From the IMG/VR virus record IMGVR_UViG_3300028553_000021: a DNA stretch of 64,000 bases; one strand, given 5' to 3'. Numbering within the stretch: position 1 is the stretch's first letter; each line of letters begins with the position of its first letter. A program made the position numbers and the translations under genes. This document shows positions 1 through 64,000 of this stretch, piece by piece. The notes under the pieces were generated by a model. That model ran no database searches, had not been told where the DNA came from, and saw only the letters and a list, made by a program, of their open reading frames with translations. The DNA comes from an uncultured virus (IMG/VR IMGVR_UViG_3300028553_000021). Taxonomy: Duplodnaviria > Heunggongvirae > Uroviricota > Caudoviricetes.

Positions 1-440
1 TTTCTTCTTTTGAAAAGAAATGGCAGAAGCATCCATTTCCCCTTACTGGCGTTGAAAAACAAAACCCTCAAAATTGGACTACTGTAGAGAAGAGAGCTCA
101 AGGCTGGCTCAACATTCCTCCACTTGGTATTGCCGTAGAAAGATTGTCGGATGCGGTTAAAAGGCGTAAAGATAAACTGCATTTTGTTCACTTTGAATCC
201 TTGACCAAGGAACCAAAGGAAACGATGGAAGCCGTGTGGAATTATTTGGGACTAGAATCACCTAGCCACGACTTTGATAATGTGGGACAATATACTACAG
301 AACACGAACTCGGATGGCCATATGGCGATCACACTATCCGCAATAAGGTTGAGCCATTGAAAAAAGACTGGGACGAAGTATTGGGAAAAGAATTTTCTCG
401 CCAGATCGCAGAGACCTTTAGGTGGATTAAGGAGCTATAA
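1..440 (+). CDS. Sulfotransferase-family protein, C-terminal part (5' truncated)
   Basis: Frame is open from base 3; 'HFVHFESLTKEPKETMEAVWNYLGL..HDFDNV' resembles the sulfotransferase C-terminal region. Confidence 0.65.
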   Translation, partial: SSFEKKWQKHPFPLTGVEKQNPQNWTTVEKRAQGWLNIPPLGIAVERLSDAVKRRKDKLHFVHFESLTKEPKETMEAVWNYLGLESPSHDFDNVGQYTTEHELGWPYGDHTIRNKVEPLKKDWDEVLGKEFSRQIAETFRWIKEL

Positions 441-571
441 TGCCTTCAACCCCCAAAGAAGAAGACCTCTTGGCCTGCATCAAATATCTTTGCGACGAGG
501 GTTTCATTACTTTGTACCAAGACGAGAATGACGAGTGGTTTGTGAAGATCACAGAAGTTGACAATGTCTGA
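440..571 (+). CDS. Small hypothetical protein (43 aa)
   Basis: ATG overlaps the previous stop (TAATG); MPSTPKEEDLLACIKYLCDEGFITLYQDENDEWFVKITEVDNV translated manually. Confidence 0.55.
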   Translation: MPSTPKEEDLLACIKYLCDEGFITLYQDENDEWFVKITEVDNV

Positions 572-599
572 TTTGTAGAGGATAGATAAGGAGACCTTT

Positions 600-3500
600 A
601 TGGCAGCATTAACCGGACAAACAATTGCCAGCACTTACCCGCAGTTGCTTAAGACTGCTGCCGCTGGTGGCCTATCTGCTTCTCCGACTATAGTCGAGGA
701 CGGCGACGGGACATCGTCAGCTCTTTCCTTAAGCACCGCTGGGGCGTCTGTAGCTGGTACTTTAGCTGCGTCCGGTAACTTCGCGGTCAACACCAATAAA
801 TTTAACGTGGTTGCTTCTTCCGGTAATACCGCCGTTGCTGGCACTTTTGACACCGCCGGTGATTTTAAGGTAAGTGTAAATAAGTTTACGGTCGCGGCTC
901 TGACTGGAAATACTGTTGTTGCTGGAACTCTGAATGTTTCTGGGGCTGCTGGGTTTTCTTCCAATGTGAATGTGCTCGGCTCACTATCTGCTGCGTCACT
1001 CAACCCAACCACTCTCGTTGTTGGTGGGACAGCTTCAGTGGTTGGGAATTTTGATGTAAATAGCACCAAATTTACTGTGGATGCCACCTCGGGTAATACG
1101 ACTGTTGCCGGAACTCTGGGCGTGACTGGAGCTATCACAGGTTCTCTGACAGGTAATGCCAGCACTGCAACCACTCTCGCAACCGCTAGGACAATTGCGA
1201 TTTCTGGCGATATAACTGGAACAGCAACTTCTTTCAACGGCTCCGCCAATATCGCAATCGCTTCGGCAATTACCGCAGGTTCAATTGTTGATGCTGATGT
1301 TAATGCTAGTGCTGGAATTGTAGACACAAAACTAGCCACAATTTCAACCGCTGGAAAAGTTTCGAATGCTGCCACTACTGCTACCTCTGTCAACACTCCG
1401 AGTACGATTGTTCTCCGAGGGGCTTCTGGAGAGTTCGCCTGCGGCCAGATAAATCAGACTAGTTTAAGCAGAGGGGCTGGCAGTATTAGTACGAATACTG
1501 CTGTTGGTCTTGATACTTTGCTCGCCAACACAACTGGAAACAATAACACAGCTACTGGACTCAATGCCCTCCTCTCCAACACAACTGGATCCAGTAACAC
1601 AGCTACTGGGGTCAATGCCCTCCGAGCCAACACAACTGGAATCAACAACACAGCTAGTGGATCTCGAGCCCTCGAAAACAACACAACTGGAGGAAGCAAC
1701 ACAGCTACTGGACTCAATGCCCTCCGAGCCAACACAACTGGAGGAAGCAACACAGCTAGTGGATTTCAAGCCCTATACTCCAACACAACTGGAAACAATA
1801 ACACAGCTACTGGACTCAATGCCCTCCTCTCCAACACAACTGGAGCCAACAACACAGCTAGTGGAGTGGAAGCCCTCCAATCCAACACAACTGGAGGAAG
1901 CAACACAGCTAGTGGACTTCAAGCACTCTACTCCAACACAACTGGAAGCAACAACACAGCTAGTGGATTGGAAGCCCTCAGATTAAACACAACTGGAAAC
2001 AATAACACAGCTACTGGCTTTCAAGCCCTCGAAAACAACACAACTGGAATCAACAACACAGCTACTGGACTCAATGCCCTCCAATCCAACACAACTGGAG
2101 GAAGCAACACAGCTACTGGACTCAATGCCCTCCGAGCCAACACAACTGGAGGAAGCAACACAGCTAGTGGATTTCAAGCCCTATACTCCAACACAACTGG
2201 AAACAATAACACAGCTACTGGACTCAATGCCCTCCTCTCCAACACAACTGGAATCAACAACACAGCTAGTGGATCTCGAGCCCTCGAAAACAACACAACT
2301 GGAAGTTTTAACACAGCTAGTGGAGTGGAAGCCCTCAGATTAAACACAACTGGAGGAAGCAACACAGCTAGTGGACTTCAAGCACTCTACTCCAACACAA
2401 CTGGAAGCAATAACACGGCCTTTGGGTATAGAAGCCTTGACGCCAACACAACTGGAACCAATAACACAGCTAGTGGACTATCAGCCCTCCAATCCAACAC
2501 AACTGGAGGAAGCAACACAGCTAGTGGATTTCAAGCCCTATACTCCAACACAACTGCAAGCAATAACACGGCCTTTGGGTATAGAAGCCTTGACGCCAAC
2601 ACAACTGGAACCAATAACACGGCTATTGGGAGTGAGTCCCTTGGTGCCAACACAACTGGAAACAATAACACAGCTAATGGATATTTTACCCTCACCGCTA
2701 ATACAACTGGAGCCTCTAACACAGCTACAGGAGACAAAGCCCTACAAGGCAACACAACTGGAATTGTTAACACAGCTACTGGGGTCAATGCCCTCCGAGC
2801 CAACACAACTGGGGGCAATAACACAGCTACGGGAGCAAACGCCATGCTCCTTAACACAACTGGGGACTTCAACACAGCGGATGGGGCCAATGCTCTTCGC
2901 CTTAATGTAACTGGGGATTATAACACGGCCATTGGCAATACAGCACTTTACCACAACGGAATCGTTGCCACGGCTGGCAGTTTTGTTATCGGAGTTTCTT
3001 ACACTATCCAGTCTATTGGCACTACTGATTTTACATTAATAGGAGCAGCTTCAAATACTGTTGGAGTTGTTTTCACAGCTACTGGAGTTGGTACCGGTAC
3101 TGGTACTGCTTCTAGTAATACCAGCTATAACACAGCTAGTGGTCACGAAGCCCTTTACAACAATACAACTGGATCCAGTAACGTAGCTAGTGGCGCACTT
3201 GCTCTTAAAGACAATACAACTGGAGGTTCTAATACTGCTACTGGAGTAAGTGTTCTCGAAAATAACACAACTGGATCCAGCAACACGGCTGATGGATATG
3301 GAGCCCTCTACTCAAATACAACTGGAAGTTTTAACACAGCTATCGGACAGCAGGCTGGACAGGGAACTGGAACAAATTCCAATACAACTGGAACAAATAA
3401 TACATTCGTTGGTTATCAGGCAGTAGGTGCAAGCTCAACTGCAAGCAACGTAATAACACTTGGGAATTCTGCTATCAACCTACTGCGCTGTTACGCTCCG

Positions 3501-3824
3501 CTCACAAACCTTTCGGACGGGCGGGACAAGAGTGATGTAAGAGACCTTTCTGCTGGGCTTGATTTTGTTGGCAAACTAAGGCCAGTAAGTTTTGTTTGGG
3601 ATACCAGAGACAAGGCGAAGGTTAATATCCCTGATTCTGGTTTTATTGCACAAGAACTTCTTGAGGCTCAAAAAGAAACTGGGGTTGTTATTCCAAACTT
3701 GGTGAGTCAAGAGAATCCAGAAAAACTTGAGGCTGCATATGGGACATTGATCCCAGTGCTTGTACAGGCCATCAAGGAACTTTCTGCAAAAGTAACCAAA
3801 TTAGAAAACCAGCTGAAAGGATAA
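600..3824 (+). CDS. Tail fibre/spike with 14-aa repeats and C-terminal intramolecular chaperone (peptidase S74-like)
   Basis: AAGGAG RBS; repeated NTTGxxNTAxGxxAL units; C-terminal 'SDGRDKSDVRDL...GFIAQEL...LIPVLVQAIKELSAKV' chaperone signature. Confidence 0.85.
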   Translation: MAALTGQTIASTYPQLLKTAAAGGLSASPTIVEDGDGTSSALSLSTAGASVAGTLAASGNFAVNTNKFNVVASSGNTAVAGTFDTAGDFKVSVNKFTVAALTGNTVVAGTLNVSGAAGFSSNVNVLGSLSAASLNPTTLVVGGTASVVGNFDVNSTKFTVDATSGNTTVAGTLGVTGAITGSLTGNASTATTLATARTIAISGDITGTATSFNGSANIAIASAITAGSIVDADVNASAGIVDTKLATISTAGKVSNAATTATSVNTPSTIVLRGASGEFACGQINQTSLSRGAGSISTNTAVGLDTLLANTTGNNNTATGLNALLSNTTGSSNTATGVNALRANTTGINNTASGSRALENNTTGGSNTATGLNALRANTTGGSNTASGFQALYSNTTGNNNTATGLNALLSNTTGANNTASGVEALQSNTTGGSNTASGLQALYSNTTGSNNTASGLEALRLNTTGNNNTATGFQALENNTTGINNTATGLNALQSNTTGGSNTATGLNALRANTTGGSNTASGFQALYSNTTGNNNTATGLNALLSNTTGINNTASGSRALENNTTGSFNTASGVEALRLNTTGGSNTASGLQALYSNTTGSNNTAFGYRSLDANTTGTNNTASGLSALQSNTTGGSNTASGFQALYSNTTASNNTAFGYRSLDANTTGTNNTAIGSESLGANTTGNNNTANGYFTLTANTTGASNTATGDKALQGNTTGIVNTATGVNALRANTTGGNNTATGANAMLLNTTGDFNTADGANALRLNVTGDYNTAIGNTALYHNGIVATAGSFVIGVSYTIQSIGTTDFTLIGAASNTVGVVFTATGVGTGTGTASSNTSYNTASGHEALYNNTTGSSNVASGALALKDNTTGGSNTATGVSVLENNTTGSSNTADGYGALYSNTTGSFNTAIGQQAGQGTGTNSNTTGTNNTFVGYQAVGASSTASNVITLGNSAINLLRCYAPLTNLSDGRDKSDVRDLSAGLDFVGKLRPVSFVWDTRDKAKVNIPDSGFIAQELLEAQKETGVVIPNLVSQENPEKLEAAYGTLIPVLVQAIKELSAKVTKLENQLKG
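1490..3420 (+). repeat. In-frame 42-bp tandem repeat array (AACACAACTGGA...AACACAGCTA)
   Basis: Visible in DNA and protein; interrupted once near 2955-3120. Confidence 0.95.
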
Positions 3825-3828
3825 ATAT

Positions 3829-4089
3829 ATGGAAACAGAAATATCAGAAGACAGTATTTCGCCAGCGCAACACTATAAGTCCGCGCTAGATTCGGCCGGT
3901 TTAATTAATCGCTACGTAAACCAAGATCTTCTCGAGGGTCAAACCCTTGAAGAAAAAAGAGATGCCATTACGAGAAACGTGGGTCATCTTCGTATTATCC
4001 TTGAACGAGTTGATTGGACAGATGCCGAAGACATTAGCGTTCTTGAAGATGCTGTCGCGGCTGGTGACGAGTGGCTGGCCGACAATTAA
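3829..4089 (+). CDS. Small acidic protein, possible tail-fibre accessory
   Basis: Directly follows the fibre gene; function inferred from position only. Confidence 0.6.
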   Translation: METEISEDSISPAQHYKSALDSAGLINRYVNQDLLEGQTLEEKRDAITRNVGHLRIILERVDWTDAEDISVLEDAVAAGDEWLADN

Positions 4090-4124
4090 TTAATAAAGAC
4101 ATCCCTTTATTGGTTTTTCGTACA

Positions 4125-4322
4125 ATGGCCCCTAAAGATAACGAAAGGCTGGCTCGTATCGAAACGAAGCTCGATACTGCTCTATCTCATTTAGGAGACC
4201 ACGAAGGTCGTATTCGGTCGGTTGAGAAGGCTTGGTGGAAACAGTCAGCTATATTTGGTGCTCTTATTGCCTGCGTATCTTGGTTTGGTCCTGTTCTGAG
4301 GAAACATCTTTTTGGTTCGTAA
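4125..4322 (+). CDS. Small coiled-coil plus single-TM protein (XhlA/holin-like)
   Basis: 'ERLARIETKLD..DHEGRIRSVEK' followed by a hydrophobic helix; first gene of the lysis cassette; ATG 4125 chosen as start. Confidence 0.6.
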   Translation: MAPKDNERLARIETKLDTALSHLGDHEGRIRSVEKAWWKQSAIFGALIACVSWFGPVLRKHLFGS

Positions 4323-4350
4323 TTATTACGCATGGAGCTATATTAAGCCC

Positions 4351-4737
4351 ATGAAACTATTAATCCTCCCGTTACTGCTGTTGGCAGGTTGCTCGACAAT
4401 TAAACCCAAGGGCTCGCCTGAGTTTGGTGGGGTTACTCGCAAGGTCGATGCCGTCGAACAGGCAGTCAACTCTGGGAATCTGCCCGCCATCAAGAAAGAG
4501 TTCGGCAGTCTAAAGTCTCAACTCTCTTCCGCTCAAGCTGCCTGTGAAGCTCAAGCGGGGGACTACGAACGGATGACTAAAGAAGCCAACGACTGGAAAG
4601 CCAAGCAAAGAAAAGCCTTGAAGGAACTGTGGATATACCGAGGTGCCCTTATCGCTTTAGGGCTATGGATCTTTAGGGGCTTCATCTTCGGGGGTATCAT
4701 GTTCGTGGCTAGGAAGTTTGTAGGGATTCCTTGGTGA
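4351..4737 (+). CDS. Lipoprotein with C-terminal TM, candidate unimolecular spanin
   Basis: Lipobox MKLLILPLLLLAGC, helical middle, hydrophobic C-terminus; lysis context. Confidence 0.65.
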   Translation: MKLLILPLLLLAGCSTIKPKGSPEFGGVTRKVDAVEQAVNSGNLPAIKKEFGSLKSQLSSAQAACEAQAGDYERMTKEANDWKAKQRKALKELWIYRGALIALGLWIFRGFIFGGIMFVARKFVGIPW

Positions 4738-5078
4738 ACTTCCTTAAGACCAACGTACAGGGCCTAATAGCCCTTTTGGGTGCTCTTGGTCTGTTCTTTG
4801 GGCTAGGACCCCTCCTTCGGCATATCGACCCCACAGCGGGGATTATAGACATCGGAGCCCTACATTTACTGGTGTTTGGGTCAGTCAAATTTCTACTAGG
4901 GGTATTCATGGTGTGGCTCGTCGTCGCTTTCGATTGGAAGCCCTTCGACAAGTATCTGGACACCGAGGCGTTTGCCGACGACTTCCGCATCCTACACCCC
5001 GAGACGAAAGCTAAGCTACTGGTCTATCTCTTCATCGGGCTTTTGATTACATTCGCTCTGTGTACCAGAGGCTCTTAA
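4731..5078 (+). CDS. Three-TM membrane protein, candidate holin
   Basis: Three hydrophobic segments; immediately upstream of the endolysin. Confidence 0.6.
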   Translation: MVNFLKTNVQGLIALLGALGLFFGLGPLLRHIDPTAGIIDIGALHLLVFGSVKFLLGVFMVWLVVAFDWKPFDKYLDTEAFADDFRILHPETKAKLLVYLFIGLLITFALCTRGS

Positions 5079-5617
5079 ATGTTCTATTCCCTCAAGAGAC
5101 TATTCTTGCGGTGCTTCTTTTCTTCGCAGGATCTGGAGTGGGAAATTCTAATCCGAAAGATCCTCGACCCGAAAAGATCATTGGATTCGCAAGAACCACT
5201 ATTGGGATCAAAGAAGCCACAGGCAAAAACGACGGGGAGGACGTCGAAGAAATCCTCAAAAGCGTCGGGCTCGGAGGGTCGGGCGCCCCGTGGTGCGCAG
5301 CCTACGTCGTCTGGGTTGGAGACTCTGCCCTCGGGAGAGATCGTAATCCCTACCCGAGAAGTGCGTGGTCGCCTGATTTCGTCAAAAAACCGAACTGGGA
5401 TCGAGGGCGTGGTCGATTACCCACCGAGGCAGATACCTTCGGGATCTATTTTCAAAGTCTTAAAAGAGTGGGGCACACGGGATTAATCGAGAGGGTATCC
5501 GGCGATTTTGCCATAACGATTGAGGGCAACACCAATAACGGGGGCAGCAGAGACGGAGATGGCGTATATCGACGCCGGCGTCTCTTGGATTCCCTGTTAG
5601 CAAAGGATTGGTTATGA
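5060..5617 (+). CDS. CHAP-type endolysin
   Basis: 'PWCAAYV', 'GHTGLI' and 'TIEGNT' CHAP motifs; hydrophobic N-terminal segment. Confidence 0.85.
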   Translation: MYQRLLNVLFPQETILAVLLFFAGSGVGNSNPKDPRPEKIIGFARTTIGIKEATGKNDGEDVEEILKSVGLGGSGAPWCAAYVVWVGDSALGRDRNPYPRSAWSPDFVKKPNWDRGRGRLPTEADTFGIYFQSLKRVGHTGLIERVSGDFAITIEGNTNNGGSRDGDGVYRRRRLLDSLLAKDWL

Positions 5618-6024
5618 GTTTAAGAATCGGTGCCGTAGGAGTGCAACGAGTTTCGGCCAAGCTATTGGAACATGGTTTCCTAGTTAGCCTTCCGGTATTT
5701 GATTCTGGGTATGACTTGGTATCGGATTGGGGTGGTAAACTCCACCGTATCCAAGTGAAGTCCACCATCGGGAACGAAGATCAACGTAGGAGGAAGATCA
5801 AGTTCTTAGCGGTTAAGGGTCCTGGGTATGGGTGGGCGTCCAAGATGCACGGGCATAGAGCTAAGAGTATCTATAGCCGAAGCGATTGTGATACCTTCAT
5901 ATTTTATCATATAGGCCAAGACGCATTATTTGTAATGCCTCGGAGTAAGATGCCCAAGACCAAGTCTATCTATTTGGAACCCAATTCGAAATGGCGCGAT
6001 AACTGGGCTGTTATCAAAGACTAG
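5614..6024 (+). CDS. Free-standing PD-(D/E)XK endonuclease (homing-endonuclease-like)
   Basis: 'GYDLVSD...RIQVKS' PD-(D/E)XK-type motif. Confidence 0.75.
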   Translation: MSLRIGAVGVQRVSAKLLEHGFLVSLPVFDSGYDLVSDWGGKLHRIQVKSTIGNEDQRRRKIKFLAVKGPGYGWASKMHGHRAKSIYSRSDCDTFIFYHIGQDALFVMPRSKMPKTKSIYLEPNSKWRDNWAVIKD

Positions 6025-6053
6025 TTGCCCAGCAAGGTCAAATCAGTTAGATA
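6025..6053 (+). promoter_or_regulatory. Promoter-like TTGCCC-N17-TAGATA
   Basis: Intergenic; same architecture recurs at 8689, 16316, 27087 and 56055. Confidence 0.5.
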
Positions 6054-6059
6054 TATTTT

Positions 6060-8549
6060 ATGCCCATCGCTGACTCTACGTTAATCCTTGAAGGTCAACA
6101 GGATTTTTCGGGTGGGATGGATTCGAGCCTTTCCCCTACTCTGATCAACGGGAACTCTGTAGCTACAGCAGTTAACCTTACGTTCCGTGGTGGCCGCCCT
6201 AGCAGTCGTCCCGGTTTTCGCCAAGTTTCTTTGGTTAGCGGAACCAACTCAGGTTTAGATATTTTCACAACCCAATATTTCCAAGGTTCCGCCTTTTACC
6301 TAGAGCGTCGTCAGAATTTCAACTCCTGTATCCTCGGAGTCTTCGGTGGTAACGTTATTAAGATTGATCTCGGCAATTACCAAGTTAGTCGAGTATATCC
6401 TCTGGACGGCTCGGGAAATCCCGTGGTAGCGGCTGCCCTAGATCCTTTTGAGAAGTGCTATTTTGTTCAGGCAGAAAAGTACATGATCATCCAGAACGGA
6501 AAAAACGTAGCGTTGATTTGGGATGGAGATAATTTGTATCGCTCTGGAGTTGGCCCCGCTGGTTCCGCAGGAGCAGCCTCACAGCTTCACACCATCGACC
6601 CCGGAACCATCATGGCCTACGGACAAGGTCGTCTTTTTGTGGCCTCCCCAGACAGAACTGAAATTACGGCAGGCGATCTCGTGTATGGTGGCAGTACTGA
6701 ACAGGTTACTATAACTTCTGGAACAGCTACAACAGCGACTTCTGCTACTTACACTTTCACTACAGTAGGTAATCATGGTTTTGTTTTAGGGGACGTTATC
6801 TCGGTTTACGGTCATTCCTCTAGTAACGGAGCTAACGGAACTTGGACTTGTGCAACTGGGACAACTGGGTCGACCCTTGTGATTAACTTGGCGAATGCAA
6901 CCGGAACAGTTGCGACTGGGACAGGCGGTTATGCGGCTAAAGCAAATGTTGGAAAAGAATCGGATCTGCTTCGTTTTACCGAGACAACTTATTTAGCCGA
7001 AGGCGGTGCCCTCCAAGTTCCGTCTTTCAACGGCAGAATCAACGCCATGATCTTTATGCCCGTGCAAGACACTTCGACCGGTCAAGGAGATCTTCTTGTG
7101 TTCTGCGATCGCGGCATCGCATCTTTCGCAGTTTCCACCCCTAGGGACCAATGGAAGTCAGTAGCTGCTTTCCAACGGGTTGTATTTCAATCGATCGGAG
7201 CTACTGGTCCTACTTGTTTAGCGACTGACAACGGAGACGTTTTCTTCCGCTCGTTCGACGGCTTGCGATCGTATCGTAATGCCAGAGCGGAAATCAACAG
7301 CTTCGGGCAAGTACCGATATCTGCCGAAATGAATTCAGTTTTGAACTACGACACAAAGAGTCTTTTGACCGAAGTCAGCGCGATTACATTTGATAACCGT
7401 CTTTTATTTACCGCATCCCCAAGTATTGATTATTCTGGGCTTAACCCCACGGTCGCAACGAAACAGCCAGTCACATTTTCTAAGATTGTAGCTCTTGATT
7501 TCACTACTCTATCCACGGTTGGGGCCAAAAGATCGGCTAGCTACGACGGAATGTGGGGTGGCCTCAATGTGTTACAGCTTGTTTCAGGTTTGGTTAACGG
7601 CCGTCCAGAGGCTTTTGCGTTTGCCTACGATTTCACAAATGAGAGGTTAAATGTACTGTGGAAACTTACCACCGACGCCCCATTTGATCACCCCTTGTCC
7701 ACAGGTGCCCAAAGAATTCAATCAATCTTGGAGACGAGAGCGTATTCTTTTGGTACACCGTCCGAGCAGAAGAAAATGATTCGTGCCGACTTTTGGTTAT
7801 CTGATATTCTCGATCGTGTAGATGTCAATGTCTATTGGAGACCAGACCAGTACCCTTGCTGGAGAAGCTGGCACTCTTTTTCCAGATGTGCCACTGTGGA
7901 TACTTGCATCAATCCAGGAGTCTTATTTACAGTCAACAATAATGAAACCTCCACACTTTGTTTCTCCTCCTCCAGTCCGTCTTCTTTTTTCTACAAGCTC
8001 GGAAAAGACGGAGTCTTTACTGGGCCAATCCAATACGCGATTTCGGATGACCCTGTTTCTCAAGCCAACGAGATCAAGAACGCCCTTATAGCCGCAGGTT
8101 TCACAGTTAACCTTGTCGTCCGTACCGGTACTTTTCCTAACTACTGTTTTACCATTGGTATCGGGGACCTGCCTAATTGGGAAGAGTACACGTTAGTTCC
8201 TCAAAATTGGTGGGAAAATGTGACAGTAGCGTGGGAAGCTCCTTATATCCCGAGTTCCCCCGCTGTCTTCGGCTTAGATTTGACTTTTCTCCCTGTCAAA
8301 TTAGCTGGGGATTCTTCTTGTTTGAGTAACTTTACAGTCAAAAACTTACAACCCCAGTACCGACCTCAGATTCGCATGCCGACTCCTCCGGAGGTTACAG
8401 ACCCAATTATTTCTCGTCCCTTTACCTACGGTAACGATTTTCAGCTAAGGCTAGAGTTTACTGGTCACTTCGAACTTAACCGAATCCTGATGCTGGGGCA
8501 AAGAATTTTGGAACAGTACCAAGGTACCGATACTTTGGAGGTCCTATAA
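6060..8549 (+). CDS. Tail nozzle/tubular protein B-like (P22 gp10 / T7 gp12 analogue)
   Basis: N-terminal 'DFSGGMDS', about 830 aa, beta-rich, position in the podovirus tail block. Confidence 0.7.
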   Translation: MPIADSTLILEGQQDFSGGMDSSLSPTLINGNSVATAVNLTFRGGRPSSRPGFRQVSLVSGTNSGLDIFTTQYFQGSAFYLERRQNFNSCILGVFGGNVIKIDLGNYQVSRVYPLDGSGNPVVAAALDPFEKCYFVQAEKYMIIQNGKNVALIWDGDNLYRSGVGPAGSAGAASQLHTIDPGTIMAYGQGRLFVASPDRTEITAGDLVYGGSTEQVTITSGTATTATSATYTFTTVGNHGFVLGDVISVYGHSSSNGANGTWTCATGTTGSTLVINLANATGTVATGTGGYAAKANVGKESDLLRFTETTYLAEGGALQVPSFNGRINAMIFMPVQDTSTGQGDLLVFCDRGIASFAVSTPRDQWKSVAAFQRVVFQSIGATGPTCLATDNGDVFFRSFDGLRSYRNARAEINSFGQVPISAEMNSVLNYDTKSLLTEVSAITFDNRLLFTASPSIDYSGLNPTVATKQPVTFSKIVALDFTTLSTVGAKRSASYDGMWGGLNVLQLVSGLVNGRPEAFAFAYDFTNERLNVLWKLTTDAPFDHPLSTGAQRIQSILETRAYSFGTPSEQKKMIRADFWLSDILDRVDVNVYWRPDQYPCWRSWHSFSRCATVDTCINPGVLFTVNNNETSTLCFSSSSPSSFFYKLGKDGVFTGPIQYAISDDPVSQANEIKNALIAAGFTVNLVVRTGTFPNYCFTIGIGDLPNWEEYTLVPQNWWENVTVAWEAPYIPSSPAVFGLDLTFLPVKLAGDSSCLSNFTVKNLQPQYRPQIRMPTPPEVTDPIISRPFTYGNDFQLRLEFTGHFELNRILMLGQRILEQYQGTDTLEVL

Positions 8550-8692
8550 TGCCCGAAGATGTATCCTCATGTTTTGAGTTAGAGTGCTGCCCACCCGGGT
8601 ATAATGTCCTCGACATCCCCACCTCAGCAGCAATTTTGACAGAAAGCAATTTATCTATTTTAACGGAAGACGATATTGTCTTATTGACTTGA
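8549..8692 (+). CDS. Small virion-type protein (47 aa) with ILTE repeats
   Basis: Coupled by TAATG, GGAGG RBS; MPEDVSSCFELECCPPGYNVLDIPTSAAILTESNLSILTEDDIVLLT. Confidence 0.6.
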   Translation: MPEDVSSCFELECCPPGYNVLDIPTSAAILTESNLSILTEDDIVLLT

Positions 8693-8724
8693 CTTGAAGC
8701 AACTTCTTTTGGATATAGATTTCA

Positions 8725-10779
8725 ATGCCTAGGATTTCAGCCTTACCCGTCGCGACCTCGGCTCAGATTACAGACGAGATACCAATCGTACAAGGCGCTG
8801 TCACTAAGAGACTTTCTTTTGCGACCGCACAGTCTTCAGGTCTTTTCTTACCCGCTGACAATTCGATTTCCACGGCAAAACTGGTTGACGACGCTGTTAC
8901 CGCTGACAAGTTGCAGGCTGATATTTCCAATAACGCTAACCGTGCGGTAACATCCAACCATATCCAAGATTCGGCTGTTGTCACGGATAAGATTAATAAC
9001 CTTGGGGTAACAACCCCCAAGCTTGCGGACGGGGCTGTGACAAACGTAAAGCTTGCCGCGAATTCTCTGACAATTTCTAAGTTTACTACGATCGATCAAA
9101 TTTATCTACAAAATGCTGGGACAGCTAGGCCTGGAACAGCCGTCATAACTAATGGTTCGGTGGAAAATATAGTTGTGTACCAACAGGGTTCCGGATATTT
9201 GTCGACCCCGAATGTCGTGATTAGCCCTTCCCCGACTGGTAACACCGCAACTGCTGTTGCTACTTTGACTGGGGGTGCCGTAACTTCCATAGCTGTCTCG
9301 AACCCAGGGTCAGGCTATATCACAGATCCAACTGTCACCATTGACGCCAGCCCTGGGACAACGGCTAAAGCTTTTGCTTATGCTATTACCAGCGGACTGG
9401 CGGCGCAAGACGATGGGAACCTAGGTGTCGGCTCAGAGCAAGCTGGATTTTTTATCACGGCCGATAAAAAAGTGAAAGTGGTTGGCTATAACAACTACAC
9501 CAAGAATGCAACCGGTGTCGGCAATTCTAGCAACCCTCTTCCTTCGGAGTGCGCTGTTGGCACGAGCTCTGGATCTTATGTAAAGCCTTACAAGATATAC
9601 GGAGCATATAGCAACACTTACATGATTGACACGCTTGGTCGAGTTTATAGTTGTGGGAGTGGGGCTAACAATGGAAACGGCCAAGCGGGAACAAGTGATC
9701 TCGCGGTGCTCTACCAAATCCCCTCCACGTTCTTCGGGAACAAGCCAGTAGTTCAACTTTCGTATACGGCGAACAGCACGGCCACAACCGTTATTGCTCG
9801 GACAGCGGACGGGAAAGCCTACGGTTGGGGTTACCAGAATTACGTCCCCCTCGGGAATGGCTCAGCCGCTAATGTGGCAACCCCTATTGCTATTGCAAGC
9901 GGAAATACGCTGACCGATGTTAAACTCATTGGCGGTCAGACTTACGCTTCATCCTTGTTGATTGAAGCCGGCACCGGACAGGTTTTATGTTCGGGATACA
10001 ACGGTTACGGGCAACTCAGCCAAGGCAATACAACGGATAGAACCACTTTTGGGTACTATCTAAAATCCGCCGGTACTCCATTGGGGGCCGGAGCGGAAGG
10101 AAAGGTGATTAAGGCACTCGGATCTGGTGATGGTTCTTATTGCTATACAGTTCTCTTAACCGATCAAGGTAAAGTATTTACATCTGGGTATAACGGGCAC
10201 GGTCAACGGGGGACTGGGGGCACCACTGCCACAAACGCTGGGTATGCTAACGAAGTCATGTCCAGCGGGGCTGTTGATATCTATGTCCCCGTTGGAAATA
10301 CTTCCTACAGTTACACGATGATCCGAAAATCGGATGGTTCAGTATGGGCCGCCGGTTACAGCGGACATGGAAATTTCGGAAACGACGGGACAGCCGGTAC
10401 CAATTCAACTTTTGTTCAAGTTTGGAATCCGGCCACACAGGGAACGACAGCAGTTAAATTAGTTTTAGCCGGAGCTAATAATTATTTCACCACATACTTA
10501 TTAGGCGCGAACGGGGTTCTTTACGTCTGTGGCCGAAATGATTACGGACAGTTGGGAGACGGGTCAGCGACCCAAAGAAATTCTTGGGTACAGACGAATT
10601 TAAATCCTGGGGTAGCAACCATTGTTGATTTCCGAGTTGACAGCTACGGACACGTCATCAACCCAAGAGTCTTGATGAGTGATGGGAAAGTTTATACCTG
10701 CGGCTATAACGGAAATTGGTCTTTAGGAAACGGTTATGCCTACAGTTATTACGCAACTTGGAACAACATCCTCTTTTAA
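8725..10779 (+). CDS. Tail fibre/receptor-binding protein with RCC1-like beta-propeller
   Basis: N-terminal 'RISALP', AVTxxKL repeats, several 'GYNGYGQL' RCC1-type repeats. Confidence 0.8.
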   Translation: MPRISALPVATSAQITDEIPIVQGAVTKRLSFATAQSSGLFLPADNSISTAKLVDDAVTADKLQADISNNANRAVTSNHIQDSAVVTDKINNLGVTTPKLADGAVTNVKLAANSLTISKFTTIDQIYLQNAGTARPGTAVITNGSVENIVVYQQGSGYLSTPNVVISPSPTGNTATAVATLTGGAVTSIAVSNPGSGYITDPTVTIDASPGTTAKAFAYAITSGLAAQDDGNLGVGSEQAGFFITADKKVKVVGYNNYTKNATGVGNSSNPLPSECAVGTSSGSYVKPYKIYGAYSNTYMIDTLGRVYSCGSGANNGNGQAGTSDLAVLYQIPSTFFGNKPVVQLSYTANSTATTVIARTADGKAYGWGYQNYVPLGNGSAANVATPIAIASGNTLTDVKLIGGQTYASSLLIEAGTGQVLCSGYNGYGQLSQGNTTDRTTFGYYLKSAGTPLGAGAEGKVIKALGSGDGSYCYTVLLTDQGKVFTSGYNGHGQRGTGGTTATNAGYANEVMSSGAVDIYVPVGNTSYSYTMIRKSDGSVWAAGYSGHGNFGNDGTAGTNSTFVQVWNPATQGTTAVKLVLAGANNYFTTYLLGANGVLYVCGRNDYGQLGDGSATQRNSWVQTNLNPGVATIVDFRVDSYGHVINPRVLMSDGKVYTCGYNGNWSLGNGYAYSYYATWNNILF

Positions 10780-10782
10780 TTT

Positions 10783-11523
10783 ATGTCTTTAATCCCCGGA
10801 ACATTACCATCAGGAGCTTGCTACGGAACCCCGCAGGAACTACTGGATCTGTTTGCCCAGTATCTGGACATTCCAGCTTTCGCCGTTTCCAGTAAGGTTT
10901 TATACAGCGCGACAAGTCCTTCCCCGAATACCGATTTTGTTTGGATCAACACGGCCGGCGGAGATACCCCACTTTTAAATCTATACAACGACGCAACCGG
11001 TGGGTACGAACCTTTTCCTTTTGCGGGTGGTGTGAGTTCTAACGAGAGATTGATTTCGGATAAGACTGCGATAACAACTTTGGTTAACTCTGATTTATTT
11101 TTAGTTGGTACTCTTGGTGGTGGTTCTTATTCATCGTTGAAAAAGATTACGTGGGCTAATATGGCGGGGCAGATTCCGGCTGGGTCTGTCACCTTCCCAA
11201 TGCTATCGACAAGTGCAACCGCAGCGAACAACGTGGCAAAACGAACTGCAAAGGCTTTTTGTGTTGCGGTAAACGGTGGAACGCTTCAAAGCGGAAGTTT
11301 TGGCTTTTCTTCCGTTACTGACGGTGGATCAGGTTTGTTGCAATTGAATTTTAATTTTACCGCATCAACAAACGCTGTTGCCGTTGCCACAAATCATGCT
11401 GCGGGGGCGATGGGGGGGATTGAAAGAACTGGCCTAACGGCAGCATCGGTTACTTATCAAAGCAGAAATATTGCTGGCAATGCACAAGATTGCAATATTA
11501 GCTGCGTTGTTTTCTCGGAGTAA
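10783..11523 (+). CDS. Short tail fibre-like protein
   Basis: G/S/T-rich with a beta-rich C-terminal tip; tail block context. Confidence 0.6.
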   Translation: MSLIPGTLPSGACYGTPQELLDLFAQYLDIPAFAVSSKVLYSATSPSPNTDFVWINTAGGDTPLLNLYNDATGGYEPFPFAGGVSSNERLISDKTAITTLVNSDLFLVGTLGGGSYSSLKKITWANMAGQIPAGSVTFPMLSTSATAANNVAKRTAKAFCVAVNGGTLQSGSFGFSSVTDGGSGLLQLNFNFTASTNAVAVATNHAAGAMGGIERTGLTAASVTYQSRNIAGNAQDCNISCVVFSE

Positions 11524-11524
11524 T

Positions 11525-11950
11525 ATGAAAAAAATAATTTACAGAACATTAAACGGCGTAGCAGTTGTAACACCAGCTTTGTCAACCGAATTGTATATTG
11601 AACAAATTTCAAAAAAAGATGTTCCAGAAGGAAGCGAATTTTCAATTGTTGACGAATCAAAAGTACCAAAAGACAGGACTTTTCGGGAAGCTTGGGAGTA
11701 TTCTGAAAAAGAGGTTTTAATCAACTCACATAAAGCCAAAGCAATCTGGAAAGACAAGTGGCGTGAGGCTCGTAAGCCTTTGCTTGTTTCTCTCGACATT
11801 GAGTTTATGAAGGCAGTTGAAACTACTGACACCGAGAAGCAGGCTGAGATTGCATTAAAGAAACAAGAACTTCGTGACGTAACCGATACCCCAATTCCTG
11901 GAACTACCCCTGAGGAAATCAAAGCCGTCTGGCCTGAGATCCTCAACTAA
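11525..11950 (+). CDS. Tail-fibre assembly chaperone-like protein
   Basis: 'KDVP..PKDRTFREAW..REARKPLLVSLD..KQELRDVT' pattern typical of genes following fibre genes; ATG 11525 chosen as start. Confidence 0.65.
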   Translation: MKKIIYRTLNGVAVVTPALSTELYIEQISKKDVPEGSEFSIVDESKVPKDRTFREAWEYSEKEVLINSHKAKAIWKDKWREARKPLLVSLDIEFMKAVETTDTEKQAEIALKKQELRDVTDTPIPGTTPEEIKAVWPEILN

Positions 11951-11953
11951 GCC

Positions 11954-13291
11954 ATGGCCATCACCCTAGCAGAAGCCAAGGCTGCCCTTTCCACTTACGT
12001 CGATAACGGAGTCTACCCTACCGACGACCGAGTGATCGCCCGTATTAACGAGGCGCAGAGACGCCTCTATGCGGTGCGTACTTGGTTGGGTGTATTGGCG
12101 AAATTCTCGGTTCCTGTAAACCCCATCCCTCCCTATACATTTACTCTTCCTGATTATACCGGCGGTGCGCTTAATAGCTTTGCGGACTTTGGACTGGCCA
12201 CGGCTCTTCGAGTAGCCACCTGCAACGTTACCGCTGGATTGTTGACCAACTCCGAGCAAGCTTTCCTAACTGACAATACTTCCTTGGTAAAGATAAATAG
12301 ATTACCAAGTTCTTCAAACTACCGCGAATACGAAGTATCGGGTGTTAACCCAATTCCATCTTTCGTAGAAGTAACTGGGAAGCTCCAGTTCCGACCAGCC
12401 ACTTTAAGTACCGACCTCCTAATCATACAAGACTTGGATGCACTCCGTCTGATGCTTCTTGGTCTTTGGAGAGAACAAAACGGGCAACTAGATTTAGCAC
12501 AAACATTCGAAGCGAAAGCTGTCGAACGTCTATCTATTATCCTAGATAAAACCCTAGAGGGTGCTAGAAGAGTTGCTTACCAATCCAAAGTCAGCGGATC
12601 ACAACAAGGAACGATGGGCTTTACCCGAGCAAGAATGGCCTTGGATCTCAAAGATGGTCTCCACACGGACGACGCTGTACTGTTCCACGCGATAGACAGA
12701 GCCGAAGAACACTTGATGACAAAAGGGAAGTGGTTCGGCACTATCCAGCAGTTTACCGTAGATGTTTCGGCTACTGGGGAAATTTATCTTCCTACCGAAA
12801 TTGACTCTATTCTATTTGCTTCTTTCTATTCCGACAGGGTGAACCTCTTTGCTCGGGAGTATGACTTCCATGAGAACGGCCCTGGATATAGGACTTCGGC
12901 TAACAGCGAATACGAGAGAGCGGTTCTTGTCGACAGGGGCGAGGAGTTCGTATTCGATGCTCTTCTGGGTACAACCGTCCCGAAAAGAAAATATTTTGTG
13001 ACTAAGCCGGAGGACAATGAACCGACTTCCCCGCTAACGATTTTAGCAAAAGTACGATTCATCCCAAAACAAAATGATAATTCGTACATGACAATCAAGA
13101 ACTACCCTGCCTTGGTAGAAATGGTCACGGCCTTGATGCAAGCGGAAAAACCAGACTTTTTCACCTTCCATGAAAACAAAGCTGTCGAACTCCTTCGCGC
13201 TGAGCTTCTTGAGAAGCGGGGTGGTGCTAGACTCACCATGCAGGTTCAGGGTGTGGGCTTCGCTATGGGCGAAATTCCCAATATCCTGTAA
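11954..13291 (+). CDS. Head-tail adaptor/tubular protein A-like, internally duplicated
   Basis: 'VIARINEAQRRL' adaptor-like helix; two similar halves; synteny. Confidence 0.6.
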   Translation: MAITLAEAKAALSTYVDNGVYPTDDRVIARINEAQRRLYAVRTWLGVLAKFSVPVNPIPPYTFTLPDYTGGALNSFADFGLATALRVATCNVTAGLLTNSEQAFLTDNTSLVKINRLPSSSNYREYEVSGVNPIPSFVEVTGKLQFRPATLSTDLLIIQDLDALRLMLLGLWREQNGQLDLAQTFEAKAVERLSIILDKTLEGARRVAYQSKVSGSQQGTMGFTRARMALDLKDGLHTDDAVLFHAIDRAEEHLMTKGKWFGTIQQFTVDVSATGEIYLPTEIDSILFASFYSDRVNLFAREYDFHENGPGYRTSANSEYERAVLVDRGEEFVFDALLGTTVPKRKYFVTKPEDNEPTSPLTILAKVRFIPKQNDNSYMTIKNYPALVEMVTALMQAEKPDFFTFHENKAVELLRAELLEKRGGARLTMQVQGVGFAMGEIPNIL

Positions 13292-13320
13292 CGCAACCAA
13301 TTATTGACGAACGGCTTAAA

Positions 13321-13713
13321 ATGAAAGATATCAATGGTCAAGTGACAACCTACGTCGAAAAGAAAATCCCCTTCTATCGGCATTGGAACCGTAAGGATTT
13401 AAAGGCAATGATCAAATTCTTTGCGGACTTGGGTCAGTTAATTGTACACCAGAACTCGAAGGGTAAAGTTGATGGGGTTTTGGCTTTGCAATTTGTGGAC
13501 AAACCCTCAGATATCAAAGAGTGGAAGAATGATCTTAAATCCCAAGGTGTTGCAATTATTGTACTGGCTTCCGATGATAAGGCTATTCGGGGCGAACTTG
13601 TCCGGAATGCGATGGCTATCTCGGGTGTTCGTTCTTGGATCTGTTTTGAGAGGGGCAAATACGACGACCGTATGCGCACCTTGCCTTGGGCTTTAGCGGA
13701 GAGGATGGCTTAA
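13321..13713 (+). CDS. Hypothetical protein, possibly GNAT-like (T7 gp13 position)
   Basis: Size and position immediately before the ejection proteins. Confidence 0.5.
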   Translation: MKDINGQVTTYVEKKIPFYRHWNRKDLKAMIKFFADLGQLIVHQNSKGKVDGVLALQFVDKPSDIKEWKNDLKSQGVAIIVLASDDKAIRGELVRNAMAISGVRSWICFERGKYDDRMRTLPWALAERMA

Positions 13714-13714
13714 T

Positions 13715-14710
13715 ATGGGAAGTCGACGCTCGGCACCAGCACCCCCACAATTGCAGGCACCAAGAGAAGTACCGCTCTCGGAGACGTTCGCAAAGTTTTT
13801 GGGGCAGGAAGCACAATTCCCAGCTCTTTCATCGTTCGCCTCTAACGTAAATAGACAGTTCCGTCAGGAACTTGAGACAGGTTTGCCAGGAACACTTGGA
13901 GCGACAACCCAGATAAGTACACTTGTCAACCAGTTGTTAGAAGGGGCTATACCCGCTGATGTTCAGGCCCAAGTGCAAAGGCAGGGAGCCGAACAAGCGA
14001 TGGCACTCGGAGTTCCTGCAACGAGCGGGATGGCTCGGAATTTACAAGCTCGCGATTTTGGGCTGACCTCAATGGAGCTGATGCAACAGGGAGCAGCGTA
14101 TACTCCAGGACTTGTGGAGTTATCTAACTTCTTATCGCCCCAGCAGACCCAAAACTATTTGTTCTCGACTGGTCAGTTGCGTGGTGAAGATTTAAAACAA
14201 GCCCAAGACCAAGCCAACGTGGCTAACCAAAATGCTATGAACAAATACAACTATGATGTGGCTAAAGCCCGAAGCGGAGGCAATGGGGCATTATTTGGAA
14301 CAATCGGTGGTCTTGTTGGAGCCGCCGCCGGATCATTCCTTATGCCGGGAGTTGGTACGGCTTTGGGCGGTATGCTCGGAAGCGGTCTAGGGAGTTTAGC
14401 TGGGGGTGGTGGTTTCTCTCTCGGGGCTGGGCAATCCGGCGGGGCGGTCAGTTCTCTGGGCGGGATGGGCGCCTCGTTATTTGGCGGAGGGTTACTGGGC
14501 GGAGGGGGTGGAAGCACAGGGCTTTCGGGACTGGGCGCGGGATCCACAGCATTTAATTCTATGGGTCAAGCCTTCTCAGTCCCAACAAATTCTTATTTCT
14601 CACCTTCGAGTCCTTCCGTAATGAACCCACTTAATAATTTCCTTGTACCACAATCCAGAGGATCTTACGGCGGTCAATATCCAATATCCGTAGGAGGTAT
14701 CCAGTTCTAA
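13715..14710 (+). CDS. Internal virion/ejection protein (small, Gly-rich hydrophobic tail)
   Basis: Q/A-rich helices plus a glycine-zipper region; synteny. Confidence 0.65.
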   Translation: MGSRRSAPAPPQLQAPREVPLSETFAKFLGQEAQFPALSSFASNVNRQFRQELETGLPGTLGATTQISTLVNQLLEGAIPADVQAQVQRQGAEQAMALGVPATSGMARNLQARDFGLTSMELMQQGAAYTPGLVELSNFLSPQQTQNYLFSTGQLRGEDLKQAQDQANVANQNAMNKYNYDVAKARSGGNGALFGTIGGLVGAAAGSFLMPGVGTALGGMLGSGLGSLAGGGGFSLGAGQSGGAVSSLGGMGASLFGGGLLGGGGGSTGLSGLGAGSTAFNSMGQAFSVPTNSYFSPSSPSVMNPLNNFLVPQSRGSYGGQYPISVGGIQF

Positions 14711-14711
14711 T

Positions 14712-16313
14712 ATGGCAGAGCAATATCAATTACCAGCACAGTTCCAAGCCCCTAGCATGGCAGAGGTTTCCTATCGAGCCGGAGATAGTCAATCCGTGGA
14801 CAACGCGAACTTTGCATTGTTCACGGATCAGATCAATAAGTACACCAATATCCAGAACGCTAACCGAGATATATCCCTCAGGGAAAAACAATTCCAAAAT
14901 CTTGTTGTCCAGAATGATAGGGATTACGTCCTAAGGAGGGAGAGGCAGGATCAGGACATACGAAATGGTGATGTTACTTATGAGATTAATAAATTTAACT
15001 TTGACCGGAACAGAGAAAATTATAACCAATTACAAGAGGCGTGGGGCCAGAGAGAAAAATGGGTCGAGGGGGTCGATAATTTGATGCCGAGTGGGGGAAA
15101 TAGCCCGACCTATCTTAGGGACAAAGCAAGAGCATTTAGACTGTTTGCCAAGAACCCCTCTTCTTACGCAGTTCTGAACGAACTATTTAAGCCCTACGAT
15201 GACCAATACAGAGTATACCAAGCTAATAAGTCTTTAGAAGACGAGGCAGAAGTTCAGTCTGCTTTCGAGTCTGGTTTGCTGGATGGTGAAAAAATCGGAG
15301 ACCAAGACGCGACTGCTTATTTCCGAGACATTATCTTAAACCGAGAAGCGGATCCAGTCTCGTACGCCGCTGGGATGCGAAACCTAAAACGTATCGCGGG
15401 CATAGCGCAAGAAGATGTTGCTCGGCGTCGCCAAGCTTTGATCGAGGGGGAAACGAAAGGTAAGTTCGAGGCCGAAGCTTTTGGCGCAGGTGCTACCGAT
15501 GTCGAATTGACGATGGAGGGTGGTAAGATTGTCCGTAAAGCCAAGACTCCGAGGGTGTATGGGGCGTCTAGAGCTGGCACGTCTGCTTCCGGCCCGAACG
15601 TTTCACAAATTTCTCAAGCTTCGAAAGACTATATTGACTCGGCTACAAAAATTGGGGAACAAATAACAGAACTTCAAGGGAGTATTGACGGAATGCCGGA
15701 AGGAATTGAAAAGACGGCAGCCGAAGCAAATCTTGCTGGATTGCAAAGGCAACAACAATTTTATTACAAAAAAGCCGAAGAGGTTTCTTCACAAGGGGGC
15801 TCAACGACTCCGAGTGGAACACCTGCCGGAACTGGCGCTCGAGGGGTTTTGGGTGCCCCGAGCCTAGAGGATGTGAAGAAATCAGCTCCGCAGGGAACGC
15901 CTCCAACGGTTCCCCCTGCAAAAACTTCAACTCCGACGCCGGCGCCCGGAGCTTCTCCCCTTGAGTCTACACTTTCTCCTGGAGCTAGAGCAGCACTCGG
16001 AGTTGGTGAGGGGGCAGTCGGAGTTGTAGGGGCCGCAGCAGAAACAGCGATGAAGAGTATTCCTGGTGTAGCACCCGCCCTTTTTGCAGCAAAAGCAGTT
16101 AAACCCAGCCTAGAGTTTGCAGAGTCTGCTGGGTCGGTAGCTCGAGAGCTGACTCAATACTCCAAGAATGTTAACCGAGCGGAGAAAGCAGCAAGGGAGA
16201 GAGCCAAAAAAGGTGAAAATTTCCAAGCCGCATTGCTCGATGAACAGAGAAAAATTATAGAAGAATTAAGCCAAGCCGCAGACTCCAAGTCATCGGTAAC
16301 TTCCAAACTCTAA
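14712..16313 (+). CDS. Internal virion/ejection protein (medium)
   Basis: Helical low-complexity protein between two other ejection-type genes. Confidence 0.6.
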   Translation: MAEQYQLPAQFQAPSMAEVSYRAGDSQSVDNANFALFTDQINKYTNIQNANRDISLREKQFQNLVVQNDRDYVLRRERQDQDIRNGDVTYEINKFNFDRNRENYNQLQEAWGQREKWVEGVDNLMPSGGNSPTYLRDKARAFRLFAKNPSSYAVLNELFKPYDDQYRVYQANKSLEDEAEVQSAFESGLLDGEKIGDQDATAYFRDIILNREADPVSYAAGMRNLKRIAGIAQEDVARRRQALIEGETKGKFEAEAFGAGATDVELTMEGGKIVRKAKTPRVYGASRAGTSASGPNVSQISQASKDYIDSATKIGEQITELQGSIDGMPEGIEKTAAEANLAGLQRQQQFYYKKAEEVSSQGGSTTPSGTPAGTGARGVLGAPSLEDVKKSAPQGTPPTVPPAKTSTPTPAPGASPLESTLSPGARAALGVGEGAVGVVGAAAETAMKSIPGVAPALFAAKAVKPSLEFAESAGSVARELTQYSKNVNRAEKAARERAKKGENFQAALLDEQRKIIEELSQAADSKSSVTSKL

Positions 16314-16315
16314 CA

Positions 16316-16344
16316 TTGCCGGACTACAAAAGTTTTGGTATTTA
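16316..16344 (+). promoter_or_regulatory. Promoter-like TTGCCG-N17-TATTTA
   Basis: Fills the gap upstream of the giant gene. Confidence 0.45.
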
Positions 16345-16351
16345 GATCTTT

Positions 16352-19300
16352 ATGGCCGTGATCAACGAGGAGGATCTGCAAGAGTACCTCGAAGAACAAC
16401 GGGCACTTGCCGAAGCCCCCGAAGAATTTGAAGCTCCAGTAGCTCAAGTTCAAGAAGCTCCAGCCCAAGAGTTTACAAACTGGGATTCTTACACCTCGGA
16501 TCCTGAATATCAGACCCTCGATTCATCGGAAAAGCAGGAGTTGTACGACCGGTGGCGTCAATACGCCACAAATTACTTAGCATCAACGGGGAACCTGACC
16601 ACCAAAGACGATCTAGAATTTACCAAAAGCTATTTTTCGGGCATTGCGGAACAAGAAGGGCTCAAAGGAGCAGACTACAAACCACCAAATTATGCCGAAC
16701 AGTTGATTCAACAGGGTCAGTCTGGTTACAGGTCGCTGGAATCTGGTGTTGCGGGATACGGTGCATTGATTGGTGTAGCAGATACCGAGAGCGCAGCCAA
16801 TGCGATCGCAGAAAGGAACAGACAAGAACAGGATAAATACATCAGCCCTGAATTCCAAGAGTACGGCAATAAACAACTTGGATTTTTTGGGGCGGTAAAA
16901 GAAATCGTAACGAACCCGTTTGATTTGGCGCTGCCGTTTCTAGCGCAAAGCATGGGATCGAATCTCCCAGCCTTGGCCAGTTCACTTGGCATTGCTGGAG
17001 TAGGTGGGGCGGTTGCTGGGCCAGCCGGTGCAGCAAGTGCTGGCTTGTATTCCAGCGCTATCTTGGGTGGGGCAACTGATGCTTTGGTAACCGTTGATCA
17101 GTTGATCAAGGAAGAAGTCCAAAAGCGTGGGCTTAACCCGACGGATCCGCAAGCGGTTGCTTCAGTATTAGCTGATCCAGAGTTTAAGACGTATGCCATC
17201 AAGTACGCCAATGCCCGTGGCTTGGCGATCGGAGCGACGGGGCTGGCTGCGTTTGGGCTCGGGACTATTTTAGCTACCCCTGCTCGAGAGATTGCCAAGG
17301 CCGGCGTACGGGGAATTGCCGGAGAGGTCGGGAAACAAATTGGAATTCAAGTTGTCTCAGAACCGGTTGGTGAAGTTGCAGCCCAAGCCGGAGCTCAAGT
17401 AGCGACTGGCCAACCGATTGATATTAAGGGGCGAGAGGTAGCCGAAGAATTAGTTGTTGGCTTACCCATGTCCGGAGTTGAGGCTGGGGTCCTGACCTAC
17501 AAAAACTTGGTCGAGAACAATGCGCCGGCCACCGCCGACGAAGTTCTAGTTAATCAAGTCTCTGACTTTCGGAAGCAGGAGTTGGAACGGGCGTTGGCTA
17601 GAAATGAAGTGGATAAGTTTTATGGGGTTCTTTCGATAGGGGAGAAAGCAAAAACTCTTGGTCTTGCCCCTAACGCCGTGCTTACGGGCGAACAAAGTAT
17701 TTTTGACACCCTAACCACGGAAGAAAAACAAGCGGTACAAGTTGCTTTCGAAGCCACGAAACAAAGAGTTCAACCTCCGGTGCTTGCTCGGGAAGAAGTC
17801 CCAGCGCAAGCAGGGGAACAACCTCCGGTTTTAAAGGAACCTGTCGCAAAGGTTGCGGCTGAAGTGCCTCCGGTTTTAGAGCCTCAAGTTACGGCAGAAG
17901 AAGCCGAGGCAGAGGCGGCCAAAGCGTTTGAGCAGGCGTTGGAGACGACGCCTCCCGCTCCCGAAGTGGCGGTTACACCGCAAGAAGCCGTCAGAGAAGC
18001 CGGGGCAGAGGCTGGTGTTCCGGCTCCTGCGCCAGAGACGACGGCTCCGATCTCGGAAGCGGTTCAAGTTCCACTTGAGCAAGTAGCTCCGGCGTCAGCT
18101 CAGGCTGTTGCTGAGACCCCAGCTCCTGCCCCAGTACCTGAAACACCAGCAACCCAAGAAAAAGATTTGGAAGAAATAATTTCAGACGCAGCCGACAGTC
18201 AAAGGGGGAAGCCAGAATCAGTGATGATGGATGTGACTATGAAACTTAAAGACGAAACAGCGTCATCTCCATCATTAATAGATCTATTAGAACATGTTGG
18301 AGATCTCTCTAATAGAGCACAAAAAAGAAATGCTATTACGAATGTCGAAGAAAAGATAAGAAAAGTTGAAAGGTACGGCCAAGACGGAAGAGACACATTA
18401 GAGAAAGAGATTGAACAGGGGTACCGAGACAATGCGGAGTACAGAGTACTAAAATCTATACCAGAACTGGCGGCGTTAAGGGACAGGGTTGGAGAGCCCG
18501 AAGGACCCACGTCTTTGTTTGAGGTTTACGAAAGAGTAAGGAAAGAGCACGGGTCTAAAATCGAGGCAGAGATAAAAAGATCAAAAGAGATTGCAAAGCA
18601 GGAGCTTAAAAAATACGTAGAGGCCCACGAAAAATTTAATAAACCAGTAACTAAACTGGGAAAACTCGGAAAAGACGCGGCTATTGCTTTAGGGAATCAA
18701 GACTTTAACAAATTGAGAAGTATTGTTTCCGAGATGAGAAAGTGGATAGACACTTATAATAAAGCCAATGAACAAAAGAGAGACACAATGTTCAATGAGC
18801 TAGCAGGAAAACCAACTACTGCCCCAGTAACTCAGAAACTTCCCCCTACCAAGAAACAAGTTACAGTTCTTTCTAAACTGGGGTATTTACCGGCGGACAT
18901 CGAAGGGCTAGATAGGGTTCAAGCAAAAGAGATTATTGGTAATCAAACTCCGAAGACCCCAACCATTGAAGCACCGAAAGAAAAAGTCGAAGCCCCAGCC
19001 CAAGCAGGAACCCCTGCTCCCGCCGTCCCGCCAGCCCCTGTCGTCGGAGAAACCCCTGCCGCCTCGGCACAGCCACCGGCTGGAGAAGTTAGTCTACCTG
19101 TGGCACCTCCAGCGAGTGAACCAACCACCCAGACGTCCCTCGAAGAGAGATTAGGCCAAGCGGATAAAAAACTTACAGCGCTTCTCGAAAAGCTGGGCGG
19201 GGTTCTCGGGTCGGATGTCAAACTAGACGCAGCTTCAGTTGCTGCTTTTTTCGGAGGAGTTCCAGATCAAGCCACTCAGGCTCGTATTGAATCCGTTTTA

Positions 19301-22300
19301 AAGCTCGTCAATCTAGGGCTATCCAACGTCAAAGCGAGGTTGAAGAAAGCCAAGGCTGCCGGTCGTAATCTCGAAGAGACTTTTACTAACATTGATAAAT
19401 TAGTTTTCACAAATAACTATCAAGGGGGTGGGGGCATTTACGCCGATCCTCGTAATCCGTTTGAAGCTGGGACTCTCTACATTAACCCAGACCAATTAAC
19501 GAGAGTACTCATGTCGGATCTCACGCTAAACCCAGCCGACTTTTTTGCGTCTATGCTGGAGGAAGAAGTCATTCACGCCAACCACGGTAAGGCGATGGTT
19601 CGGGCTTTTGTCCAGACTTTTCCGCCCGAGAAAAACAAAGAAGTGTACGCTTCCCCAGCGGCTACTCTGGAAGCATATATTAAATTTTACGACGCACAGA
19701 ACGCAGAGATTGAGAATAGCCTGACAATCGATCAAATTAAAAATGTTGTTGGTAAGTATGCTCAGTCCTTGGGTATAGACCTAGCGGGAAAAACTAAAGA
19801 ACAAATTGTTCAAGAGTTCAACGTGGGTCGTCCGGGAAGACTAGCAGAAGAATACTTGCGGGCTTTAATTCAAGGCCGACAGCTTGGGTCTATAACAGAA
19901 GAGCAAGTTCGGGGTTACACGACTCGGCCTATTTTAAGAATCTTGGGGGCGTTGCGTAATTGGTTTAGAGACTTGGTTGGCAAGGGAGTACAGAAAAGAA
20001 AAACTTTCGTAGATAGACAGCACGACGCTATTTTATCGGTTCTTCTTAGCTCATCCCCGACCGAACGTTTAGCGGCTCAGGGTGAGATTAACACCGCGAT
20101 ACCTGGGCGCATCCTTGCGTCTAGCATTGATCCGTTCGCCGAAGAACTCAACAGACTTAATAAAAACACAAACGCCAAGCTCGAAGCAGAGATTCAAAAA
20201 GAGTTTGGGCCTAGGAATAAAGAGACAGGCGAGGGAGGTCTTTGGAGAAGGACTATCATTGGGAGACTGAAGAGGTCATTCCCAGCAGTAGACCCAACTG
20301 AGGTAGAGAGCTTGGTATACGCTTCTATTCCGGAAGCGATGGGTTCCTTTGACGAAGACAAGGGAGCTAAGTTTCCAACTTATTTATACGGAATTGCTCA
20401 GAAAAAAATCCTGAGAGAAAAATATAAAACCCTTAAAAGAAGAACTAGAGAAGTGGCGAGTTTTCAGGCTCCAGGTTTTTACAATATTCCGTTGAGTTTA
20501 AAGTCGGCGCAAGAAGCAGATATTGAAGCGGAAGCAGAAGCTCCAATTGAATCCGAAGATCTAACTCCTGAGCAACGTGCCGAAAAACTCTTGGCTAGAG
20601 CGCCCAGCCTTGAAAAAGAACTTGACGCACAAGAAAAAGTTTCTCCGGTTTTGGAAGAAAAAGCAGTTGCTGCGGCCTATGAGCCAGAAACTGGCAGAAC
20701 AAATTTGGCGGAAGAAGGACAGGAACTTGAAGAACTTACCCTAGCCGATGGCGAGGCGATAAGCTCTTTGGACGCAGTATCCGCTGAAAAACGCACAGCT
20801 TACCTTGAGGCCCAGCTAGGTGAAGCGGGCAAGTTGCTGGCCACCGCGGCCAAAGCACTGGGGTTAACTAAGATTGAAACAGAAGTCTTGGCGTACGCCG
20901 CGGACCCAGATGGTTCTATTCTAACGCGAAAAGAAATCACCGATAAATACGGATTAACCAACGACCAGTTTACGAACATGAGGGATGACGTTCTTACTCG
21001 CATGCGCGAACAGCTTGGCCGTGCCGGTGTGACAAGGACGGCTGATGTTCTGGCTTCCTCCATCGATCCAACCCGAAGTCAAGCGTTAGCTCGCGCCAAG
21101 ACTACCCTGCCGGCGGACGTTGCTGCTGAGATCGATACTATCATTCAAGATCCTTTTACCGATGCGGGACTTACTAAATTAGCTAAAGACTTTGTTAAAG
21201 CCAACTCGCCTAACGGCGATGTCATGCATGCCAAGCGTATTCTGGATGGGCGACCGAATATGAAAGAGAGAGAAAGGTTAGCCGTCTTAGGCGTAATTGG
21301 GGTTACTCTAAGAAAACGAGTATCTAAAGTAAACGAAGAAATTAAAAAGAAAGGCAGGAGCCCAGAAAGATTGGCGCTTAAAAACTACTTAGACACAAAC
21401 CTCAGAGAAGTTTTTATTAAGAGCCAGCAAATCAGTTCAGAATTTGGTCAAAACTTAAGGTCAGCCCGCACAAACAACGCTCTGTACCTCCCTTACCATT
21501 GGGAGGGACTTTATACTGGGCCTATAGGTAGCCAACAAGAAGAACTTCTTCGAACCAAACAAGAAGTGATAAAGGCCAGAGCTGAAATAGAAAGACTTTT
21601 GGACATCATTAGTGGGGACGCTGTCGATGGGATTTACATTAAACCGCCCGAATCTCCAGATGACGATGCCAAAATTGGGGTCGGAGACAAACCAATTAAA
21701 ACCCCTCTTCCAGAGGGAGAAAACTTTTACGAACTTTTATCTCTATTCGGAGACATGAGCCCTACAGAGGGGGAAACTTTTAGCGACTACCTGCAAAGGC
21801 TTGGGGTTAACTATGATGATGTAGTTTCAAACTTAGAAGGCATGAAGGCAGCCTCGGTTTCGCCCGCAGCGGTTACAAAAATTCTACCGGAGGGTTTAAA
21901 AAACTTATCTGCTAAAGAGGCGATCCGCAAGTTGGTTGCTATCGATAAAAACTTTTTTGGTAAGCTGGTCGCACTCCGAATTAAATCAGGTGGCGGGACG
22001 ACTGAAGCTCAGGTTGCGGAAGGGCTGGATCGCAAAAAGTTGGACGTGAAAGACAGGCCAGCAGAACTTCAGACCGTATTTGATTTCTTCGGTTCGACGG
22101 AGAGTACGAAACCAACCTCGGAAGCCCCAATTGAAAAAGACATCCTACCCCCGTTGGTTCGTTTGGCTAAATACGCAGCTGATACAATTACAGATCGGGT
22201 CATGCGCTCGCTCGGGGCAGATAAAGCAAAGATGGAAAAGGGGTCCTTTGAAAAGTTGGAGCGTCAAGTTCGAGCTCTAGTTAATGCTCAATTCAGACAA

Positions 22301-25063
22301 GAGACCAACCCAATCCAAGCCAGCAAAGAAGACACGAGATCTGTTGAACAGCGATTGCTGGACATGGTACAACGAATCCAACTTGCCGAGACCGTCTTTA
22401 ACGATGTAAAGGCTAAGTTGCAGGCGGAAATAATCGCAGATAATCGAGCTAAAGAACTAAAGGCTGAAACCCAACTGTCAACAAAAGAGAGGGCGGATCT
22501 AGAAGCAAGGGCCAATCGTTTGTTTAACCCGAACGCTATTAATAGCCTTGATAGTTTACTGCGTAAGACAATTGATTTTAAGGCGGAGGCTCGTAAACAC
22601 ATGAGCCAAAGGGGGGCGTCGGTCGAGTCTCTTACTGAAGTGATAAAGACTAAGTTTCCAGGTTTCACGCCGGCTCAAGCTGAATCTCTAGGAAAATTTT
22701 TAAGTTCTCGATACGCAAGAATTCTTAAAGAAAGCGGAGAGAGACAGCTCTTGAATATTACCCGAAGGCTTGGGGAAAAGGCAACAGCTATGCCCAAGGG
22801 GAAAATGCAACAGCTTTTAGAACTTATAAATCTTGGGGCGTTTGACGAAGAAAAATTCTATAACGCTATTGCAGAACGCTATGATATCCCAGACTGGGAC
22901 CCAGCAATAGCGGAAGAGATTCGTCGACAAGCAGATGTTCTTCAAAACTTACCCTTGGGTTCCGATCAACAAGCCACGGCAACCTTTCAACTTCAAGCTT
23001 ACATTGCACAAAAAGTAAACAAACAAAAAAGGGGATGGGCTAGATTAGGTCGCAATCTTGATGTTGCCGCCTCTGTTTGGAAAGCTGGAGTTTTATCTGG
23101 GCCCCCCACTCAAATTGTTAATTTAGGGGCCACTCACTTGAACGTATTGTTTGAACTTTTAGCTGAAGCGAATGCGTATAAAAAACTGGCGAAGACGAAA
23201 GGAAAAGATGCGAAGTTTGGTGATTTCTTTAAGACGGGTCTGATCGCTTACTGGGACACAGTAGGCCGAGTAGGGGTTGAGCAAGCTAGTGACGCTTTCT
23301 CTACCGGTTTGACCAGATTTCGAAACGAAAAACAGATTGAGCTTTCTCCTTTAGAAGTTTTTAAATTCGATACGGACAAAACTTGGACCTTCAATAATTA
23401 TATTGCTGCTTGGAAGATTGTCGGGCGGGCTATGGCGGGAGCGGATACCTACAACTCGGTCATTGCGAATGAAGCCAAAGCCAGAATGGCGGCTAGATAT
23501 GCTTTGCTGACAGAGGGTCTGACGGCCGAAGAAGCCACTAAAAGAACGCAAGAAATTTTTGATAGGAACAGTGCCACTTCAGTTGCCTTGCAAGAGCAAG
23601 TCAACCGAGAGGAAGCTGACGAACAGTTTGGTTCTCTTGCTGGGCTAGATCCCAAAAGCTCTGCCTATCGGTCTACGAAAAGAAATATAGAGGCGGGCAA
23701 GCGTCGCAGATTTGAACAGTTGCGGGATGAAACAATCGCCAAGGAAAGTAAACTTGGAGAAACAGGAATGCAGGCAATTCGAGACTTCACACAGAAAGCA
23801 ACTTTTAACAACCGACCAGAGGGGTTGATCGGATATATTGGCGGGGAAATTGTGGGAGCACTTGCGGGGAAAGTTCCGCTACTGACCCCATTTGCTGCGT
23901 TTCCTCGGACGATCGCGAACATTATTAATTCTGGACTCAACTATACTCCTTACGGATATGCTCGAGCTTACGGGTTCTCTATCGGAAACATGTTTGATAT
24001 AATCCGTACGGGTAATTATGCTTTCAAGGCTCCCGAACAGGGAAGCGTTGAGTTCCATAAGCTACAGGCTCAAGCCTTTTGGGGTTCTATCGTAGCGTTT
24101 ACTTTGATAGGTCTTGCACTCAGAGATATAGATGAAGATTGGGACGATGCTTTCTTCGCGGTAACTGGACGAGGCCCTGCAGACGCGGAACAAAGGGAAC
24201 AACTCCGAGCATCTGGCTGGACAGAGAACACCGTTAAGTTTGGCTCGTTGCGCTTTAAACATACAGATTTCCCAGGCCTTAATACTATCTTCGGAGCGAT
24301 GGCTTTGGTGTCTGACATGTATCGATATGGCAACCTGAAAGAAGAGGACCTTGCAACTATTGCCACAACGGCGGCAATGTCTATTGGAAACTCTATCTTT
24401 GACAAGCAATTATTGAGCGGGGCAAAAACTTTATTTGAAGCAGTATCTGACCGAGGCAATTCTTCGGATAAGGCAAAACGGCTCATTCAAAGCTACACCG
24501 GTGGGTTTTTGAATCCTGGGTTTGCGAGGTGGATGACGAAAACATTTAATATTGGAGCCGACGGTATGGTGGGGGTCGTCGACTATAAAGAGCTTAACTC
24601 TACGACAGCGGGGTGGTTGATGGGGCTTACCCCAATGGCCGTTGTAGTCGGCAAACCAGAGCTCAATCGTCTGGGAGAACCCATTCGAGAATACCCCTAC
24701 ACAGCAACAATGAGACGGTTTGGATTTGTGCCAGAGGTAAAAGAACACCCGGTGTTCTCCCCATTAGTGAAAGCCGGCCTGTTCGTTCCTGGCGCTAGCA
24801 TTGGGCTAAAGATAAAAGATTTTGAAAAGGGCAAGGTTGTTCAGCGCAAGATGGACCGAGAAGAGTTTTACAACTACTCTAAATATAACGGAGAATACTT
24901 GCGACGCCGGTTAACCCCGCAGAAAGCTCAAGCCTTGGCCAGACTCGCCTCGCGTAGCCCAGAGGTAGCTCAAAAAGAATTGGAGAAACTCGCCGGGGAC
25001 GCTAGGGAGTATGGTAAAAATAGGATTGAGCAGGAAATCCGGATTAAACGCCGAAGAAAATAG
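16352..25063 (+). CDS. Giant internal virion/ejection polyvalent protein (2903 aa) with zincin-like and sigma-70-like domains
   Basis: Third and largest ejection-position gene; hydrophobic G/A-rich N-region, Pro/Ala/Glu linkers, EEVIH...AEE zincin-like segment, sigma region 2/4-like segments. Confidence 0.75.
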   Translation: MAVINEEDLQEYLEEQRALAEAPEEFEAPVAQVQEAPAQEFTNWDSYTSDPEYQTLDSSEKQELYDRWRQYATNYLASTGNLTTKDDLEFTKSYFSGIAEQEGLKGADYKPPNYAEQLIQQGQSGYRSLESGVAGYGALIGVADTESAANAIAERNRQEQDKYISPEFQEYGNKQLGFFGAVKEIVTNPFDLALPFLAQSMGSNLPALASSLGIAGVGGAVAGPAGAASAGLYSSAILGGATDALVTVDQLIKEEVQKRGLNPTDPQAVASVLADPEFKTYAIKYANARGLAIGATGLAAFGLGTILATPAREIAKAGVRGIAGEVGKQIGIQVVSEPVGEVAAQAGAQVATGQPIDIKGREVAEELVVGLPMSGVEAGVLTYKNLVENNAPATADEVLVNQVSDFRKQELERALARNEVDKFYGVLSIGEKAKTLGLAPNAVLTGEQSIFDTLTTEEKQAVQVAFEATKQRVQPPVLAREEVPAQAGEQPPVLKEPVAKVAAEVPPVLEPQVTAEEAEAEAAKAFEQALETTPPAPEVAVTPQEAVREAGAEAGVPAPAPETTAPISEAVQVPLEQVAPASAQAVAETPAPAPVPETPATQEKDLEEIISDAADSQRGKPESVMMDVTMKLKDETASSPSLIDLLEHVGDLSNRAQKRNAITNVEEKIRKVERYGQDGRDTLEKEIEQGYRDNAEYRVLKSIPELAALRDRVGEPEGPTSLFEVYERVRKEHGSKIEAEIKRSKEIAKQELKKYVEAHEKFNKPVTKLGKLGKDAAIALGNQDFNKLRSIVSEMRKWIDTYNKANEQKRDTMFNELAGKPTTAPVTQKLPPTKKQVTVLSKLGYLPADIEGLDRVQAKEIIGNQTPKTPTIEAPKEKVEAPAQAGTPAPAVPPAPVVGETPAASAQPPAGEVSLPVAPPASEPTTQTSLEERLGQADKKLTALLEKLGGVLGSDVKLDAASVAAFFGGVPDQATQARIESVLKLVNLGLSNVKARLKKAKAAGRNLEETFTNIDKLVFTNNYQGGGGIYADPRNPFEAGTLYINPDQLTRVLMSDLTLNPADFFASMLEEEVIHANHGKAMVRAFVQTFPPEKNKEVYASPAATLEAYIKFYDAQNAEIENSLTIDQIKNVVGKYAQSLGIDLAGKTKEQIVQEFNVGRPGRLAEEYLRALIQGRQLGSITEEQVRGYTTRPILRILGALRNWFRDLVGKGVQKRKTFVDRQHDAILSVLLSSSPTERLAAQGEINTAIPGRILASSIDPFAEELNRLNKNTNAKLEAEIQKEFGPRNKETGEGGLWRRTIIGRLKRSFPAVDPTEVESLVYASIPEAMGSFDEDKGAKFPTYLYGIAQKKILREKYKTLKRRTREVASFQAPGFYNIPLSLKSAQEADIEAEAEAPIESEDLTPEQRAEKLLARAPSLEKELDAQEKVSPVLEEKAVAAAYEPETGRTNLAEEGQELEELTLADGEAISSLDAVSAEKRTAYLEAQLGEAGKLLATAAKALGLTKIETEVLAYAADPDGSILTRKEITDKYGLTNDQFTNMRDDVLTRMREQLGRAGVTRTADVLASSIDPTRSQALARAKTTLPADVAAEIDTIIQDPFTDAGLTKLAKDFVKANSPNGDVMHAKRILDGRPNMKERERLAVLGVIGVTLRKRVSKVNEEIKKKGRSPERLALKNYLDTNLREVFIKSQQISSEFGQNLRSARTNNALYLPYHWEGLYTGPIGSQQEELLRTKQEVIKARAEIERLLDIISGDAVDGIYIKPPESPDDDAKIGVGDKPIKTPLPEGENFYELLSLFGDMSPTEGETFSDYLQRLGVNYDDVVSNLEGMKAASVSPAAVTKILPEGLKNLSAKEAIRKLVAIDKNFFGKLVALRIKSGGGTTEAQVAEGLDRKKLDVKDRPAELQTVFDFFGSTESTKPTSEAPIEKDILPPLVRLAKYAADTITDRVMRSLGADKAKMEKGSFEKLERQVRALVNAQFRQETNPIQASKEDTRSVEQRLLDMVQRIQLAETVFNDVKAKLQAEIIADNRAKELKAETQLSTKERADLEARANRLFNPNAINSLDSLLRKTIDFKAEARKHMSQRGASVESLTEVIKTKFPGFTPAQAESLGKFLSSRYARILKESGERQLLNITRRLGEKATAMPKGKMQQLLELINLGAFDEEKFYNAIAERYDIPDWDPAIAEEIRRQADVLQNLPLGSDQQATATFQLQAYIAQKVNKQKRGWARLGRNLDVAASVWKAGVLSGPPTQIVNLGATHLNVLFELLAEANAYKKLAKTKGKDAKFGDFFKTGLIAYWDTVGRVGVEQASDAFSTGLTRFRNEKQIELSPLEVFKFDTDKTWTFNNYIAAWKIVGRAMAGADTYNSVIANEAKARMAARYALLTEGLTAEEATKRTQEIFDRNSATSVALQEQVNREEADEQFGSLAGLDPKSSAYRSTKRNIEAGKRRRFEQLRDETIAKESKLGETGMQAIRDFTQKATFNNRPEGLIGYIGGEIVGALAGKVPLLTPFAAFPRTIANIINSGLNYTPYGYARAYGFSIGNMFDIIRTGNYAFKAPEQGSVEFHKLQAQAFWGSIVAFTLIGLALRDIDEDWDDAFFAVTGRGPADAEQREQLRASGWTENTVKFGSLRFKHTDFPGLNTIFGAMALVSDMYRYGNLKEEDLATIATTAAMSIGNSIFDKQLLSGAKTLFEAVSDRGNSSDKAKRLIQSYTGGFLNPGFARWMTKTFNIGADGMVGVVDYKELNSTTAGWLMGLTPMAVVVGKPELNRLGEPIREYPYTATMRRFGFVPEVKEHPVFSPLVKAGLFVPGASIGLKIKDFEKGKVVQRKMDREEFYNYSKYNGEYLRRRLTPQKAQALARLASRSPEVAQKELEKLAGDAREYGKNRIEQEIRIKRRRK

Positions 25064-25265
25064 TCCAAATTGAACGAGGCAATATACAAAAGAGTAGGGC
25101 AGTCCCCCAATAATAAGCACAGGCAACCCCAATGAAACAGCAGAAGCACAACCAAAACTCCGGGCAACAAAGCTCCTTAAGTGCTTCCGGTAAGCCCCGA
25201 GCGGCGTTCGCCAAGGCGTCTGTCGGAAACACCACATCAGTTGGTTCTTTTCGTTTTCTTTTCAT
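25044..25265 (-). CDS. Small Cys-rich membrane protein antisense to the late operon
   Basis: AAGAAAGGA RBS upstream of ATG; hydrophobic C-terminal half. Confidence 0.6.
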   Translation of the reverse strand: MKRKRKEPTDVVFPTDALANAARGLPEALKELCCPEFWLCFCCFIGVACAYYWGTALLFCILPRSIWTIFFGV

Positions 25266-25333
25266 ACTAGTTCCTTTCTTGGTTAGGGGTTTGGGACTGG
25301 ACTGTCCAGTCTTTTTATAGGAGATAAGAGAGT

Positions 25334-25480
25334 ATGCCTTTAGGTCGAAAAACTAAACCCAAAGACGCTTGTTATAACAAGGTCAAAGCTCGGTATAAGG
25401 TATGGCCTTCGGCCTATGCCAGCGGGGCATTGGTTAAATGTCGTAAGGTTGGGGCCAAGAACTGGGGAAATTCTAAATGA
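25334..25480 (+). CDS. Small basic protein (48 aa), 'DACYxKVK..WPSAYASGALVKCRK' phage family
   Basis: Manual translation MPLGRKTKPKDACYNKVKARYKVWPSAYASGALVKCRKVGAKNWGNSK; motif recalled from aquatic phage proteins. Confidence 0.75.
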   Translation: MPLGRKTKPKDACYNKVKARYKVWPSAYASGALVKCRKVGAKNWGNSK

Positions 25481-25629
25481 AATGGTGGTGGTCGATCCTC
25501 ATCCCGGCGATTGCTTTGGGTATGAGCGGGTGTTGGGAGTTTGAGGAAGAGGGTTGGTCAGATTGGAATTCGACTGAGCCAACACTACAGCATGCGCAAG
25601 ATGCGATGAGGGATGACCATGGGATTTGA
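25477..25629 (+). CDS. Small lipoprotein (50 aa)
   Basis: MKWWWSILIPAIALGMSGC lipobox; ATGA coupling. Confidence 0.6.
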   Translation: MKWWWSILIPAIALGMSGCWEFEEEGWSDWNSTEPTLQHAQDAMRDDHGI

Positions 25630-25846
25630 GCTAGAGAAGAAATATGGATTACACGGCTGGTTCAAAAGAAACAAGGGCAGGGGGTGGGTTAACTGCAAGA
25701 CCGGAGGACCTTGTGGTCGTTCCGATTCTAGCAAGGGGAGCTACCCAGCTTGCCGTCCCACAAAGTCGATGTGTACATCGGCTTCTAAAAAGAAGACGGG
25801 ACCGGAGAGGATAAGTTGGAAGGGATTAGGGAGAGGAAAAAAATAA
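25613..25846 (+). CDS. Small basic Cys-containing protein (DUF5872-like)
   Basis: 'WF...WV...CGR...YPACRP' motif. Confidence 0.65.
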   Translation: MTMGFELEKKYGLHGWFKRNKGRGWVNCKTGGPCGRSDSSKGSYPACRPTKSMCTSASKKKTGPERISWKGLGRGKK

Positions 25847-25847
25847 T

Positions 25848-26783
25848 ATGGCTGATACATTTACAGACGCAATCGAAGCGGGGGCATCAAATCGTCCCAG
25901 TTTCTCGCAAGAGGGTTTAGATTTGGTCAGGACTTTCGAGGGGTTCAGACCGGAAGCTTACTATGATCTCGACAACAAAAAGAAAAAGGGAAAGCTAACG
26001 GTGGGTTATGGGTTTACCGACTTCGATATCCCCGACTTAAAGCCAGGATACAAAATAGATAAAGCAAGGGCGGAGCAGATGCTTCCGGATTTGATTGAGA
26101 ACAAATACGGTTCGGCGGTTTTGGAAAAGGTAAAAGCGCCTTTGAATAGCCAGCAGTACAGCGCCTTAGCTAGCTTTGTGTATAACGTTGGGCCTACTGC
26201 TTTCGATAATAGCACCATGCTAAAAAAATTAAACGCGGGTGACTTTTCCGGAGCTGCTTCCGAATTCAAGAAGTGGAACAAAGCTGGGGGAAAAACTCTT
26301 GAGGGTCTAACTAAACGGAGGAGAGCGGAAGAGGCATTGTTTAGGGGAGACACGGACTCCCTCGGATCTATACTAGAGTCTCAGAGATTCGGTTTACCGG
26401 AGACGGGGGCATCCAGAACGGAGATGTCTGAAGCTGTGACTCCCATGCCAGACGCACCCAGCGAATCTCCAGAAGAGGTTGGGGCTGGGGTTGCTAGAAG
26501 GATAGCCGCGGAAATGGAAATGACTCCAGAAGAACGAGGCGTCAACGCGGCTAAGAGAGTTGCGGAGAGCATAGAAAACGCAGCTTCGAAACCAGTCGAA
26601 AGCTCGACGGGGGGTAAGTTCAATTTAGAATCTTTCACTAAACTTCTGAGTGGGCCCCAGAAGAAAGGTGACGAAGAGGAGGAAGAGTCTATTCCTTTTG
26701 CGGATAGTGTGAGCTTCAGCGGGAATCTACCGAGAGTTCCTTCCGGACTTCCGAGGAACTCGGGTCTCGGGAGAATGGGCTAA
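25848..26783 (+). CDS. GH24 lysozyme with long acidic C-terminal extension
   Basis: 'FEGFRPEAYYD..TVGYG', 'ALASFVYNVG', 'GLTKRRRAEEALF'. Confidence 0.9.
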   Translation: MADTFTDAIEAGASNRPSFSQEGLDLVRTFEGFRPEAYYDLDNKKKKGKLTVGYGFTDFDIPDLKPGYKIDKARAEQMLPDLIENKYGSAVLEKVKAPLNSQQYSALASFVYNVGPTAFDNSTMLKKLNAGDFSGAASEFKKWNKAGGKTLEGLTKRRRAEEALFRGDTDSLGSILESQRFGLPETGASRTEMSEAVTPMPDAPSESPEEVGAGVARRIAAEMEMTPEERGVNAAKRVAESIENAASKPVESSTGGKFNLESFTKLLSGPQKKGDEEEEESIPFADSVSFSGNLPRVPSGLPRNSGLGRMG

Positions 26784-27085
26784 TGCCGATCGGGAGACCA
26801 AGCAAAGACAGCATGGCGTGCAACCGGCCACGGCCTTCGTGGATCGCAGGCAAGAAGCGTGTGGTTAAGGCTTGCGAGGGTGGTCGGGAGAAGATCGTAC
26901 ACTTTGGGGCTAAAGGCTACGGCCATAACTATTCACCAGCCGCGAGGAAATCGTTCAGGGCTAGGCACAACTGCGCTAACCCGGGGACCAAGTTAAGTGC
27001 TAGATACTGGGCCTGTAAGAACCTCTGGGCAGGGCCTGGGGGCTCCAAGCTGGCTAGCCCCTCAAGCCGTAAGGGCAAATACTAG
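26783..27085 (+). CDS. Small basic protein (DUF5754-like)
   Basis: 'VHFG...RKSFRARH.C...SARYW..LW' motif. Confidence 0.7.
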   Translation: MPIGRPSKDSMACNRPRPSWIAGKKRVVKACEGGREKIVHFGAKGYGHNYSPAARKSFRARHNCANPGTKLSARYWACKNLWAGPGGSKLASPSSRKGKY

Positions 27086-27086
27086 A

Positions 27087-27115
27087 TTGCCAAAGCAGGG
27101 TTAAACCTGTAGATA
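27087..27115 (+). promoter_or_regulatory. Promoter-like TTGCCA-N17-TAGATA
   Basis: Intergenic; matches the 6025 element. Confidence 0.5.
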
Positions 27116-27122
27116 CAAATTT

Positions 27123-27335
27123 ATGTACGGAATGAAGTCAAGCAAGAAGCTCCCCCCAATGAAACCGGTAAGTGGTTCTGGACTGGGCAGACAGAGATAC
27201 TCGACACCACTTCAAAAGAGACCGAAGACTATGGGTGCTGAACCGATAAGGCCAGCAGCGTTGAAAATGAAAACAAGCAAAGCGTCGAGTAAGATATTTA
27301 TGCCGAGGCAAGAAACAAAGAGTATTGGTTCTTGA
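27123..27335 (+). CDS. Small basic low-complexity protein
   Basis: K/M/P-rich ORF following a promoter-like element. Confidence 0.55.
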   Translation: MYGMKSSKKLPPMKPVSGSGLGRQRYSTPLQKRPKTMGAEPIRPAALKMKTSKASSKIFMPRQETKSIGS

Positions 27336-27344
27336 GGAATACCT

Positions 27345-27500
27345 ATGCCCCTTGGCCGTAACGTTTCCAAAAACATTAGCGAGTTGTACGCCGATAATAA
27401 AAAGTCTGGCAAAGAGAAGGGCGATATGGGGAAGCCAAGGAGTCGCGCACAAATTGTAGCAATTGCTCTTAGGGCTGCCGGCAAATCGAAAAAGAAATGA
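27345..27500 (+). CDS. Small basic protein (51 aa), 'SKNISEL...QIVAIAL' family
   Basis: Manual translation; GAGG RBS. Confidence 0.7.
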   Translation: MPLGRNVSKNISELYADNKKSGKEKGDMGKPRSRAQIVAIALRAAGKSKKK

Positions 27501-27871
27501 GCGAACAGTATTACTTGCGGGACACGACTATCCACCCAGCTTCTGGGTTCGTCTACAAGGACGAAGACACCAAGCAAGTGATCACTGCTGGTAGTTTCGC
27601 TGATCTAATTGCCGCTGTTGTTCAGCACCGTAGGAATAACCATCTCGAAGTGGATGCGAAGATCGTTGACGCAATCCACGCTTATATTTGTGCGATGAAT
27701 AACAACGGGCCGTGTGCCAAAGGAACCCGTGGCCTTGGGGATCTGGTTCATACCGTAGCTCAGCCGATTGCGTGGGTAATTGATAAAGCTTTCGGGACGA
27801 ATGTTCAAGGTTGTTGGTCTTGCGGTGGTCGTCGTGATGCTTTGAATAAAGCAGTTCCATTCAATAAATAA
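27497..27871 (+). CDS. Hypothetical protein with GLGD...CxxC..RR..LN motif
   Basis: ATGA coupling; Cys motif. Confidence 0.7.
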   Translation: MSEQYYLRDTTIHPASGFVYKDEDTKQVITAGSFADLIAAVVQHRRNNHLEVDAKIVDAIHAYICAMNNNGPCAKGTRGLGDLVHTVAQPIAWVIDKAFGTNVQGCWSCGGRRDALNKAVPFNK

Positions 27872-27907
27872 TTTGATAGTTGGCCACTAGCCAACTACGT
27901 TTTCTAT

Positions 27908-28195
27908 ATGAATATTGAGGGCGTGAAAAAACCCGTGAAGTATTCCCTTTGGTTTAAGAGGGAGGCCACCAAGGTATCCAAGCTACGCAAGGATATTGAC
28001 GGGCTGAGAGTCGAACATCAAGCTGTGCTCCAAGACATCGAGGATGGAGAGGAGTACGCCAAGGATTTAGAAGAATCGATCTGTGAGTTAGACAAACAAC
28101 TCGTCGCATCGAGGCGGGAGCTGGCTCGCAGGTTCGCAACCTACGACGCCAACTTCCGCCACGATGCCATGTTAGACCCTAGCCTTTTGGACTAG
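27908..28195 (+). CDS. Coiled-coil hypothetical protein, last + strand gene of the block
   Basis: Heptad pattern; preceded by TTGATA-N17-TACGTT. Confidence 0.6.
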   Translation: MNIEGVKKPVKYSLWFKREATKVSKLRKDIDGLRVEHQAVLQDIEDGEEYAKDLEESICELDKQLVASRRELARRFATYDANFRHDAMLDPSLLD

Positions 28196-28379
28196 GATAT
28201 CTGAATACTTGCTTCTTGCCGGGCTTGGCAGTTGCTTTCTTCTTACCCCAATCAATAGACTGATAGTTCTTATAGAACCGATCAGACATGTTGCGAGGCG
28301 AGTCGCCTTTACCATTTTGCATATCTTCAAATGTAACATCGCCTCGTTGCCGAAGCGAGTCATAACTAATATCACTCAT
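28179..28379 (-). CDS. Hypothetical protein ('GKGDSPRN...NYQSIDW' family)
   Basis: Coupled to the upstream gene; motif common in small phage proteins. Confidence 0.65.
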   Translation of the reverse strand: MSDISYDSLRQRGDVTFEDMQNGKGDSPRNMSDRFYKNYQSIDWGKKKATAKPGKKQVFRYPSPKG

Positions 28380-28825
28380 GGGTTGAATAGATCTTTCTCG
28401 ATAAGGGCCTTAAGTTTTTCTGACTGGGAGTCGTAGATCTTGGGTCCCTCGGTTGAGAACCGACTGTTCATGCTTCCGATACAAGCCTCACATCTGTCTT
28501 CGTAAGGTACCTGTATGTAGATAGTCTCATTGAACAATGAGTTGGTGGAACCCTCAAACGTGGATAGTTGACCTAGGATTTCTCCAGAGGTAGACACCAC
28601 GACTGGCCCGTCGAGTTGCCAATCGGCATTCTCTCTGACAGAACTCAGCAGAGAGTCCGTTGAGAAGTCTCCCGTCAGCGTACCTGACTCATTACTAACC
28701 GAATCAATCAGGGTAGGATTGTTGTTAAGTATCCCGAGGTAACCCTCTTCATCTTGAGCCATAACGCACGGCGTTATAGCCAACGCAATACCCATCACGA
28801 TTAATCTGCTTCCTGTATTGTCCAT
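28376..28825 (-). CDS. Exported acidic protein with signal peptide
   Basis: Hydrophobic leader ending VMA-Q; GGAG RBS. Confidence 0.65.
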   Translation of the reverse strand: MDNTGSRLIVMGIALAITPCVMAQDEEGYLGILNNNPTLIDSVSNESGTLTGDFSTDSLLSSVRENADWQLDGPVVVSTSGEILGQLSTFEGSTNSLFNETIYIQVPYEDRCEACIGSMNSRFSTEGPKIYDSQSEKLKALIEKDLFNP

Positions 28826-29106
28826 TCAGTCTCCTCTCCTATATCACTCTCAAACTCCTCGAATTTATTATAAGCGTATTCGAGTAGGTTGAGGGCTTGA
28901 TTAAACTTAACATCGGGGCGTTCGTCTTCGAACAGAATTCCCCCAGCCGAATCAACTATCGAAGGAATGAGACAGAGTTCTTTCTCCATGTCTTGAATGA
29001 CTGGGATGATGACCTCTTGGTTGAACTTCTCCTCCCTTTCGATTGCTTGTTTCTTCACCGCCTTGACACACATCAAGGCGAAAGCGAGAGCATCAGCAGT
29101 TGTCAC
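28801..29106 (-). CDS. Hypothetical early protein
   Basis: Tightly packed in the - strand operon. Confidence 0.6.
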   Translation of the reverse strand: MTTADALAFALMCVKAVKKQAIEREEKFNQEVIIPVIQDMEKELCLIPSIVDSAGGILFEDERPDVKFNQALNLLEYAYNKFEEFESDIGEETEWTIQEAD

Positions 29107-29294
29107 GCCTTGGCCTCCCGCATGATTGCCTCGTGAACCTCGGTTGCCAACGGAGCCTGCATGGCTTCCATCAACGAGGTCGGAGCATCATACTCCATGT
29201 CGACCACCATATTGCCTCGAACCGTTCCGGTATAGGGAACGATGTACGAGTCGTCGGCGTAGACAAACAGTAACTCACCTTTGATTTCTTTCAT
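29103..29294 (-). CDS. Hypothetical early protein
   Basis: Operon packing, purine-rich RBS. Confidence 0.6.
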   Translation of the reverse strand: MKEIKGELLFVYADDSYIVPYTGTVRGNMVVDMEYDAPTSLMEAMQAPLATEVHEAIMREAKA

Positions 29295-29448
29295 TACCTT
29301 TTCTTCCTTTCTGGTTTAGTTCCGAGAGTAACCGGTCCGCTTGGATCACGGCATATCTCTCATCAGCACGAGACTCGGACGGAGCCGCATGCATCGCCGC
29401 AAATATAAGGGTGGCGACTAAGTCCCTCTTCGACATTTCTTCTTCCAT
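29275..29448 (-). CDS. Hypothetical early protein (57 aa)
   Basis: Manual translation MEEEMSKRDLVATLIFAAMHAAPSES...; fills the gap. Confidence 0.55.
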   Translation of the reverse strand: MEEEMSKRDLVATLIFAAMHAAPSESRADERYAVIQADRLLSELNQKGRKGNERNQR

Positions 29449-29450
29449 TA

Positions 29451-29693
29451 TTATTCCCCTACCAAAGTTCCCCGAGGACCGAGCTCAACCCACATGGGGA
29501 ACAACTCGCGTTGCTCGCCGGCGGGCCAAGGATGGGGAACGACAACAGCGTTGTGTTTGCTGGCGTCGGCTTGGGCTTGATCAAACTCCGTGTATCCACG
29601 AATGGTATCTGACTTCAAGCCATCGACTAAACCGACCCAAGTATCTTCGATGCTTAAGTAGTTCTTGTCTTCTGTCTTAACTGCGTATGTCAT
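29451..29693 (-). CDS. Hypothetical early protein
   Basis: GGGAG RBS. Confidence 0.6.
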   Translation of the reverse strand: MTYAVKTEDKNYLSIEDTWVGLVDGLKSDTIRGYTEFDQAQADASKHNAVVVPHPWPAGEQRELFPMWVELGPRGTLVGE

Positions 29694-29706
29694 AGGCTAA
29701 CTCCCT

Positions 29707-29892
29707 TCAGATTGTTTTAAGTATCTGTTGTACGTTTTCGATATGATCAATTGCTTGATCAAAGGTATGGCAAGGGCAAAGGCCCTCGGCATTCTCATCG
29801 TCACAGGGATTGGCATCGCTATCGCGCAAGTCCCGCAACTCGTCGGCCATAGCTTCTAGCTTGGCGATGAATGCTTTGATTGGTTTCTTCAT
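29707..29892 (-). CDS. Hypothetical early protein
   Basis: AAGAAAGGA RBS. Confidence 0.6.
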   Translation of the reverse strand: MKKPIKAFIAKLEAMADELRDLRDSDANPCDDENAEGLCPCHTFDQAIDHIENVQQILKTI

Positions 29893-29909
29893 TTAGTTTC
29901 CTTTCTTAT

Positions 29910-30185
29910 TTATAATACCGACAGGTATTTCTTGAGAACCTTGAAGTCTGTCTCAGGAATTTCGTTCTCTTCTTCAGCTTGAATGGTGTTACCGTCTGAC
30001 CAATAACCCATTACGCTTTCGTCTCTTACGTCGTTTACGCTTCCGCCCCTCCAAGTTCTTGCGACTAAATCATTGTATTCAATGGGACACTTAGCCGTTT
30101 TGAACAGGTACTTGGTGTCGTATTCCAAGCTCCCATTGGTTTCTCTGATTGTGGCGATGTAGTATTTTGCTTTTGGTTTCTTCAT
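29910..30185 (-). CDS. Hypothetical early protein
   Basis: GAGGAGG RBS before MKKPKAKYY. Confidence 0.65.
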   Translation of the reverse strand: MKKPKAKYYIATIRETNGSLEYDTKYLFKTAKCPIEYNDLVARTWRGGSVNDVRDESVMGYWSDGNTIQAEEENEIPETDFKVLKKYLSVL

Positions 30186-30195
30186 TTTTGCCTCC

Positions 30196-30396
30196 TCATT
30201 TCTCCGTTTGTTTTGTATTCGTTGGGTTGAGGGCAAAGATGCTGTCGCGAACGTGGCTTAGACCAGCAATGTAGCCCTTGGCCCAACCCAGTTTTTCGCT
30301 TTGGTAGCAACTCCCCGCTCCCTCTGCGGCTTCTTGCAACCGAGTGAGGTCTTTCGCATATTTCTCAATGAGCGCTCTTCTTTCTTTTAAATTCAT
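30196..30396 (-). CDS. Hypothetical early protein
   Basis: GGAG RBS. Confidence 0.6.
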   Translation of the reverse strand: MNLKERRALIEKYAKDLTRLQEAAEGAGSCYQSEKLGWAKGYIAGLSHVRDSIFALNPTNTKQTEK

Positions 30397-30515
30397 AGTG
30401 TTGCTCCCTTCTTTTCAAAGCAGTCGTCGCAGAAGATGTCGAAGTCGATACTATTAATATCGCGCATCGTGCCGTACTCCTGTGACTTTTCGCATTCGTA
30501 GCATATGTCTTTCAT
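30393..30515 (-). CDS. 40-aa zinc-ribbon-like protein (CxxC..CxxC)
   Basis: MKDICYECEK...IFCDDCFEKKGATL; GGAG RBS; ATGA coupling on both sides. Confidence 0.6.
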   Translation of the reverse strand: MKDICYECEKSQEYGTMRDINSIDFDIFCDDCFEKKGATL

Positions 30516-30730
30516 AGTGTTGCTCCTGTCTTATGGTCGTTGACCATACTGTTGAGTAAGCCAATCACCTTGGCCTCGAAGGTGTCGATGAATTCACCGC
30601 TCACCCTGGATGGTGGAGCTTTCAATGGGGCGATGCCCATCTCCATCCTCGTCTTGTTACGCTCCTTGAACTTAGCACTAGCCAAGTCCAACGCCGATCG
30701 TTTGACCGCCGCTTTGTTGAGAAGGCTCAT
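30512..30730 (-). CDS. Small basic protein (MSLLNKAAVKR..RVSGEFID..GATL)
   Basis: Operon packing; loosely histone-fold-like (inference). Confidence 0.6.
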   Translation of the reverse strand: MSLLNKAAVKRSALDLASAKFKERNKTRMEMGIAPLKAPPSRVSGEFIDTFEAKVIGLLNSMVNDHKTGATL

Positions 30731-30984
30731 TTGGTTTTTGACCAAGTAAAGAACGGAGGAATCCTCTTGTCGAGGAACTCGCAATGTTCTTTTGGAGACA
30801 TCTTCTTGTGTTTCTTTATGAACTCCTTATCGTTCTTGTTGTAGTCCAAGATGAAGGCCATCTTGTGTATCCGAAGGCAAGTGAAGAAGTTATCCAAGTC
30901 GTGCTTCTCCATCAGCTCGAAGACTTCTTTTCGGAACTCTCTGATCAGTTTATCTTTTCTGTCTAGTTTCTTTATCTGTTTCAT
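30727..30984 (-). CDS. Hypothetical basic protein
   Basis: GAAAGGA RBS. Confidence 0.55.
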   Translation of the reverse strand: MKQIKKLDRKDKLIREFRKEVFELMEKHDLDNFFTCLRIHKMAFILDYNKNDKEFIKKHKKMSPKEHCEFLDKRIPPFFTWSKTK

Positions 30985-31586
30985 GCTGTTATCCTTTCTG
31001 TTTGTAAGGCTCCCCATTGGGAAGCCATTGCTTTTGCTATACCGTCGAAGGTCTTTGCTCTGTTCTTCTGTCTGTCCTTACCGCCCTTGTTGAACCAGTT
31101 GCCAGGAATCTTGCTACTCTGCGGGTTCTTAACAACCCGTGTCGATCTCAATGGTGGTAGACCCTTGAGCCATAGGCACGTTCGCTTCTGCACGGGATGC
31201 CCGAACTCGTAGGGTTGAATAACTTGGGTGTTGGGTAGCAGGGCGAAGATTTTGGATGGCGTAGGATTCTCGATGGCAATCCTAGGAATGTCGGCATTCC
31301 ATAGTGTCATAAAGAACGCACGTCCTTCCATGCCCTGCTTAAATCTAGCCTTGTTCAGCTTGCCCTTTGGATACAGGAACCTAGCTCCTGCATTGGACAA
31401 GTAGGTGCAAGGGGGATGGGCAATCATTAAGTCCCATCCGTCGTCAAGCACATCTCTCACGTCCCCTTGGTAGTGGGGGCCGAGGGCATCCGTGGGTAAG
31501 ATGTCACAGCTCATAGCCTCGTGGCCTTGAGCAATGAAAGCATCACGGACTGTGCCGGAGTACTCGCATGCTACTAATACTTTCAT
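30981..31586 (-). CDS. DNA cytosine methyltransferase-like protein, paralogue 2
   Basis: 'VLVACEYSG', 'HPPCTYL' (motif IV) and 'IENP' (motif VI). Confidence 0.75.
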   Translation of the reverse strand: MKVLVACEYSGTVRDAFIAQGHEAMSCDILPTDALGPHYQGDVRDVLDDGWDLMIAHPPCTYLSNAGARFLYPKGKLNKARFKQGMEGRAFFMTLWNADIPRIAIENPTPSKIFALLPNTQVIQPYEFGHPVQKRTCLWLKGLPPLRSTRVVKNPQSSKIPGNWFNKGGKDRQKNRAKTFDGIAKAMASQWGALQTERITA

Positions 31587-31603
31587 ATGTTATCCTTTCT
31601 TTG

Positions 31604-32212
31604 TTAAGCTTCGACCAGTTCGAGAGAACCCCATTGTTTGGCCATAGCCTTGGCGATTCCCTTGAAGGTTGTACTGCGAACCTTCCAGCGATCTTTCCCC
31701 GGCGCTTGCCAATGAATCCGTTGCTGGACTGCGATGGGCAACGCATCAGTCTCGTCTTTGAGATCGGTAGTTGGCTTGAGCTTTGGCAATCCCTTGAGCC
31801 ACAAGCCAGTACCTTTCTTCTCTTTGTGGCCGAACATCCAAGGCTGGATGATCTGGTCGGGGCCACGGCCAACGATATCCTTGGCGTACTTGTGCATGAT
31901 AGGATTCTCGACGGCGATGTGGGGGATGTCGGCCTCAAGCAACTGCTTGAAGAACTCAGCACCAGCCCGCATCTTGTCGAACCTATCCTGCTGTTTGTAT
32001 AGCCAGCACACACCCGAGTTACACAGGTAGGTGCAGGGTGGATGGGCGACCATCAAGTCCCATCCATCATTGATGATATCGAACACACTACCTTGGTAGT
32101 GCGGTCCTTTCTTATCGGTCGGGAGAAGATCGCACGACATAGCGTCGTGTCCTCTTGCGATGAACGCATCCCGAACCGTACCAGAATACTCGCAAGCGAT
32201 AAGTACTTTCAT
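31604..32212 (-). CDS. DNA cytosine methyltransferase-like protein, paralogue 1
   Basis: Same motifs (PPC, ENP). Confidence 0.75.
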   Translation of the reverse strand: MKVLIACEYSGTVRDAFIARGHDAMSCDLLPTDKKGPHYQGSVFDIINDGWDLMVAHPPCTYLCNSGVCWLYKQQDRFDKMRAGAEFFKQLLEADIPHIAVENPIMHKYAKDIVGRGPDQIIQPWMFGHKEKKGTGLWLKGLPKLKPTTDLKDETDALPIAVQQRIHWQAPGKDRWKVRSTTFKGIAKAMAKQWGSLELVEA

Positions 32213-32214
32213 TA

Positions 32215-32931
32215 TTAGCTTCCTTTCTTATTCTTTTTGTTGTAACCCGTCCAGCCTAATTTTCTTAGGGCTGACAAGGCTTTCGATGCATAGCTCCCTG
32301 CGGGTTGTACACCGTGGATGAGAAGACCGAACGACTTGCCAGACTTGTAAGCGTGGCTGTCATCGTGATCGATCTCGAGTCCCTTGGTCTTCGCTTCCTC
32401 GTGACTGAACACAACCTCGGCAGACTTGAGATTGTGGGCATCGATCAACCAGTCGTGGATACCACCACGGCTAGCGTTGAGGGCGAAGTTCTTGGGTATC
32501 TCACCCAGCTTACTCACCCACAGATGCAGGCTCTTGGTGTAGGCATAGAAGGTACGCAACGGATTCTTCCGTGCGACTTCCATCCAAGCATCGAAGTAGG
32601 ACTCGTTGAAAAAGTCCCCGCTGACGTGGACACGGATGAGGTTGGCCTTCTTGGGAAGGCTAGCCTCGATCAGTTGTGTCATCTGCTCGGTCGTCTTGCC
32701 CTTCAACAACTCGAAGTTGAACCACCGTTGTTCACGGACGTTCTTGTATTGGACTTCGTCCGATGCGGCAAAGCATCTGAACTTGGTATCCAATCCATCT
32801 TGGATTCCGCTTCCGTGTCGACCAGCTCGGGACAAACAATCCTTCGCACCGGGGCAGGAGTAACCTGCGGGCAGACTGAAGGTAAAGATGTTGTTGCCAA
32901 GCTTGGCGTTACCTCTATTGAACTTAAGCAT
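32215..32931 (-). CDS. GP88-like (radical-SAM-like) protein
   Basis: 'FSLPAGYSCPGAKDC...CFA', 'RVHVSGDF', 'YAYTK'. Confidence 0.7.
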   Translation of the reverse strand: MLKFNRGNAKLGNNIFTFSLPAGYSCPGAKDCLSRAGRHGSGIQDGLDTKFRCFAASDEVQYKNVREQRWFNFELLKGKTTEQMTQLIEASLPKKANLIRVHVSGDFFNESYFDAWMEVARKNPLRTFYAYTKSLHLWVSKLGEIPKNFALNASRGGIHDWLIDAHNLKSAEVVFSHEEAKTKGLEIDHDDSHAYKSGKSFGLLIHGVQPAGSYASKALSALRKLGWTGYNKKNKKGS

Positions 32932-33349
32932 TGATGAGCCTTTCTTTCCATTGCTGGAATGTTGGGGGTGTGGTGTTCTCTGCGATACTTCGGATGACTT
33001 CCGCAACATACTGAACTGTACCTACATAGTCAGAGTAGACATCAAACGCCAAGCTACCGTCGGATAAGGCGGATGCTATTCTCCAGCTATTATCTCGGAA
33101 TGAGATGTCGGTGTGACACTTGCTTATCGCATCATAGGAGCCACCAGTATACTGGACTGGCTGCGAGGTCTTATATGTTAGACGAACAGATTTGGAGTCG
33201 TGTTGCCACCTTAACTGGCGGATAGTTATCTGTTTGTCTGGGAACTCATCGGTCACGGTTGAGGACGGGAGTACTTGGTCTAATACAATGTGATGGTTGA
33301 GGAGCTTCGCCAACGCTCCAGATTTAACGGCGATGGGTAATAGTTTCAT
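32924..33349 (-). CDS. Hypothetical protein
   Basis: GAAAGGA RBS. Confidence 0.6.
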   Translation of the reverse strand: MKLLPIAVKSGALAKLLNHHIVLDQVLPSSTVTDEFPDKQITIRQLRWQHDSKSVRLTYKTSQPVQYTGGSYDAISKCHTDISFRDNSWRIASALSDGSLAFDVYSDYVGTVQYVAEVIRSIAENTTPPTFQQWKERLINA

Positions 33350-33371
33350 TGGTTATTCCTTTCAAGAATAT

Positions 33372-33404
33372 GAACCCCGCCGTGGAGTTGCCACGACGGG
33401 GCTC
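33372..33404 (-). terminator. GC-rich hairpin downstream of rIIB
   Basis: CCCCGCCGTGG-agttg-CCACGACGGGG; weak U tract. Confidence 0.5.
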
Positions 33405-33412
33405 GGGTTATG

Positions 33413-34258
33413 TTATCGGTTAGCGAGGCTGGACAAGATGTTGCGGATACCCTCAAGGGCTTCCTCGATCTTGTCGTTGTTACTTACGGAGACGGAATCA
33501 CCGTCACCGTATTCATCTTCGTCATCGTACAGGTTTTCGTCGTTAGCAATGGTATTCCGAAGAGCACCATTGAATTCGTCGACCACCTCGTACTGACAGG
33601 TGCGAAGCTTCTGGCATTCGCAATCCGTCGGGACGCTGACGACATCGGCGGGGTTGATCTTGACGATCACGATCTTCTTGTCCCCACCACCGAAGTCTTG
33701 GGCATACTCCAACGAACCAGCGTGGAAGCCGTAAGAGCATCCATTGTTGGCGTCGTCGCATACCTTGCGTCGCTCCATCCGTAGGGTTGAGCCTACTCGG
33801 TTGGAGAACTTGCCCGTGTGATGATCAGTGTAGTCAGCACGGACGGACTTGTATGCCAAGAAGCACCCGTCTGGGGTGACTGGCATACTGCCGTGGGCAA
33901 GGAATGTGTACAGCTCGGTGCGGGCACGACGGCTGTCGTTCCGCTCCAAGTTCTCGAAGAACCGCAGCAACGGGTCGAGTGGCAATCCGTTGCGATGGCA
34001 TTCGAGGATACGCTGAACAAGTACGCCGTGTACTTCTTCGCCGTTGTACTTCACCGAGTTCTCGCCAACCTCAAACGCACCGCCAAGATACTTGGTCAAT
34101 GCGACTCGAGGGTTAAGCAAGTCTACAATCTCCGCCTCGGAAGCACCATCTCGGATTGCGTCCAAGACTGCGTTGTAGTTTCCGTGGGTGGAGGAGAGGG
34201 TGTACGATTGGCCATTGCTGACCACCGTGATACCCTCGGGTGTGATGATGTAGTTCAT
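33413..34258 (-). CDS. rIIB: RIIB-like protein
   Basis: 'TPDGCFLAYK', 'CSYGFHAGS', 'VKINPADVVSVP..KLRTCQYEV'; follows rIIA. Confidence 0.9.
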   Translation of the reverse strand: MNYIITPEGITVVSNGQSYTLSSTHGNYNAVLDAIRDGASEAEIVDLLNPRVALTKYLGGAFEVGENSVKYNGEEVHGVLVQRILECHRNGLPLDPLLRFFENLERNDSRRARTELYTFLAHGSMPVTPDGCFLAYKSVRADYTDHHTGKFSNRVGSTLRMERRKVCDDANNGCSYGFHAGSLEYAQDFGGGDKKIVIVKINPADVVSVPTDCECQKLRTCQYEVVDEFNGALRNTIANDENLYDDEDEYGDGDSVSVSNNDKIEEALEGIRNILSSLANR

Positions 34259-34280
34259 TGTCTATCTTTCCTTTCTTTGT

Positions 34281-36533
34281 TTATGGTTTCTGAATGATCC
34301 CCAAATAGGAGACCAAATCTTTCGTGGATGAAGCCTTATATTTCTTGAGCCACTCTGAATCACTGTGCCATTTCTCTCGCTGGAGACGAGTCCAACGAAC
34401 CATCGGCCAGCCTCGGAGCAAGACATCGGAGTGATGCTTGACTACGAGATCGTCGTCTGGTTTGAATGACTCGAGTGTCTTGCCAGTCATAAGCTCCTTC
34501 AAATCATAACTCTCGTGTTGCTGGATGAGATGAGCTAAGCTGATGACTTGGCTGGTGTACTTGAAGCCCAACAACTCAACCATTCTCTTGGCTGGGTGCT
34601 GGTCTGGAAGATTGGATTCTCGAATTGCTTTGGGCAAGTCGCCACTCTTCCAGTTGTCGGCGTCCAAGCAAGCATAAGCATCAAAGATGTTACGCTGTTC
34701 GGTATCGCACAAGTCAAACTCGAGCCGACGCCAGACCAGTTCGCCCAAGGCTTGATTGTCCTTGAACATGCGGGTCATAGCATCTCGGAGTCCAACCGCA
34801 AAGAGAACACCGTCCTCGGGTATCTCCTCGCCCTTCTTCTTGGCGAGTAGCCTGCCCTTGAACAACTTGGCTTGAGTCAACTCCTGCACCAGTTTCTTGA
34901 GGTTGCTGTTGCTGGTGCGACTGACACCTACTGGTTCGAACTTCTCAATCTCAATCCACCAATCATCTTCGGTGTACTCCCCATCGATTAGCTTCCAATG
35001 ATCAGACTGCTTGCTGGTATGTCTAGCCAAGTCCATATCCAACTCGAACACCTTACCCTTGGTGTGCTTGGCGTTCTTGTCGTAGGACTGAGCACCGCCG
35101 ACCGTATTGGAAGGAGGCTCGGGTAATGTGTTGTAATCCACATACTTGATCTTGGCTAGCTCCGTGTGGGTCTTGCACAGATCATCCCAATTCTTCTTGG
35201 TCGTGATGACATAGACAGTTGCGTTCTCCTTGATGTGATCGTTGGCATACGCATACTTGAGTCTGCCAGTACGGAAGTGTTTCTTGTCGGGGACAAGGAA
35301 CACTTGCACATATCGATTGACCATAATCGAGTGCGGCGATTCCTGGCGGAGTCTGTTCTTCCCCCAGTTACGCCACCCGCACATCGTCACGGACAGGTCG
35401 GGGTGTACAACATTCGACCCGTCGACTATGACCATCGGCAGTTGGATGACGCCGTCCACCTTCTGACCTTTCCATAGCACCTTGTTCTTGATCTTCTTGA
35501 GCAGGTTCTCCATTCCAGAATTGGAAGTGTAGTGCCGACTCTTGAAGATGTTGGATTCGACGCAAGCATCCCACCAAGTCGGTGCGTTCTGAATGCGTTG
35601 CTCAACGACCTGTGCCAAGCTGTCGATCACCTTCTTAACCTCGGCGGTCAATCGCTTGACGGTCATTGGCGTGTACATCAGAGCCTCACGACTCGGAGCA
35701 ACTTGCAGTCCCCCAACCTCGATCTCGAGGGTGATGCCCAGACTGCTGGCAACCGCCAGCTCATCGGGCAACTTGAAGGAGTTGAAGTTGATTGGATACT
35801 CGACATCGCCCATCACCACAAAAGAATTGGTATTCTCATTGGGGTCTGTAATCCGCCAGTTGTCCTCCATTAAGACGACAGCTTGCGGCACGTTGTTGAT
35901 GCGGAGATGTTCGTCGGGTGTTGCATTGCTCACCGTGGGTTTAACACGGAAGACATTGAACACTTCGACTGCGGTGCTTCTGAATCGGTCGATGTCGTTG
36001 GCCTTGACGGGCAACTTGACCTCGACGCCATTGGGTTCGTCCGTCTCGGACTCCTCCAAGATATCGAAGGCTGGCACACCGAACTCATCTTTGAAGCATA
36101 CCAACACCCACTTCCTACCACCCTTGATGCAGGTGATAGTCCATTGGTCGGTATAGGCTGCGGGTGCTTTGCACCCCAGCCCGAAGCCACCAGTATACTC
36201 ATTGCTGGTAGATTTGTATTCACCAGACGAGCCGTAGCTTGCCATCAGCTTGCCGAACTCGTCGATGTTTAAGCCTAGTCCCTCATCCTTGATAATGAAG
36301 GTCGGCCCAGAAGTGCTTGGAAATGTCACCTTGATTGGCGACTTGTTTCCGCTTGCCTTGTGGGACTCGTTGGCGTTCACGGACAGCTCTCTTATAACCG
36401 CCTTGATTGGGTCTGCATACAGACCCGACAAGATGCCCATTATGTGGGCTCGGTTTGCCAGATTGACTGTGAACTGTGCCCTCTTGCCCAGAGTCTTGGC
36501 CACAGGGTTGAACCTTGACTGCGTTGTGATCAT
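34281..36533 (-). CDS. rIIA: RIIA-like protein with N-terminal GHKL ATPase
   Basis: 'LYADPIKAVIRELSVNA', 'DEGLGL', 'GGFGLGCK', 'PSREAL'. Confidence 0.9.
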   Translation of the reverse strand: MITTQSRFNPVAKTLGKRAQFTVNLANRAHIMGILSGLYADPIKAVIRELSVNANESHKASGNKSPIKVTFPSTSGPTFIIKDEGLGLNIDEFGKLMASYGSSGEYKSTSNEYTGGFGLGCKAPAAYTDQWTITCIKGGRKWVLVCFKDEFGVPAFDILEESETDEPNGVEVKLPVKANDIDRFRSTAVEVFNVFRVKPTVSNATPDEHLRINNVPQAVVLMEDNWRITDPNENTNSFVVMGDVEYPINFNSFKLPDELAVASSLGITLEIEVGGLQVAPSREALMYTPMTVKRLTAEVKKVIDSLAQVVEQRIQNAPTWWDACVESNIFKSRHYTSNSGMENLLKKIKNKVLWKGQKVDGVIQLPMVIVDGSNVVHPDLSVTMCGWRNWGKNRLRQESPHSIMVNRYVQVFLVPDKKHFRTGRLKYAYANDHIKENATVYVITTKKNWDDLCKTHTELAKIKYVDYNTLPEPPSNTVGGAQSYDKNAKHTKGKVFELDMDLARHTSKQSDHWKLIDGEYTEDDWWIEIEKFEPVGVSRTSNSNLKKLVQELTQAKLFKGRLLAKKKGEEIPEDGVLFAVGLRDAMTRMFKDNQALGELVWRRLEFDLCDTEQRNIFDAYACLDADNWKSGDLPKAIRESNLPDQHPAKRMVELLGFKYTSQVISLAHLIQQHESYDLKELMTGKTLESFKPDDDLVVKHHSDVLLRGWPMVRWTRLQREKWHSDSEWLKKYKASSTKDLVSYLGIIQKP

Positions 36534-36735
36534 TCACTTTCTCCTTTCTTGTTAGGGTTACATTCCATATCGATACCGAGTCGGGGTCTCCGAACCCGAT
36601 CAGATGATTCTTGAGGGGTTCAGCTTCTTCGATTCTCGTGAACAAATAGTTACACGCAAGCACATTGTCCTTATCGAACAAGGCATACGCATCCCATTTC
36701 CTCACGGCATCGTGTACTTTTACTCCCTTACTCAT
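36283..36735 (-). CDS. Hypothetical protein whose 3' end overlaps rIIA
   Basis: ATGA-coupled start fills the 36533-36735 gap; the long overlap is suspicious. Confidence 0.35.
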   Translation of the reverse strand: MSKGVKVHDAVRKWDAYALFDKDNVLACNYLFTRIEEAEPLKNHLIGFGDPDSVSIWNVTLTRKEKVNDHNAVKVQPCGQDSGQEGTVHSQSGKPSPHNGHLVGSVCRPNQGGYKRAVRERQRVPQGKRKQVANQGDISKHFWADLHYQG

Positions 36736-37052
36736 CCGAGTGTCGGGATTAAGCTGGATAAGAACTTGGGGAAGGACTTCTCCACCTTGCACCCGCTCAC
36801 CAAGGATTCTGCATCGTGGATACCACGAGCCTTCAATTCCCCGATCAGCTTGGTCACGGAGATGTCAGACCTCGAGCCTTGGCTGGCCGTGATCTGCCAC
36901 TTGAGACCTTGGAAGTGTGTCACTCCCTGCTTCTCGAGTGCCGTCTTGAACACGGGCATGATGCTCTCTCGGAGCTTGTCCGCATTCAACTTGGTCTGGT
37001 TGTACTCGCCGAACAAGTCCACTTGTTCTGCTGTGTATATTAGTTTGCTCAT
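36732..37052 (-). CDS. Hypothetical early protein
   Basis: AAGGAGG RBS. Confidence 0.7.
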   Translation of the reverse strand: MSKLIYTAEQVDLFGEYNQTKLNADKLRESIMPVFKTALEKQGVTHFQGLKWQITASQGSRSDISVTKLIGELKARGIHDAESLVSGCKVEKSFPKFLSSLIPTLG

Positions 37053-37104
37053 ATGTTCCTCCTTTTATTGGTTGGTGTACCCCACCTAACGGCGGGGAAA
37101 TCTG

Positions 37105-37374
37105 TTAGCCCATAGCTTCTTCAGCTCGACGAGACGCCACTTCACTAATGGCCTCCTCCGCGGCGAGTTTGATATCTTCGGGGATAACCCCGTCGAAGTC
37201 GCACACCATAAGGTTATTGATCTCGACATCTTGGGTCACATACGACTCGTAGTGCTCGTGGTATCCGACTGGCCCGATGTCCTCCTTCTCAAGAGTGACG
37301 ACGACATCAGCGGTTACACAATACTCTTGGCCGTTATGTTTGAACTCTGTCTCTACATCGGTCTCCCAAGTCAT
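37105..37374 (-). CDS. Acidic hypothetical protein
   Basis: Very D/E-rich; coupled start. Confidence 0.65.
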   Translation of the reverse strand: MTWETDVETEFKHNGQEYCVTADVVVTLEKEDIGPVGYHEHYESYVTQDVEINNLMVCDFDGVIPEDIKLAAEEAISEVASRRAEEAMG

Positions 37375-37622
37375 ATTTCAAACTCCATTTGCTGGGCTAC
37401 TGGTTCAATCTGATAGCCATATGCCCAGTTGCCAGACGCTAGGTCGAACACGCAACCACTCTTCTCGGCCACGGGTATGGACTCCACGGGGTCTCCATAC
37501 TTGCCGCCGTCGGGGCACTTGTCGATGTTCACTACCTTGGTCTGCTTCCAGCCATCAGTTCCGAACGAACCCCGCCACCAGACGAGGTCACCTTTTTGGA
37601 TTGTCATTGGTTTGAGTGTCAT
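37371..37622 (-). CDS. Hypothetical protein
   Basis: GGAGG RBS before MTLKPM. Confidence 0.6.
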   Translation of the reverse strand: MTLKPMTIQKGDLVWWRGSFGTDGWKQTKVVNIDKCPDGGKYGDPVESIPVAEKSGCVFDLASGNWAYGYQIEPVAQQMEFEI

Positions 37623-37807
37623 TTCGCCTCCCCAAACTCGACAACCCCGCAACGGTTCCCGTTGAGGTCGACGAGTTTCTCGGGGACGAACCCAGAGGCC
37701 ATCGAGTCGGATACTTCACCGAGGATTCTGGATATCTCGGCGAACATTCCGTTCTCCTCAAAGGCTTGGTTGCCCGTCTGAATTTCGATCTTGAACTTGT
37801 GTTTCAT
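37619..37807 (-). CDS. Small protein, 'GNxAF..E..RIL..D.NGN.CG' family
   Basis: AAGGAGG RBS; paralogue at 37898. Confidence 0.7.
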   Translation of the reverse strand: MKHKFKIEIQTGNQAFEENGMFAEISRILGEVSDSMASGFVPEKLVDLNGNRCGVVEFGEAK

Positions 37808-37897
37808 TGTTATCCTCCTTTTGGTATTCGATCAGCACGGAGTATAGAATCTCCTGCCAGTCGTTGATTGCCTTGTCCATCTTGGATTTTGGATGCT

Positions 37898-38131
37898 TCA
37901 CCGCTTGCCCTTCTTCTTGGGCACAGTCACGATGCGTTGTTCAATTCCAGCGTCGATAAAGTCGGTTGTCCCGACCTTATTCCCGTTGCTGTCTTTGAGA
38001 TACACGCAGACAAACTCTTTACGCATCTCATCGACGAGACCTTGGAATATCTTAGCCAATTCTGGCCAAGGTGTGGGCTGGAAAGCATCGCCTCCCACCT
38101 TCACCTCGACTTTGAATACTGCTTCGCTCAT
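37898..38131 (-). CDS. Small protein, paralogue of 37619-37807
   Basis: AGGAGG RBS; 'KDSNGNKVG'. Confidence 0.7.
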   Translation of the reverse strand: MSEAVFKVEVKVGGDAFQPTPWPELAKIFQGLVDEMRKEFVCVYLKDSNGNKVGTTDFIDAGIEQRIVTVPKKKGKR

Positions 38132-38253
38132 AGGTCAACTCCTCCTTTCTTTAATAGCCATACCGCGGCAAAACCCAGCAGGATGCAGGGTAATACCCAT
38201 TGGCCGATCTTCCAGAACACGAGTGCCAGGAATACCGCATTCTCAATGGTCAT
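38128..38253 (-). CDS. Small membrane protein (41 aa)
   Basis: MTIENAVFLALVFWKIGQWVLPCILLGFAAVWLLKKGGVDL. Confidence 0.5.
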   Translation of the reverse strand: MTIENAVFLALVFWKIGQWVLPCILLGFAAVWLLKKGGVDL

Positions 38254-38486
38254 TTACGCCTACCTACTTGGATGTTGGAGTTGCGATTCTCGAACCGAGT
38301 CCGATGATATCGCTTCTCCATGATTGCTTCGATGATGGGTTCGCTGGCTCGGTGGAATCGTTTGGACTTACGCCCAACATCTCCACTCCCTCGGATGCAT
38401 CGCACATCCACGAGGTCTCGCCTGCCCGTTATCTTGTCCCACTCTTGGGGGCGTTCGATTGGATTCAATATGATGTCGTCTTGCAT
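38250..38486 (-). CDS. Hypothetical protein
   Basis: GGAGG RBS. Confidence 0.55.
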   Translation of the reverse strand: MQDDIILNPIERPQEWDKITGRRDLVDVRCIRGSGDVGRKSKRFHRASEPIIEAIMEKRYHRTRFENRNSNIQVGRRK

Positions 38487-38677
38487 ATACCTCCCATTTC
38501 CTCATAGGTCTCGCCTGCCAGAGCCAAGAAGTCATCCGACTCCTTTCTTGTTAGCTTGCAAGCCAGACCCAGAGCTTGTTGAGTAGCATCTGACTCGTCC
38601 TTGGCGTGGATACACACGGCCATACGGCCGAATGGATTCTCCCATGCCCAGACGAATACTCTGTATTCTTTTTGCAT
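38465..38677 (-). CDS. Hypothetical protein
   Basis: Operon packing. Confidence 0.55.
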   Translation of the reverse strand: MQKEYRVFVWAWENPFGRMAVCIHAKDESDATQQALGLACKLTRKESDDFLALAGETYEEMGGICKTTSY

Positions 38678-38686
38678 ATAGGCTTT

Positions 38687-38926
38687 CTATACCGCCCGCC
38701 CGCCTGCGAAAAGAACATTCCGCAGGACAGACTGCTGGCCTTTGCGATTGGTTATCTTCTTGTGGCGTTCAAAATCCTCGGGGTTCTTGAACACTTGCAG
38801 AATCCCACCCGTCTTGTGGTGGAAGTAAAGTGCTCCCCGATAGCGTGGGACTTCCACACTACGGGGAACACTTACTTTCCTCCCTACTGGATAAGGCGGG
38901 GTTCGGGTTACGACCCCGGCGTCCAC
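38687..38926 (-). CDS. Hypothetical basic protein
   Basis: Fills the gap; start uncertain. Confidence 0.4.
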   Translation of the reverse strand: MDAGVVTRTPPYPVGRKVSVPRSVEVPRYRGALYFHHKTGGILQVFKNPEDFERHKKITNRKGQQSVLRNVLFAGGRAV

Positions 38927-39153
38927 ACGGGGAAGAGCTTGTCCAGCTCTGCCTGCGAGGGCATCTCGTATCGGATTTTGACTCCGAAGTCGGATGCTTT
39001 CGCATTCACCATCCGCAGGTCGGCGTTGTATTCACGCTGAGCCTGCTCGATGGCGAACTTGGGGTTGCGGTTGGCAGAACCTACATAGTCAACTCGGTTG
39101 AGCTTGGCTGAGTATGTTCCATTGGAATTGCATATGATGGTATGCTCTTTCAT
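38908..39153 (-). CDS. Hypothetical protein
   Basis: GAGG RBS. Confidence 0.6.
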   Translation of the reverse strand: MKEHTIICNSNGTYSAKLNRVDYVGSANRNPKFAIEQAQREYNADLRMVNAKASDFGVKIRYEMPSQAELDKLFPVWTPGS

Positions 39154-39224
39154 TGGTTACCTCTTTCTGTTTGGGTTTACCTTGTCTTACCTTCACCTAG
39201 CGATGAAGGGTGTAGAGTCCTCGG

Positions 39225-39386
39225 TTAAGGACTGTTCACCGTTCGCCTATCAAGGCGGATTATGTAGACATCGTCTCGGTCTTCGCTCCATCCTTTCTCT
39301 TTCAAGAAGGATTCGGCTCGCTCGAGATTCTCGAATCTCCCCGCGATGTATCCGTTGCGAATCACGAACCATTTATTTTTACGCAT
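39225..39386 (-). CDS. Hypothetical protein (53 aa)
   Basis: GAAAGGAG RBS; MRKNKWFVIRNGYIAGRFENLERAESFL... Confidence 0.6.
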   Translation of the reverse strand: MRKNKWFVIRNGYIAGRFENLERAESFLKEKGWSEDRDDVYIIRLDRRTVNSP

Positions 39387-39419
39387 TGCATTCTCCTTTC
39401 ATTTGGTTATATACTGCTT

Positions 39420-39935
39420 GTGCCCAAGAAGTTGGATATTGATTGGAAGGCCATAGAAGGTTTATACACTATGGGAATGAAACCCGATGCAATAGCCCAC
39501 ACATATAACCTTAACATTCAATCACTTCGAACAAGGATTAAAAGGGGTCAATGGAAGGTTCAAAAGGATGCACTACGGGCTCAAAAAGAGGTCATAGTGA
39601 CCCAAGATAGGGCTCAACTGGTTGCCAATGCTGGCACCGCCTATCAACAGAGGCTGATAAAGCATGTCGAAGCTGGGATGGGCGTCCTCGATGACAATCT
39701 CCCCACCACCCGCCCCGAAGTCTCCCAACACTTCGATGCGTTGGGTAAAGTGGATAAGATTGCGAGTCGGGCGTATGGATTAGAATCCACGGTGAACGGT
39801 GGACACTCCACAACCCTCAATCTTAACCTTTTGCGGGTGGATGGTCAACTTGACCCCATTCACCTAAAACCTTGCACCGCAGAGACTTCCACCGAAAAGC
39901 CACAAGTGATTGATATTCAGTCAGTTGCTACTTGA
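39420..39935 (+). CDS. Terminase small subunit-like HTH protein
   Basis: 'IDWKAIEGLYTMG...IAHTYNL..QSLRTRIKRGQW' N-terminal HTH typical of TerS; helical middle. Confidence 0.6.
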   Translation: MPKKLDIDWKAIEGLYTMGMKPDAIAHTYNLNIQSLRTRIKRGQWKVQKDALRAQKEVIVTQDRAQLVANAGTAYQQRLIKHVEAGMGVLDDNLPTTRPEVSQHFDALGKVDKIASRAYGLESTVNGGHSTTLNLNLLRVDGQLDPIHLKPCTAETSTEKPQVIDIQSVAT

Positions 39936-39967
39936 CTTGATACATTACCTATTGTGCGACATTTGGG

Positions 39968-40153
39968 TTAGCTCTTCTTTTCTATGTAAAGTCGGCCATC
40001 CTCCATCCAGAGGATATCGCCGTTCTCCAAAGTTTTTCCCCGCCGTATGATGACGGACTTCGGGCGGTAGGTGTAGGGTTTGCGAACCCGATACATACCG
40101 CACTGCCGTATGCCGTCCATCGTGTTGCGTTTCATTCCAGTTGAATAGAACAT
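39968..40153 (-). CDS. Small basic hypothetical protein
   Basis: ORF in the early orientation. Confidence 0.45.
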   Translation of the reverse strand: MFYSTGMKRNTMDGIRQCGMYRVRKPYTYRPKSVIIRRGKTLENGDILWMEDGRLYIEKKS

Positions 40154-40232
40154 ACTACCTGCTTTCTCCGCCTGTTAGCGGTGGCGAGGCAGGTGATGAG
40201 CCTGCCCCGCTGACCGATAACCCTTGGTAGGA

Positions 40233-40673
40233 TTAGCTATTGAGTTCGATAGCGGGTGCCTGATTGGCCTTAATGATGGCCAGCACCTGATCGAGCTTGT
40301 CTTCAGGCAAGGATGCAAGGGCTTCCAGCATCTTGCTCTGATCGTTCTTCTTCTCCACCTTTTCCCTGGGGATTTTCGGAACGGAGAAGCGGATAACGCC
40401 CGACTTGAGCGAACCATCCGCCTTGCTTGTAGTCTCCACAATCTTCTCCAATACCAATCCGCTAGCGCGGAACTTCTCCAGCCCTGCAACTGCCTTTACA
40501 TTCTCGGCGTTGCAATGGCGAGAGAACTCGGCACGATGCTCGGGTGAACCATAGACCAAGCCGTAGTGTTCAGAGTAACCTCTGAAATCCAATACCTTCT
40601 CGGTATTGGCGGTTGATGTTTTGTATTCACGGACGGACACCGCCCGATTGTTCTGTATGTTGATTAGTTTCAT
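40233..40673 (-). CDS. Hypothetical protein, first gene of the early operon
   Basis: TAAGGAG RBS. Confidence 0.7.
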   Translation of the reverse strand: MKLINIQNNRAVSVREYKTSTANTEKVLDFRGYSEHYGLVYGSPEHRAEFSRHCNAENVKAVAGLEKFRASGLVLEKIVETTSKADGSLKSGVIRFSVPKIPREKVEKKNDQSKMLEALASLPEDKLDQVLAIIKANQAPAIELNS

Positions 40674-40689
40674 TTTCTATTCTCCTTAT

Positions 40690-41260
40690 TATGGGGTTGA
40701 TTCTGCCCACCCTATCGGGCGAACAGATGACAACCCCCCACGAGTTAAGGCCTTCCCCGTTAGGGGTAAGAATCCTGCTCGCAAGGGGTTGTGGAGACTA
40801 CCGAATCTTTGGAAGATATTATGCTGGCCAAGCACCAAAGACTCTATTTGAATCGCATCCCGTTGGATGATCTTACTTGCCCACGCACCCTAGGTGACTT
40901 ATGCACACGGACGCTCCTACTCTCGACGAGGGAAAAGCCTAGGCCATCGCAAATGATGAGCGATGCCCTGCCCGCTTGATCGTGGGGCAATTTGGCCGTG
41001 GTAGCGGTTGCCCGCTTGATTAGGCTCAAATCCTGAAGGCGTGAGAGCGAATTCTTGCAAGATGGGAGGGAGCACCCTTGTAGCATCTACTGAACCCTTG
41101 CGGGTAGCATCGGTGGCCGTTTGCTTTAGAGAGCGAGTTGCCTCGCCCATCCTATTCACCCATCGGAGGGAATCGCCTTGAAGGCACATTTCACCTAGTC
41201 ACCTAGGTCATTCCTACTTCAAGCAGTCCAACCTCACGCTGATTTTCCAAAGAACTGAAA
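40690..41260 (-). ncRNA. Candidate large structured RNA/leader
   Basis: Several GCAA-capped hairpins on the - strand; 11-bp long-range stem 40889-40899/41197-41207; no convincing ORF. Confidence 0.55.
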
Positions 41261-41299
41261 GATTGTGGGCAATAAGTTGAGGGAGATTCTTTGCCTAGT

Positions 41300-41800
41300 G
41301 TGCCTGGGTAAGTTGTTGATTATTAAGGACTTACAAGGATAGTTAAGTGTAAGCCGTTGAAGGTCAAGGGGTTAGAGGGACTCCCTATCTCCACACCCCC
41401 GCTGGCGACCAGGAAGCTATGATATATGGATGTGAAAAATTTAATTTATTTTTATCCCCTTTGGGCTAAAAACCCACCCTATTACACCCAAAACCGTAAA
41501 AACAAGCCCCAGGGTGGATTATCTTGATCCACCCTAATATAATCAACCCACCCCCTAAGTCGTTGATTTTCTTCTGTAGTGGTGTATATGGTGGATTATA
41601 TTTATAATATATAGTAGTGTATAATAAAATATAAGTATGGGCACAGCCCCATTTGTTATATAGGTAGCTCTTTCAAAAAGGCCCTTTTAATCCACCATAT
41701 ACACCACGTCTCAAGTAAATCAACGACTTACGTCGAAAAACCTAATCCACCCTCTTTTTCTTAATCCACCCCTTTTTGACCCTTGACTATCAAGGACTTA
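41300..41800. promoter_or_regulatory. Origin/terminus-like element with inverted repeats and IHF-consensus sites
   Basis: Perfect 20-bp inverted repeat around an AT-rich core; WATCAA-N4-TTR sites; TAATCCACC repeats. Confidence 0.6.
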
Positions 41801-42006
41801 CGTTTTCGTCTTTTCGCCTTTGTAACTTCCTTAGGCTCAACAGCTTTCCAGATTTTGCAGTCTACATCCAGCTTTACGGACTCCTCCATGCAGAACCTAT
41901 ATATCTTCCATGACCAAGGATCCCATCCGAACCATGGAGTCCTAGATGTAAGGTCTCCGATCCAATAGTATAGATATGACACTGCGAACTGGAATCTCTT
42001 GATCAC
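41761..42006 (-). CDS. Small Trp-rich hypothetical protein
   Basis: 'YLYYWIGD...YRFCM..SVKLD...IWK' phage-type motif. Confidence 0.6.
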   Translation of the reverse strand: MIKRFQFAVSYLYYWIGDLTSRTPWFGWDPWSWKIYRFCMEESVKLDVDCKIWKAVEPKEVTKAKRRKRKSLIVKGQKGVD

Positions 42007-42025
42007 TTTTTCTTACATACTCCTA

Positions 42026-42480
42026 TCTGCATGCAATTCAAAGGCTTTAGCTTTGTTTTGCAAATTAGAAGGAAAACAGATGCTAGGTTTTTTACGCCTA
42101 GACCTAGGATTGAAGGGCACAGACCGATTCATACTTGGTTAATAGCCTCCATTATCTGTCACTTTTTGACAGCTCCTCGCAAATTAGAAGGTGTTGTCAC
42201 AAATTCTACATAGTTTTTGTGACGCTCGACATGCATACTTTTTCGCAAAAAGGCGACATATAACAGACCGATGTGCATAGATTGTCGGTTTACAGCGACA
42301 TGACACAGACCGATTCATACTTGGTTCACTGCCTCCATTCCAAACCGCTCGGTTCATATTGAAGGCTGGTTGAATAAGGAAGAGTTTCCAGTCCATATGT
42401 AAGTCTGGCTGGTATATGTTTTCATTTGCCCCGCACACTCCTGATCATTGACCCCTATATACCATTTTGGTACGAATCGT
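42026..42480. repeat. Mosaic of direct repeats and short palindromes
   Basis: 36-bp repeat at 42118/42304, 13-bp repeat at 42060/42179, at least 7 palindromes. Confidence 0.75.
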
Positions 42481-42529
42481 CTAGTGACATCCGCCCTCCC
42501 AGCCTTCCTAATTCTACTTGGCTGCTGGG

Positions 42530-43366
42530 TTATCGCTTTAGTAATGACCCGATCCAAGCCTTAACGCACTTGTCTATCTCACCGTACTTGCCCGGCTCAG
42601 TAAACCCCGAGCCTACCGAGTCGATCAGGTAGATCCCAAGGCAGTTCCTGATATCCCTGCTCTTGTGGATGAAGGAGCTGAGCTCCACCACCCTCCCCAT
42701 TATGTCCTCCGTGCTATATGAAAAACTCGGAAGCAGACATTTTGTAATCGCAGCGAACACTCCGGGAGCCATCGTGTCGATATCGTTTTTGAACTCCTTC
42801 CACTCCACGAGAGTTTGGATTGTAGAGCCCTTGGTGTAGAGCGTACCTATTGTCTGTGCCCCGATTGCTTTGATCAATTCGGCGAGGTCGTTGGCGTTGG
42901 GGTTCTGGCAAGAGAAGTAATCGTAGTCTATGGATAGAATCCATTTGTTGTCGCTAAACACCGGCGTGGATAAATCCGTCACCACCGTCAGGGAAAGGTC
43001 CTTCGCATCCCCCAACGTATTCCTCGGTGCATAATCTTCCTCTAAAAAGTAGAAGGGCACGGAGAGCGATGAGCCCAGTTTGATTCCCTGACCCGTCTTG
43101 CCAATCGAGAAGTTGTAAACCCCGTCCATGAAATCCATCGAGCTACGATCCTTAATCCAAGTTACTCGGTCCACCAATCCTAGATCCACCATCTTCGATA
43201 TAAAGTTGCCGATGTCTAGGTATCCGTTGAACATGGCCAAGTCGGAGTGGGCATCCACGTTCACAATCTCGAACGGGCCCTGAAGTCCGTCGTCCAGAAC
43301 CTTCCAGAACAATTCGTCGTGTTCTTGGAGATGACACACCTTCGGGATAGAACCTGGGGTGGTCAC
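42530..43366 (-). CDS. UPF0489/arginase-deacetylase-fold protein
   Basis: 'EHDE', 'VNVDAHSDL', 'LDIGNFI', 'LSIDYDYFS' metal-binding motifs; GAGGAG RBS before GTG 43366. Confidence 0.65.
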   Translation of the reverse strand: MTTPGSIPKVCHLQEHDELFWKVLDDGLQGPFEIVNVDAHSDLAMFNGYLDIGNFISKMVDLGLVDRVTWIKDRSSMDFMDGVYNFSIGKTGQGIKLGSSLSVPFYFLEEDYAPRNTLGDAKDLSLTVVTDLSTPVFSDNKWILSIDYDYFSCQNPNANDLAELIKAIGAQTIGTLYTKGSTIQTLVEWKEFKNDIDTMAPGVFAAITKCLLPSFSYSTEDIMGRVVELSSFIHKSRDIRNCLGIYLIDSVGSGFTEPGKYGEIDKCVKAWIGSLLKR

Positions 43367-43370
43367 GTGA

Positions 43371-45509
43371 CTAGTACTCCTCACGAGCCAGACTGATCTT
43401 CCAGATTGTAGTACCACGTACAATCTTTCGTTTCAGCCTCTCGTCTGTTGATGAGAGGTTAGCCAACATTCTTCCAAGGGCTCGGGCCCCATGGATAAAC
43501 ATCTTCACGGAGTCGCGGAGACTCGCGTCGTTCTGAAAACCCAACAGCAGTTCCGTCGCCGTGCCCGACCATTCGGTTTCGTCTGGGTGATCCTTGGCAT
43601 ACTGCTTTAGGTATAGGTCCAAGAATTCCGAGAACTCATGGGAGCCGGACGATGATCTGGATTCCTGTAATAGTATCGGATGATGGTAGGATTTCACACC
43701 GTACCGTTCCGATCCTTTTGTTTCCTGCGGAGCATTCCAGCTTACCAGCCATGCGGCGAAGTGGGGGATCTCTTTGTTGAGAGTAGCCCCCAAATCCGCA
43801 TGACTTGGGAACTCGATGCCGTGATCTTTAAACTTAAACAAGCTGATCTTGTCGAGGATACTACCATCGGTGTGGGGAATCGCCTGAATGGATTCTGGAT
43901 CGTCGTTGAGCGTATCGATGATTCTCCCCATCCAATCCACGGTCTGCGCATCGTGGAACTTCCTGTGATACGCATGGCGAGTATTCGCTACACCCTTCTT
44001 GATCATCTGGCTGAACCGCTTGTGGGACTCCAGCGAGTTGGCGGAGGACGAGTCGTCGACGTTCCATACGGCTACTTCGAACAGCTCGGCGTTGAACGAC
44101 GAACCATTGACGAGGTAATCCGATGCGTCGCTACCTCCCCCCATGAGGCTGGCGACAATGCGGGAACCGAAGAGAGTTTTACCTTTCCCGACAGGTCCCG
44201 CTATAAAGACCGCTTGTCCGGGTACGAGACGACCTTCAAGGGCAGAGCAGTAGAATCTCTTGAGCCACGCCATCAGGTAGATGAGGGAGTCATGCGGGTC
44301 TAGAGCCCTGTCTAGGAAGTTGGCTATCCATGGAAAGTTCTCTCCCCAAGCGTGGTTACCCTCCGCCGGCTGTACAAGCCGTAGGCGAGAGATGTTGAGC
44401 ACCCTACGCCCATTCTGGATCAGGACCTCTCTTGGGTCATAAAGACACGGTACAGGGGCATCTATGATGCGAGAATCGCGTATACGGCGCATTGCCTCAT
44501 CCGCTTGGGATAGAGTACCCCGTAGATCGGGGGCTCCGGATAGCCCAAAAGAGCCTATGATATCCTGCTTGGCTACCCCAGACTCGGTAGACCTCCACTT
44601 ACCTTCTAGGTCCCGACGCCAGTAATACTTGCCGTCAAACCAGAAACTGGAGATGGCACCACCGTACTGATCCTCTTGGAACTCCCGTACCCAGTTGGAC
44701 CCGAATAGGTCTGCCCAGTTGTAGAAGCTACGCTCCTGCGAGAAGGCAACCATGCCCGTCTCGGTGACGATTGTCGCGGTTGGGTTTGAGTTGGCTGTAG
44801 CTTCGGGGCTCCAGAACGCTGGGCCGCGAGCTCCGACCTCAAACGGTCCCATCCACTTTCCTGGGTAGGTCGCTTGCAGTCTCTCGAATACTTTATCGAG
44901 TGGGATTGCCGCGTCACCTTCGCCACGATATTTGCGGGCTCGCTCTACTGCGATCCCCAAAAGATTATGGATTGCATTAACTTTGATCGGTGTTTCGCTG
45001 AAGGAGATCGCCGGTGGCATCCAGCAGTAATATTGTTCGGGACGATTGATGTTGTCGTCGAGTCCGGGGAAAAGGTTTTTCGCATTGGTTTCTTTTATTA
45101 GTAGCCCGAGAAATTCTTTCATCACCCCAGGGAGCAACGAGATTGGTTCCTCGAACATCCAGATGACGCGGCAGTTCCCGCTGACAGTGCGGTGCGCGAA
45201 CATGGGTTTAAAACCCGTGCGTGTTCTACGTCCTAGCCCGTCGGTGATTTCTTCACGGGTCACGACTGCATCATAGTCGGCGATCAACCCGTGCATCTTC
45301 CACGGAGCATTTGTCTTGTTCACCCGACCGTGAGGATTGATTCCCTCGTAGGCGGAAACGAAGTGACCTTCGGTCGTGCTTAACGACACCCAGTCTTTGA
45401 ATGCATCTTTGCCTTTTGGAAACTCTGGCCAAGTCTTGATCTCCCAAGGTTTGACTGGTGTGATGTTTCCGCTCGATAGGTTAGGGAGTGAGAAAAGAGT
45501 TGTTTTCAT
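43371..45509 (-). CDS. Primase-helicase (primase-like N-terminus, SF3/DUF5906-type NTPase)
   Basis: 'ADYD' and 'TVSGNCRVIW' primase-like motifs; Walker A 'GPVGKGKT'. Confidence 0.8.
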   Translation of the reverse strand: MKTTLFSLPNLSSGNITPVKPWEIKTWPEFPKGKDAFKDWVSLSTTEGHFVSAYEGINPHGRVNKTNAPWKMHGLIADYDAVVTREEITDGLGRRTRTGFKPMFAHRTVSGNCRVIWMFEEPISLLPGVMKEFLGLLIKETNAKNLFPGLDDNINRPEQYYCWMPPAISFSETPIKVNAIHNLLGIAVERARKYRGEGDAAIPLDKVFERLQATYPGKWMGPFEVGARGPAFWSPEATANSNPTATIVTETGMVAFSQERSFYNWADLFGSNWVREFQEDQYGGAISSFWFDGKYYWRRDLEGKWRSTESGVAKQDIIGSFGLSGAPDLRGTLSQADEAMRRIRDSRIIDAPVPCLYDPREVLIQNGRRVLNISRLRLVQPAEGNHAWGENFPWIANFLDRALDPHDSLIYLMAWLKRFYCSALEGRLVPGQAVFIAGPVGKGKTLFGSRIVASLMGGGSDASDYLVNGSSFNAELFEVAVWNVDDSSSANSLESHKRFSQMIKKGVANTRHAYHRKFHDAQTVDWMGRIIDTLNDDPESIQAIPHTDGSILDKISLFKFKDHGIEFPSHADLGATLNKEIPHFAAWLVSWNAPQETKGSERYGVKSYHHPILLQESRSSSGSHEFSEFLDLYLKQYAKDHPDETEWSGTATELLLGFQNDASLRDSVKMFIHGARALGRMLANLSSTDERLKRKIVRGTTIWKISLAREEY

Positions 45510-47269
45510 TTCTCGTAACACTCCGCTTCTTTGGATTCGCTACCAATGGGACAGCCCGGTAGCCATTCTGGTGTGGTACTCATAATGTGTTCTACGTCCT
45601 TACATTTCACGTCCTTATCGACTTCAAGGATAACTTCGTCGTGGACGTGAAACAGAACACGAAGCCCTTGATTTTCGAGGCGCTGGACACATTCTGCGAA
45701 TACATCCCTCGCCGTTGCCTGAACTAGATTCTCACACAGCCGTCCGCCGTAAAGAGGATATTTTGGTCCCCCCAATTCGAGCGAAGCTCTCCAGTCTGGT
45801 TTGCCATGTTTACCCATTTGGGGCGTGACATCCCAATACTTTTGTGCCCGACCCGATGGAAGTTCAACGTGATAGTCTTCGCCTTTGGATTCCCGAAGCC
45901 CTCGCTCCAGCTTGCTCCATAGCTCCACCACTTTGAAATTTTTACGGCGGTAGTCATCTACCAAGTCCCTGCTCCTAGCCTCGGTGATTGTGAGGCCAGC
46001 CATGAGCTTGGCGATGAGAACGAACTTCTTGGAACCGCAACCGTAGCCCAATCCCAAGACCTGTGCTTTGGCTAGGGCATAGAGATCCTTGGATTTCTTG
46101 AAGGTACCCTTCTCACCCTTCCACATCCCCGTCGAGATGGCGAAGGCTTCGTAGATGCCGTAGCCGTTCCTTACAGCCCCAAGGAGAGCCGTATTGCCAG
46201 CGAGCCATGCCAGTACCCTAGGTTCGATCTGGGACAGGTCTGAGATGATGAACTTCTTCCCCGCCCTAGGGATGAGACAAGCCCGTAGGTCTACCCCGAA
46301 GCATGGGTCCCTTGGTAGGTTCTGGAGGTTAAACTTGCTGTCCCCCGACCACCTACCGGTATGGGCACCAAAGTACTTTAGCCCGAAAGGCATAGTCCCG
46401 TCAGGACGCCGGCGACGATGGAGCATGTGCATTTTCTGCAATAGCATGTTGGCCTTACGCCAGTCCCGCATAGCCCCGACCCATGGGAACTTCTCGCCAT
46501 AGGTTTCCTCCCATAGCTGACAGCCAGGATCGTCTTCGGAAGTAGATGGTGGTACCTCGATGCCAGCCTCACGGCAAGCCTTGGCTAGCCCAGTCACGGA
46601 TAGTACGTCGCTGGTGTAGTCCCCGTCGGTCTTCCATGGCATGTGCTCGATTGCCTTGATGCGAATCCAATCGAGGGCGTTCAGCCCCTTGTCGACCATC
46701 TCGGTGTTCACATTGATGCCATGCCACCCAGCCTCGATGGTGTGCTTTGATAAAAATTTTTCCACAGCAGACATGCGATTACCGAAAGTCTCGTAGAGAT
46801 CCAAGCAATGCTGAGCATCCTTCGCTGCGTAGAGCTTAAACTCCGTACCCTGCTCGGTATCCTTGACCTCGTTCCAAGTCTTGCCCTTCATAGCCGAGCG
46901 AGGATCTTTCGACATGTCTACTCCGAGGAGTTGCTTAGAAGCCCCAGCTAAATTGCGAGGAGCGCCCATGTATGCAGATAAGTTGGCGGTGCAGAAGAAT
47001 TCCCTTGGCCTAGCTTTGGTGATCCCCAGCTCGTGTAGACGCTCAACACAAGATCCGTCGAAAGCGTAGTTGTGCGCCACCCAGCGACCCCCCTCGATTT
47101 TGTCCCAAGGGGCCATTTTCGGGGGGCCTACAAAGTCCACCCCCGGCCCCTTGATTGCCACCATATAAATGTCCGCGTTTTGGTGGCGCAGGTAATGCCA
47201 CGTCCCTAGCGTAGTGATAGACGTTTCCTTATCGTAGTACGTTTCAAAATCTATTGCGTATGTGTTCAT
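45506..47269 (-). CDS. polA: Family A DNA polymerase with 3'-5' exonuclease
   Basis: 'IDFET', 'HNYAFD', 'TGRWSG', 'NLQNLPR', 'DLSQIEPR', 'KAQVLGLGYG', 'HVHDEV'. Confidence 0.95.
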   Translation of the reverse strand: MNTYAIDFETYYDKETSITTLGTWHYLRHQNADIYMVAIKGPGVDFVGPPKMAPWDKIEGGRWVAHNYAFDGSCVERLHELGITKARPREFFCTANLSAYMGAPRNLAGASKQLLGVDMSKDPRSAMKGKTWNEVKDTEQGTEFKLYAAKDAQHCLDLYETFGNRMSAVEKFLSKHTIEAGWHGINVNTEMVDKGLNALDWIRIKAIEHMPWKTDGDYTSDVLSVTGLAKACREAGIEVPPSTSEDDPGCQLWEETYGEKFPWVGAMRDWRKANMLLQKMHMLHRRRRPDGTMPFGLKYFGAHTGRWSGDSKFNLQNLPRDPCFGVDLRACLIPRAGKKFIISDLSQIEPRVLAWLAGNTALLGAVRNGYGIYEAFAISTGMWKGEKGTFKKSKDLYALAKAQVLGLGYGCGSKKFVLIAKLMAGLTITEARSRDLVDDYRRKNFKVVELWSKLERGLRESKGEDYHVELPSGRAQKYWDVTPQMGKHGKPDWRASLELGGPKYPLYGGRLCENLVQATARDVFAECVQRLENQGLRVLFHVHDEVILEVDKDVKCKDVEHIMSTTPEWLPGCPIGSESKEAECYEK

Positions 47270-47556
47270 TTTATTTTGATGATCGTAATATGATCTTCTC
47301 CAATGATCGCTTTTGTCATCACCTGTTCTATGAAGACCATGACTCCCAGACAAGCAGAAAGACCTTTCGTGTCTTCCCTGTCTGCTTTCTCTATTACTTT
47401 CCCTATCGCAACATGCGCCTTCACAAAATTGTCGATGCTCTCGATCGGGCCAAATTGCTGAACAATCTGCTTTGTGGCCTGAGCGGTCTCCTCGAGATTT
47501 GGGTCAGGGATTACTATGAGTTCTTTGGAGAGTTGGTCTGCTGATTTGTGGTACAT
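47266..47556 (-). CDS. Hypothetical protein
   Basis: Coupled to polA. Confidence 0.6.
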   Translation of the reverse strand: MYHKSADQLSKELIVIPDPNLEETAQATKQIVQQFGPIESIDNFVKAHVAIGKVIEKADREDTKGLSACLGVMVFIEQVMTKAIIGEDHITIIKIK

Positions 47557-47564
47557 AAAATTTT

Positions 47565-47660
47565 GCCCGATTCATCTGTTCCGTCGTCGGGACCGCTACG
47601 GTAAAAGGTTGCCCCCTACTGATAGGGCTATGACTCCAGGGGGCACCGCAGATGATACGG
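47565..47660 (-). ncRNA. Candidate small structured intergenic RNA
   Basis: Nested stems CATCTG/CAGATG, TGCCCCCT/AGGGGGCA, CCGT/ACGG. Confidence 0.35.
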
Positions 47661-47687
47661 CCACAATGAAGAGACATAACCCAAGTT

Positions 47688-47846
47688 TTATTTCTGCCAA
47701 AAAGTATTGCCTTGAGACACGTGCCTCAATTCTTCTTCCTGCTTGATCTGTCGTATCCAACTATTTCTTTCAGCCTTTGTCCCTATGACGTAGCCGACGA
47801 TTAAACCAATAGCTGTCGAACCTAGACCAACCAAGATAAAAAGCAT
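47688..47846 (-). CDS. Small membrane-anchored protein (52 aa)
   Basis: MLFILVGLGSTAIGLIVGYVIG... manual translation. Confidence 0.55.
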   Translation of the reverse strand: MLFILVGLGSTAIGLIVGYVIGTKAERNSWIRQIKQEEELRHVSQGNTFWQK

Positions 47847-47847
47847 A

Positions 47848-48108
47848 CTAGTCCAGCGTTACGATGGCTGGGCCACCATCGAGAGAAGTTGCGATTTCGC
47901 TTTCGGCTGGCTTCTCGACAATCGTACCGCCAAGTTTTTTGTTGGCGTCTTCCATGCCGAGTTCGAGAGCCTTCTGGACGTACGGCAACAAGAACATTGC
48001 CGCGGACTTCTCTTCGTTACAAACGTTTTCGTCTTGGGACATGCGGATCTCAAAATCCATTCCCTTTCCCTCTTTGTCATACTTGCATTGAATCATTACT
48101 GATGTCAT
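47848..48108 (-). CDS. Hypothetical protein
   Basis: Operon packing. Confidence 0.6.
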   Translation of the reverse strand: MTSVMIQCKYDKEGKGMDFEIRMSQDENVCNEEKSAAMFLLPYVQKALELGMEDANKKLGGTIVEKPAESEIATSLDGGPAIVTLD

Positions 48109-48383
48109 TTGTTATTACCTTTCTTTTGTTTTACTGACTCCTTCAACCATTTTTCAAAATGTTTTTTATCCACGCCCTGCATACAGTGCAGAGCATAGAA
48201 CCCCATGATAACTGCCATCATGGTATGATCTTTTGATTTATTCAGATACTCTTGATCTGGATACATGAAGGTTACCGATTTGTCGGCGTTAAACCGCAAA
48301 CCTGTCTCCTCCTGCGAGTCAATCGGCAAGACGTATAATCTCCCGCGTACGAGTAACTTTAATGTTTTAATTAGTTCCTTCAT
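48105..48383 (-). CDS. Hypothetical protein
   Basis: AAGGAG RBS. Confidence 0.6.
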   Translation of the reverse strand: MKELIKTLKLLVRGRLYVLPIDSQEETGLRFNADKSVTFMYPDQEYLNKSKDHTMMAVIMGFYALHCMQGVDKKHFEKWLKESVKQKKGNNK

Positions 48384-48661
48384 TTTTTTCTCTCCTTCTT
48401 TTTGGTTTTTGATGTTGGGCTTGGATTTTTTATTTGTCCAGCCTTTTCTTCTGCTGCCTGTCTTCGCTTCCTAGCGTGTTTTACTTCATTGCCGATAATG
48501 CCTCGGAAGCCGTCCCCGTAGTGCATACCTCGACGCTTGAAGAACTCATTCATACCTTTGTTAAATTTGGCTATCTCCACCATAGATAGTTCTCTGCTGT
48601 GACCAGATACACCCATTCTTACGCTTTCACGTTTTTGAGAGGGCCCAAAGTCTTCGCTCAT
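48380..48661 (-). CDS. Basic hypothetical protein
   Basis: ATGA coupling at MSEDF. Confidence 0.55.
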   Translation of the reverse strand: MSEDFGPSQKRESVRMGVSGHSRELSMVEIAKFNKGMNEFFKRRGMHYGDGFRGIIGNEVKHARKRRQAAEEKAGQIKNPSPTSKTKKKERKK

Positions 48662-49002
48662 TGAACCTTTCCTCTCTTCATCTTGAACAGTAAGAATGCA
48701 CAACGAACCAAGGCCCTTTCCATGTGGGCCAACCTATCCTCCCCGAAAGCATCCGGATTGGGTCGATTGCCGTCGAGTTGCATAAGTGCTTGACATATAT
48801 GGGAAATTGCGCGGTCTGCGTTATAACGGATACTATCCTGATAGTACCATTGCCCAAAGGAGCTTTTGTTTGATCCAGTCTCCATTATTTTGCAGACTGT
48901 TGTAGAAGCCTCGCTTGCAACCTCGAGAATGCTTGGGGCGAGAGCCTCTACTGCTTCCCCCTTATCGTTGGTATAAGTAAAAGCTTCATTGTTTTTCTTC
49001 AT
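48658..49002 (-). CDS. Possible dATP/dGTP diphosphohydrolase-like (DUF5664-like) protein
   Basis: 'IMETGSNK...W...GEDRLAHMERALVRCAFL' loosely fits the family. Confidence 0.4.
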   Translation of the reverse strand: MKKNNEAFTYTNDKGEAVEALAPSILEVASEASTTVCKIMETGSNKSSFGQWYYQDSIRYNADRAISHICQALMQLDGNRPNPDAFGEDRLAHMERALVRCAFLLFKMKRGKVQ

Positions 49003-49171
49003 TTTGCTTTTCTTTCGCGATTGATTTTGCTATTAACTTTGCCGCGTCAATTTGGCAGATCGCTGCTCGAATTGTGTGACAACCGCCGGCAGGCGCTTCG
49101 TCTCGAAGCTTTGCCATAATTTTTCTACCCCGCTCTAGCATGTCGATTAACCACTCTATGTCGTGTCTCAT
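48986..49171 (-). CDS. Hypothetical protein
   Basis: GGGAGG RBS. Confidence 0.55.
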   Translation of the reverse strand: MRHDIEWLIDMLERGRKIMAKLRDEAPAGGCHTIRAAICQIDAAKLIAKSIAKEKQNEEKQ

Positions 49172-49800
49172 TTATCTTCCTCCCTTTTGTTAATATCGTA
49201 ATAGAACGAATCAGTGTCCTCTGTGATCCACCTATCGGATTGGTTTTCCACAGACGGCAACTCGGTGTCTACACGAAATTGTTTTAAGTTTTCTGGCAAC
49301 TTCTTCGTCACCCAATTAGAATCCCGCCAGAAGATTCGGTTGTTAGGCATACACAGCAAGTACCCATCATCTGCAGCAAAGACGTGCCCACACTTGTAAT
49401 CGGAAGGCTCATCGCTGTAGGGGTTATGAAACCAGTCTACGGTAAACATGTAGGTGCCCCACACTTTGGTTCCATCCCTCAATACGATCTGGGCTCGGTG
49501 ATACCCTAGGAAACTATACTCGCTGACGGTCACGTTCTCCGAGAAGCAGTCCCACAATTGCTTGTAGTTGAAAGGTATATCGTTGGTAGGTTTATCCAGA
49601 TAAATTTCCGATAGCGGAACGCGGGATCGCACCATTCCAGTATCGGTCATAACGTGAAATGTTAGTATAGTTCCGGGGTAAGATTGCAGTGCAAAGACGT
49701 ATACATTGTACAATTCATCTCGGTCGGCTTCATCTTTTGTGAAGAAAGACTTTCTTACTTTGGCTTTAAAGCTTGGGATATTTTCGTTTAGAGTTGCCAT
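49168..49800 (-). CDS. Conserved aquatic-phage hypothetical protein
   Basis: 'LNENIP', 'QLWDCFS', 'YMFTVDW', 'PNNRI' motifs. Confidence 0.7.
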   Translation of the reverse strand: MATLNENIPSFKAKVRKSFFTKDEADRDELYNVYVFALQSYPGTILTFHVMTDTGMVRSRVPLSEIYLDKPTNDIPFNYKQLWDCFSENVTVSEYSFLGYHRAQIVLRDGTKVWGTYMFTVDWFHNPYSDEPSDYKCGHVFAADDGYLLCMPNNRIFWRDSNWVTKKLPENLKQFRVDTELPSVENQSDRWITEDTDSFYYDINKREEDK

Positions 49801-49801
49801 A

Positions 49802-50101
49802 TTAGGATACCATTTCCTCAACCGGAACATCTTCCTCAATTTCGGCCCAAGCAGGAGGCTCTATTTCTCGGAAGCGTTCTTGATTAAATCCTCGTTCTGG
49901 GTGGGGCGGGTGGTTTGAGGCTGGGTTAAGAAGTCCTTCTAAGTATATAACGACTTCTCCCGCTTCACCTTTCCAGTTCACCCCAATTCCCACGTCTCTG
50001 ACTTGATAAACCTGATCTTTTACTGGTAAGAATTGGTAGAAACTTACGACCTCTTTGGGAAAGTTGTCGTCCGTACAAATAACTTTTGAACCCCGTCTCA
50101 T
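49802..50101 (-). CDS. Hypothetical protein
   Basis: AAGGAG RBS. Confidence 0.65.
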   Translation of the reverse strand: MRRGSKVICTDDNFPKEVVSFYQFLPVKDQVYQVRDVGIGVNWKGEAGEVVIYLEGLLNPASNHPPHPERGFNQERFREIEPPAWAEIEEDVPVEEMVS

Positions 50102-50233
50102 TACAGCTCCTTAATTCTTTTATAAATCCAAACGAGTAAACCGACTCCGCAAGCTACTAGGGATACACCCCAGCCGATTATGATTAGTAAAAGACAACAT
50201 TTAGTAAAGATGTCGCTTAGCCAAAAAATAATA

Positions 50234-50536
50234 TCAAACAGTTGTGACATTACCAAACTCCTTTATTCCGCATTCTTTCGCCACCATCGCCTCCAGTATT
50301 GATCCCGCACTTCCGGCCCAGCCCGGAAGAAAATAGATATGGTCGGCTCGCAAAAGCATTTGCAGATCATGACGCATGTATTGAGGGCGGGGAAGATCTT
50401 GTCTCCCATCAAAGTTTTCCGCTGGATTTAATACGGTGTGGCCCAGCGCCCGCAGGACCGCGGCCTTCTCGTTAAAAGAGTCGAAGTTGTGGTTGTGGTA
50501 GCCCGTCATCGGGCCGGATAGATAGATGGTTTTCAT
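50234..50536 (-). CDS. DUF4406 / nucleoside deoxyribosyltransferase-like protein
   Basis: 'IYLSGPMTG..N..F..LNPA..LPGW..S.G..LE'. Confidence 0.85.
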   Translation of the reverse strand: MKTIYLSGPMTGYHNHNFDSFNEKAAVLRALGHTVLNPAENFDGRQDLPRPQYMRHDLQMLLRADHIYFLPGWAGSAGSILEAMVAKECGIKEFGNVTTV

Positions 50537-50709
50537 GTTACTTTGGTTTCCTCCTTTATTTGCGCCATCACTGATTCAATGTTCAAGTCTTCAGTTGCAA
50601 AGGTAATGACTTTTGCTATCCCGCTTTCTGGATCCACCCCCGTAATGCGGTAGGTGTACCAGCGAAAAGACAGTCGAAGCCACAGTAAATAAATAAGATG
50701 ATCGAACAT

Positions 50710-50749
50710 AAAATGAAAGGCACCACCACCGGTTAAGATGATGGTGCCC
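50710..50749 (-). terminator. Rho-independent terminator candidate
   Basis: GGCACCATCA/TGGTGGTGCC stem followed by TTTCATTTT on the - strand. Confidence 0.6.
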
Positions 50750-50758
50750 CTCGAATGA

Positions 50759-51505
50759 TTAACCGAAGATTGCCTTCAGTTGTTCTGCCGCCTCGGGGGA
50801 ATGTTTGCCCCCAATCTTTAGTTGGGGCACGAAGTACGAACCCGAAGGGCTAGTACGAATCTTGCTGGTCAGCTCATAGTAGGCTGTGTGGAGGCCGGAC
50901 TTCAGGAACAATTGACTGTCCGTGAAGACCTGCTTTCCGGCAGAGCGGTAAGCGCTTTTCGCCATCAAGTACTGAGCCAGTCCAAACTGCTTGTCTCCCA
51001 CGGGGAACGGGAACAAGGGATTATCCTTCTCCGGTGCCTCGATCGCTACAATGCTTTGGAGTGCTTCTGTGTACTTGTCGGCATCCACTTCCGCCTCTGG
51101 ATCATTCATCAAAGCCCCTCCTGCCGCCCGCACGTCCGCGAGTCGGTTAAAGGTCTTTGCGATTTGATCTGAACCGTACACCACATCCTGAATATAGATT
51201 TTCTGGATGCGGAGGAAGGTGATTTTCGCCGGCTTCTTGCCGTCTCCGATCACCACCTCACGGTTGTAAACGAATGCTCCAGGCTGGAACGTGTTAGACA
51301 GTTCGCCTGTTTTAGCCACGAGGTTGAGCCGAGGGACGGTAAAGTCCTTCGCCGAGAACTCTCCCTCGACTTGGCCAGCCAATGTGTTAACGGCTAGCGA
51401 AGCCATGGGCGCTTCGATAATCGCTCCTTCTTCTTTTGGTTCGTCTACTGCGGGGTTTGATGCTTTGGTTGTTTTTGCGTTGGTAGGCGCGAATGATGTT
51501 TTCAT
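50759..51505 (-). CDS. Putative ssDNA-binding/annealing protein
   Basis: 'DFTVPRLNLV' motif; position next to the exonuclease and helicase. Confidence 0.5.
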   Translation of the reverse strand: MKTSFAPTNAKTTKASNPAVDEPKEEGAIIEAPMASLAVNTLAGQVEGEFSAKDFTVPRLNLVAKTGELSNTFQPGAFVYNREVVIGDGKKPAKITFLRIQKIYIQDVVYGSDQIAKTFNRLADVRAAGGALMNDPEAEVDADKYTEALQSIVAIEAPEKDNPLFPFPVGDKQFGLAQYLMAKSAYRSAGKQVFTDSQLFLKSGLHTAYYELTSKIRTSPSGSYFVPQLKIGGKHSPEAAEQLKAIFG

Positions 51506-51512
51506 ATTTTGT

Positions 51513-52604
51513 TTAGTTTGTTTCTTTGGTTTTTGCCAAGTAGGTCACCTCTCCTCCACCTTTCAATAGATTGGCTTCGTTGAGTTTATCCTCCAAGGCT
51601 TGTTTTGCTTGTTGTTTTTGGCCACGAGGAAATGATTCCGCGTAGGCTTTTTCTAGCTTGCTCCACGATATGGTGGCGCATGCCGAAAATTGTTCTGCTG
51701 TTAATTTGTCTTTGATGATGTCGTACGTTTGCGTGGCGTCAACGATTTCTTTTTTGCCGGCGCGAGATTTGAGCTCATAGCCTGGGATGTCGCCACCCGA
51801 CATACGGAAGTCCATATTTGATTTCTTGACGCTGTCGCACCACCTCTCCATGACGCGACGGATGGATTCAGCCTGCGATCTCTGGTCAGGAGTCGCAAGA
51901 GTAAGCGGGTCTGCGAGTACCGGCAACTCTGCGTCTCGGAGCATGTCGTATCCTTTGCTGATGACGAGGGCTTTCGAATGTAGTGCTTTGCATGTTCCTT
52001 TGTTTCCACAGTAAAGACATCCTTTCTCCGTCGGGTTCAGTTCCGGTTCTGGTTGCTGAGCCCGAGCAATGATTGTTTCTACGCGGAGTCTAAGCCGATC
52101 GTAATCTTTGTCACGACTAAAAGTATGTCTGCTGATCATGTTGATGCGAGGTTGTGCGAAGACCACTTCGACTTCGTCAATCTCTTTCCATTTCTCGAAA
52201 ACCCCCACGGCGTACGCCCAGCCCTGAATGTTATCTTCCGCGTCATCCACGGCATGCCATCCGAACTTGGCGTCACCAATCTTGGCTTTGCCTTTCCCGA
52301 TCAGTACGATGTCGGCAGTACCGAATGTCTTACCTTCGGCAATCTGCAACTGCACTTCTGGGAGGTCGGCAATGATTTCGCCCAGCTCATTCTTCATTCC
52401 TTGGAAAACATCGGCAACCATCAACACATTCTTCTTCTGCCATTCGTCTAGACCCTCGTAGTTCCCTGTCTCGAGAGCTTTGTGCATCATCGTTCCCTCT
52501 TGAGCGGCGATAGAACCCCCTTCCGTTGGCTGTGGTTCGTTGTCCCATCCGGGGCAAATCTCCCGCCATTTGAGTGAACTTGGTCCGTATTTGTGGTGGC
52601 TCAT
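51513..52604 (-). CDS. Cas4-like/DUF2800 PD-(D/E)XK exonuclease
   Basis: 'GPSS..CPG', 'EGTMMH', 'GTAD..DAKFG', 'CLYC..C'. Confidence 0.85.
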   Translation of the reverse strand: MSHHKYGPSSLKWREICPGWDNEPQPTEGGSIAAQEGTMMHKALETGNYEGLDEWQKKNVLMVADVFQGMKNELGEIIADLPEVQLQIAEGKTFGTADIVLIGKGKAKIGDAKFGWHAVDDAEDNIQGWAYAVGVFEKWKEIDEVEVVFAQPRINMISRHTFSRDKDYDRLRLRVETIIARAQQPEPELNPTEKGCLYCGNKGTCKALHSKALVISKGYDMLRDAELPVLADPLTLATPDQRSQAESIRRVMERWCDSVKKSNMDFRMSGGDIPGYELKSRAGKKEIVDATQTYDIIKDKLTAEQFSACATISWSKLEKAYAESFPRGQKQQAKQALEDKLNEANLLKGGGEVTYLAKTKETN

Positions 52605-53875
52605 AGTATTGCTCCTAATGTGTCCCCGTCCGATAGTGTTTCAATGTTGTGGAGTTTTCGACGGAGGCTCCTAGCGATTTGTGTTTCAACGGTTCCGTTT
52701 GCGAAAAGCAAGTATTGCCTACTGGGAGACAAAGCTCCCGCTCGATGAATTCTTCCGAGAGCCTGCTTGGTATCGATCGCCGAGTACGTTGGCGCGATAA
52801 GACTGATTCTTGGTACTCCTTGCAGGTCATGTAGGGACAATCCAACACCACCCGCCTGAATCATGCAAGCACATATTTTTACTTTGTTTGCTTGAAAGTC
52901 CGCGATATTCCGTACACGGTCATCATCTTTCTGATCGCCAATGATTTCTGTCGATTCCTCTCTGACAAGGTTTCGGTAGGCTTCAAGCGATTGTCGAAAA
53001 TTGAAGAAAGCAACGACAGCGTTTCCTTCTGCAATCGCTTGTTCGGTAAGTTCGACAAAGACAGGTACACGCATCAACTCCGCTTCTTGCCTCGCACGGA
53101 GTTTGATCGTGAGCGGATTGTCGCTCCATCTTTTAGCTTTGAGTTCCGAGATTTGCGCTTGCATTTTTTCGTAGATGATGTCGACGTCCCCCATGTCGTA
53201 GCACTCTGCAAACACGGAGTTGCTTGGGAAAGCGTCCCCGAGGTCAGCGATTCGGATGCGGTGTCCTTTCTCCGGAAAAATAGATCTGTGAATTTCTTGT
53301 AGCATTTTCTTTCCGCCCATGAAAGCCAGACCACGGCCCCATGGGGCAGGTCGACAACCCATCTTGTAATTCCACCGGTAGAAGTCGTGGTATTCATGGA
53401 GGCCCAACATGAAGCCTGTCGCTCGCATGTCCAGCGGATTCTCTGCAGCGGTCGCGGATAACATCAGTACTGGGTACTTCTTAGAGCCCGTAAGTATTTT
53501 AGCGTTAACGCTTGTTGGTCCTTTACACCGGTGAACTTCGTCAAAAATTAAAAGTTTCGCCCCTCGGAAAGTCCACTCCCAACTCTTGGCGTCGTTCCAT
53601 TTTCCGAACCTTGTCTTCCCGGTCTTTAACTTCTCGTAGTTTATAACGTCATGCGTTATACCCCCTCGTTCTAGCCATTCTTTCCAAGATGGGATAACTG
53701 CTTTTGGGCAGACGACAATGACGTCCGCTTGTAATTGTTGGGCAAGCCAGACGGCTTTGGCTGTTTTACCTGTGCCAGTATCGCTGGCGTCGAGGGCTAC
53801 GTTATTTTTCTGAAGACTTTGTAATAGAGCTTCCGCTCCCGGTTTCTGCCACTCGAACAATGTGATGTCTGCCAT
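52601..53875 (-). CDS. Superfamily 2 (SNF2-like) helicase
   Basis: 'DTGTGKT', 'DEVH', 'SAT', 'QALGRIHR'. Confidence 0.9.
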   Translation of the reverse strand: MADITLFEWQKPGAEALLQSLQKNNVALDASDTGTGKTAKAVWLAQQLQADVIVVCPKAVIPSWKEWLERGGITHDVINYEKLKTGKTRFGKWNDAKSWEWTFRGAKLLIFDEVHRCKGPTSVNAKILTGSKKYPVLMLSATAAENPLDMRATGFMLGLHEYHDFYRWNYKMGCRPAPWGRGLAFMGGKKMLQEIHRSIFPEKGHRIRIADLGDAFPSNSVFAECYDMGDVDIIYEKMQAQISELKAKRWSDNPLTIKLRARQEAELMRVPVFVELTEQAIAEGNAVVAFFNFRQSLEAYRNLVREESTEIIGDQKDDDRVRNIADFQANKVKICACMIQAGGVGLSLHDLQGVPRISLIAPTYSAIDTKQALGRIHRAGALSPSRQYLLFANGTVETQIARSLRRKLHNIETLSDGDTLGAIL

Positions 53876-54311
53876 ATTCGAGAATCAATAGTGCATCCGC
53901 CGTCGACAATGTCACGCTCAAATTTGGAAATCTTCTTTGAGCTTCAGCTTTCAGTTTATTCTTCCATTCTGTTTTGCTGGCCATGCCTTTGCTGTTTCCC
54001 AAGCTCAGAGCTTTTTGCCACGCTTGCGGACGAACCATTTCGATTCGGTACCCTAGCGTCATAGCCACTCCTAGGATAAACCCAAACCCTCGGCCAAAGT
54101 TAAACATTGCTGAACCCGGACTGCCCGCCCCACCCACGTAACCACCCACTTGTTCGATTACGATCACGTCGTGGCACACTCGAAGACTTTTTAGCTTACC
54201 CAGCACATCTCCCTCGGTCTCAGGCATTTTTACAGCATCGGCCATACCGTTCACAGTAATGGACGCTATGCCCCCACTCGCTCCAGGATCAATAGCTACC
54301 ATCCAGATCAT
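53802..54311 (-). CDS. RuvC-like Holliday junction resolvase
   Basis: 'AIDPG', 'IEQV', 'FNFGRGFG', 'PQAWQK', 'ADALLI'. Confidence 0.85.
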   Translation of the reverse strand: MIWMVAIDPGASGGIASITVNGMADAVKMPETEGDVLGKLKSLRVCHDVIVIEQVGGYVGGAGSPGSAMFNFGRGFGFILGVAMTLGYRIEMVRPQAWQKALSLGNSKGMASKTEWKNKLKAEAQRRFPNLSVTLSTADALLILEYGRHHIVRVAETGSGSSITKSSEK

Positions 54312-54357
54312 CTCTTATAAAAAGAGTGGATTGCCAAGCGGATTCTGATACTATCAA

Positions 54358-56058
54358 GTGATGCTCCAGATAGAGAAGTATGGCCGGTTGTGGCCGGAGG
54401 GGGCGACCCAGCTTACTATTGAACTACTTGCTTTTCGGGAGGGCATTAACCCCGAGCAGGGGGGATTGGGCAAAGAGCAACACTTCTGGAACGTCGTGGA
54501 GATGCTTTGGCCGTATCACCCAAAGAAAAATCCTACTGGGTTCCAACGCAATCCGTGGGCGGATGATCAGATCGCCGAGCTCTGCAAGTGGAATTATCTC
54601 GGCATCTCTGGCCCCAAGTCCTCCGCAAAGACGGAGGTGGTTGGGTTGTGGGGATTAGTTAATTGGTACTGCGCTCCTTTTGACACGTTGGTCTTGGTGA
54701 CCACTACGTCGGTTCGCGAGGCCCGTAAGCGTATGTGGGGTCGAGTCCGTGAGCGTCACATGCAGGCCAAAGTCATGCCAGGCAAGCTAGTCGACTCGAT
54801 GGGCAAGCTAGTGTTAGAGGAGGGTAGTAGCGACCGCTCAAGCATTACTCTCGTCCCCTCGGCAAAAGACAAAGAGAAAGAAGCGTCGGAGAAGTTGCTC
54901 GGCCTGAAGAACAAGAGAGTGTTTCTCCTGATTGACGAGGCCACGGACGTATCGCCCGCTATTTTTGAAGCGACCGCCAATCTTTCCGCCAATCCGTTTT
55001 TTCAATGTGTCGCCTGCGGTAACTTTAATTCTGCCTATGACCCGTTTGGCCAGTTCGTTACCCCCACGGCAGGCTGGCAGTCTATCACCGTAGACGAGGG
55101 AGGGTGGGAGACTAAAGACGGTTTCTGTCTGCATTTAGACGGAGAGAAAACTCCCAACCTAGAGCATGACGACAAGTGGCCTTTCTTGCTGACGGGTAAA
55201 AAACTAGACGAGGACCGGAAGCGTCTTGGGGAGAACTCTCTGTCTTATTGGAGGTTTATTCGCTCCTTCCCTGCTCCGGCAGGCTCGGAGGAGAACATAT
55301 ACAGCGAGGCGGATTTGCGTAAGTTCGAGGCGCACAAGACCGCTATGTGGGTGGGAGCTAAACAGCCCATTCCCGTGGCCGGTTTTGATCCTGGCTTCAC
55401 CAACGGAGGGGATAGGTCGGTCTTGTTTCTCGGGAAGTACGGAGAGACAGATGCGGGTATGACAGTATTTTTTGACAAGTACGTCGAGCTTCGAGAGAAC
55501 TCGTCTATTCGAGATAACCCCCGTAACTTTCAGATTGCTCAAGCATTGAAGTCCGAGTGCGAGAAGTATGGGGTGTTACCTAGATATCTGGCGGTCGACG
55601 CCACCGGAGCCGGAGATCCCCTTTGCGATATTATTGCCACGATTTGGAGCCCCTCTATTTTGAGGGTTAAGTTTTCTGAAAGGCCCAGCGGTATGGCCGT
55701 CAGCCGGTCGTCCCATATAAAGGCGGAGGAGTCTTACGGGAACCGAGTTTCCGAGCTTTGGTATGTCGGTAGAGAGTTCTTGAGGGCTAACCAAGTTCGG
55801 GGGGTTACCGTTGATTTGGCTAGGGAGTTGGTTGGGAGGCAGTACAGGACTGCCGAGCGGGGTAAGATATACATAGAAGCCAAGAGGGATATGAAGGCTA
55901 GGTTCGGGAGATCCCCCGACATAGCTGACGCAGCCTTCCTTATGCTAGATGTATGCCGTCAAAGGGCTAACGCTATAGCTGGGACTACTGTGGCTGGGGG
56001 TGGCAAATACCGAGACTTCTTAGACTTTACCAAAAAAGTTGATGCCTTATATTCTTGA
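54358..56058 (+). CDS. terL: Terminase large subunit
   Basis: Walker A-like 'GPKSSAKT', Walker B 'LLIDEA', nuclease 'GFDPG..GGD', 'SPDIADA'. Confidence 0.9.
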   Translation: MMLQIEKYGRLWPEGATQLTIELLAFREGINPEQGGLGKEQHFWNVVEMLWPYHPKKNPTGFQRNPWADDQIAELCKWNYLGISGPKSSAKTEVVGLWGLVNWYCAPFDTLVLVTTTSVREARKRMWGRVRERHMQAKVMPGKLVDSMGKLVLEEGSSDRSSITLVPSAKDKEKEASEKLLGLKNKRVFLLIDEATDVSPAIFEATANLSANPFFQCVACGNFNSAYDPFGQFVTPTAGWQSITVDEGGWETKDGFCLHLDGEKTPNLEHDDKWPFLLTGKKLDEDRKRLGENSLSYWRFIRSFPAPAGSEENIYSEADLRKFEAHKTAMWVGAKQPIPVAGFDPGFTNGGDRSVLFLGKYGETDAGMTVFFDKYVELRENSSIRDNPRNFQIAQALKSECEKYGVLPRYLAVDATGAGDPLCDIIATIWSPSILRVKFSERPSGMAVSRSSHIKAEESYGNRVSELWYVGREFLRANQVRGVTVDLARELVGRQYRTAERGKIYIEAKRDMKARFGRSPDIADAAFLMLDVCRQRANAIAGTTVAGGGKYRDFLDFTKKVDALYS

Positions 56059-56083
56059 CCCAAGCCAAGTAATTGAGTACGTA
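56055..56083 (+). promoter_or_regulatory. Promoter-like TTGACC-N17-TACGTA
   Basis: Between terL and the portal gene. Confidence 0.45.
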
Positions 56084-56093
56084 GGAGTTTAAC

Positions 56094-58385
56094 GTGGATC
56101 AGAACCTAGAGACAATCTCCCCAGAGGGTCGGCCACCCAAATCGAGGCTTAAAGATGCTAAATCTGCTTTTGCGATCTATACGAACCTTTTGGACGCAGA
56201 TACTGATAGCGCTTCGCAACGGGTGCGCGTCCAAGCAATGCTCGATGGTGAGCCACCGTACAATCCGACCACTCTGCGGAATCTCGGCCAGTCTTATCGT
56301 TCGAATCTAAATTTCTTAGAAGCTTCGGCGGATTTGGAATATGCCCTTTCGGCTTATTCTGATTTGGTTAACGGCGTCCCGATGTTGGCCCAAGTAAAGA
56401 CCAAGTTTGGCGACGCAACCCAGCGGGGGAATTACAACCAGATTATTTCCGAAGAGTTCGACCGCGTTCTACGCAAAGACTGGGATGAGTTCTTTTACAA
56501 CCAGCAACGACTAGCCCACGAGTTTGTTGCTTATGGCGTTGGCTTTGCTTTCTTCGACGACGATACCGATTGGCGCTGGAAGGTTGCTGGGCTCCGTGAT
56601 TTTTATGTCCCGAGAGGCATACCCGCTACCGATAGTCGTATCGAATTTTGTTGCGCTCGCAGATCTTATTATGCCCACGAGTTGTACCAATATATTAAAG
56701 ACCCGAAGGCGGCCAAGGCAGTTGGGTGGGATGTAGAGGAAGCCCGTAGGGCGATTATCAACGCAGTCCCTGCCGACGTGGCTGGCACGAAACTCGAATG
56801 GGAAGAGATTCAAGTAATGCTGAAAGACAACGATCTTTCTCTTTCTTTTGCTCGTTCTGCCGAGATTCAGACCATTCACTATTATATCTTGGAGTTCGAT
56901 GGGCGGGTGACTCATGCGATCGGTCTTCGTGACGGCTCCAATCAAAATTTCCTTTTCCGCAAAGACAACCGTTTCGCAAACATTAACGAAGCTTTGGTGA
57001 TGTTCACCTACGGTATCGGCACTAACGGTACCCTTCATTCTGTCCGAGGTCTCGCCTACAAGATTTACCCCCACATCCAAGTTAACAACCGTCTACGGAA
57101 TGCCATTATCGATTCGACCTTGCTTTCGACTTCTGTGATGATCCAACCACAAACGATGGACGACTTGCAGAATCTGACCATTGCTTACAACGGACCGATG
57201 GCGATTCTCCCTCCGAATCTAAATATTGTTGAGCGGACTTCTCCAAATCTCGCAAATAACGCTTTACCGATCGCCCAAGAGCTTTCGACAATTCGCAGGA
57301 ACAACACGGGGAGTTACGCCTCACAAGTTGTGAGCTCCGCCTCGCAAGAGCGTACCGCTACCGAAGTAAGTGCCCAGCTCGAGAAAGAAGCAGTACTTTC
57401 TACGCAAGCACAGAATTTCTATTATGTTCCGTGGGGTAAGCTCCTTAAAGAACAATTTCGCCGGCTCGCTAAAGGTAATTGGAAGGACAGTCAGCCGGGA
57501 GGCGCTATCGCTATTGAGTTCCTTAAACGCCTCCGCGAACGCGGAGTTCCAATGCAAGCCCTTAAGGAGGTGTATGATGTAGCGCCCTTAAAAGCTGTCG
57601 GGTATGGGAGCGCTCAAGCTCGACTGCTGGCGTACAACGAATTTATGCAGATGTTGCCAATGCTCGACGAGACAGGTCGCGCGAATGTTATTCGCGATCG
57701 TATCGCTGTCCGTGTCGGATACGATCAGGTCGATCGTTATGCCTCTCCGAGTGCTGTGCCTCCGAGGTTACCGGTGGACGCGAAGATTGCTGAACTTGAG
57801 AATGACTCTATGCAGAGCGGGAGAAGCGTCACCGTCCAGCCCGGAGAGAACCACGCAGTCCATTTACAAATCCACGCTATGGATTCTGTTCGATTCCTAC
57901 AAGCTCTCGACCAGAACGCAGTCCCGCCTGTTGAGGCATTCAAGTATCTCTCCCTTTCCGGACCCCATATGGCTTCTCATCTCCAACAGATTTCTTCCGA
58001 TGTCAGTCGTCAGGCTGTTATCGGCCAATACAAAGATATCATCAATAAAATTACTCAAGCCGTTCAAAGACTTGGGGAAAGTCTCGCTCGTGAACAACGG
58101 CAACAGCAGGAAGCTATGGCGAAGATGCAACAGAAACAATTGCAAGACGCTATGCAGATGCAGGTTGATGATGCTAAGGGTAAGTTGCAGGCTGAGTACG
58201 CTGTTAAGATTGCTAAGGTGCAGGCAGATGCCCAGATCGACAAAGCAGCCTCAGACGCCAAGATTGCGATCAAGAGTGAAGAGGCTCGCCAACGTATGGC
58301 GCTACGAGATGCTCAAACAGCTCAGCGTCTACGGGCCCAATCCGAAAAGAATCGTTTATCGGTCGAAAAGAAAAGACTTGCTTAA
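56094..58385 (+). CDS. Portal protein
   Basis: Follows terL; 'ERTATEV' podoviral portal motif; Q-rich C-terminal coiled coil. Confidence 0.85.
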   Translation: MDQNLETISPEGRPPKSRLKDAKSAFAIYTNLLDADTDSASQRVRVQAMLDGEPPYNPTTLRNLGQSYRSNLNFLEASADLEYALSAYSDLVNGVPMLAQVKTKFGDATQRGNYNQIISEEFDRVLRKDWDEFFYNQQRLAHEFVAYGVGFAFFDDDTDWRWKVAGLRDFYVPRGIPATDSRIEFCCARRSYYAHELYQYIKDPKAAKAVGWDVEEARRAIINAVPADVAGTKLEWEEIQVMLKDNDLSLSFARSAEIQTIHYYILEFDGRVTHAIGLRDGSNQNFLFRKDNRFANINEALVMFTYGIGTNGTLHSVRGLAYKIYPHIQVNNRLRNAIIDSTLLSTSVMIQPQTMDDLQNLTIAYNGPMAILPPNLNIVERTSPNLANNALPIAQELSTIRRNNTGSYASQVVSSASQERTATEVSAQLEKEAVLSTQAQNFYYVPWGKLLKEQFRRLAKGNWKDSQPGGAIAIEFLKRLRERGVPMQALKEVYDVAPLKAVGYGSAQARLLAYNEFMQMLPMLDETGRANVIRDRIAVRVGYDQVDRYASPSAVPPRLPVDAKIAELENDSMQSGRSVTVQPGENHAVHLQIHAMDSVRFLQALDQNAVPPVEAFKYLSLSGPHMASHLQQISSDVSRQAVIGQYKDIINKITQAVQRLGESLAREQRQQQEAMAKMQQKQLQDAMQMQVDDAKGKLQAEYAVKIAKVQADAQIDKAASDAKIAIKSEEARQRMALRDAQTAQRLRAQSEKNRLSVEKKRLA

Positions 58386-58412
58386 TTTTCGGATTCTGCG
58401 ACAAACATAAGA

Positions 58413-58700
58413 ATGACTTTCCAAGAGTGGAGCAAGCGCGACGACTACGTAAAGCTTTGGGAAAAGACTTGGCAAGAGCCACACATGCGGGCTGGTCTTA
58501 CTGCTCTGATTCATCTTGGTATCCCTCAAGTTAGTATTTTGACTCCGGCGACAACTAACGGCGAGAGCATCAACATTAGAGCCCTCGCGCACTCTAGAAC
58601 CGAGGGTTGGTTTGCCGCTATAAAAGCAATCGAACTTCTCAAGACACCCACCAACGAGCAACAAGAGTTGCCAGGTCCTTGGGAGGATGCAACCAGATAA
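58413..58700 (+). CDS. Hypothetical protein between portal and scaffold
   Basis: Synteny. Confidence 0.65.
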   Translation: MTFQEWSKRDDYVKLWEKTWQEPHMRAGLTALIHLGIPQVSILTPATTNGESINIRALAHSRTEGWFAAIKAIELLKTPTNEQQELPGPWEDATR

Positions 58701-58717
58701 AATAAGAAAACAAATAT

Positions 58718-59995
58718 ATGGCAACAAATTCTGATATTGGATCTCTCGGAGAAGCGCTGAATTCCGCCCTCGGGAACACAGAAGCTCCTTTGGCTTCCGC
58801 TACTCCACTTTCCCAGAACCCTGTGATTGAGCCGTCCACTACTCCTGCTACGGCTCCAGTCACCGAAACTAACACCGCTGTTACAGCTCCAGCAGAAGCT
58901 GTCAAAGAGACCGAGACTAAACCTGCTGAAGTAGATCTGGCTAAAACTCCCGAGATCAAAACCCCCTCTAAACTTATCGATTCATTGTTGACTCCCGAGG
59001 CTGAAAAGACAAAGACTGTTGCCAAGGCTGAAGGCGAACTTACTGAAGAAGAAAAACTTCCAGGAAAGGCGACTAACTCTGCTAACTCTGCTTTTGCTGC
59101 CAAAGCTAGGGCGTTGAAAGCTGCTGAACAGGAGTTGGCTACCCTAAAGCAAGAACTTGAAAAGTCTCGCAACGCTGGTAATGCAGAAGCTTCGTCAGAA
59201 GTTCAGAGCATCAAATCTGAACTCGAAGAGGCTCGTAAGTTAGTTTCTGATTACGAGAGCCAACTTTCTTTGGTCAGGGTTGAATCCACTCGCGAATACA
59301 AACGTACTATCAGCGAGCCGTTGGCTAAAGCCGAGAAAGGCTTGGCTGATTCCATAGCTGGTTACGAAGGGCTTAACGTGAAAGATGTCCTCAAAGTATT
59401 GGACATTAAAGACCCAGCCCAACGCAGAGCAGAGTTTAAGGATGTGATGAATGGCGTAGACGCGATGGATGCGTGGGCTGTTAAGACAAAGTTGGATGAG
59501 ATCGAGCAACTTCGTTCTCGTAAGGAGGATATGCTTAAGTCCGCCAACGATACACTAGCCCAAATCGAAAGGCAGGAAACGGCCGCTGAACAGGAAGCTA
59601 GGCTTACTTTTGACAAGCAAGCCGACGTTGCCTTCGAAAACACTTGGGGCCAGTTCGAAGACTCTTTTCCAATTCTCAAACGAGGACAGACGCCCGAGTG
59701 GGATAACACGATCAAAGCTCTTCGTGAGCAGGCGGTTTATCTGGACAAGCAACCGCTCGATCACCAGCAACGTGCCACCCTCACGTATCAAGCCGTTTTG
59801 TTCCCTCTTGCTGTTCAGGTTGTTCGTGATCTGACAGAGAAGAGCAATGCGACTATTGCTGACCTTAAGGCTCAGTTACAGAAGTTGCAGGTAGCAACTC
59901 CTGGAGCTGGAGCTGGGGTTAATAATACTCCGTCCGCCGGATTGCCTTCTAACGTCGGATTCCTAGAAGCTCTCGAAAAATCGATGGGTCGCTAA
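58718..59995 (+). CDS. Capsid scaffolding protein-like
   Basis: Disordered acidic N-terminus plus long coiled coils; between portal and capsid genes. Confidence 0.65.
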   Translation: MATNSDIGSLGEALNSALGNTEAPLASATPLSQNPVIEPSTTPATAPVTETNTAVTAPAEAVKETETKPAEVDLAKTPEIKTPSKLIDSLLTPEAEKTKTVAKAEGELTEEEKLPGKATNSANSAFAAKARALKAAEQELATLKQELEKSRNAGNAEASSEVQSIKSELEEARKLVSDYESQLSLVRVESTREYKRTISEPLAKAEKGLADSIAGYEGLNVKDVLKVLDIKDPAQRRAEFKDVMNGVDAMDAWAVKTKLDEIEQLRSRKEDMLKSANDTLAQIERQETAAEQEARLTFDKQADVAFENTWGQFEDSFPILKRGQTPEWDNTIKALREQAVYLDKQPLDHQQRATLTYQAVLFPLAVQVVRDLTEKSNATIADLKAQLQKLQVATPGAGAGVNNTPSAGLPSNVGFLEALEKSMGR

Positions 59996-60753
59996 TGCTA
60001 GTCGTACTGCCAGTCGGTCCTCAGGATCGGGAGCAGGCGATTCGCTGGGTTGATTGGGTTGAAGAACTCGGGGGAATCGGTAGTCATCGATTGATGGTTG
60101 CCTGTGCTCGTAGAGTGCCGAACCCAACTGAGATCAGTCGGCATTACGAACTGTATGTCCCTCACGACGAGGACGAGCGTGGCTGGCCTATGAGCCCTAA
60201 CCATTTGTTCAAGCGTGTAACTCAGCATATTACTTGGGGCCCGAATCCAGAGGCTTACTTTTGGTGCGAGCCAGACTGCATTCCCCTTATTTCTGGTTGG
60301 CACGATCTTCTCGATTCCGAGTACCGTGCCTGCGGTCAGTATTTTATGGGGGCTCAAGTTAAAGTGGAAGGTACTCCTGAGCATATGAGTGGGAATGCTA
60401 TCTACCCCAAGAACGTAATGGAACGTGCTTTCAACTTAGTTCACGCTGATCTTGCAGCGTTTGACGTTGTCGGTGCTGAGCAGATTATTGGGCAAGCCTA
60501 TTGGACTAAATCGATTCAGCATGTTTGGCGTAAGGACGAGGGTCGTAACTTTACCTTCCCGGATCAGGCCAGCGTCGATGCTATGGTCAGTAAGGAAGCC
60601 GTTATGTTCCATCAAAATAAAGACGGGACTCTAATCGAAAGGCTTCGTGAGCGTCGGTCTCCGAAGAAAGTAGAGGTGCCCAAAACTCCCGAAGTAAAAC
60701 CGAAAAAGCGTCGGATGCGTAGGAAAACTGGAAGTGAAGATCCTACCAAATAA
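59995..60753 (+). CDS. Glycosyltransferase-like protein (GT-A fold)
   Basis: 'YFWCEPDCIP..W', 'HMSGNAIY' resemble GT-A DxD-like motifs. Confidence 0.5.
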   Translation: MLVVLPVGPQDREQAIRWVDWVEELGGIGSHRLMVACARRVPNPTEISRHYELYVPHDEDERGWPMSPNHLFKRVTQHITWGPNPEAYFWCEPDCIPLISGWHDLLDSEYRACGQYFMGAQVKVEGTPEHMSGNAIYPKNVMERAFNLVHADLAAFDVVGAEQIIGQAYWTKSIQHVWRKDEGRNFTFPDQASVDAMVSKEAVMFHQNKDGTLIERLRERRSPKKVEVPKTPEVKPKKRRMRRKTGSEDPTK

Positions 60754-61387
60754 CATTGCTGTACTAGAAAACGATTCGCATATCTCCCGCTGGGTCGAAG
60801 AGACCGGGAAGTTAGATCACGATGAGTATTCTCTCCCGATTATTCTAAAGCATATCAAGGATGGCGATTACGTTGTCGACGCCGGGGCTTTCATTGGTGA
60901 CCACACCGTAGCCTATGTTAGGGCTGTCGGGTCTACCGGAAGAGTCTATGCCTTTGAGCCAAACATATCAGCGTACGAATGTTTAGTTTATAATTGTCCA
61001 TCCGCCATAACTGTTAAGGCTGGGCTTAGTGATAAACCCAGTAGCCAGTTCTTCTCTGTAGCGGATAACGCTGGGTCGAGTCGTATAACTGATTCTGGTG
61101 ACAGAGTTGTTTTTGTTGTGACCTTGGATTCTTACGATTTACCTAGGCTAGATTTCTTTAAATTGGATGTAGAGGGATTTGAGGTATCAGCTTTGAAGGG
61201 GGCCAAGAAAACTATAAATAAGCACCGCCCAGTCATGTGGATCGAGGTTAACGAACATGCCTTACAACAACGTGGAGAATCCCCTATCTCATTAATCACT
61301 TATCTCAGGTCTGAACTCGGGTACGGATTGGAATCGTTCCCTCCTGAGGAAGGACCCCAATACGATCTTTTATGCAAGCCTCTGTAG
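60734..61387 (+). CDS. FkbM-family methyltransferase
   Basis: 'VDAGAFIG', 'AFEP', 'KLDVEGFE..LKGA'. Confidence 0.9.
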   Translation: MKILPNNIAVLENDSHISRWVEETGKLDHDEYSLPIILKHIKDGDYVVDAGAFIGDHTVAYVRAVGSTGRVYAFEPNISAYECLVYNCPSAITVKAGLSDKPSSQFFSVADNAGSSRITDSGDRVVFVVTLDSYDLPRLDFFKLDVEGFEVSALKGAKKTINKHRPVMWIEVNEHALQQRGESPISLITYLRSELGYGLESFPPEEGPQYDLLCKPL

Positions 61388-62067
61388 ACCTATTCATACG
61401 TAGCTATAAGAAAGACTTCGAGTGGCTTTCTTATTGCCTGAAGTCCTGTGCCAAGTCAGCCAAAGGTTTTCGTCAGATTCATATTGTTGTACCGCATGGT
61501 GACCAGCACGAGTTGAACCACCTGACTTTGGAGAAAGTACATATCTGCCCTAGGTACGCAGAGGATTACTTAGGCCAGCAGGTAACCAAGCTAAACGCTG
61601 ATTTGTACTCTGACGCCGATTTCATCTGTCACATTGATTCGGATACTGTTTGGTTGCACGACGTGTCCCCCAAGGATTTCATCCACAAAGGCAAAGCGAT
61701 TGTATACTATGAGCCTTACGACAAAATCGGGGAATGCCCTTGGCAACCAATCGTACAGGAAGCAATAGGTTGGAAACCAGAGTTTGAGTTCATGCGTAGG
61801 CCACCGCATACGTTCCCTAGGTGGCTGTACAAAGAGATGAGGAATTTCCTTCAGGCTACCCATAAAGTGCCTTTTGACACTTTCGTTGCTACTCGCCCAG
61901 AGCGTAGGTTTAGCGAATATAATACCCTAGGAGCATATGCTTGGAAACACCACAGAGATAAGTTTGAATGGAGAGATCCTAAACAGGATAAAGACACAGT
62001 TAGACAGTTTTGGTCTTGGGGTGGGATCGATGCCCACCGAGAAGAACTTTCCAATCTTTTAGGCTAG
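61372..62067 (+). CDS. Glycosyltransferase-like protein (DUF6492-like)
   Basis: 'YLGQQVTKL', 'HIDSD', 'FSEYNTLG'. Confidence 0.65.
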   Translation: MQASVDLFIRSYKKDFEWLSYCLKSCAKSAKGFRQIHIVVPHGDQHELNHLTLEKVHICPRYAEDYLGQQVTKLNADLYSDADFICHIDSDTVWLHDVSPKDFIHKGKAIVYYEPYDKIGECPWQPIVQEAIGWKPEFEFMRRPPHTFPRWLYKEMRNFLQATHKVPFDTFVATRPERRFSEYNTLGAYAWKHHRDKFEWRDPKQDKDTVRQFWSWGGIDAHREELSNLLG

Positions 62068-62071
62068 GGTC

Positions 62072-62317
62072 TTGACACCCCGCATCAACTAGTTACATCG
62101 TATCTCAGTTCTTTGGCAGAGGTGTCGATGCGATAGGGCTAACTCGCCTGCGCCCTACAGGCTACGCTTAAATGACACCGACGCGGTATCCGACGGCTAA
62201 CGGGTATCCAACTAACCTCTAGGGCTTGCCGGCTCTTAAAATAAGAAACGACAAAGAGACACGCTCATCGTGTGATGAGAAGTCTTCAGTCATTACTTTA
62301 ACAAAGGAGATACTAAT
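62072..62317 (+). promoter_or_regulatory. Promoter (TTGACA) plus long structured 5' leader of the capsid gene
   Basis: TTGACA at 62072; boxA-like TCAGTTCTTTGG; nested stems; AAGGAG RBS. Confidence 0.55.
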
Positions 62318-63541
62318 ATGCCTTGTACGAATATTGAGAATCTTCTGATTACTGAGTCCGGCCGTATCGGTGCGGATATCTATCGGAAGACTTTGAACAC
62401 GTCCCCGTGGACGACTCTGGTTAAGCAAGAAGCTTGGCCGGATGAGATGGGCACAACTGTTAACGTTCTGATCTATGAGCGGACCCTGCCGGCTTCCGGC
62501 GCTGGGATTACGTTCTCTGACGTAGCGTATAACGGTGTCGGCACCCAAGTCATCGGCGCTACCCCGACTGGTTCTAACACCGGACCCGGAACCTGCGCTG
62601 TTGCCGGTAACGACCTCGGCTTCGCCCAGACCCTCCGTACCTATAACCTCCAACAGGCTGCAATCAACTCCCCTGATATCTGCTTGAACGACCTTCGCTT
62701 CCCCGTGAAGCGGCAGGAACAGCTCCGCAACATCATGGCAGTTCTGACTGAGAACACGCAGTATGCTTGGGAAAACCGTTACCGCGACGAATACGTTCGT
62801 CTCGCTAACTACAACGTAAACGCTAACCAAGGTGAACTTTTGGCGGCTTCTGGCCAGACCAAGGGTTCCTTCAGCACCTCCGCTCTCCCGACGAGCCGAT
62901 TGACTCAGGGCATCCTGCGTTACTTCTACTCTCGGTTGATCCGTGACGGCGCTGCTCAGAATGCATACGGCAAAGAAAACGGTGCTCCCGTGTTCTTGCT
63001 CGTCACCTCCCCCGAGGCTTCTGACGACCTGATCAAGCTCAACGCGGACATCCGTCAGGATCTCCGTTATGCGAAACCCAGCGAACTAATCCAGCCCCTC
63101 GGCGTAGAACGTAGCTATGCTGGTTTCTACCATTTGGTAGACACCATGACTCCTCGCTACGACTTCGTTGGTGGCGCTTGGGTTCGTCGCTATCCGTATG
63201 CCACAGATGCTAACGCATCGAAGGGCACTCGGTTCATCCCGAATCCCGCGTACTTCACGGCGGAATACGAAGATTCTATTATCTTCCATCCCGACGTGTT
63301 CACCTCGCTGGTCGCGAAGCCCATCAGCTCCACCGGAGCTATGGCATTCGACCCGCAGAGCTACCGCGGTGACTTCCGCTGGCGGAATATCCCCAGCCGG
63401 GATTGTAACCCTGACGGCACGATCGGATTCTTCCGGGCTATCTTTAGCTCCGGTTCGAAACCCGTTCGTCCCGAGCTCGGTGTGGTTATCCGCCACAAGC
63501 GCTGCGCGGCCGACTTCGGCCTCGTTGGTTGCTACTCGTAA
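62318..63541 (+). CDS. Major capsid protein
   Basis: About 400 aa, strong RBS, biased codons, followed by a terminator; position after portal and scaffold. Confidence 0.75.
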   Translation: MPCTNIENLLITESGRIGADIYRKTLNTSPWTTLVKQEAWPDEMGTTVNVLIYERTLPASGAGITFSDVAYNGVGTQVIGATPTGSNTGPGTCAVAGNDLGFAQTLRTYNLQQAAINSPDICLNDLRFPVKRQEQLRNIMAVLTENTQYAWENRYRDEYVRLANYNVNANQGELLAASGQTKGSFSTSALPTSRLTQGILRYFYSRLIRDGAAQNAYGKENGAPVFLLVTSPEASDDLIKLNADIRQDLRYAKPSELIQPLGVERSYAGFYHLVDTMTPRYDFVGGAWVRRYPYATDANASKGTRFIPNPAYFTAEYEDSIIFHPDVFTSLVAKPISSTGAMAFDPQSYRGDFRWRNIPSRDCNPDGTIGFFRAIFSSGSKPVRPELGVVIRHKRCAADFGLVGCYS

Positions 63542-63557
63542 TCTGAGTAACTGAATT

Positions 63558-63599
63558 GAAGGGGGGCGTAGGTCACATCCCTGCGCCTCCCTTCTTTTT
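63558..63599 (+). terminator. Rho-independent terminator
   Basis: GAAGGGGGGCGTAGG...CCTGCGCCTCCCTTC followed by TTTTT. Confidence 0.8.
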
Positions 63600-63605
63600 A
63601 TAAAC

Positions 63606-63944
63606 ATGAATTGCGGATGTCCCGAGTGTGCAGCGAAAAAAGGTCGTGGCCCCGCCGTGATCGTTATTGCTGTCACTCCTAAAAGAGGAGATAAAAATAT
63701 GAAGATTGCTACGTTTGCAGTCCCGAAGGGTTTCACTCCGCCCGAAGGCGTCGTCGAGGGAGACACGTTCGAAGCTATGGCCACGTTTAAACACGGTGGC
63801 AAGTCTTTGGACTTGGTTTCTATCGAAGGAGCCGAAGCGGAAATGCCTGAGATGGAAATGGAAGAAACCAGCAAAGCTCCCGCTGAAGCTGGATTTGCCG
63901 AAGCCATCGAGATGGCCGCAGCCCCAGAAGGAAAGATGGCGTAA
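63606..63944 (+). CDS. Acidic hypothetical protein (start may be 63699)
   Basis: GAGGAG RBS precedes ATG 63699. Confidence 0.6.
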   Translation: MNCGCPECAAKKGRGPAVIVIAVTPKRGDKNMKIATFAVPKGFTPPEGVVEGDTFEAMATFKHGGKSLDLVSIEGAEAEMPEMEMEETSKAPAEAGFAEAIEMAAAPEGKMA

Positions 63945-64000
63945 GTGAAGCGTGAGGTTAAGGGCGAAGGCTGGAAAGAATTTGTCTGCGCGATTGTTGA

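What the first reader, a model, noticed from the sequence alone, without database searches (positions are those of the whole stretch)
40690..41260. Large GNRA-tetraloop-rich RNA at the head of the early operon
Seen on the - strand: GCGAG-GCAA-CTCGC, ACCC-GCAA-GGGT, GCGG-GCAA-CCGC, CCCC-TAAC-GGGG, CATCC-AACG-GGATG and CATCGC..GCGATG hairpins. An 11-bp perfect stem (40889-40899 with 41197-41207) closes a ~320-nt domain, ATCAAGCGGGCA occurs twice, and ACAACCCC/GGGGTTGT forms a second domain. Tetraloop polarity matches the direction of early transcription. Inference: an undescribed large ncRNA or antiterminator/decoy RNA. It lacks tRNA or tmRNA ends.
Basis: partly seen in the sequence, partly recalled or inferred. 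Interest (0 to 1): 0.72.

Follow-up and report, generated by a model that had tools for sequence, protein, structure and literature searches.

The report
New large structured phage leader RNA
An uncultured lake-water phage carries a roughly 450-base, intricately folded RNA of no known family just after a promoter and ahead of a block of early genes, and close relatives carry different folded RNAs at the same spot.

Summary
The region (minus strand) folds far better than shuffles (z -5.47, against -2.30 for the other strand). It matches none of 4227 Rfam families and no tRNA or tmRNA.

Seven metagenomic variants (85-96% identical) plus the window's own sequence support a 138-pair structure. 17 pairs show compensatory changes, against 6.3±1.8 in shuffles (0 of 500 reach 17) and 0-2 in slid controls. 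The short ORFs inside are not conserved.

Contigs from four lake or freshwater metatranscriptome libraries cover just this core (40801-41243).

The core starts about 6 nt after a conserved promoter-like motif. Two hairpins conserved in all relatives follow it, then the ribosome-binding site of the first gene of an operon with rIIA/rIIB and DNA methyltransferase genes.

The 11-bp long-range stem is broken in 2 of 8 variants, and the repeated 12-mer is not conserved.

Near-identical phages carry unrelated but equally structured RNA bodies at this site, like swapped cassettes.

Verdict: a real, undescribed large structured leader RNA. Its function is unknown. My best guess is a stable RNA released from the leader; cis regulation is the main rival.

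The parts
41262..41290 (-). Promoter-like motif: -35-like AGAATC (41290-41285), a 17-nt spacer, and -10-like CACAAT (41267-41262). The predicted start is A at 41256.
   Evidence: All 22 distinct relatives, whatever RNA body follows, have a CATAAT/CATAAG/CATTAC-type hexamer 5-6 nt before the (A/G)GUUC start, and most have a GAATC/GGAAC motif about 17 nt upstream. The motif occurs once in the window. It is inferred and not mapped.
40801..41256 (-). Type-A RNA core, about 456 nt. It holds about 20 predicted helices, including four hairpins with GNRA-type loops (41208-41193, 41148-41131, 41105-41094, 41016-41003).
   Evidence: RNAalifold on 8 distinct sequences gives 138 pairs. 98.9% of cells are paired. 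17 pairs have changes on both sides, against 6.3±1.8 in shuffles (0 of 500 reach 17) and 0-2 in slid controls. RNA-library contigs cover 40801-41243.
41247..41253 (-). 5' strand (UCUUUGG) of the predicted closing helix P1. Its partner is CCAAAGA at 40812-40806.
   Evidence: Predicted. It is invariant in all 8 sequences, so there is no evidence for or against it (helix 1). The RNA contigs stop at 41243 and do not cover this strand.
40806..40812 (-). 3' strand (CCAAAGA) of the predicted closing helix P1.
   Evidence: As for the 5' strand.
40729..40794 (-). Long terminal hairpin: ACAACCCC...GGGGGUUGU outer stem with an inner CCCC-UAAC-GGGG hairpin.
   Evidence: The outer stem is conserved in 20 sequences of all body types. 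6 of its 12 pairs have compensatory changes and 89.2% of cells are paired.
40703..40728 (-). Hairpin next to the ribosome-binding site: CUGUUCGCCC-GAUA-GGGUGGGCAG.
   Evidence: It is conserved in all 20 sequences. 4 of 12 pairs have compensatory changes and 96.7% of cells are paired. One U-G pair is present in all 20, which marks this as the sense strand. The element is unique in the window.
40671..40687 (-). Shine-Dalgarno AAGGAG (40687-40682) and the ATG (40673-40671) of the first gene of the operon (146 aa, no known family).
   Evidence: Homologues follow the leader in all relatives. There is no Pfam, PHROG or Atlas assignment.
41500..41537 (-). Terminator-like hairpin with a U-run, which would end the upstream replication-gene transcript.
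   Evidence: Consensus scan only: 11-bp stem, then GGCUUGUUUU. The hairpin is built from two inverted copies of the GGGTGGAT repeat.
41470..41780 (.). AT-rich array of TAATCCACC / GGTGGATTA repeats in both orientations, with a 43-nt inverted repeat (41556-41598 / 41688-41730). It is context, not part of the RNA.
   Evidence: It is conserved in relatives. It could be a replication origin or a regulator-binding array; this was not tested.

Best explanation
This is a previously undescribed large structured RNA that forms the body of the 5' leader of a phage operon.

Supported by calls: on the minus strand, a core of about 456 nt (41256-40801) folds into about 20 helices with several GNRA-capped hairpins, and 10 of those helices covary. 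Two hairpins conserved in every relative follow it, then the ribosome-binding site of a 146-aa gene. Downstream lie rIIA/rIIB-like and DNA methyltransferase genes. Contigs from RNA libraries contain the core.

Inferred: transcription starts at about 41256 from a host-type promoter conserved in all relatives. The upstream replication operon ends at a terminator-like hairpin about 250 nt earlier.

My committed guess (about 35-40% likely): the folded body is cut from the mRNA in or near the conserved long hairpin, which is a double-strand-specific RNase site by analogy. It then persists as a stable RNA that acts on its own, for instance as a decoy or scaffold, and is not a mere untranslated region. 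The reason is that closely related phages exchange this body as a cassette for unrelated but equally structured RNAs, while the promoter and the terminal hairpins stay fixed. That pattern fits a variable partner better than conserved host machinery.
For: Folding: z is -5.47 on the minus strand and -2.30 on the plus strand.

Covariation in 8 distinct type-A sequences: 138 pairs, 98.9% of 1104 cells paired. 17 pairs changed on both sides, against 6.3±1.8 in shuffles (0 of 500 reach 17) and 0-2 in slid controls. 10 of 20 helices carry at least one such pair.

Loop identity is kept as GNRA-type across variants: GCAA/GUAA/GAAA, GUGA/GCGA, and GCAA/GAAA/UCAC.

Not coding: both internal ORFs lose their start or gain stops and frameshifts in variants. 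Variable columns by codon position are 21/27/21 and 23/22/25.

No known family: 0 Rfam hits at gathering score in the window and in 13 relatives' loci. No hit at E up to 10 overlaps the region.

RNA libraries: contigs from 4 of 4 metatranscriptome runs laid cover 40801-41243. One whole 444-nt contig has depth 43. One 496-nt contig (depth 57) runs 53 nt further into the next hairpin. Contigs of two studies stop at 41243 with no loose end, while relatives' DNA continues; this is a weak hint of a 5' end.

Promoter-like motif plus (A/G)GUUC start in 22 of 22 distinct relatives.

Terminal hairpins conserved in 20 sequences of all types: 92.9% paired against 80.0% shuffled, and 63 double-change cells against 21.0±3.9 (0 of 500).

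The core is 95% identical in L037, whose adjacent protein is only 44% identical.

Cassette exchange: L037 (type A) and L032 (another body) are 94-98% identical on both sides, with the break at the RNA body. Other bodies are also structured, with sense-strand z from -3.1 to -7.3 in 5 of 5 tested. One of them (4 sequences) has 37 of 152 pairs with compensatory changes, against 14.2±2.6 (0 of 500).
Against: Nothing shows processing, a discrete 3' end, or any action in trans. No intrinsic terminator follows the core, so it is at least first made as part of the mRNA.

Contigs cannot give strand, ends or abundance, and DNA in an RNA library cannot be excluded.

The closing helix P1 never varies, and the RNA contigs do not cover its 5' strand.

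Several 3'-half helices (14, 16, 18) have no compensatory support, and an alternative pairing (CCCACG/CGUGGG) is equally invariant.

The type-A set is shallow: 85-96% identity, one phage clade, 8 distinct sequences. The structure was derived from the same alignment it was scored on.

The promoter is a motif, not a mapped start. The host is unknown.
Confidence: 0.5

Rival explanations
1. It is a purely cis-acting leader. The folded RNA stays on the mRNA and controls the operon behind it. It could make RNA polymerase resistant to terminators over the roughly 12-kb operon (as put-type or EAR-type RNAs do), protect the 5' end from decay, or set translation of the first gene through the conserved hairpin next to the ribosome-binding site.
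For: It sits directly after a promoter-like motif and is contiguous with the first gene, with no terminator between. One RNA contig runs from the core into the next hairpin. The two terminal hairpins and their distance to the Shine-Dalgarno are conserved in all 20 sequences. GGGUUG of the long hairpin can also pair with CAACCC just before the Shine-Dalgarno, giving a possible switch; this is seen in single-sequence folds only.
Against: Known polymerase-modifying leader RNAs are about 65-120 nt (recalled), not 350-690 nt. An RNA that acts on conserved host polymerase or ribosomes would be expected to keep its sequence or fold. Here near-identical phages carry bodies with no detectable similarity. 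The parts conserved in all relatives are the terminal hairpins, not the large body, so cis control may reside there and leave the body unexplained.
Confidence: 0.3
2. It is a replication-linked transcript. The RNA is made next to the phage origin (the repeat array 41470-41780) and activates or primes DNA synthesis, as the roughly 550-nt folded RNA II of ColE1 plasmids does for a family-A polymerase.
For: An AT-rich array of about nine TAATCCACC repeats with a 43-nt inverted repeat lies 200-500 nt upstream. It sits just after the primase-helicase and family-A DNA polymerase genes. The size, heavy folding and divergence between close relatives resemble RNA II (recalled).
Against: Transcription runs away from the repeat array. 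No promoter-like site for an antisense regulator was found on the plus strand within 40690-41260. That the repeats are an origin is itself untested. The leader is joined to a normal ribosome-binding site and gene.
Confidence: 0.08
3. It is a mobile RNA element, such as an ORF-less self-splicing intron or similar ribozyme, inserted in the leader. That would explain why the body comes and goes between conserved flanks.
For: The exchange boundaries are clean, at the RNA start and before the terminal hairpins. The predicted pairing of the 5' and 3' ends and the GNRA loops resemble ribozyme architecture.
Against: There is no match to group I or group II intron models, or to any ribozyme family, even at E up to 10. 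No relative has an empty site; 24 of 24 loci with enough upstream sequence carry some body. There are no flanking exons of a split gene. An RNA contig is continuous from the core into the downstream hairpin.
Confidence: 0.04
4. It is not a functional RNA. The region is either a DNA-level element or a chance fold in a spacer.
For: P1 and several helices never vary. The data come from one clade only.
Against: The covariation exceeds both controls. G-U pairs are conserved on this strand only. The z-scores are strand-asymmetric. The core is 85-96% conserved while the adjacent protein is 43-47% identical.
Confidence: 0.03

Closest known systems
GOLLD and ROOL (large ornate RNAs carried by phages and prophages; Rfam families)
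   Same: Several hundred nucleotides, many helices, GNRA-type loops, carried by phages, function unknown. GOLLD was also first seen in lake metagenomes (abstract and search listing of PMC12286853; the rest is recalled).
   Different: There is no covariance-model match at gathering score or at E up to 10. No tRNA genes are nearby. It sits as a promoter-proximal leader joined to a gene. It is smaller, at about 456 nt. Self-assembly was not tested.
Early-region leader of coliphage T7, cut off by RNase III before the first gene (recalled from Dunn and Studier; not read here)
   Same: The layout is similar: early promoter, a leader of several hundred nt, a long irregular hairpin, then the first early (anti-defence) gene.
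   Different: The T7 leader is not known as a conserved ornate fold. Cleavage here is only inferred from a conserved helix of about 12 outer pairs plus an inner stem. The host and its RNases are unknown.
put RNAs of phage HK022 and other cis-acting antitermination leader RNAs (recalled)
   Same: It lies immediately downstream of an early promoter, at the head of a long operon.
   Different: put is two stem-loops of about 65-70 nt with a conserved fold. Here the bodies are 350-690 nt and are exchanged between unrelated sequences.
ColE1 RNA II (recalled)
   Same: About 550 nt, heavily folded, divergent between close relatives, and paired with a family-A polymerase.
   Different: No antisense-promoter signal. 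It is transcribed away from the repeat array and continues into a translated operon.
Candidate structured RNAs from IMG/VR (Fremin et al. 2023, PMC10690425)
   Same: They come from the same kind of source data (viral contigs) and were found by comparative methods.
   Different: Their candidates are 29-151 nt (passages read). Two motifs of this RNA were not found in the 6 supplementary files that could be searched, but the two large alignment files and one further file could not be searched. A sub-hairpin could therefore be listed there.

Membership tests
Any Rfam 15 family (including GOLLD, ROOL, OLE, HEARO, raiA, RNase P, tmRNA, group I/II introns, riboswitches) | Covariance-model score at or above the family's gathering score | tested here: not met
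   0 matches in the 64-kb window and 0 in 13 relatives' loci, 65,933 bases. At E up to 10 in 40200-42600 there were 7 weak matches, none inside 40690-41260.
tRNA / tmRNA | Cloverleaf or tRNA-like ends found by ARAGORN | tested here: not met
   0 genes in the window.
Self-splicing intron (group I or II) | Interrupts a gene or has an intron-less allele (empty site) | tested here: not met
   Both flanks are non-coding. All 24 loci with enough upstream DNA carry some body. No Rfam intron hit.
Protein-coding gene | An open frame kept in relatives, with changes concentrated at third codon positions | tested here: not met
   The 90-aa and 80-aa ORFs lose their start or gain stops and frameshifts in variants. 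Variable columns are 21/27/21 and 23/22/25 by codon position. No Pfam hit.
Structured RNA (generic) | Compensatory base changes above controls | tested here: met
   17 of 138 pairs, against 6.3±1.8 in shuffles (0 of 500) and 0-2 in slid controls.
Structured RNA (generic) | Present as RNA | tested here: inconclusive
   Contigs of 4 of 4 RNA libraries laid cover 40801-41243. However, contigs give no strand, and DNA carry-over cannot be excluded.
put-type / EAR-type antitermination leader | Small conserved fold (about 65-120 nt) directly after the promoter | tested here: not met
   The position is met. Size and conservation are not: bodies are 353-692 nt and are unrelated between close relatives. 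The family's dimensions are recalled, not from a call.
put-type / EAR-type antitermination leader | Makes polymerase read through terminators | not testable with these tools
   This needs reporter or in vitro transcription assays.
RNase III-processed early leader (T7 type) | Long double-stranded hairpin between the leader and the first gene | tested here: met
   The outer stem of 12 pairs is conserved with 6 compensatory pairs in 20 sequences.
RNase III-processed early leader (T7 type) | Cleavage at that hairpin | not testable with these tools
   Contig ends are not RNA ends.
ColE1 RNA II-type primer | Antisense regulator RNA over the 5' end, and an origin at the 3' end | tested here: inconclusive
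   No promoter-like site on the plus strand inside the region (consensus scan only). The origin position is unknown.

The most novel reading that the evidence does not exclude
A clade of lake phages keeps one fixed 'socket' at the head of its early anti-defence operon: a promoter plus two terminal hairpins. The phages swap whole, mutually unrelated ornate RNAs of 350-690 nt into it. These RNAs would be stable, self-contained molecules whose variety reflects an arms race. Each body would bind or mimic a different host or rival-phage factor (an RNA-based anti-defence decoy or immunity determinant), or self-assemble as ROOL and GOLLD do. That would make this the first known exchangeable cassette system made of large structured RNAs and not of proteins.
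Probability: 0.15. Interest if true: 0.9.

Novelty: new variant of a known kind. Interest (0 to 1): 0.7.

Why it matters
Large, intricately folded bacterial and phage RNAs are rare, and each known class (RNase P, group I/II introns, OLE, GOLLD, ROOL) has proved informative. Here there are at least two new covariation-supported RNAs, one of about 450 nt and one of about 650 nt, and several more candidates. They all occupy one defined genetic position in an uncultured freshwater phage clade. The clean replacement of one folded body by another between near-identical genomes is unusual for RNA. It offers a natural experiment, with the same promoter, the same downstream genes and a different RNA, for asking what such RNAs do. 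If the function is anti-defence or self-assembly, it would add an RNA layer to phage-host conflict. If the RNA is only a leader, it is still one of the largest structured leaders described in a phage.

Tried and rejected
- DNA search of the gap against 50,697 phage records: no match.
- tblastn of the primase-helicase: no match. The terminase gave only two hits at 25-31% identity. There is therefore no cultured relative and no host.
- My first collection pattern was mistyped and found nothing. The corrected one found only the window's twin and L007. A pattern for the hairpin next to the ribosome-binding site found 2 viral contigs. It also found 3 bacterial contigs that share only the pattern itself, about what chance predicts by my own estimate, so these were rejected.
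- nhmmer profiles of every body type against more distant phage loci L012-L019: no hit.
- The type-A profile against the other bodies: no hit. The log shows nothing passing the first filter, so this is a weak negative.
- A covariance model of the 51-nt P3/P3a sub-domain found only the window's own copy (78 bits) in 226,642 bases, and nothing in the other bodies. The resemblances I saw by eye between bodies (a GGAAUGA motif beside a GNRA hairpin, and CAAGUAAG) are therefore not supported as homology.
- Pfam, PHROGs and the protein atlas gave nothing for the flanking 146-aa and 81-aa ORFs.
- Earlier-findings look-ups returned nothing.
- Supplements of PMC10690425: motifs were absent from the 6 searchable files, but the large alignment files were not searchable.
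- RNA runs: no contig lay on 40200-40800 or 41244-42000. The downstream gene of the expressed variant is also too divergent to be laid, so the leader-to-mRNA ratio is unknown.
- The boxA-like strings I noticed (CGCUCUCA, GCUCUCUAAAGCAA) rest on a recalled consensus and vary in L039. I did not pursue them.

Full report
**Setting.** The window is nearly all of a 65.8-kb viral record. Late genes run on the plus strand: terminase at 54358, virion proteins, and a 2903-aa ORF. A long minus-strand arm carries the replication genes: resolvase, helicase, exonuclease, family-A DNA polymerase 45506-47353 and primase-helicase 43371-45521. After a gap, the minus strand continues with a run of small ORFs, rIIA-like (34281-36533) and rIIB-like (33413-34258) genes, a gp88-family gene and two DNA methyltransferase paralogues. 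No cultured relative was found. The finding lies in a gap of about 1.09 kb without long ORFs, between an 81-aa ORF (41761-42006) and a 146-aa ORF (40233-40673) that has a strong AAGGAG ribosome-binding site.

**The observation.**
- The 571-nt stretch folds at -228.9 kcal/mol against -193.3±6.5 for 100 dinucleotide shuffles (z -5.47; no shuffle as good). The opposite strand gives z -2.30.
- Four GNRA-capped hairpins with stems of at least 4 bp lie here, against a background of 0.455 per 571 nt. Only the sliding windows that overlap this region reach four.
- ARAGORN finds nothing.
- Rfam 15 has no match at gathering score in the window. None of the 7 weak matches at E up to 10 in 40200-42600 falls inside the region.

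**Relatives.**
- A search with the primase-helicase gave 17 viral loci. Among these, only the window's twin and L007 carry the same RNA (88% identity). L005/L006 and L009 share the flanks but have other sequence in between.
- The downstream proteins of these loci are homologous at 27-47% identity.
- An alignment of those proteins found 25 metagenome loci. Ten of the 25 carry the type-A core at 85.4-100% identity. They form eight distinct sequences, one of which is identical to the window.
- The core is far better conserved than the gene behind it. In L037 the core is 95% identical in nucleotides, while the protein is 44% identical in amino acids.

**Structure.** RNAalifold on the eight distinct cores predicts 138 pairs in 20 helices.
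- 98.9% of 1104 cells form standard pairs.
- 17 pairs change on both sides, against 6.3±1.8 when partners are shuffled (0 of 500 reach 17) and 0-2 when partners are slid by 1-3 columns.
- Ten helices carry at least one such pair. Four never vary, including the helix P1 that would join the 5' end (41253-41247) to 40812-40806. Four vary on one side only. Two depart only by mispairs.
- The 3' half is therefore less certain. An alternative pairing (CCCACG/CGUGGG, GCGGGC/GUCCGU) is equally invariant.
- Loops stay GNRA-like as they change: GCAA/GUAA/GAAA, GUGA/GCGA, GCAA/GAAA/UCAC. In L038, one whole hairpin (GCGG-GCAA-CCGC) is replaced by another hairpin.

It is perfect in six of eight sequences. 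It has no compensatory change, and 5 of its 11 pairs are broken in L039 and/or L044. The same bases form two local hairpins that do covary: ACCUAG-GUGA-CUAGGU, and GUGC...UCAC. I reject it as a conserved domain closure.

**Not coding.** The 90-aa and 80-aa ORFs inside the core lose their start codon or gain stops and frameshifts in the variants. Variable columns are spread evenly over codon positions (21/27/21 and 23/22/25).

**Start of the RNA.** In all 22 distinct relatives, whatever body follows, a CATAAT/CATAAG/CATTAC-type hexamer sits 5-6 nt before an (A/G)GUUC start. The window has CACAAT at 41267-41262. Most relatives also have a GAATC/GGAAC motif about 17 nt further upstream; the window has AGAATC at 41290-41285. 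The combined motif occurs once in the window. About 250 nt upstream there is a terminator-like hairpin with a U-run (41537-41500). I infer a separate transcription unit starting near 41256. This is a motif argument, not a mapped start.

**End of the leader.** Both are kept in 20 sequences of every body type. 92.9% of cells are paired against 80.0±1.1% in shuffles, and 63 cells have changes on both sides against 21.0±3.9 (0 of 500). Conserved U-G and G-U pairs (one U-G in all 20) mark the minus strand as the sense strand. No U-run follows either hairpin, so transcription should continue into the operon.

**RNA evidence.** Six metatranscriptome runs hold 14-16% of the sampled words. I laid four of them on 40200-42000 at 85% likeness or more.
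- All four gave contigs, and all contigs lie within 40801-41243.
- One 444-nt contig is the core and nothing else (depth 43).
- One 496-nt contig (depth 57) ends at 41243 and runs 53 nt past 40801 into a sequence that matches the L037-type long hairpin.
- Both differ from the window at 22 positions.
- Contigs of two studies stopping at 41243 with no loose end, while relatives' DNA continues, is a weak hint of a 5' end near there. That position is 4 nt short of P1's 5' strand.
- Contigs give no strand, ends or levels, and DNA in an RNA library cannot be excluded.

**Cassettes.** The locus is mosaic.
- L037 (type A) and L032 are 94-98% identical up to about 10 nt after the RNA start and again from the terminal hairpin. 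The body between them is unrelated and of different length.
- Lengths from start to ribosome-binding site range from 353 to 692 nt.
- By BLAST and by eye I group the other bodies into about four kinds. This grouping is approximate.
- Five of five tested bodies fold well on the sense strand (z -3.1 to -7.3, 25 shuffles each). Four of the five fold better on the sense strand than on the antisense strand; L026 is the exception.
- One kind (L042, L043, L045, L030) has 152 predicted pairs. 37 have compensatory changes, against 14.2±2.6 (0 of 500) and 3-5 in slid controls.
- None of the relatives' loci matches Rfam.
- I could not show that the bodies are homologous. A type-A profile and a covariance model of one sub-domain find nothing in them.
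- More distant phage clades show no trace of any body.

**How it may work.**
- Supported by calls: a large, covarying, strand-specific fold that is present in RNA libraries. It lies between a conserved promoter-like motif and conserved terminal hairpins, at the head of an operon with rII and methyltransferase genes.
- Inferred: the start site and the operon boundary.
- Guess 1 (about 35-40%): the body is released at the long hairpin and acts as a stable RNA. The body, not its frame, is what close relatives exchange, which suggests a variable partner.
- Guess 2 (about 30%): a purely cis role, such as antitermination, stability or translation control. This fits the position and the conserved hairpins, but not the size or the exchange of unrelated bodies.
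- Guess 3 (about 8%): a replication role, suggested by the repeat array upstream.
- Less likely: a mobile ribozyme, or a non-functional fold.

**Comparison with known systems.** The RNA is not a member of any Rfam family. In kind it is nearest to the large ornate phage RNAs GOLLD and ROOL. In layout it is nearest to promoter-proximal phage leaders (the T7 early leader, put RNAs; both recalled). A published catalogue of viral structured-RNA candidates reaches only 151 nt. Its largest supplements could not be searched.

Noticed in passing
window 41470-41780: An AT-rich array of about nine TAATCCACC / GGTGGATTA repeats in both orientations, a 43-nt inverted repeat (41556-41598 / 41688-41730, 88% complementary) and a recurring AAGTYGTTGATT motif. 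The array lies just after the replication genes and is conserved in relatives. It may be a replication origin or a regulator-binding array.
   Followed up: partly
window 41761-42006 (-): The 81-aa GTG ORF upstream overlaps two of the repeats and has no family hit. It may not be a gene, in which case the non-coding gap is longer than 1.09 kb.
   Followed up: no
window 40729-40739 and 40692-40698 (-): GGGGUUG, the 3' strand of the long hairpin, can also pair with CAACCCC just before the Shine-Dalgarno, enclosing the small hairpin. Single-sequence folds of the window and of L006 choose this pairing, and most but not all body types keep the complementarity. It could be a switch.
   Followed up: partly
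L030:2042-2625: This leader looks like a hybrid. Its 5' half aligns with the L042/L043/L045 kind, and its 3' half carries motifs of the L024-L026 kind. That fits recombination inside the bodies.
   Followed up: partly
window 30981-32212 (-): Two adjacent paralogous DNA methyltransferase-like genes (201 and 202 aa, same PHROG family) lie downstream of the rIIA/rIIB-like genes 33413-36533. The operon behind the RNA looks like an anti-defence or host-takeover module.
   Followed up: no
window 39420-39935 (+): A 171-aa ORF on the plus strand lies inside the minus-strand operon. It has no Pfam or PHROG hit. It could be a real opposite-strand gene or a chance ORF.
   Followed up: no
window 41051-41056 (-) and three CCUAGG sites in the core: An invariant self-complementary UUGCAA sits in an internal loop, and the palindrome CCUAGG occurs three times in the core. 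Self-complementary loops could allow RNA-RNA dimer contacts. This is seen by eye only.
   Followed up: no
window 16352-25063 (+): A 2903-aa ORF with a weak internal-virion-protein match. It is typical of podovirus-like phages that eject large proteins.
   Followed up: no
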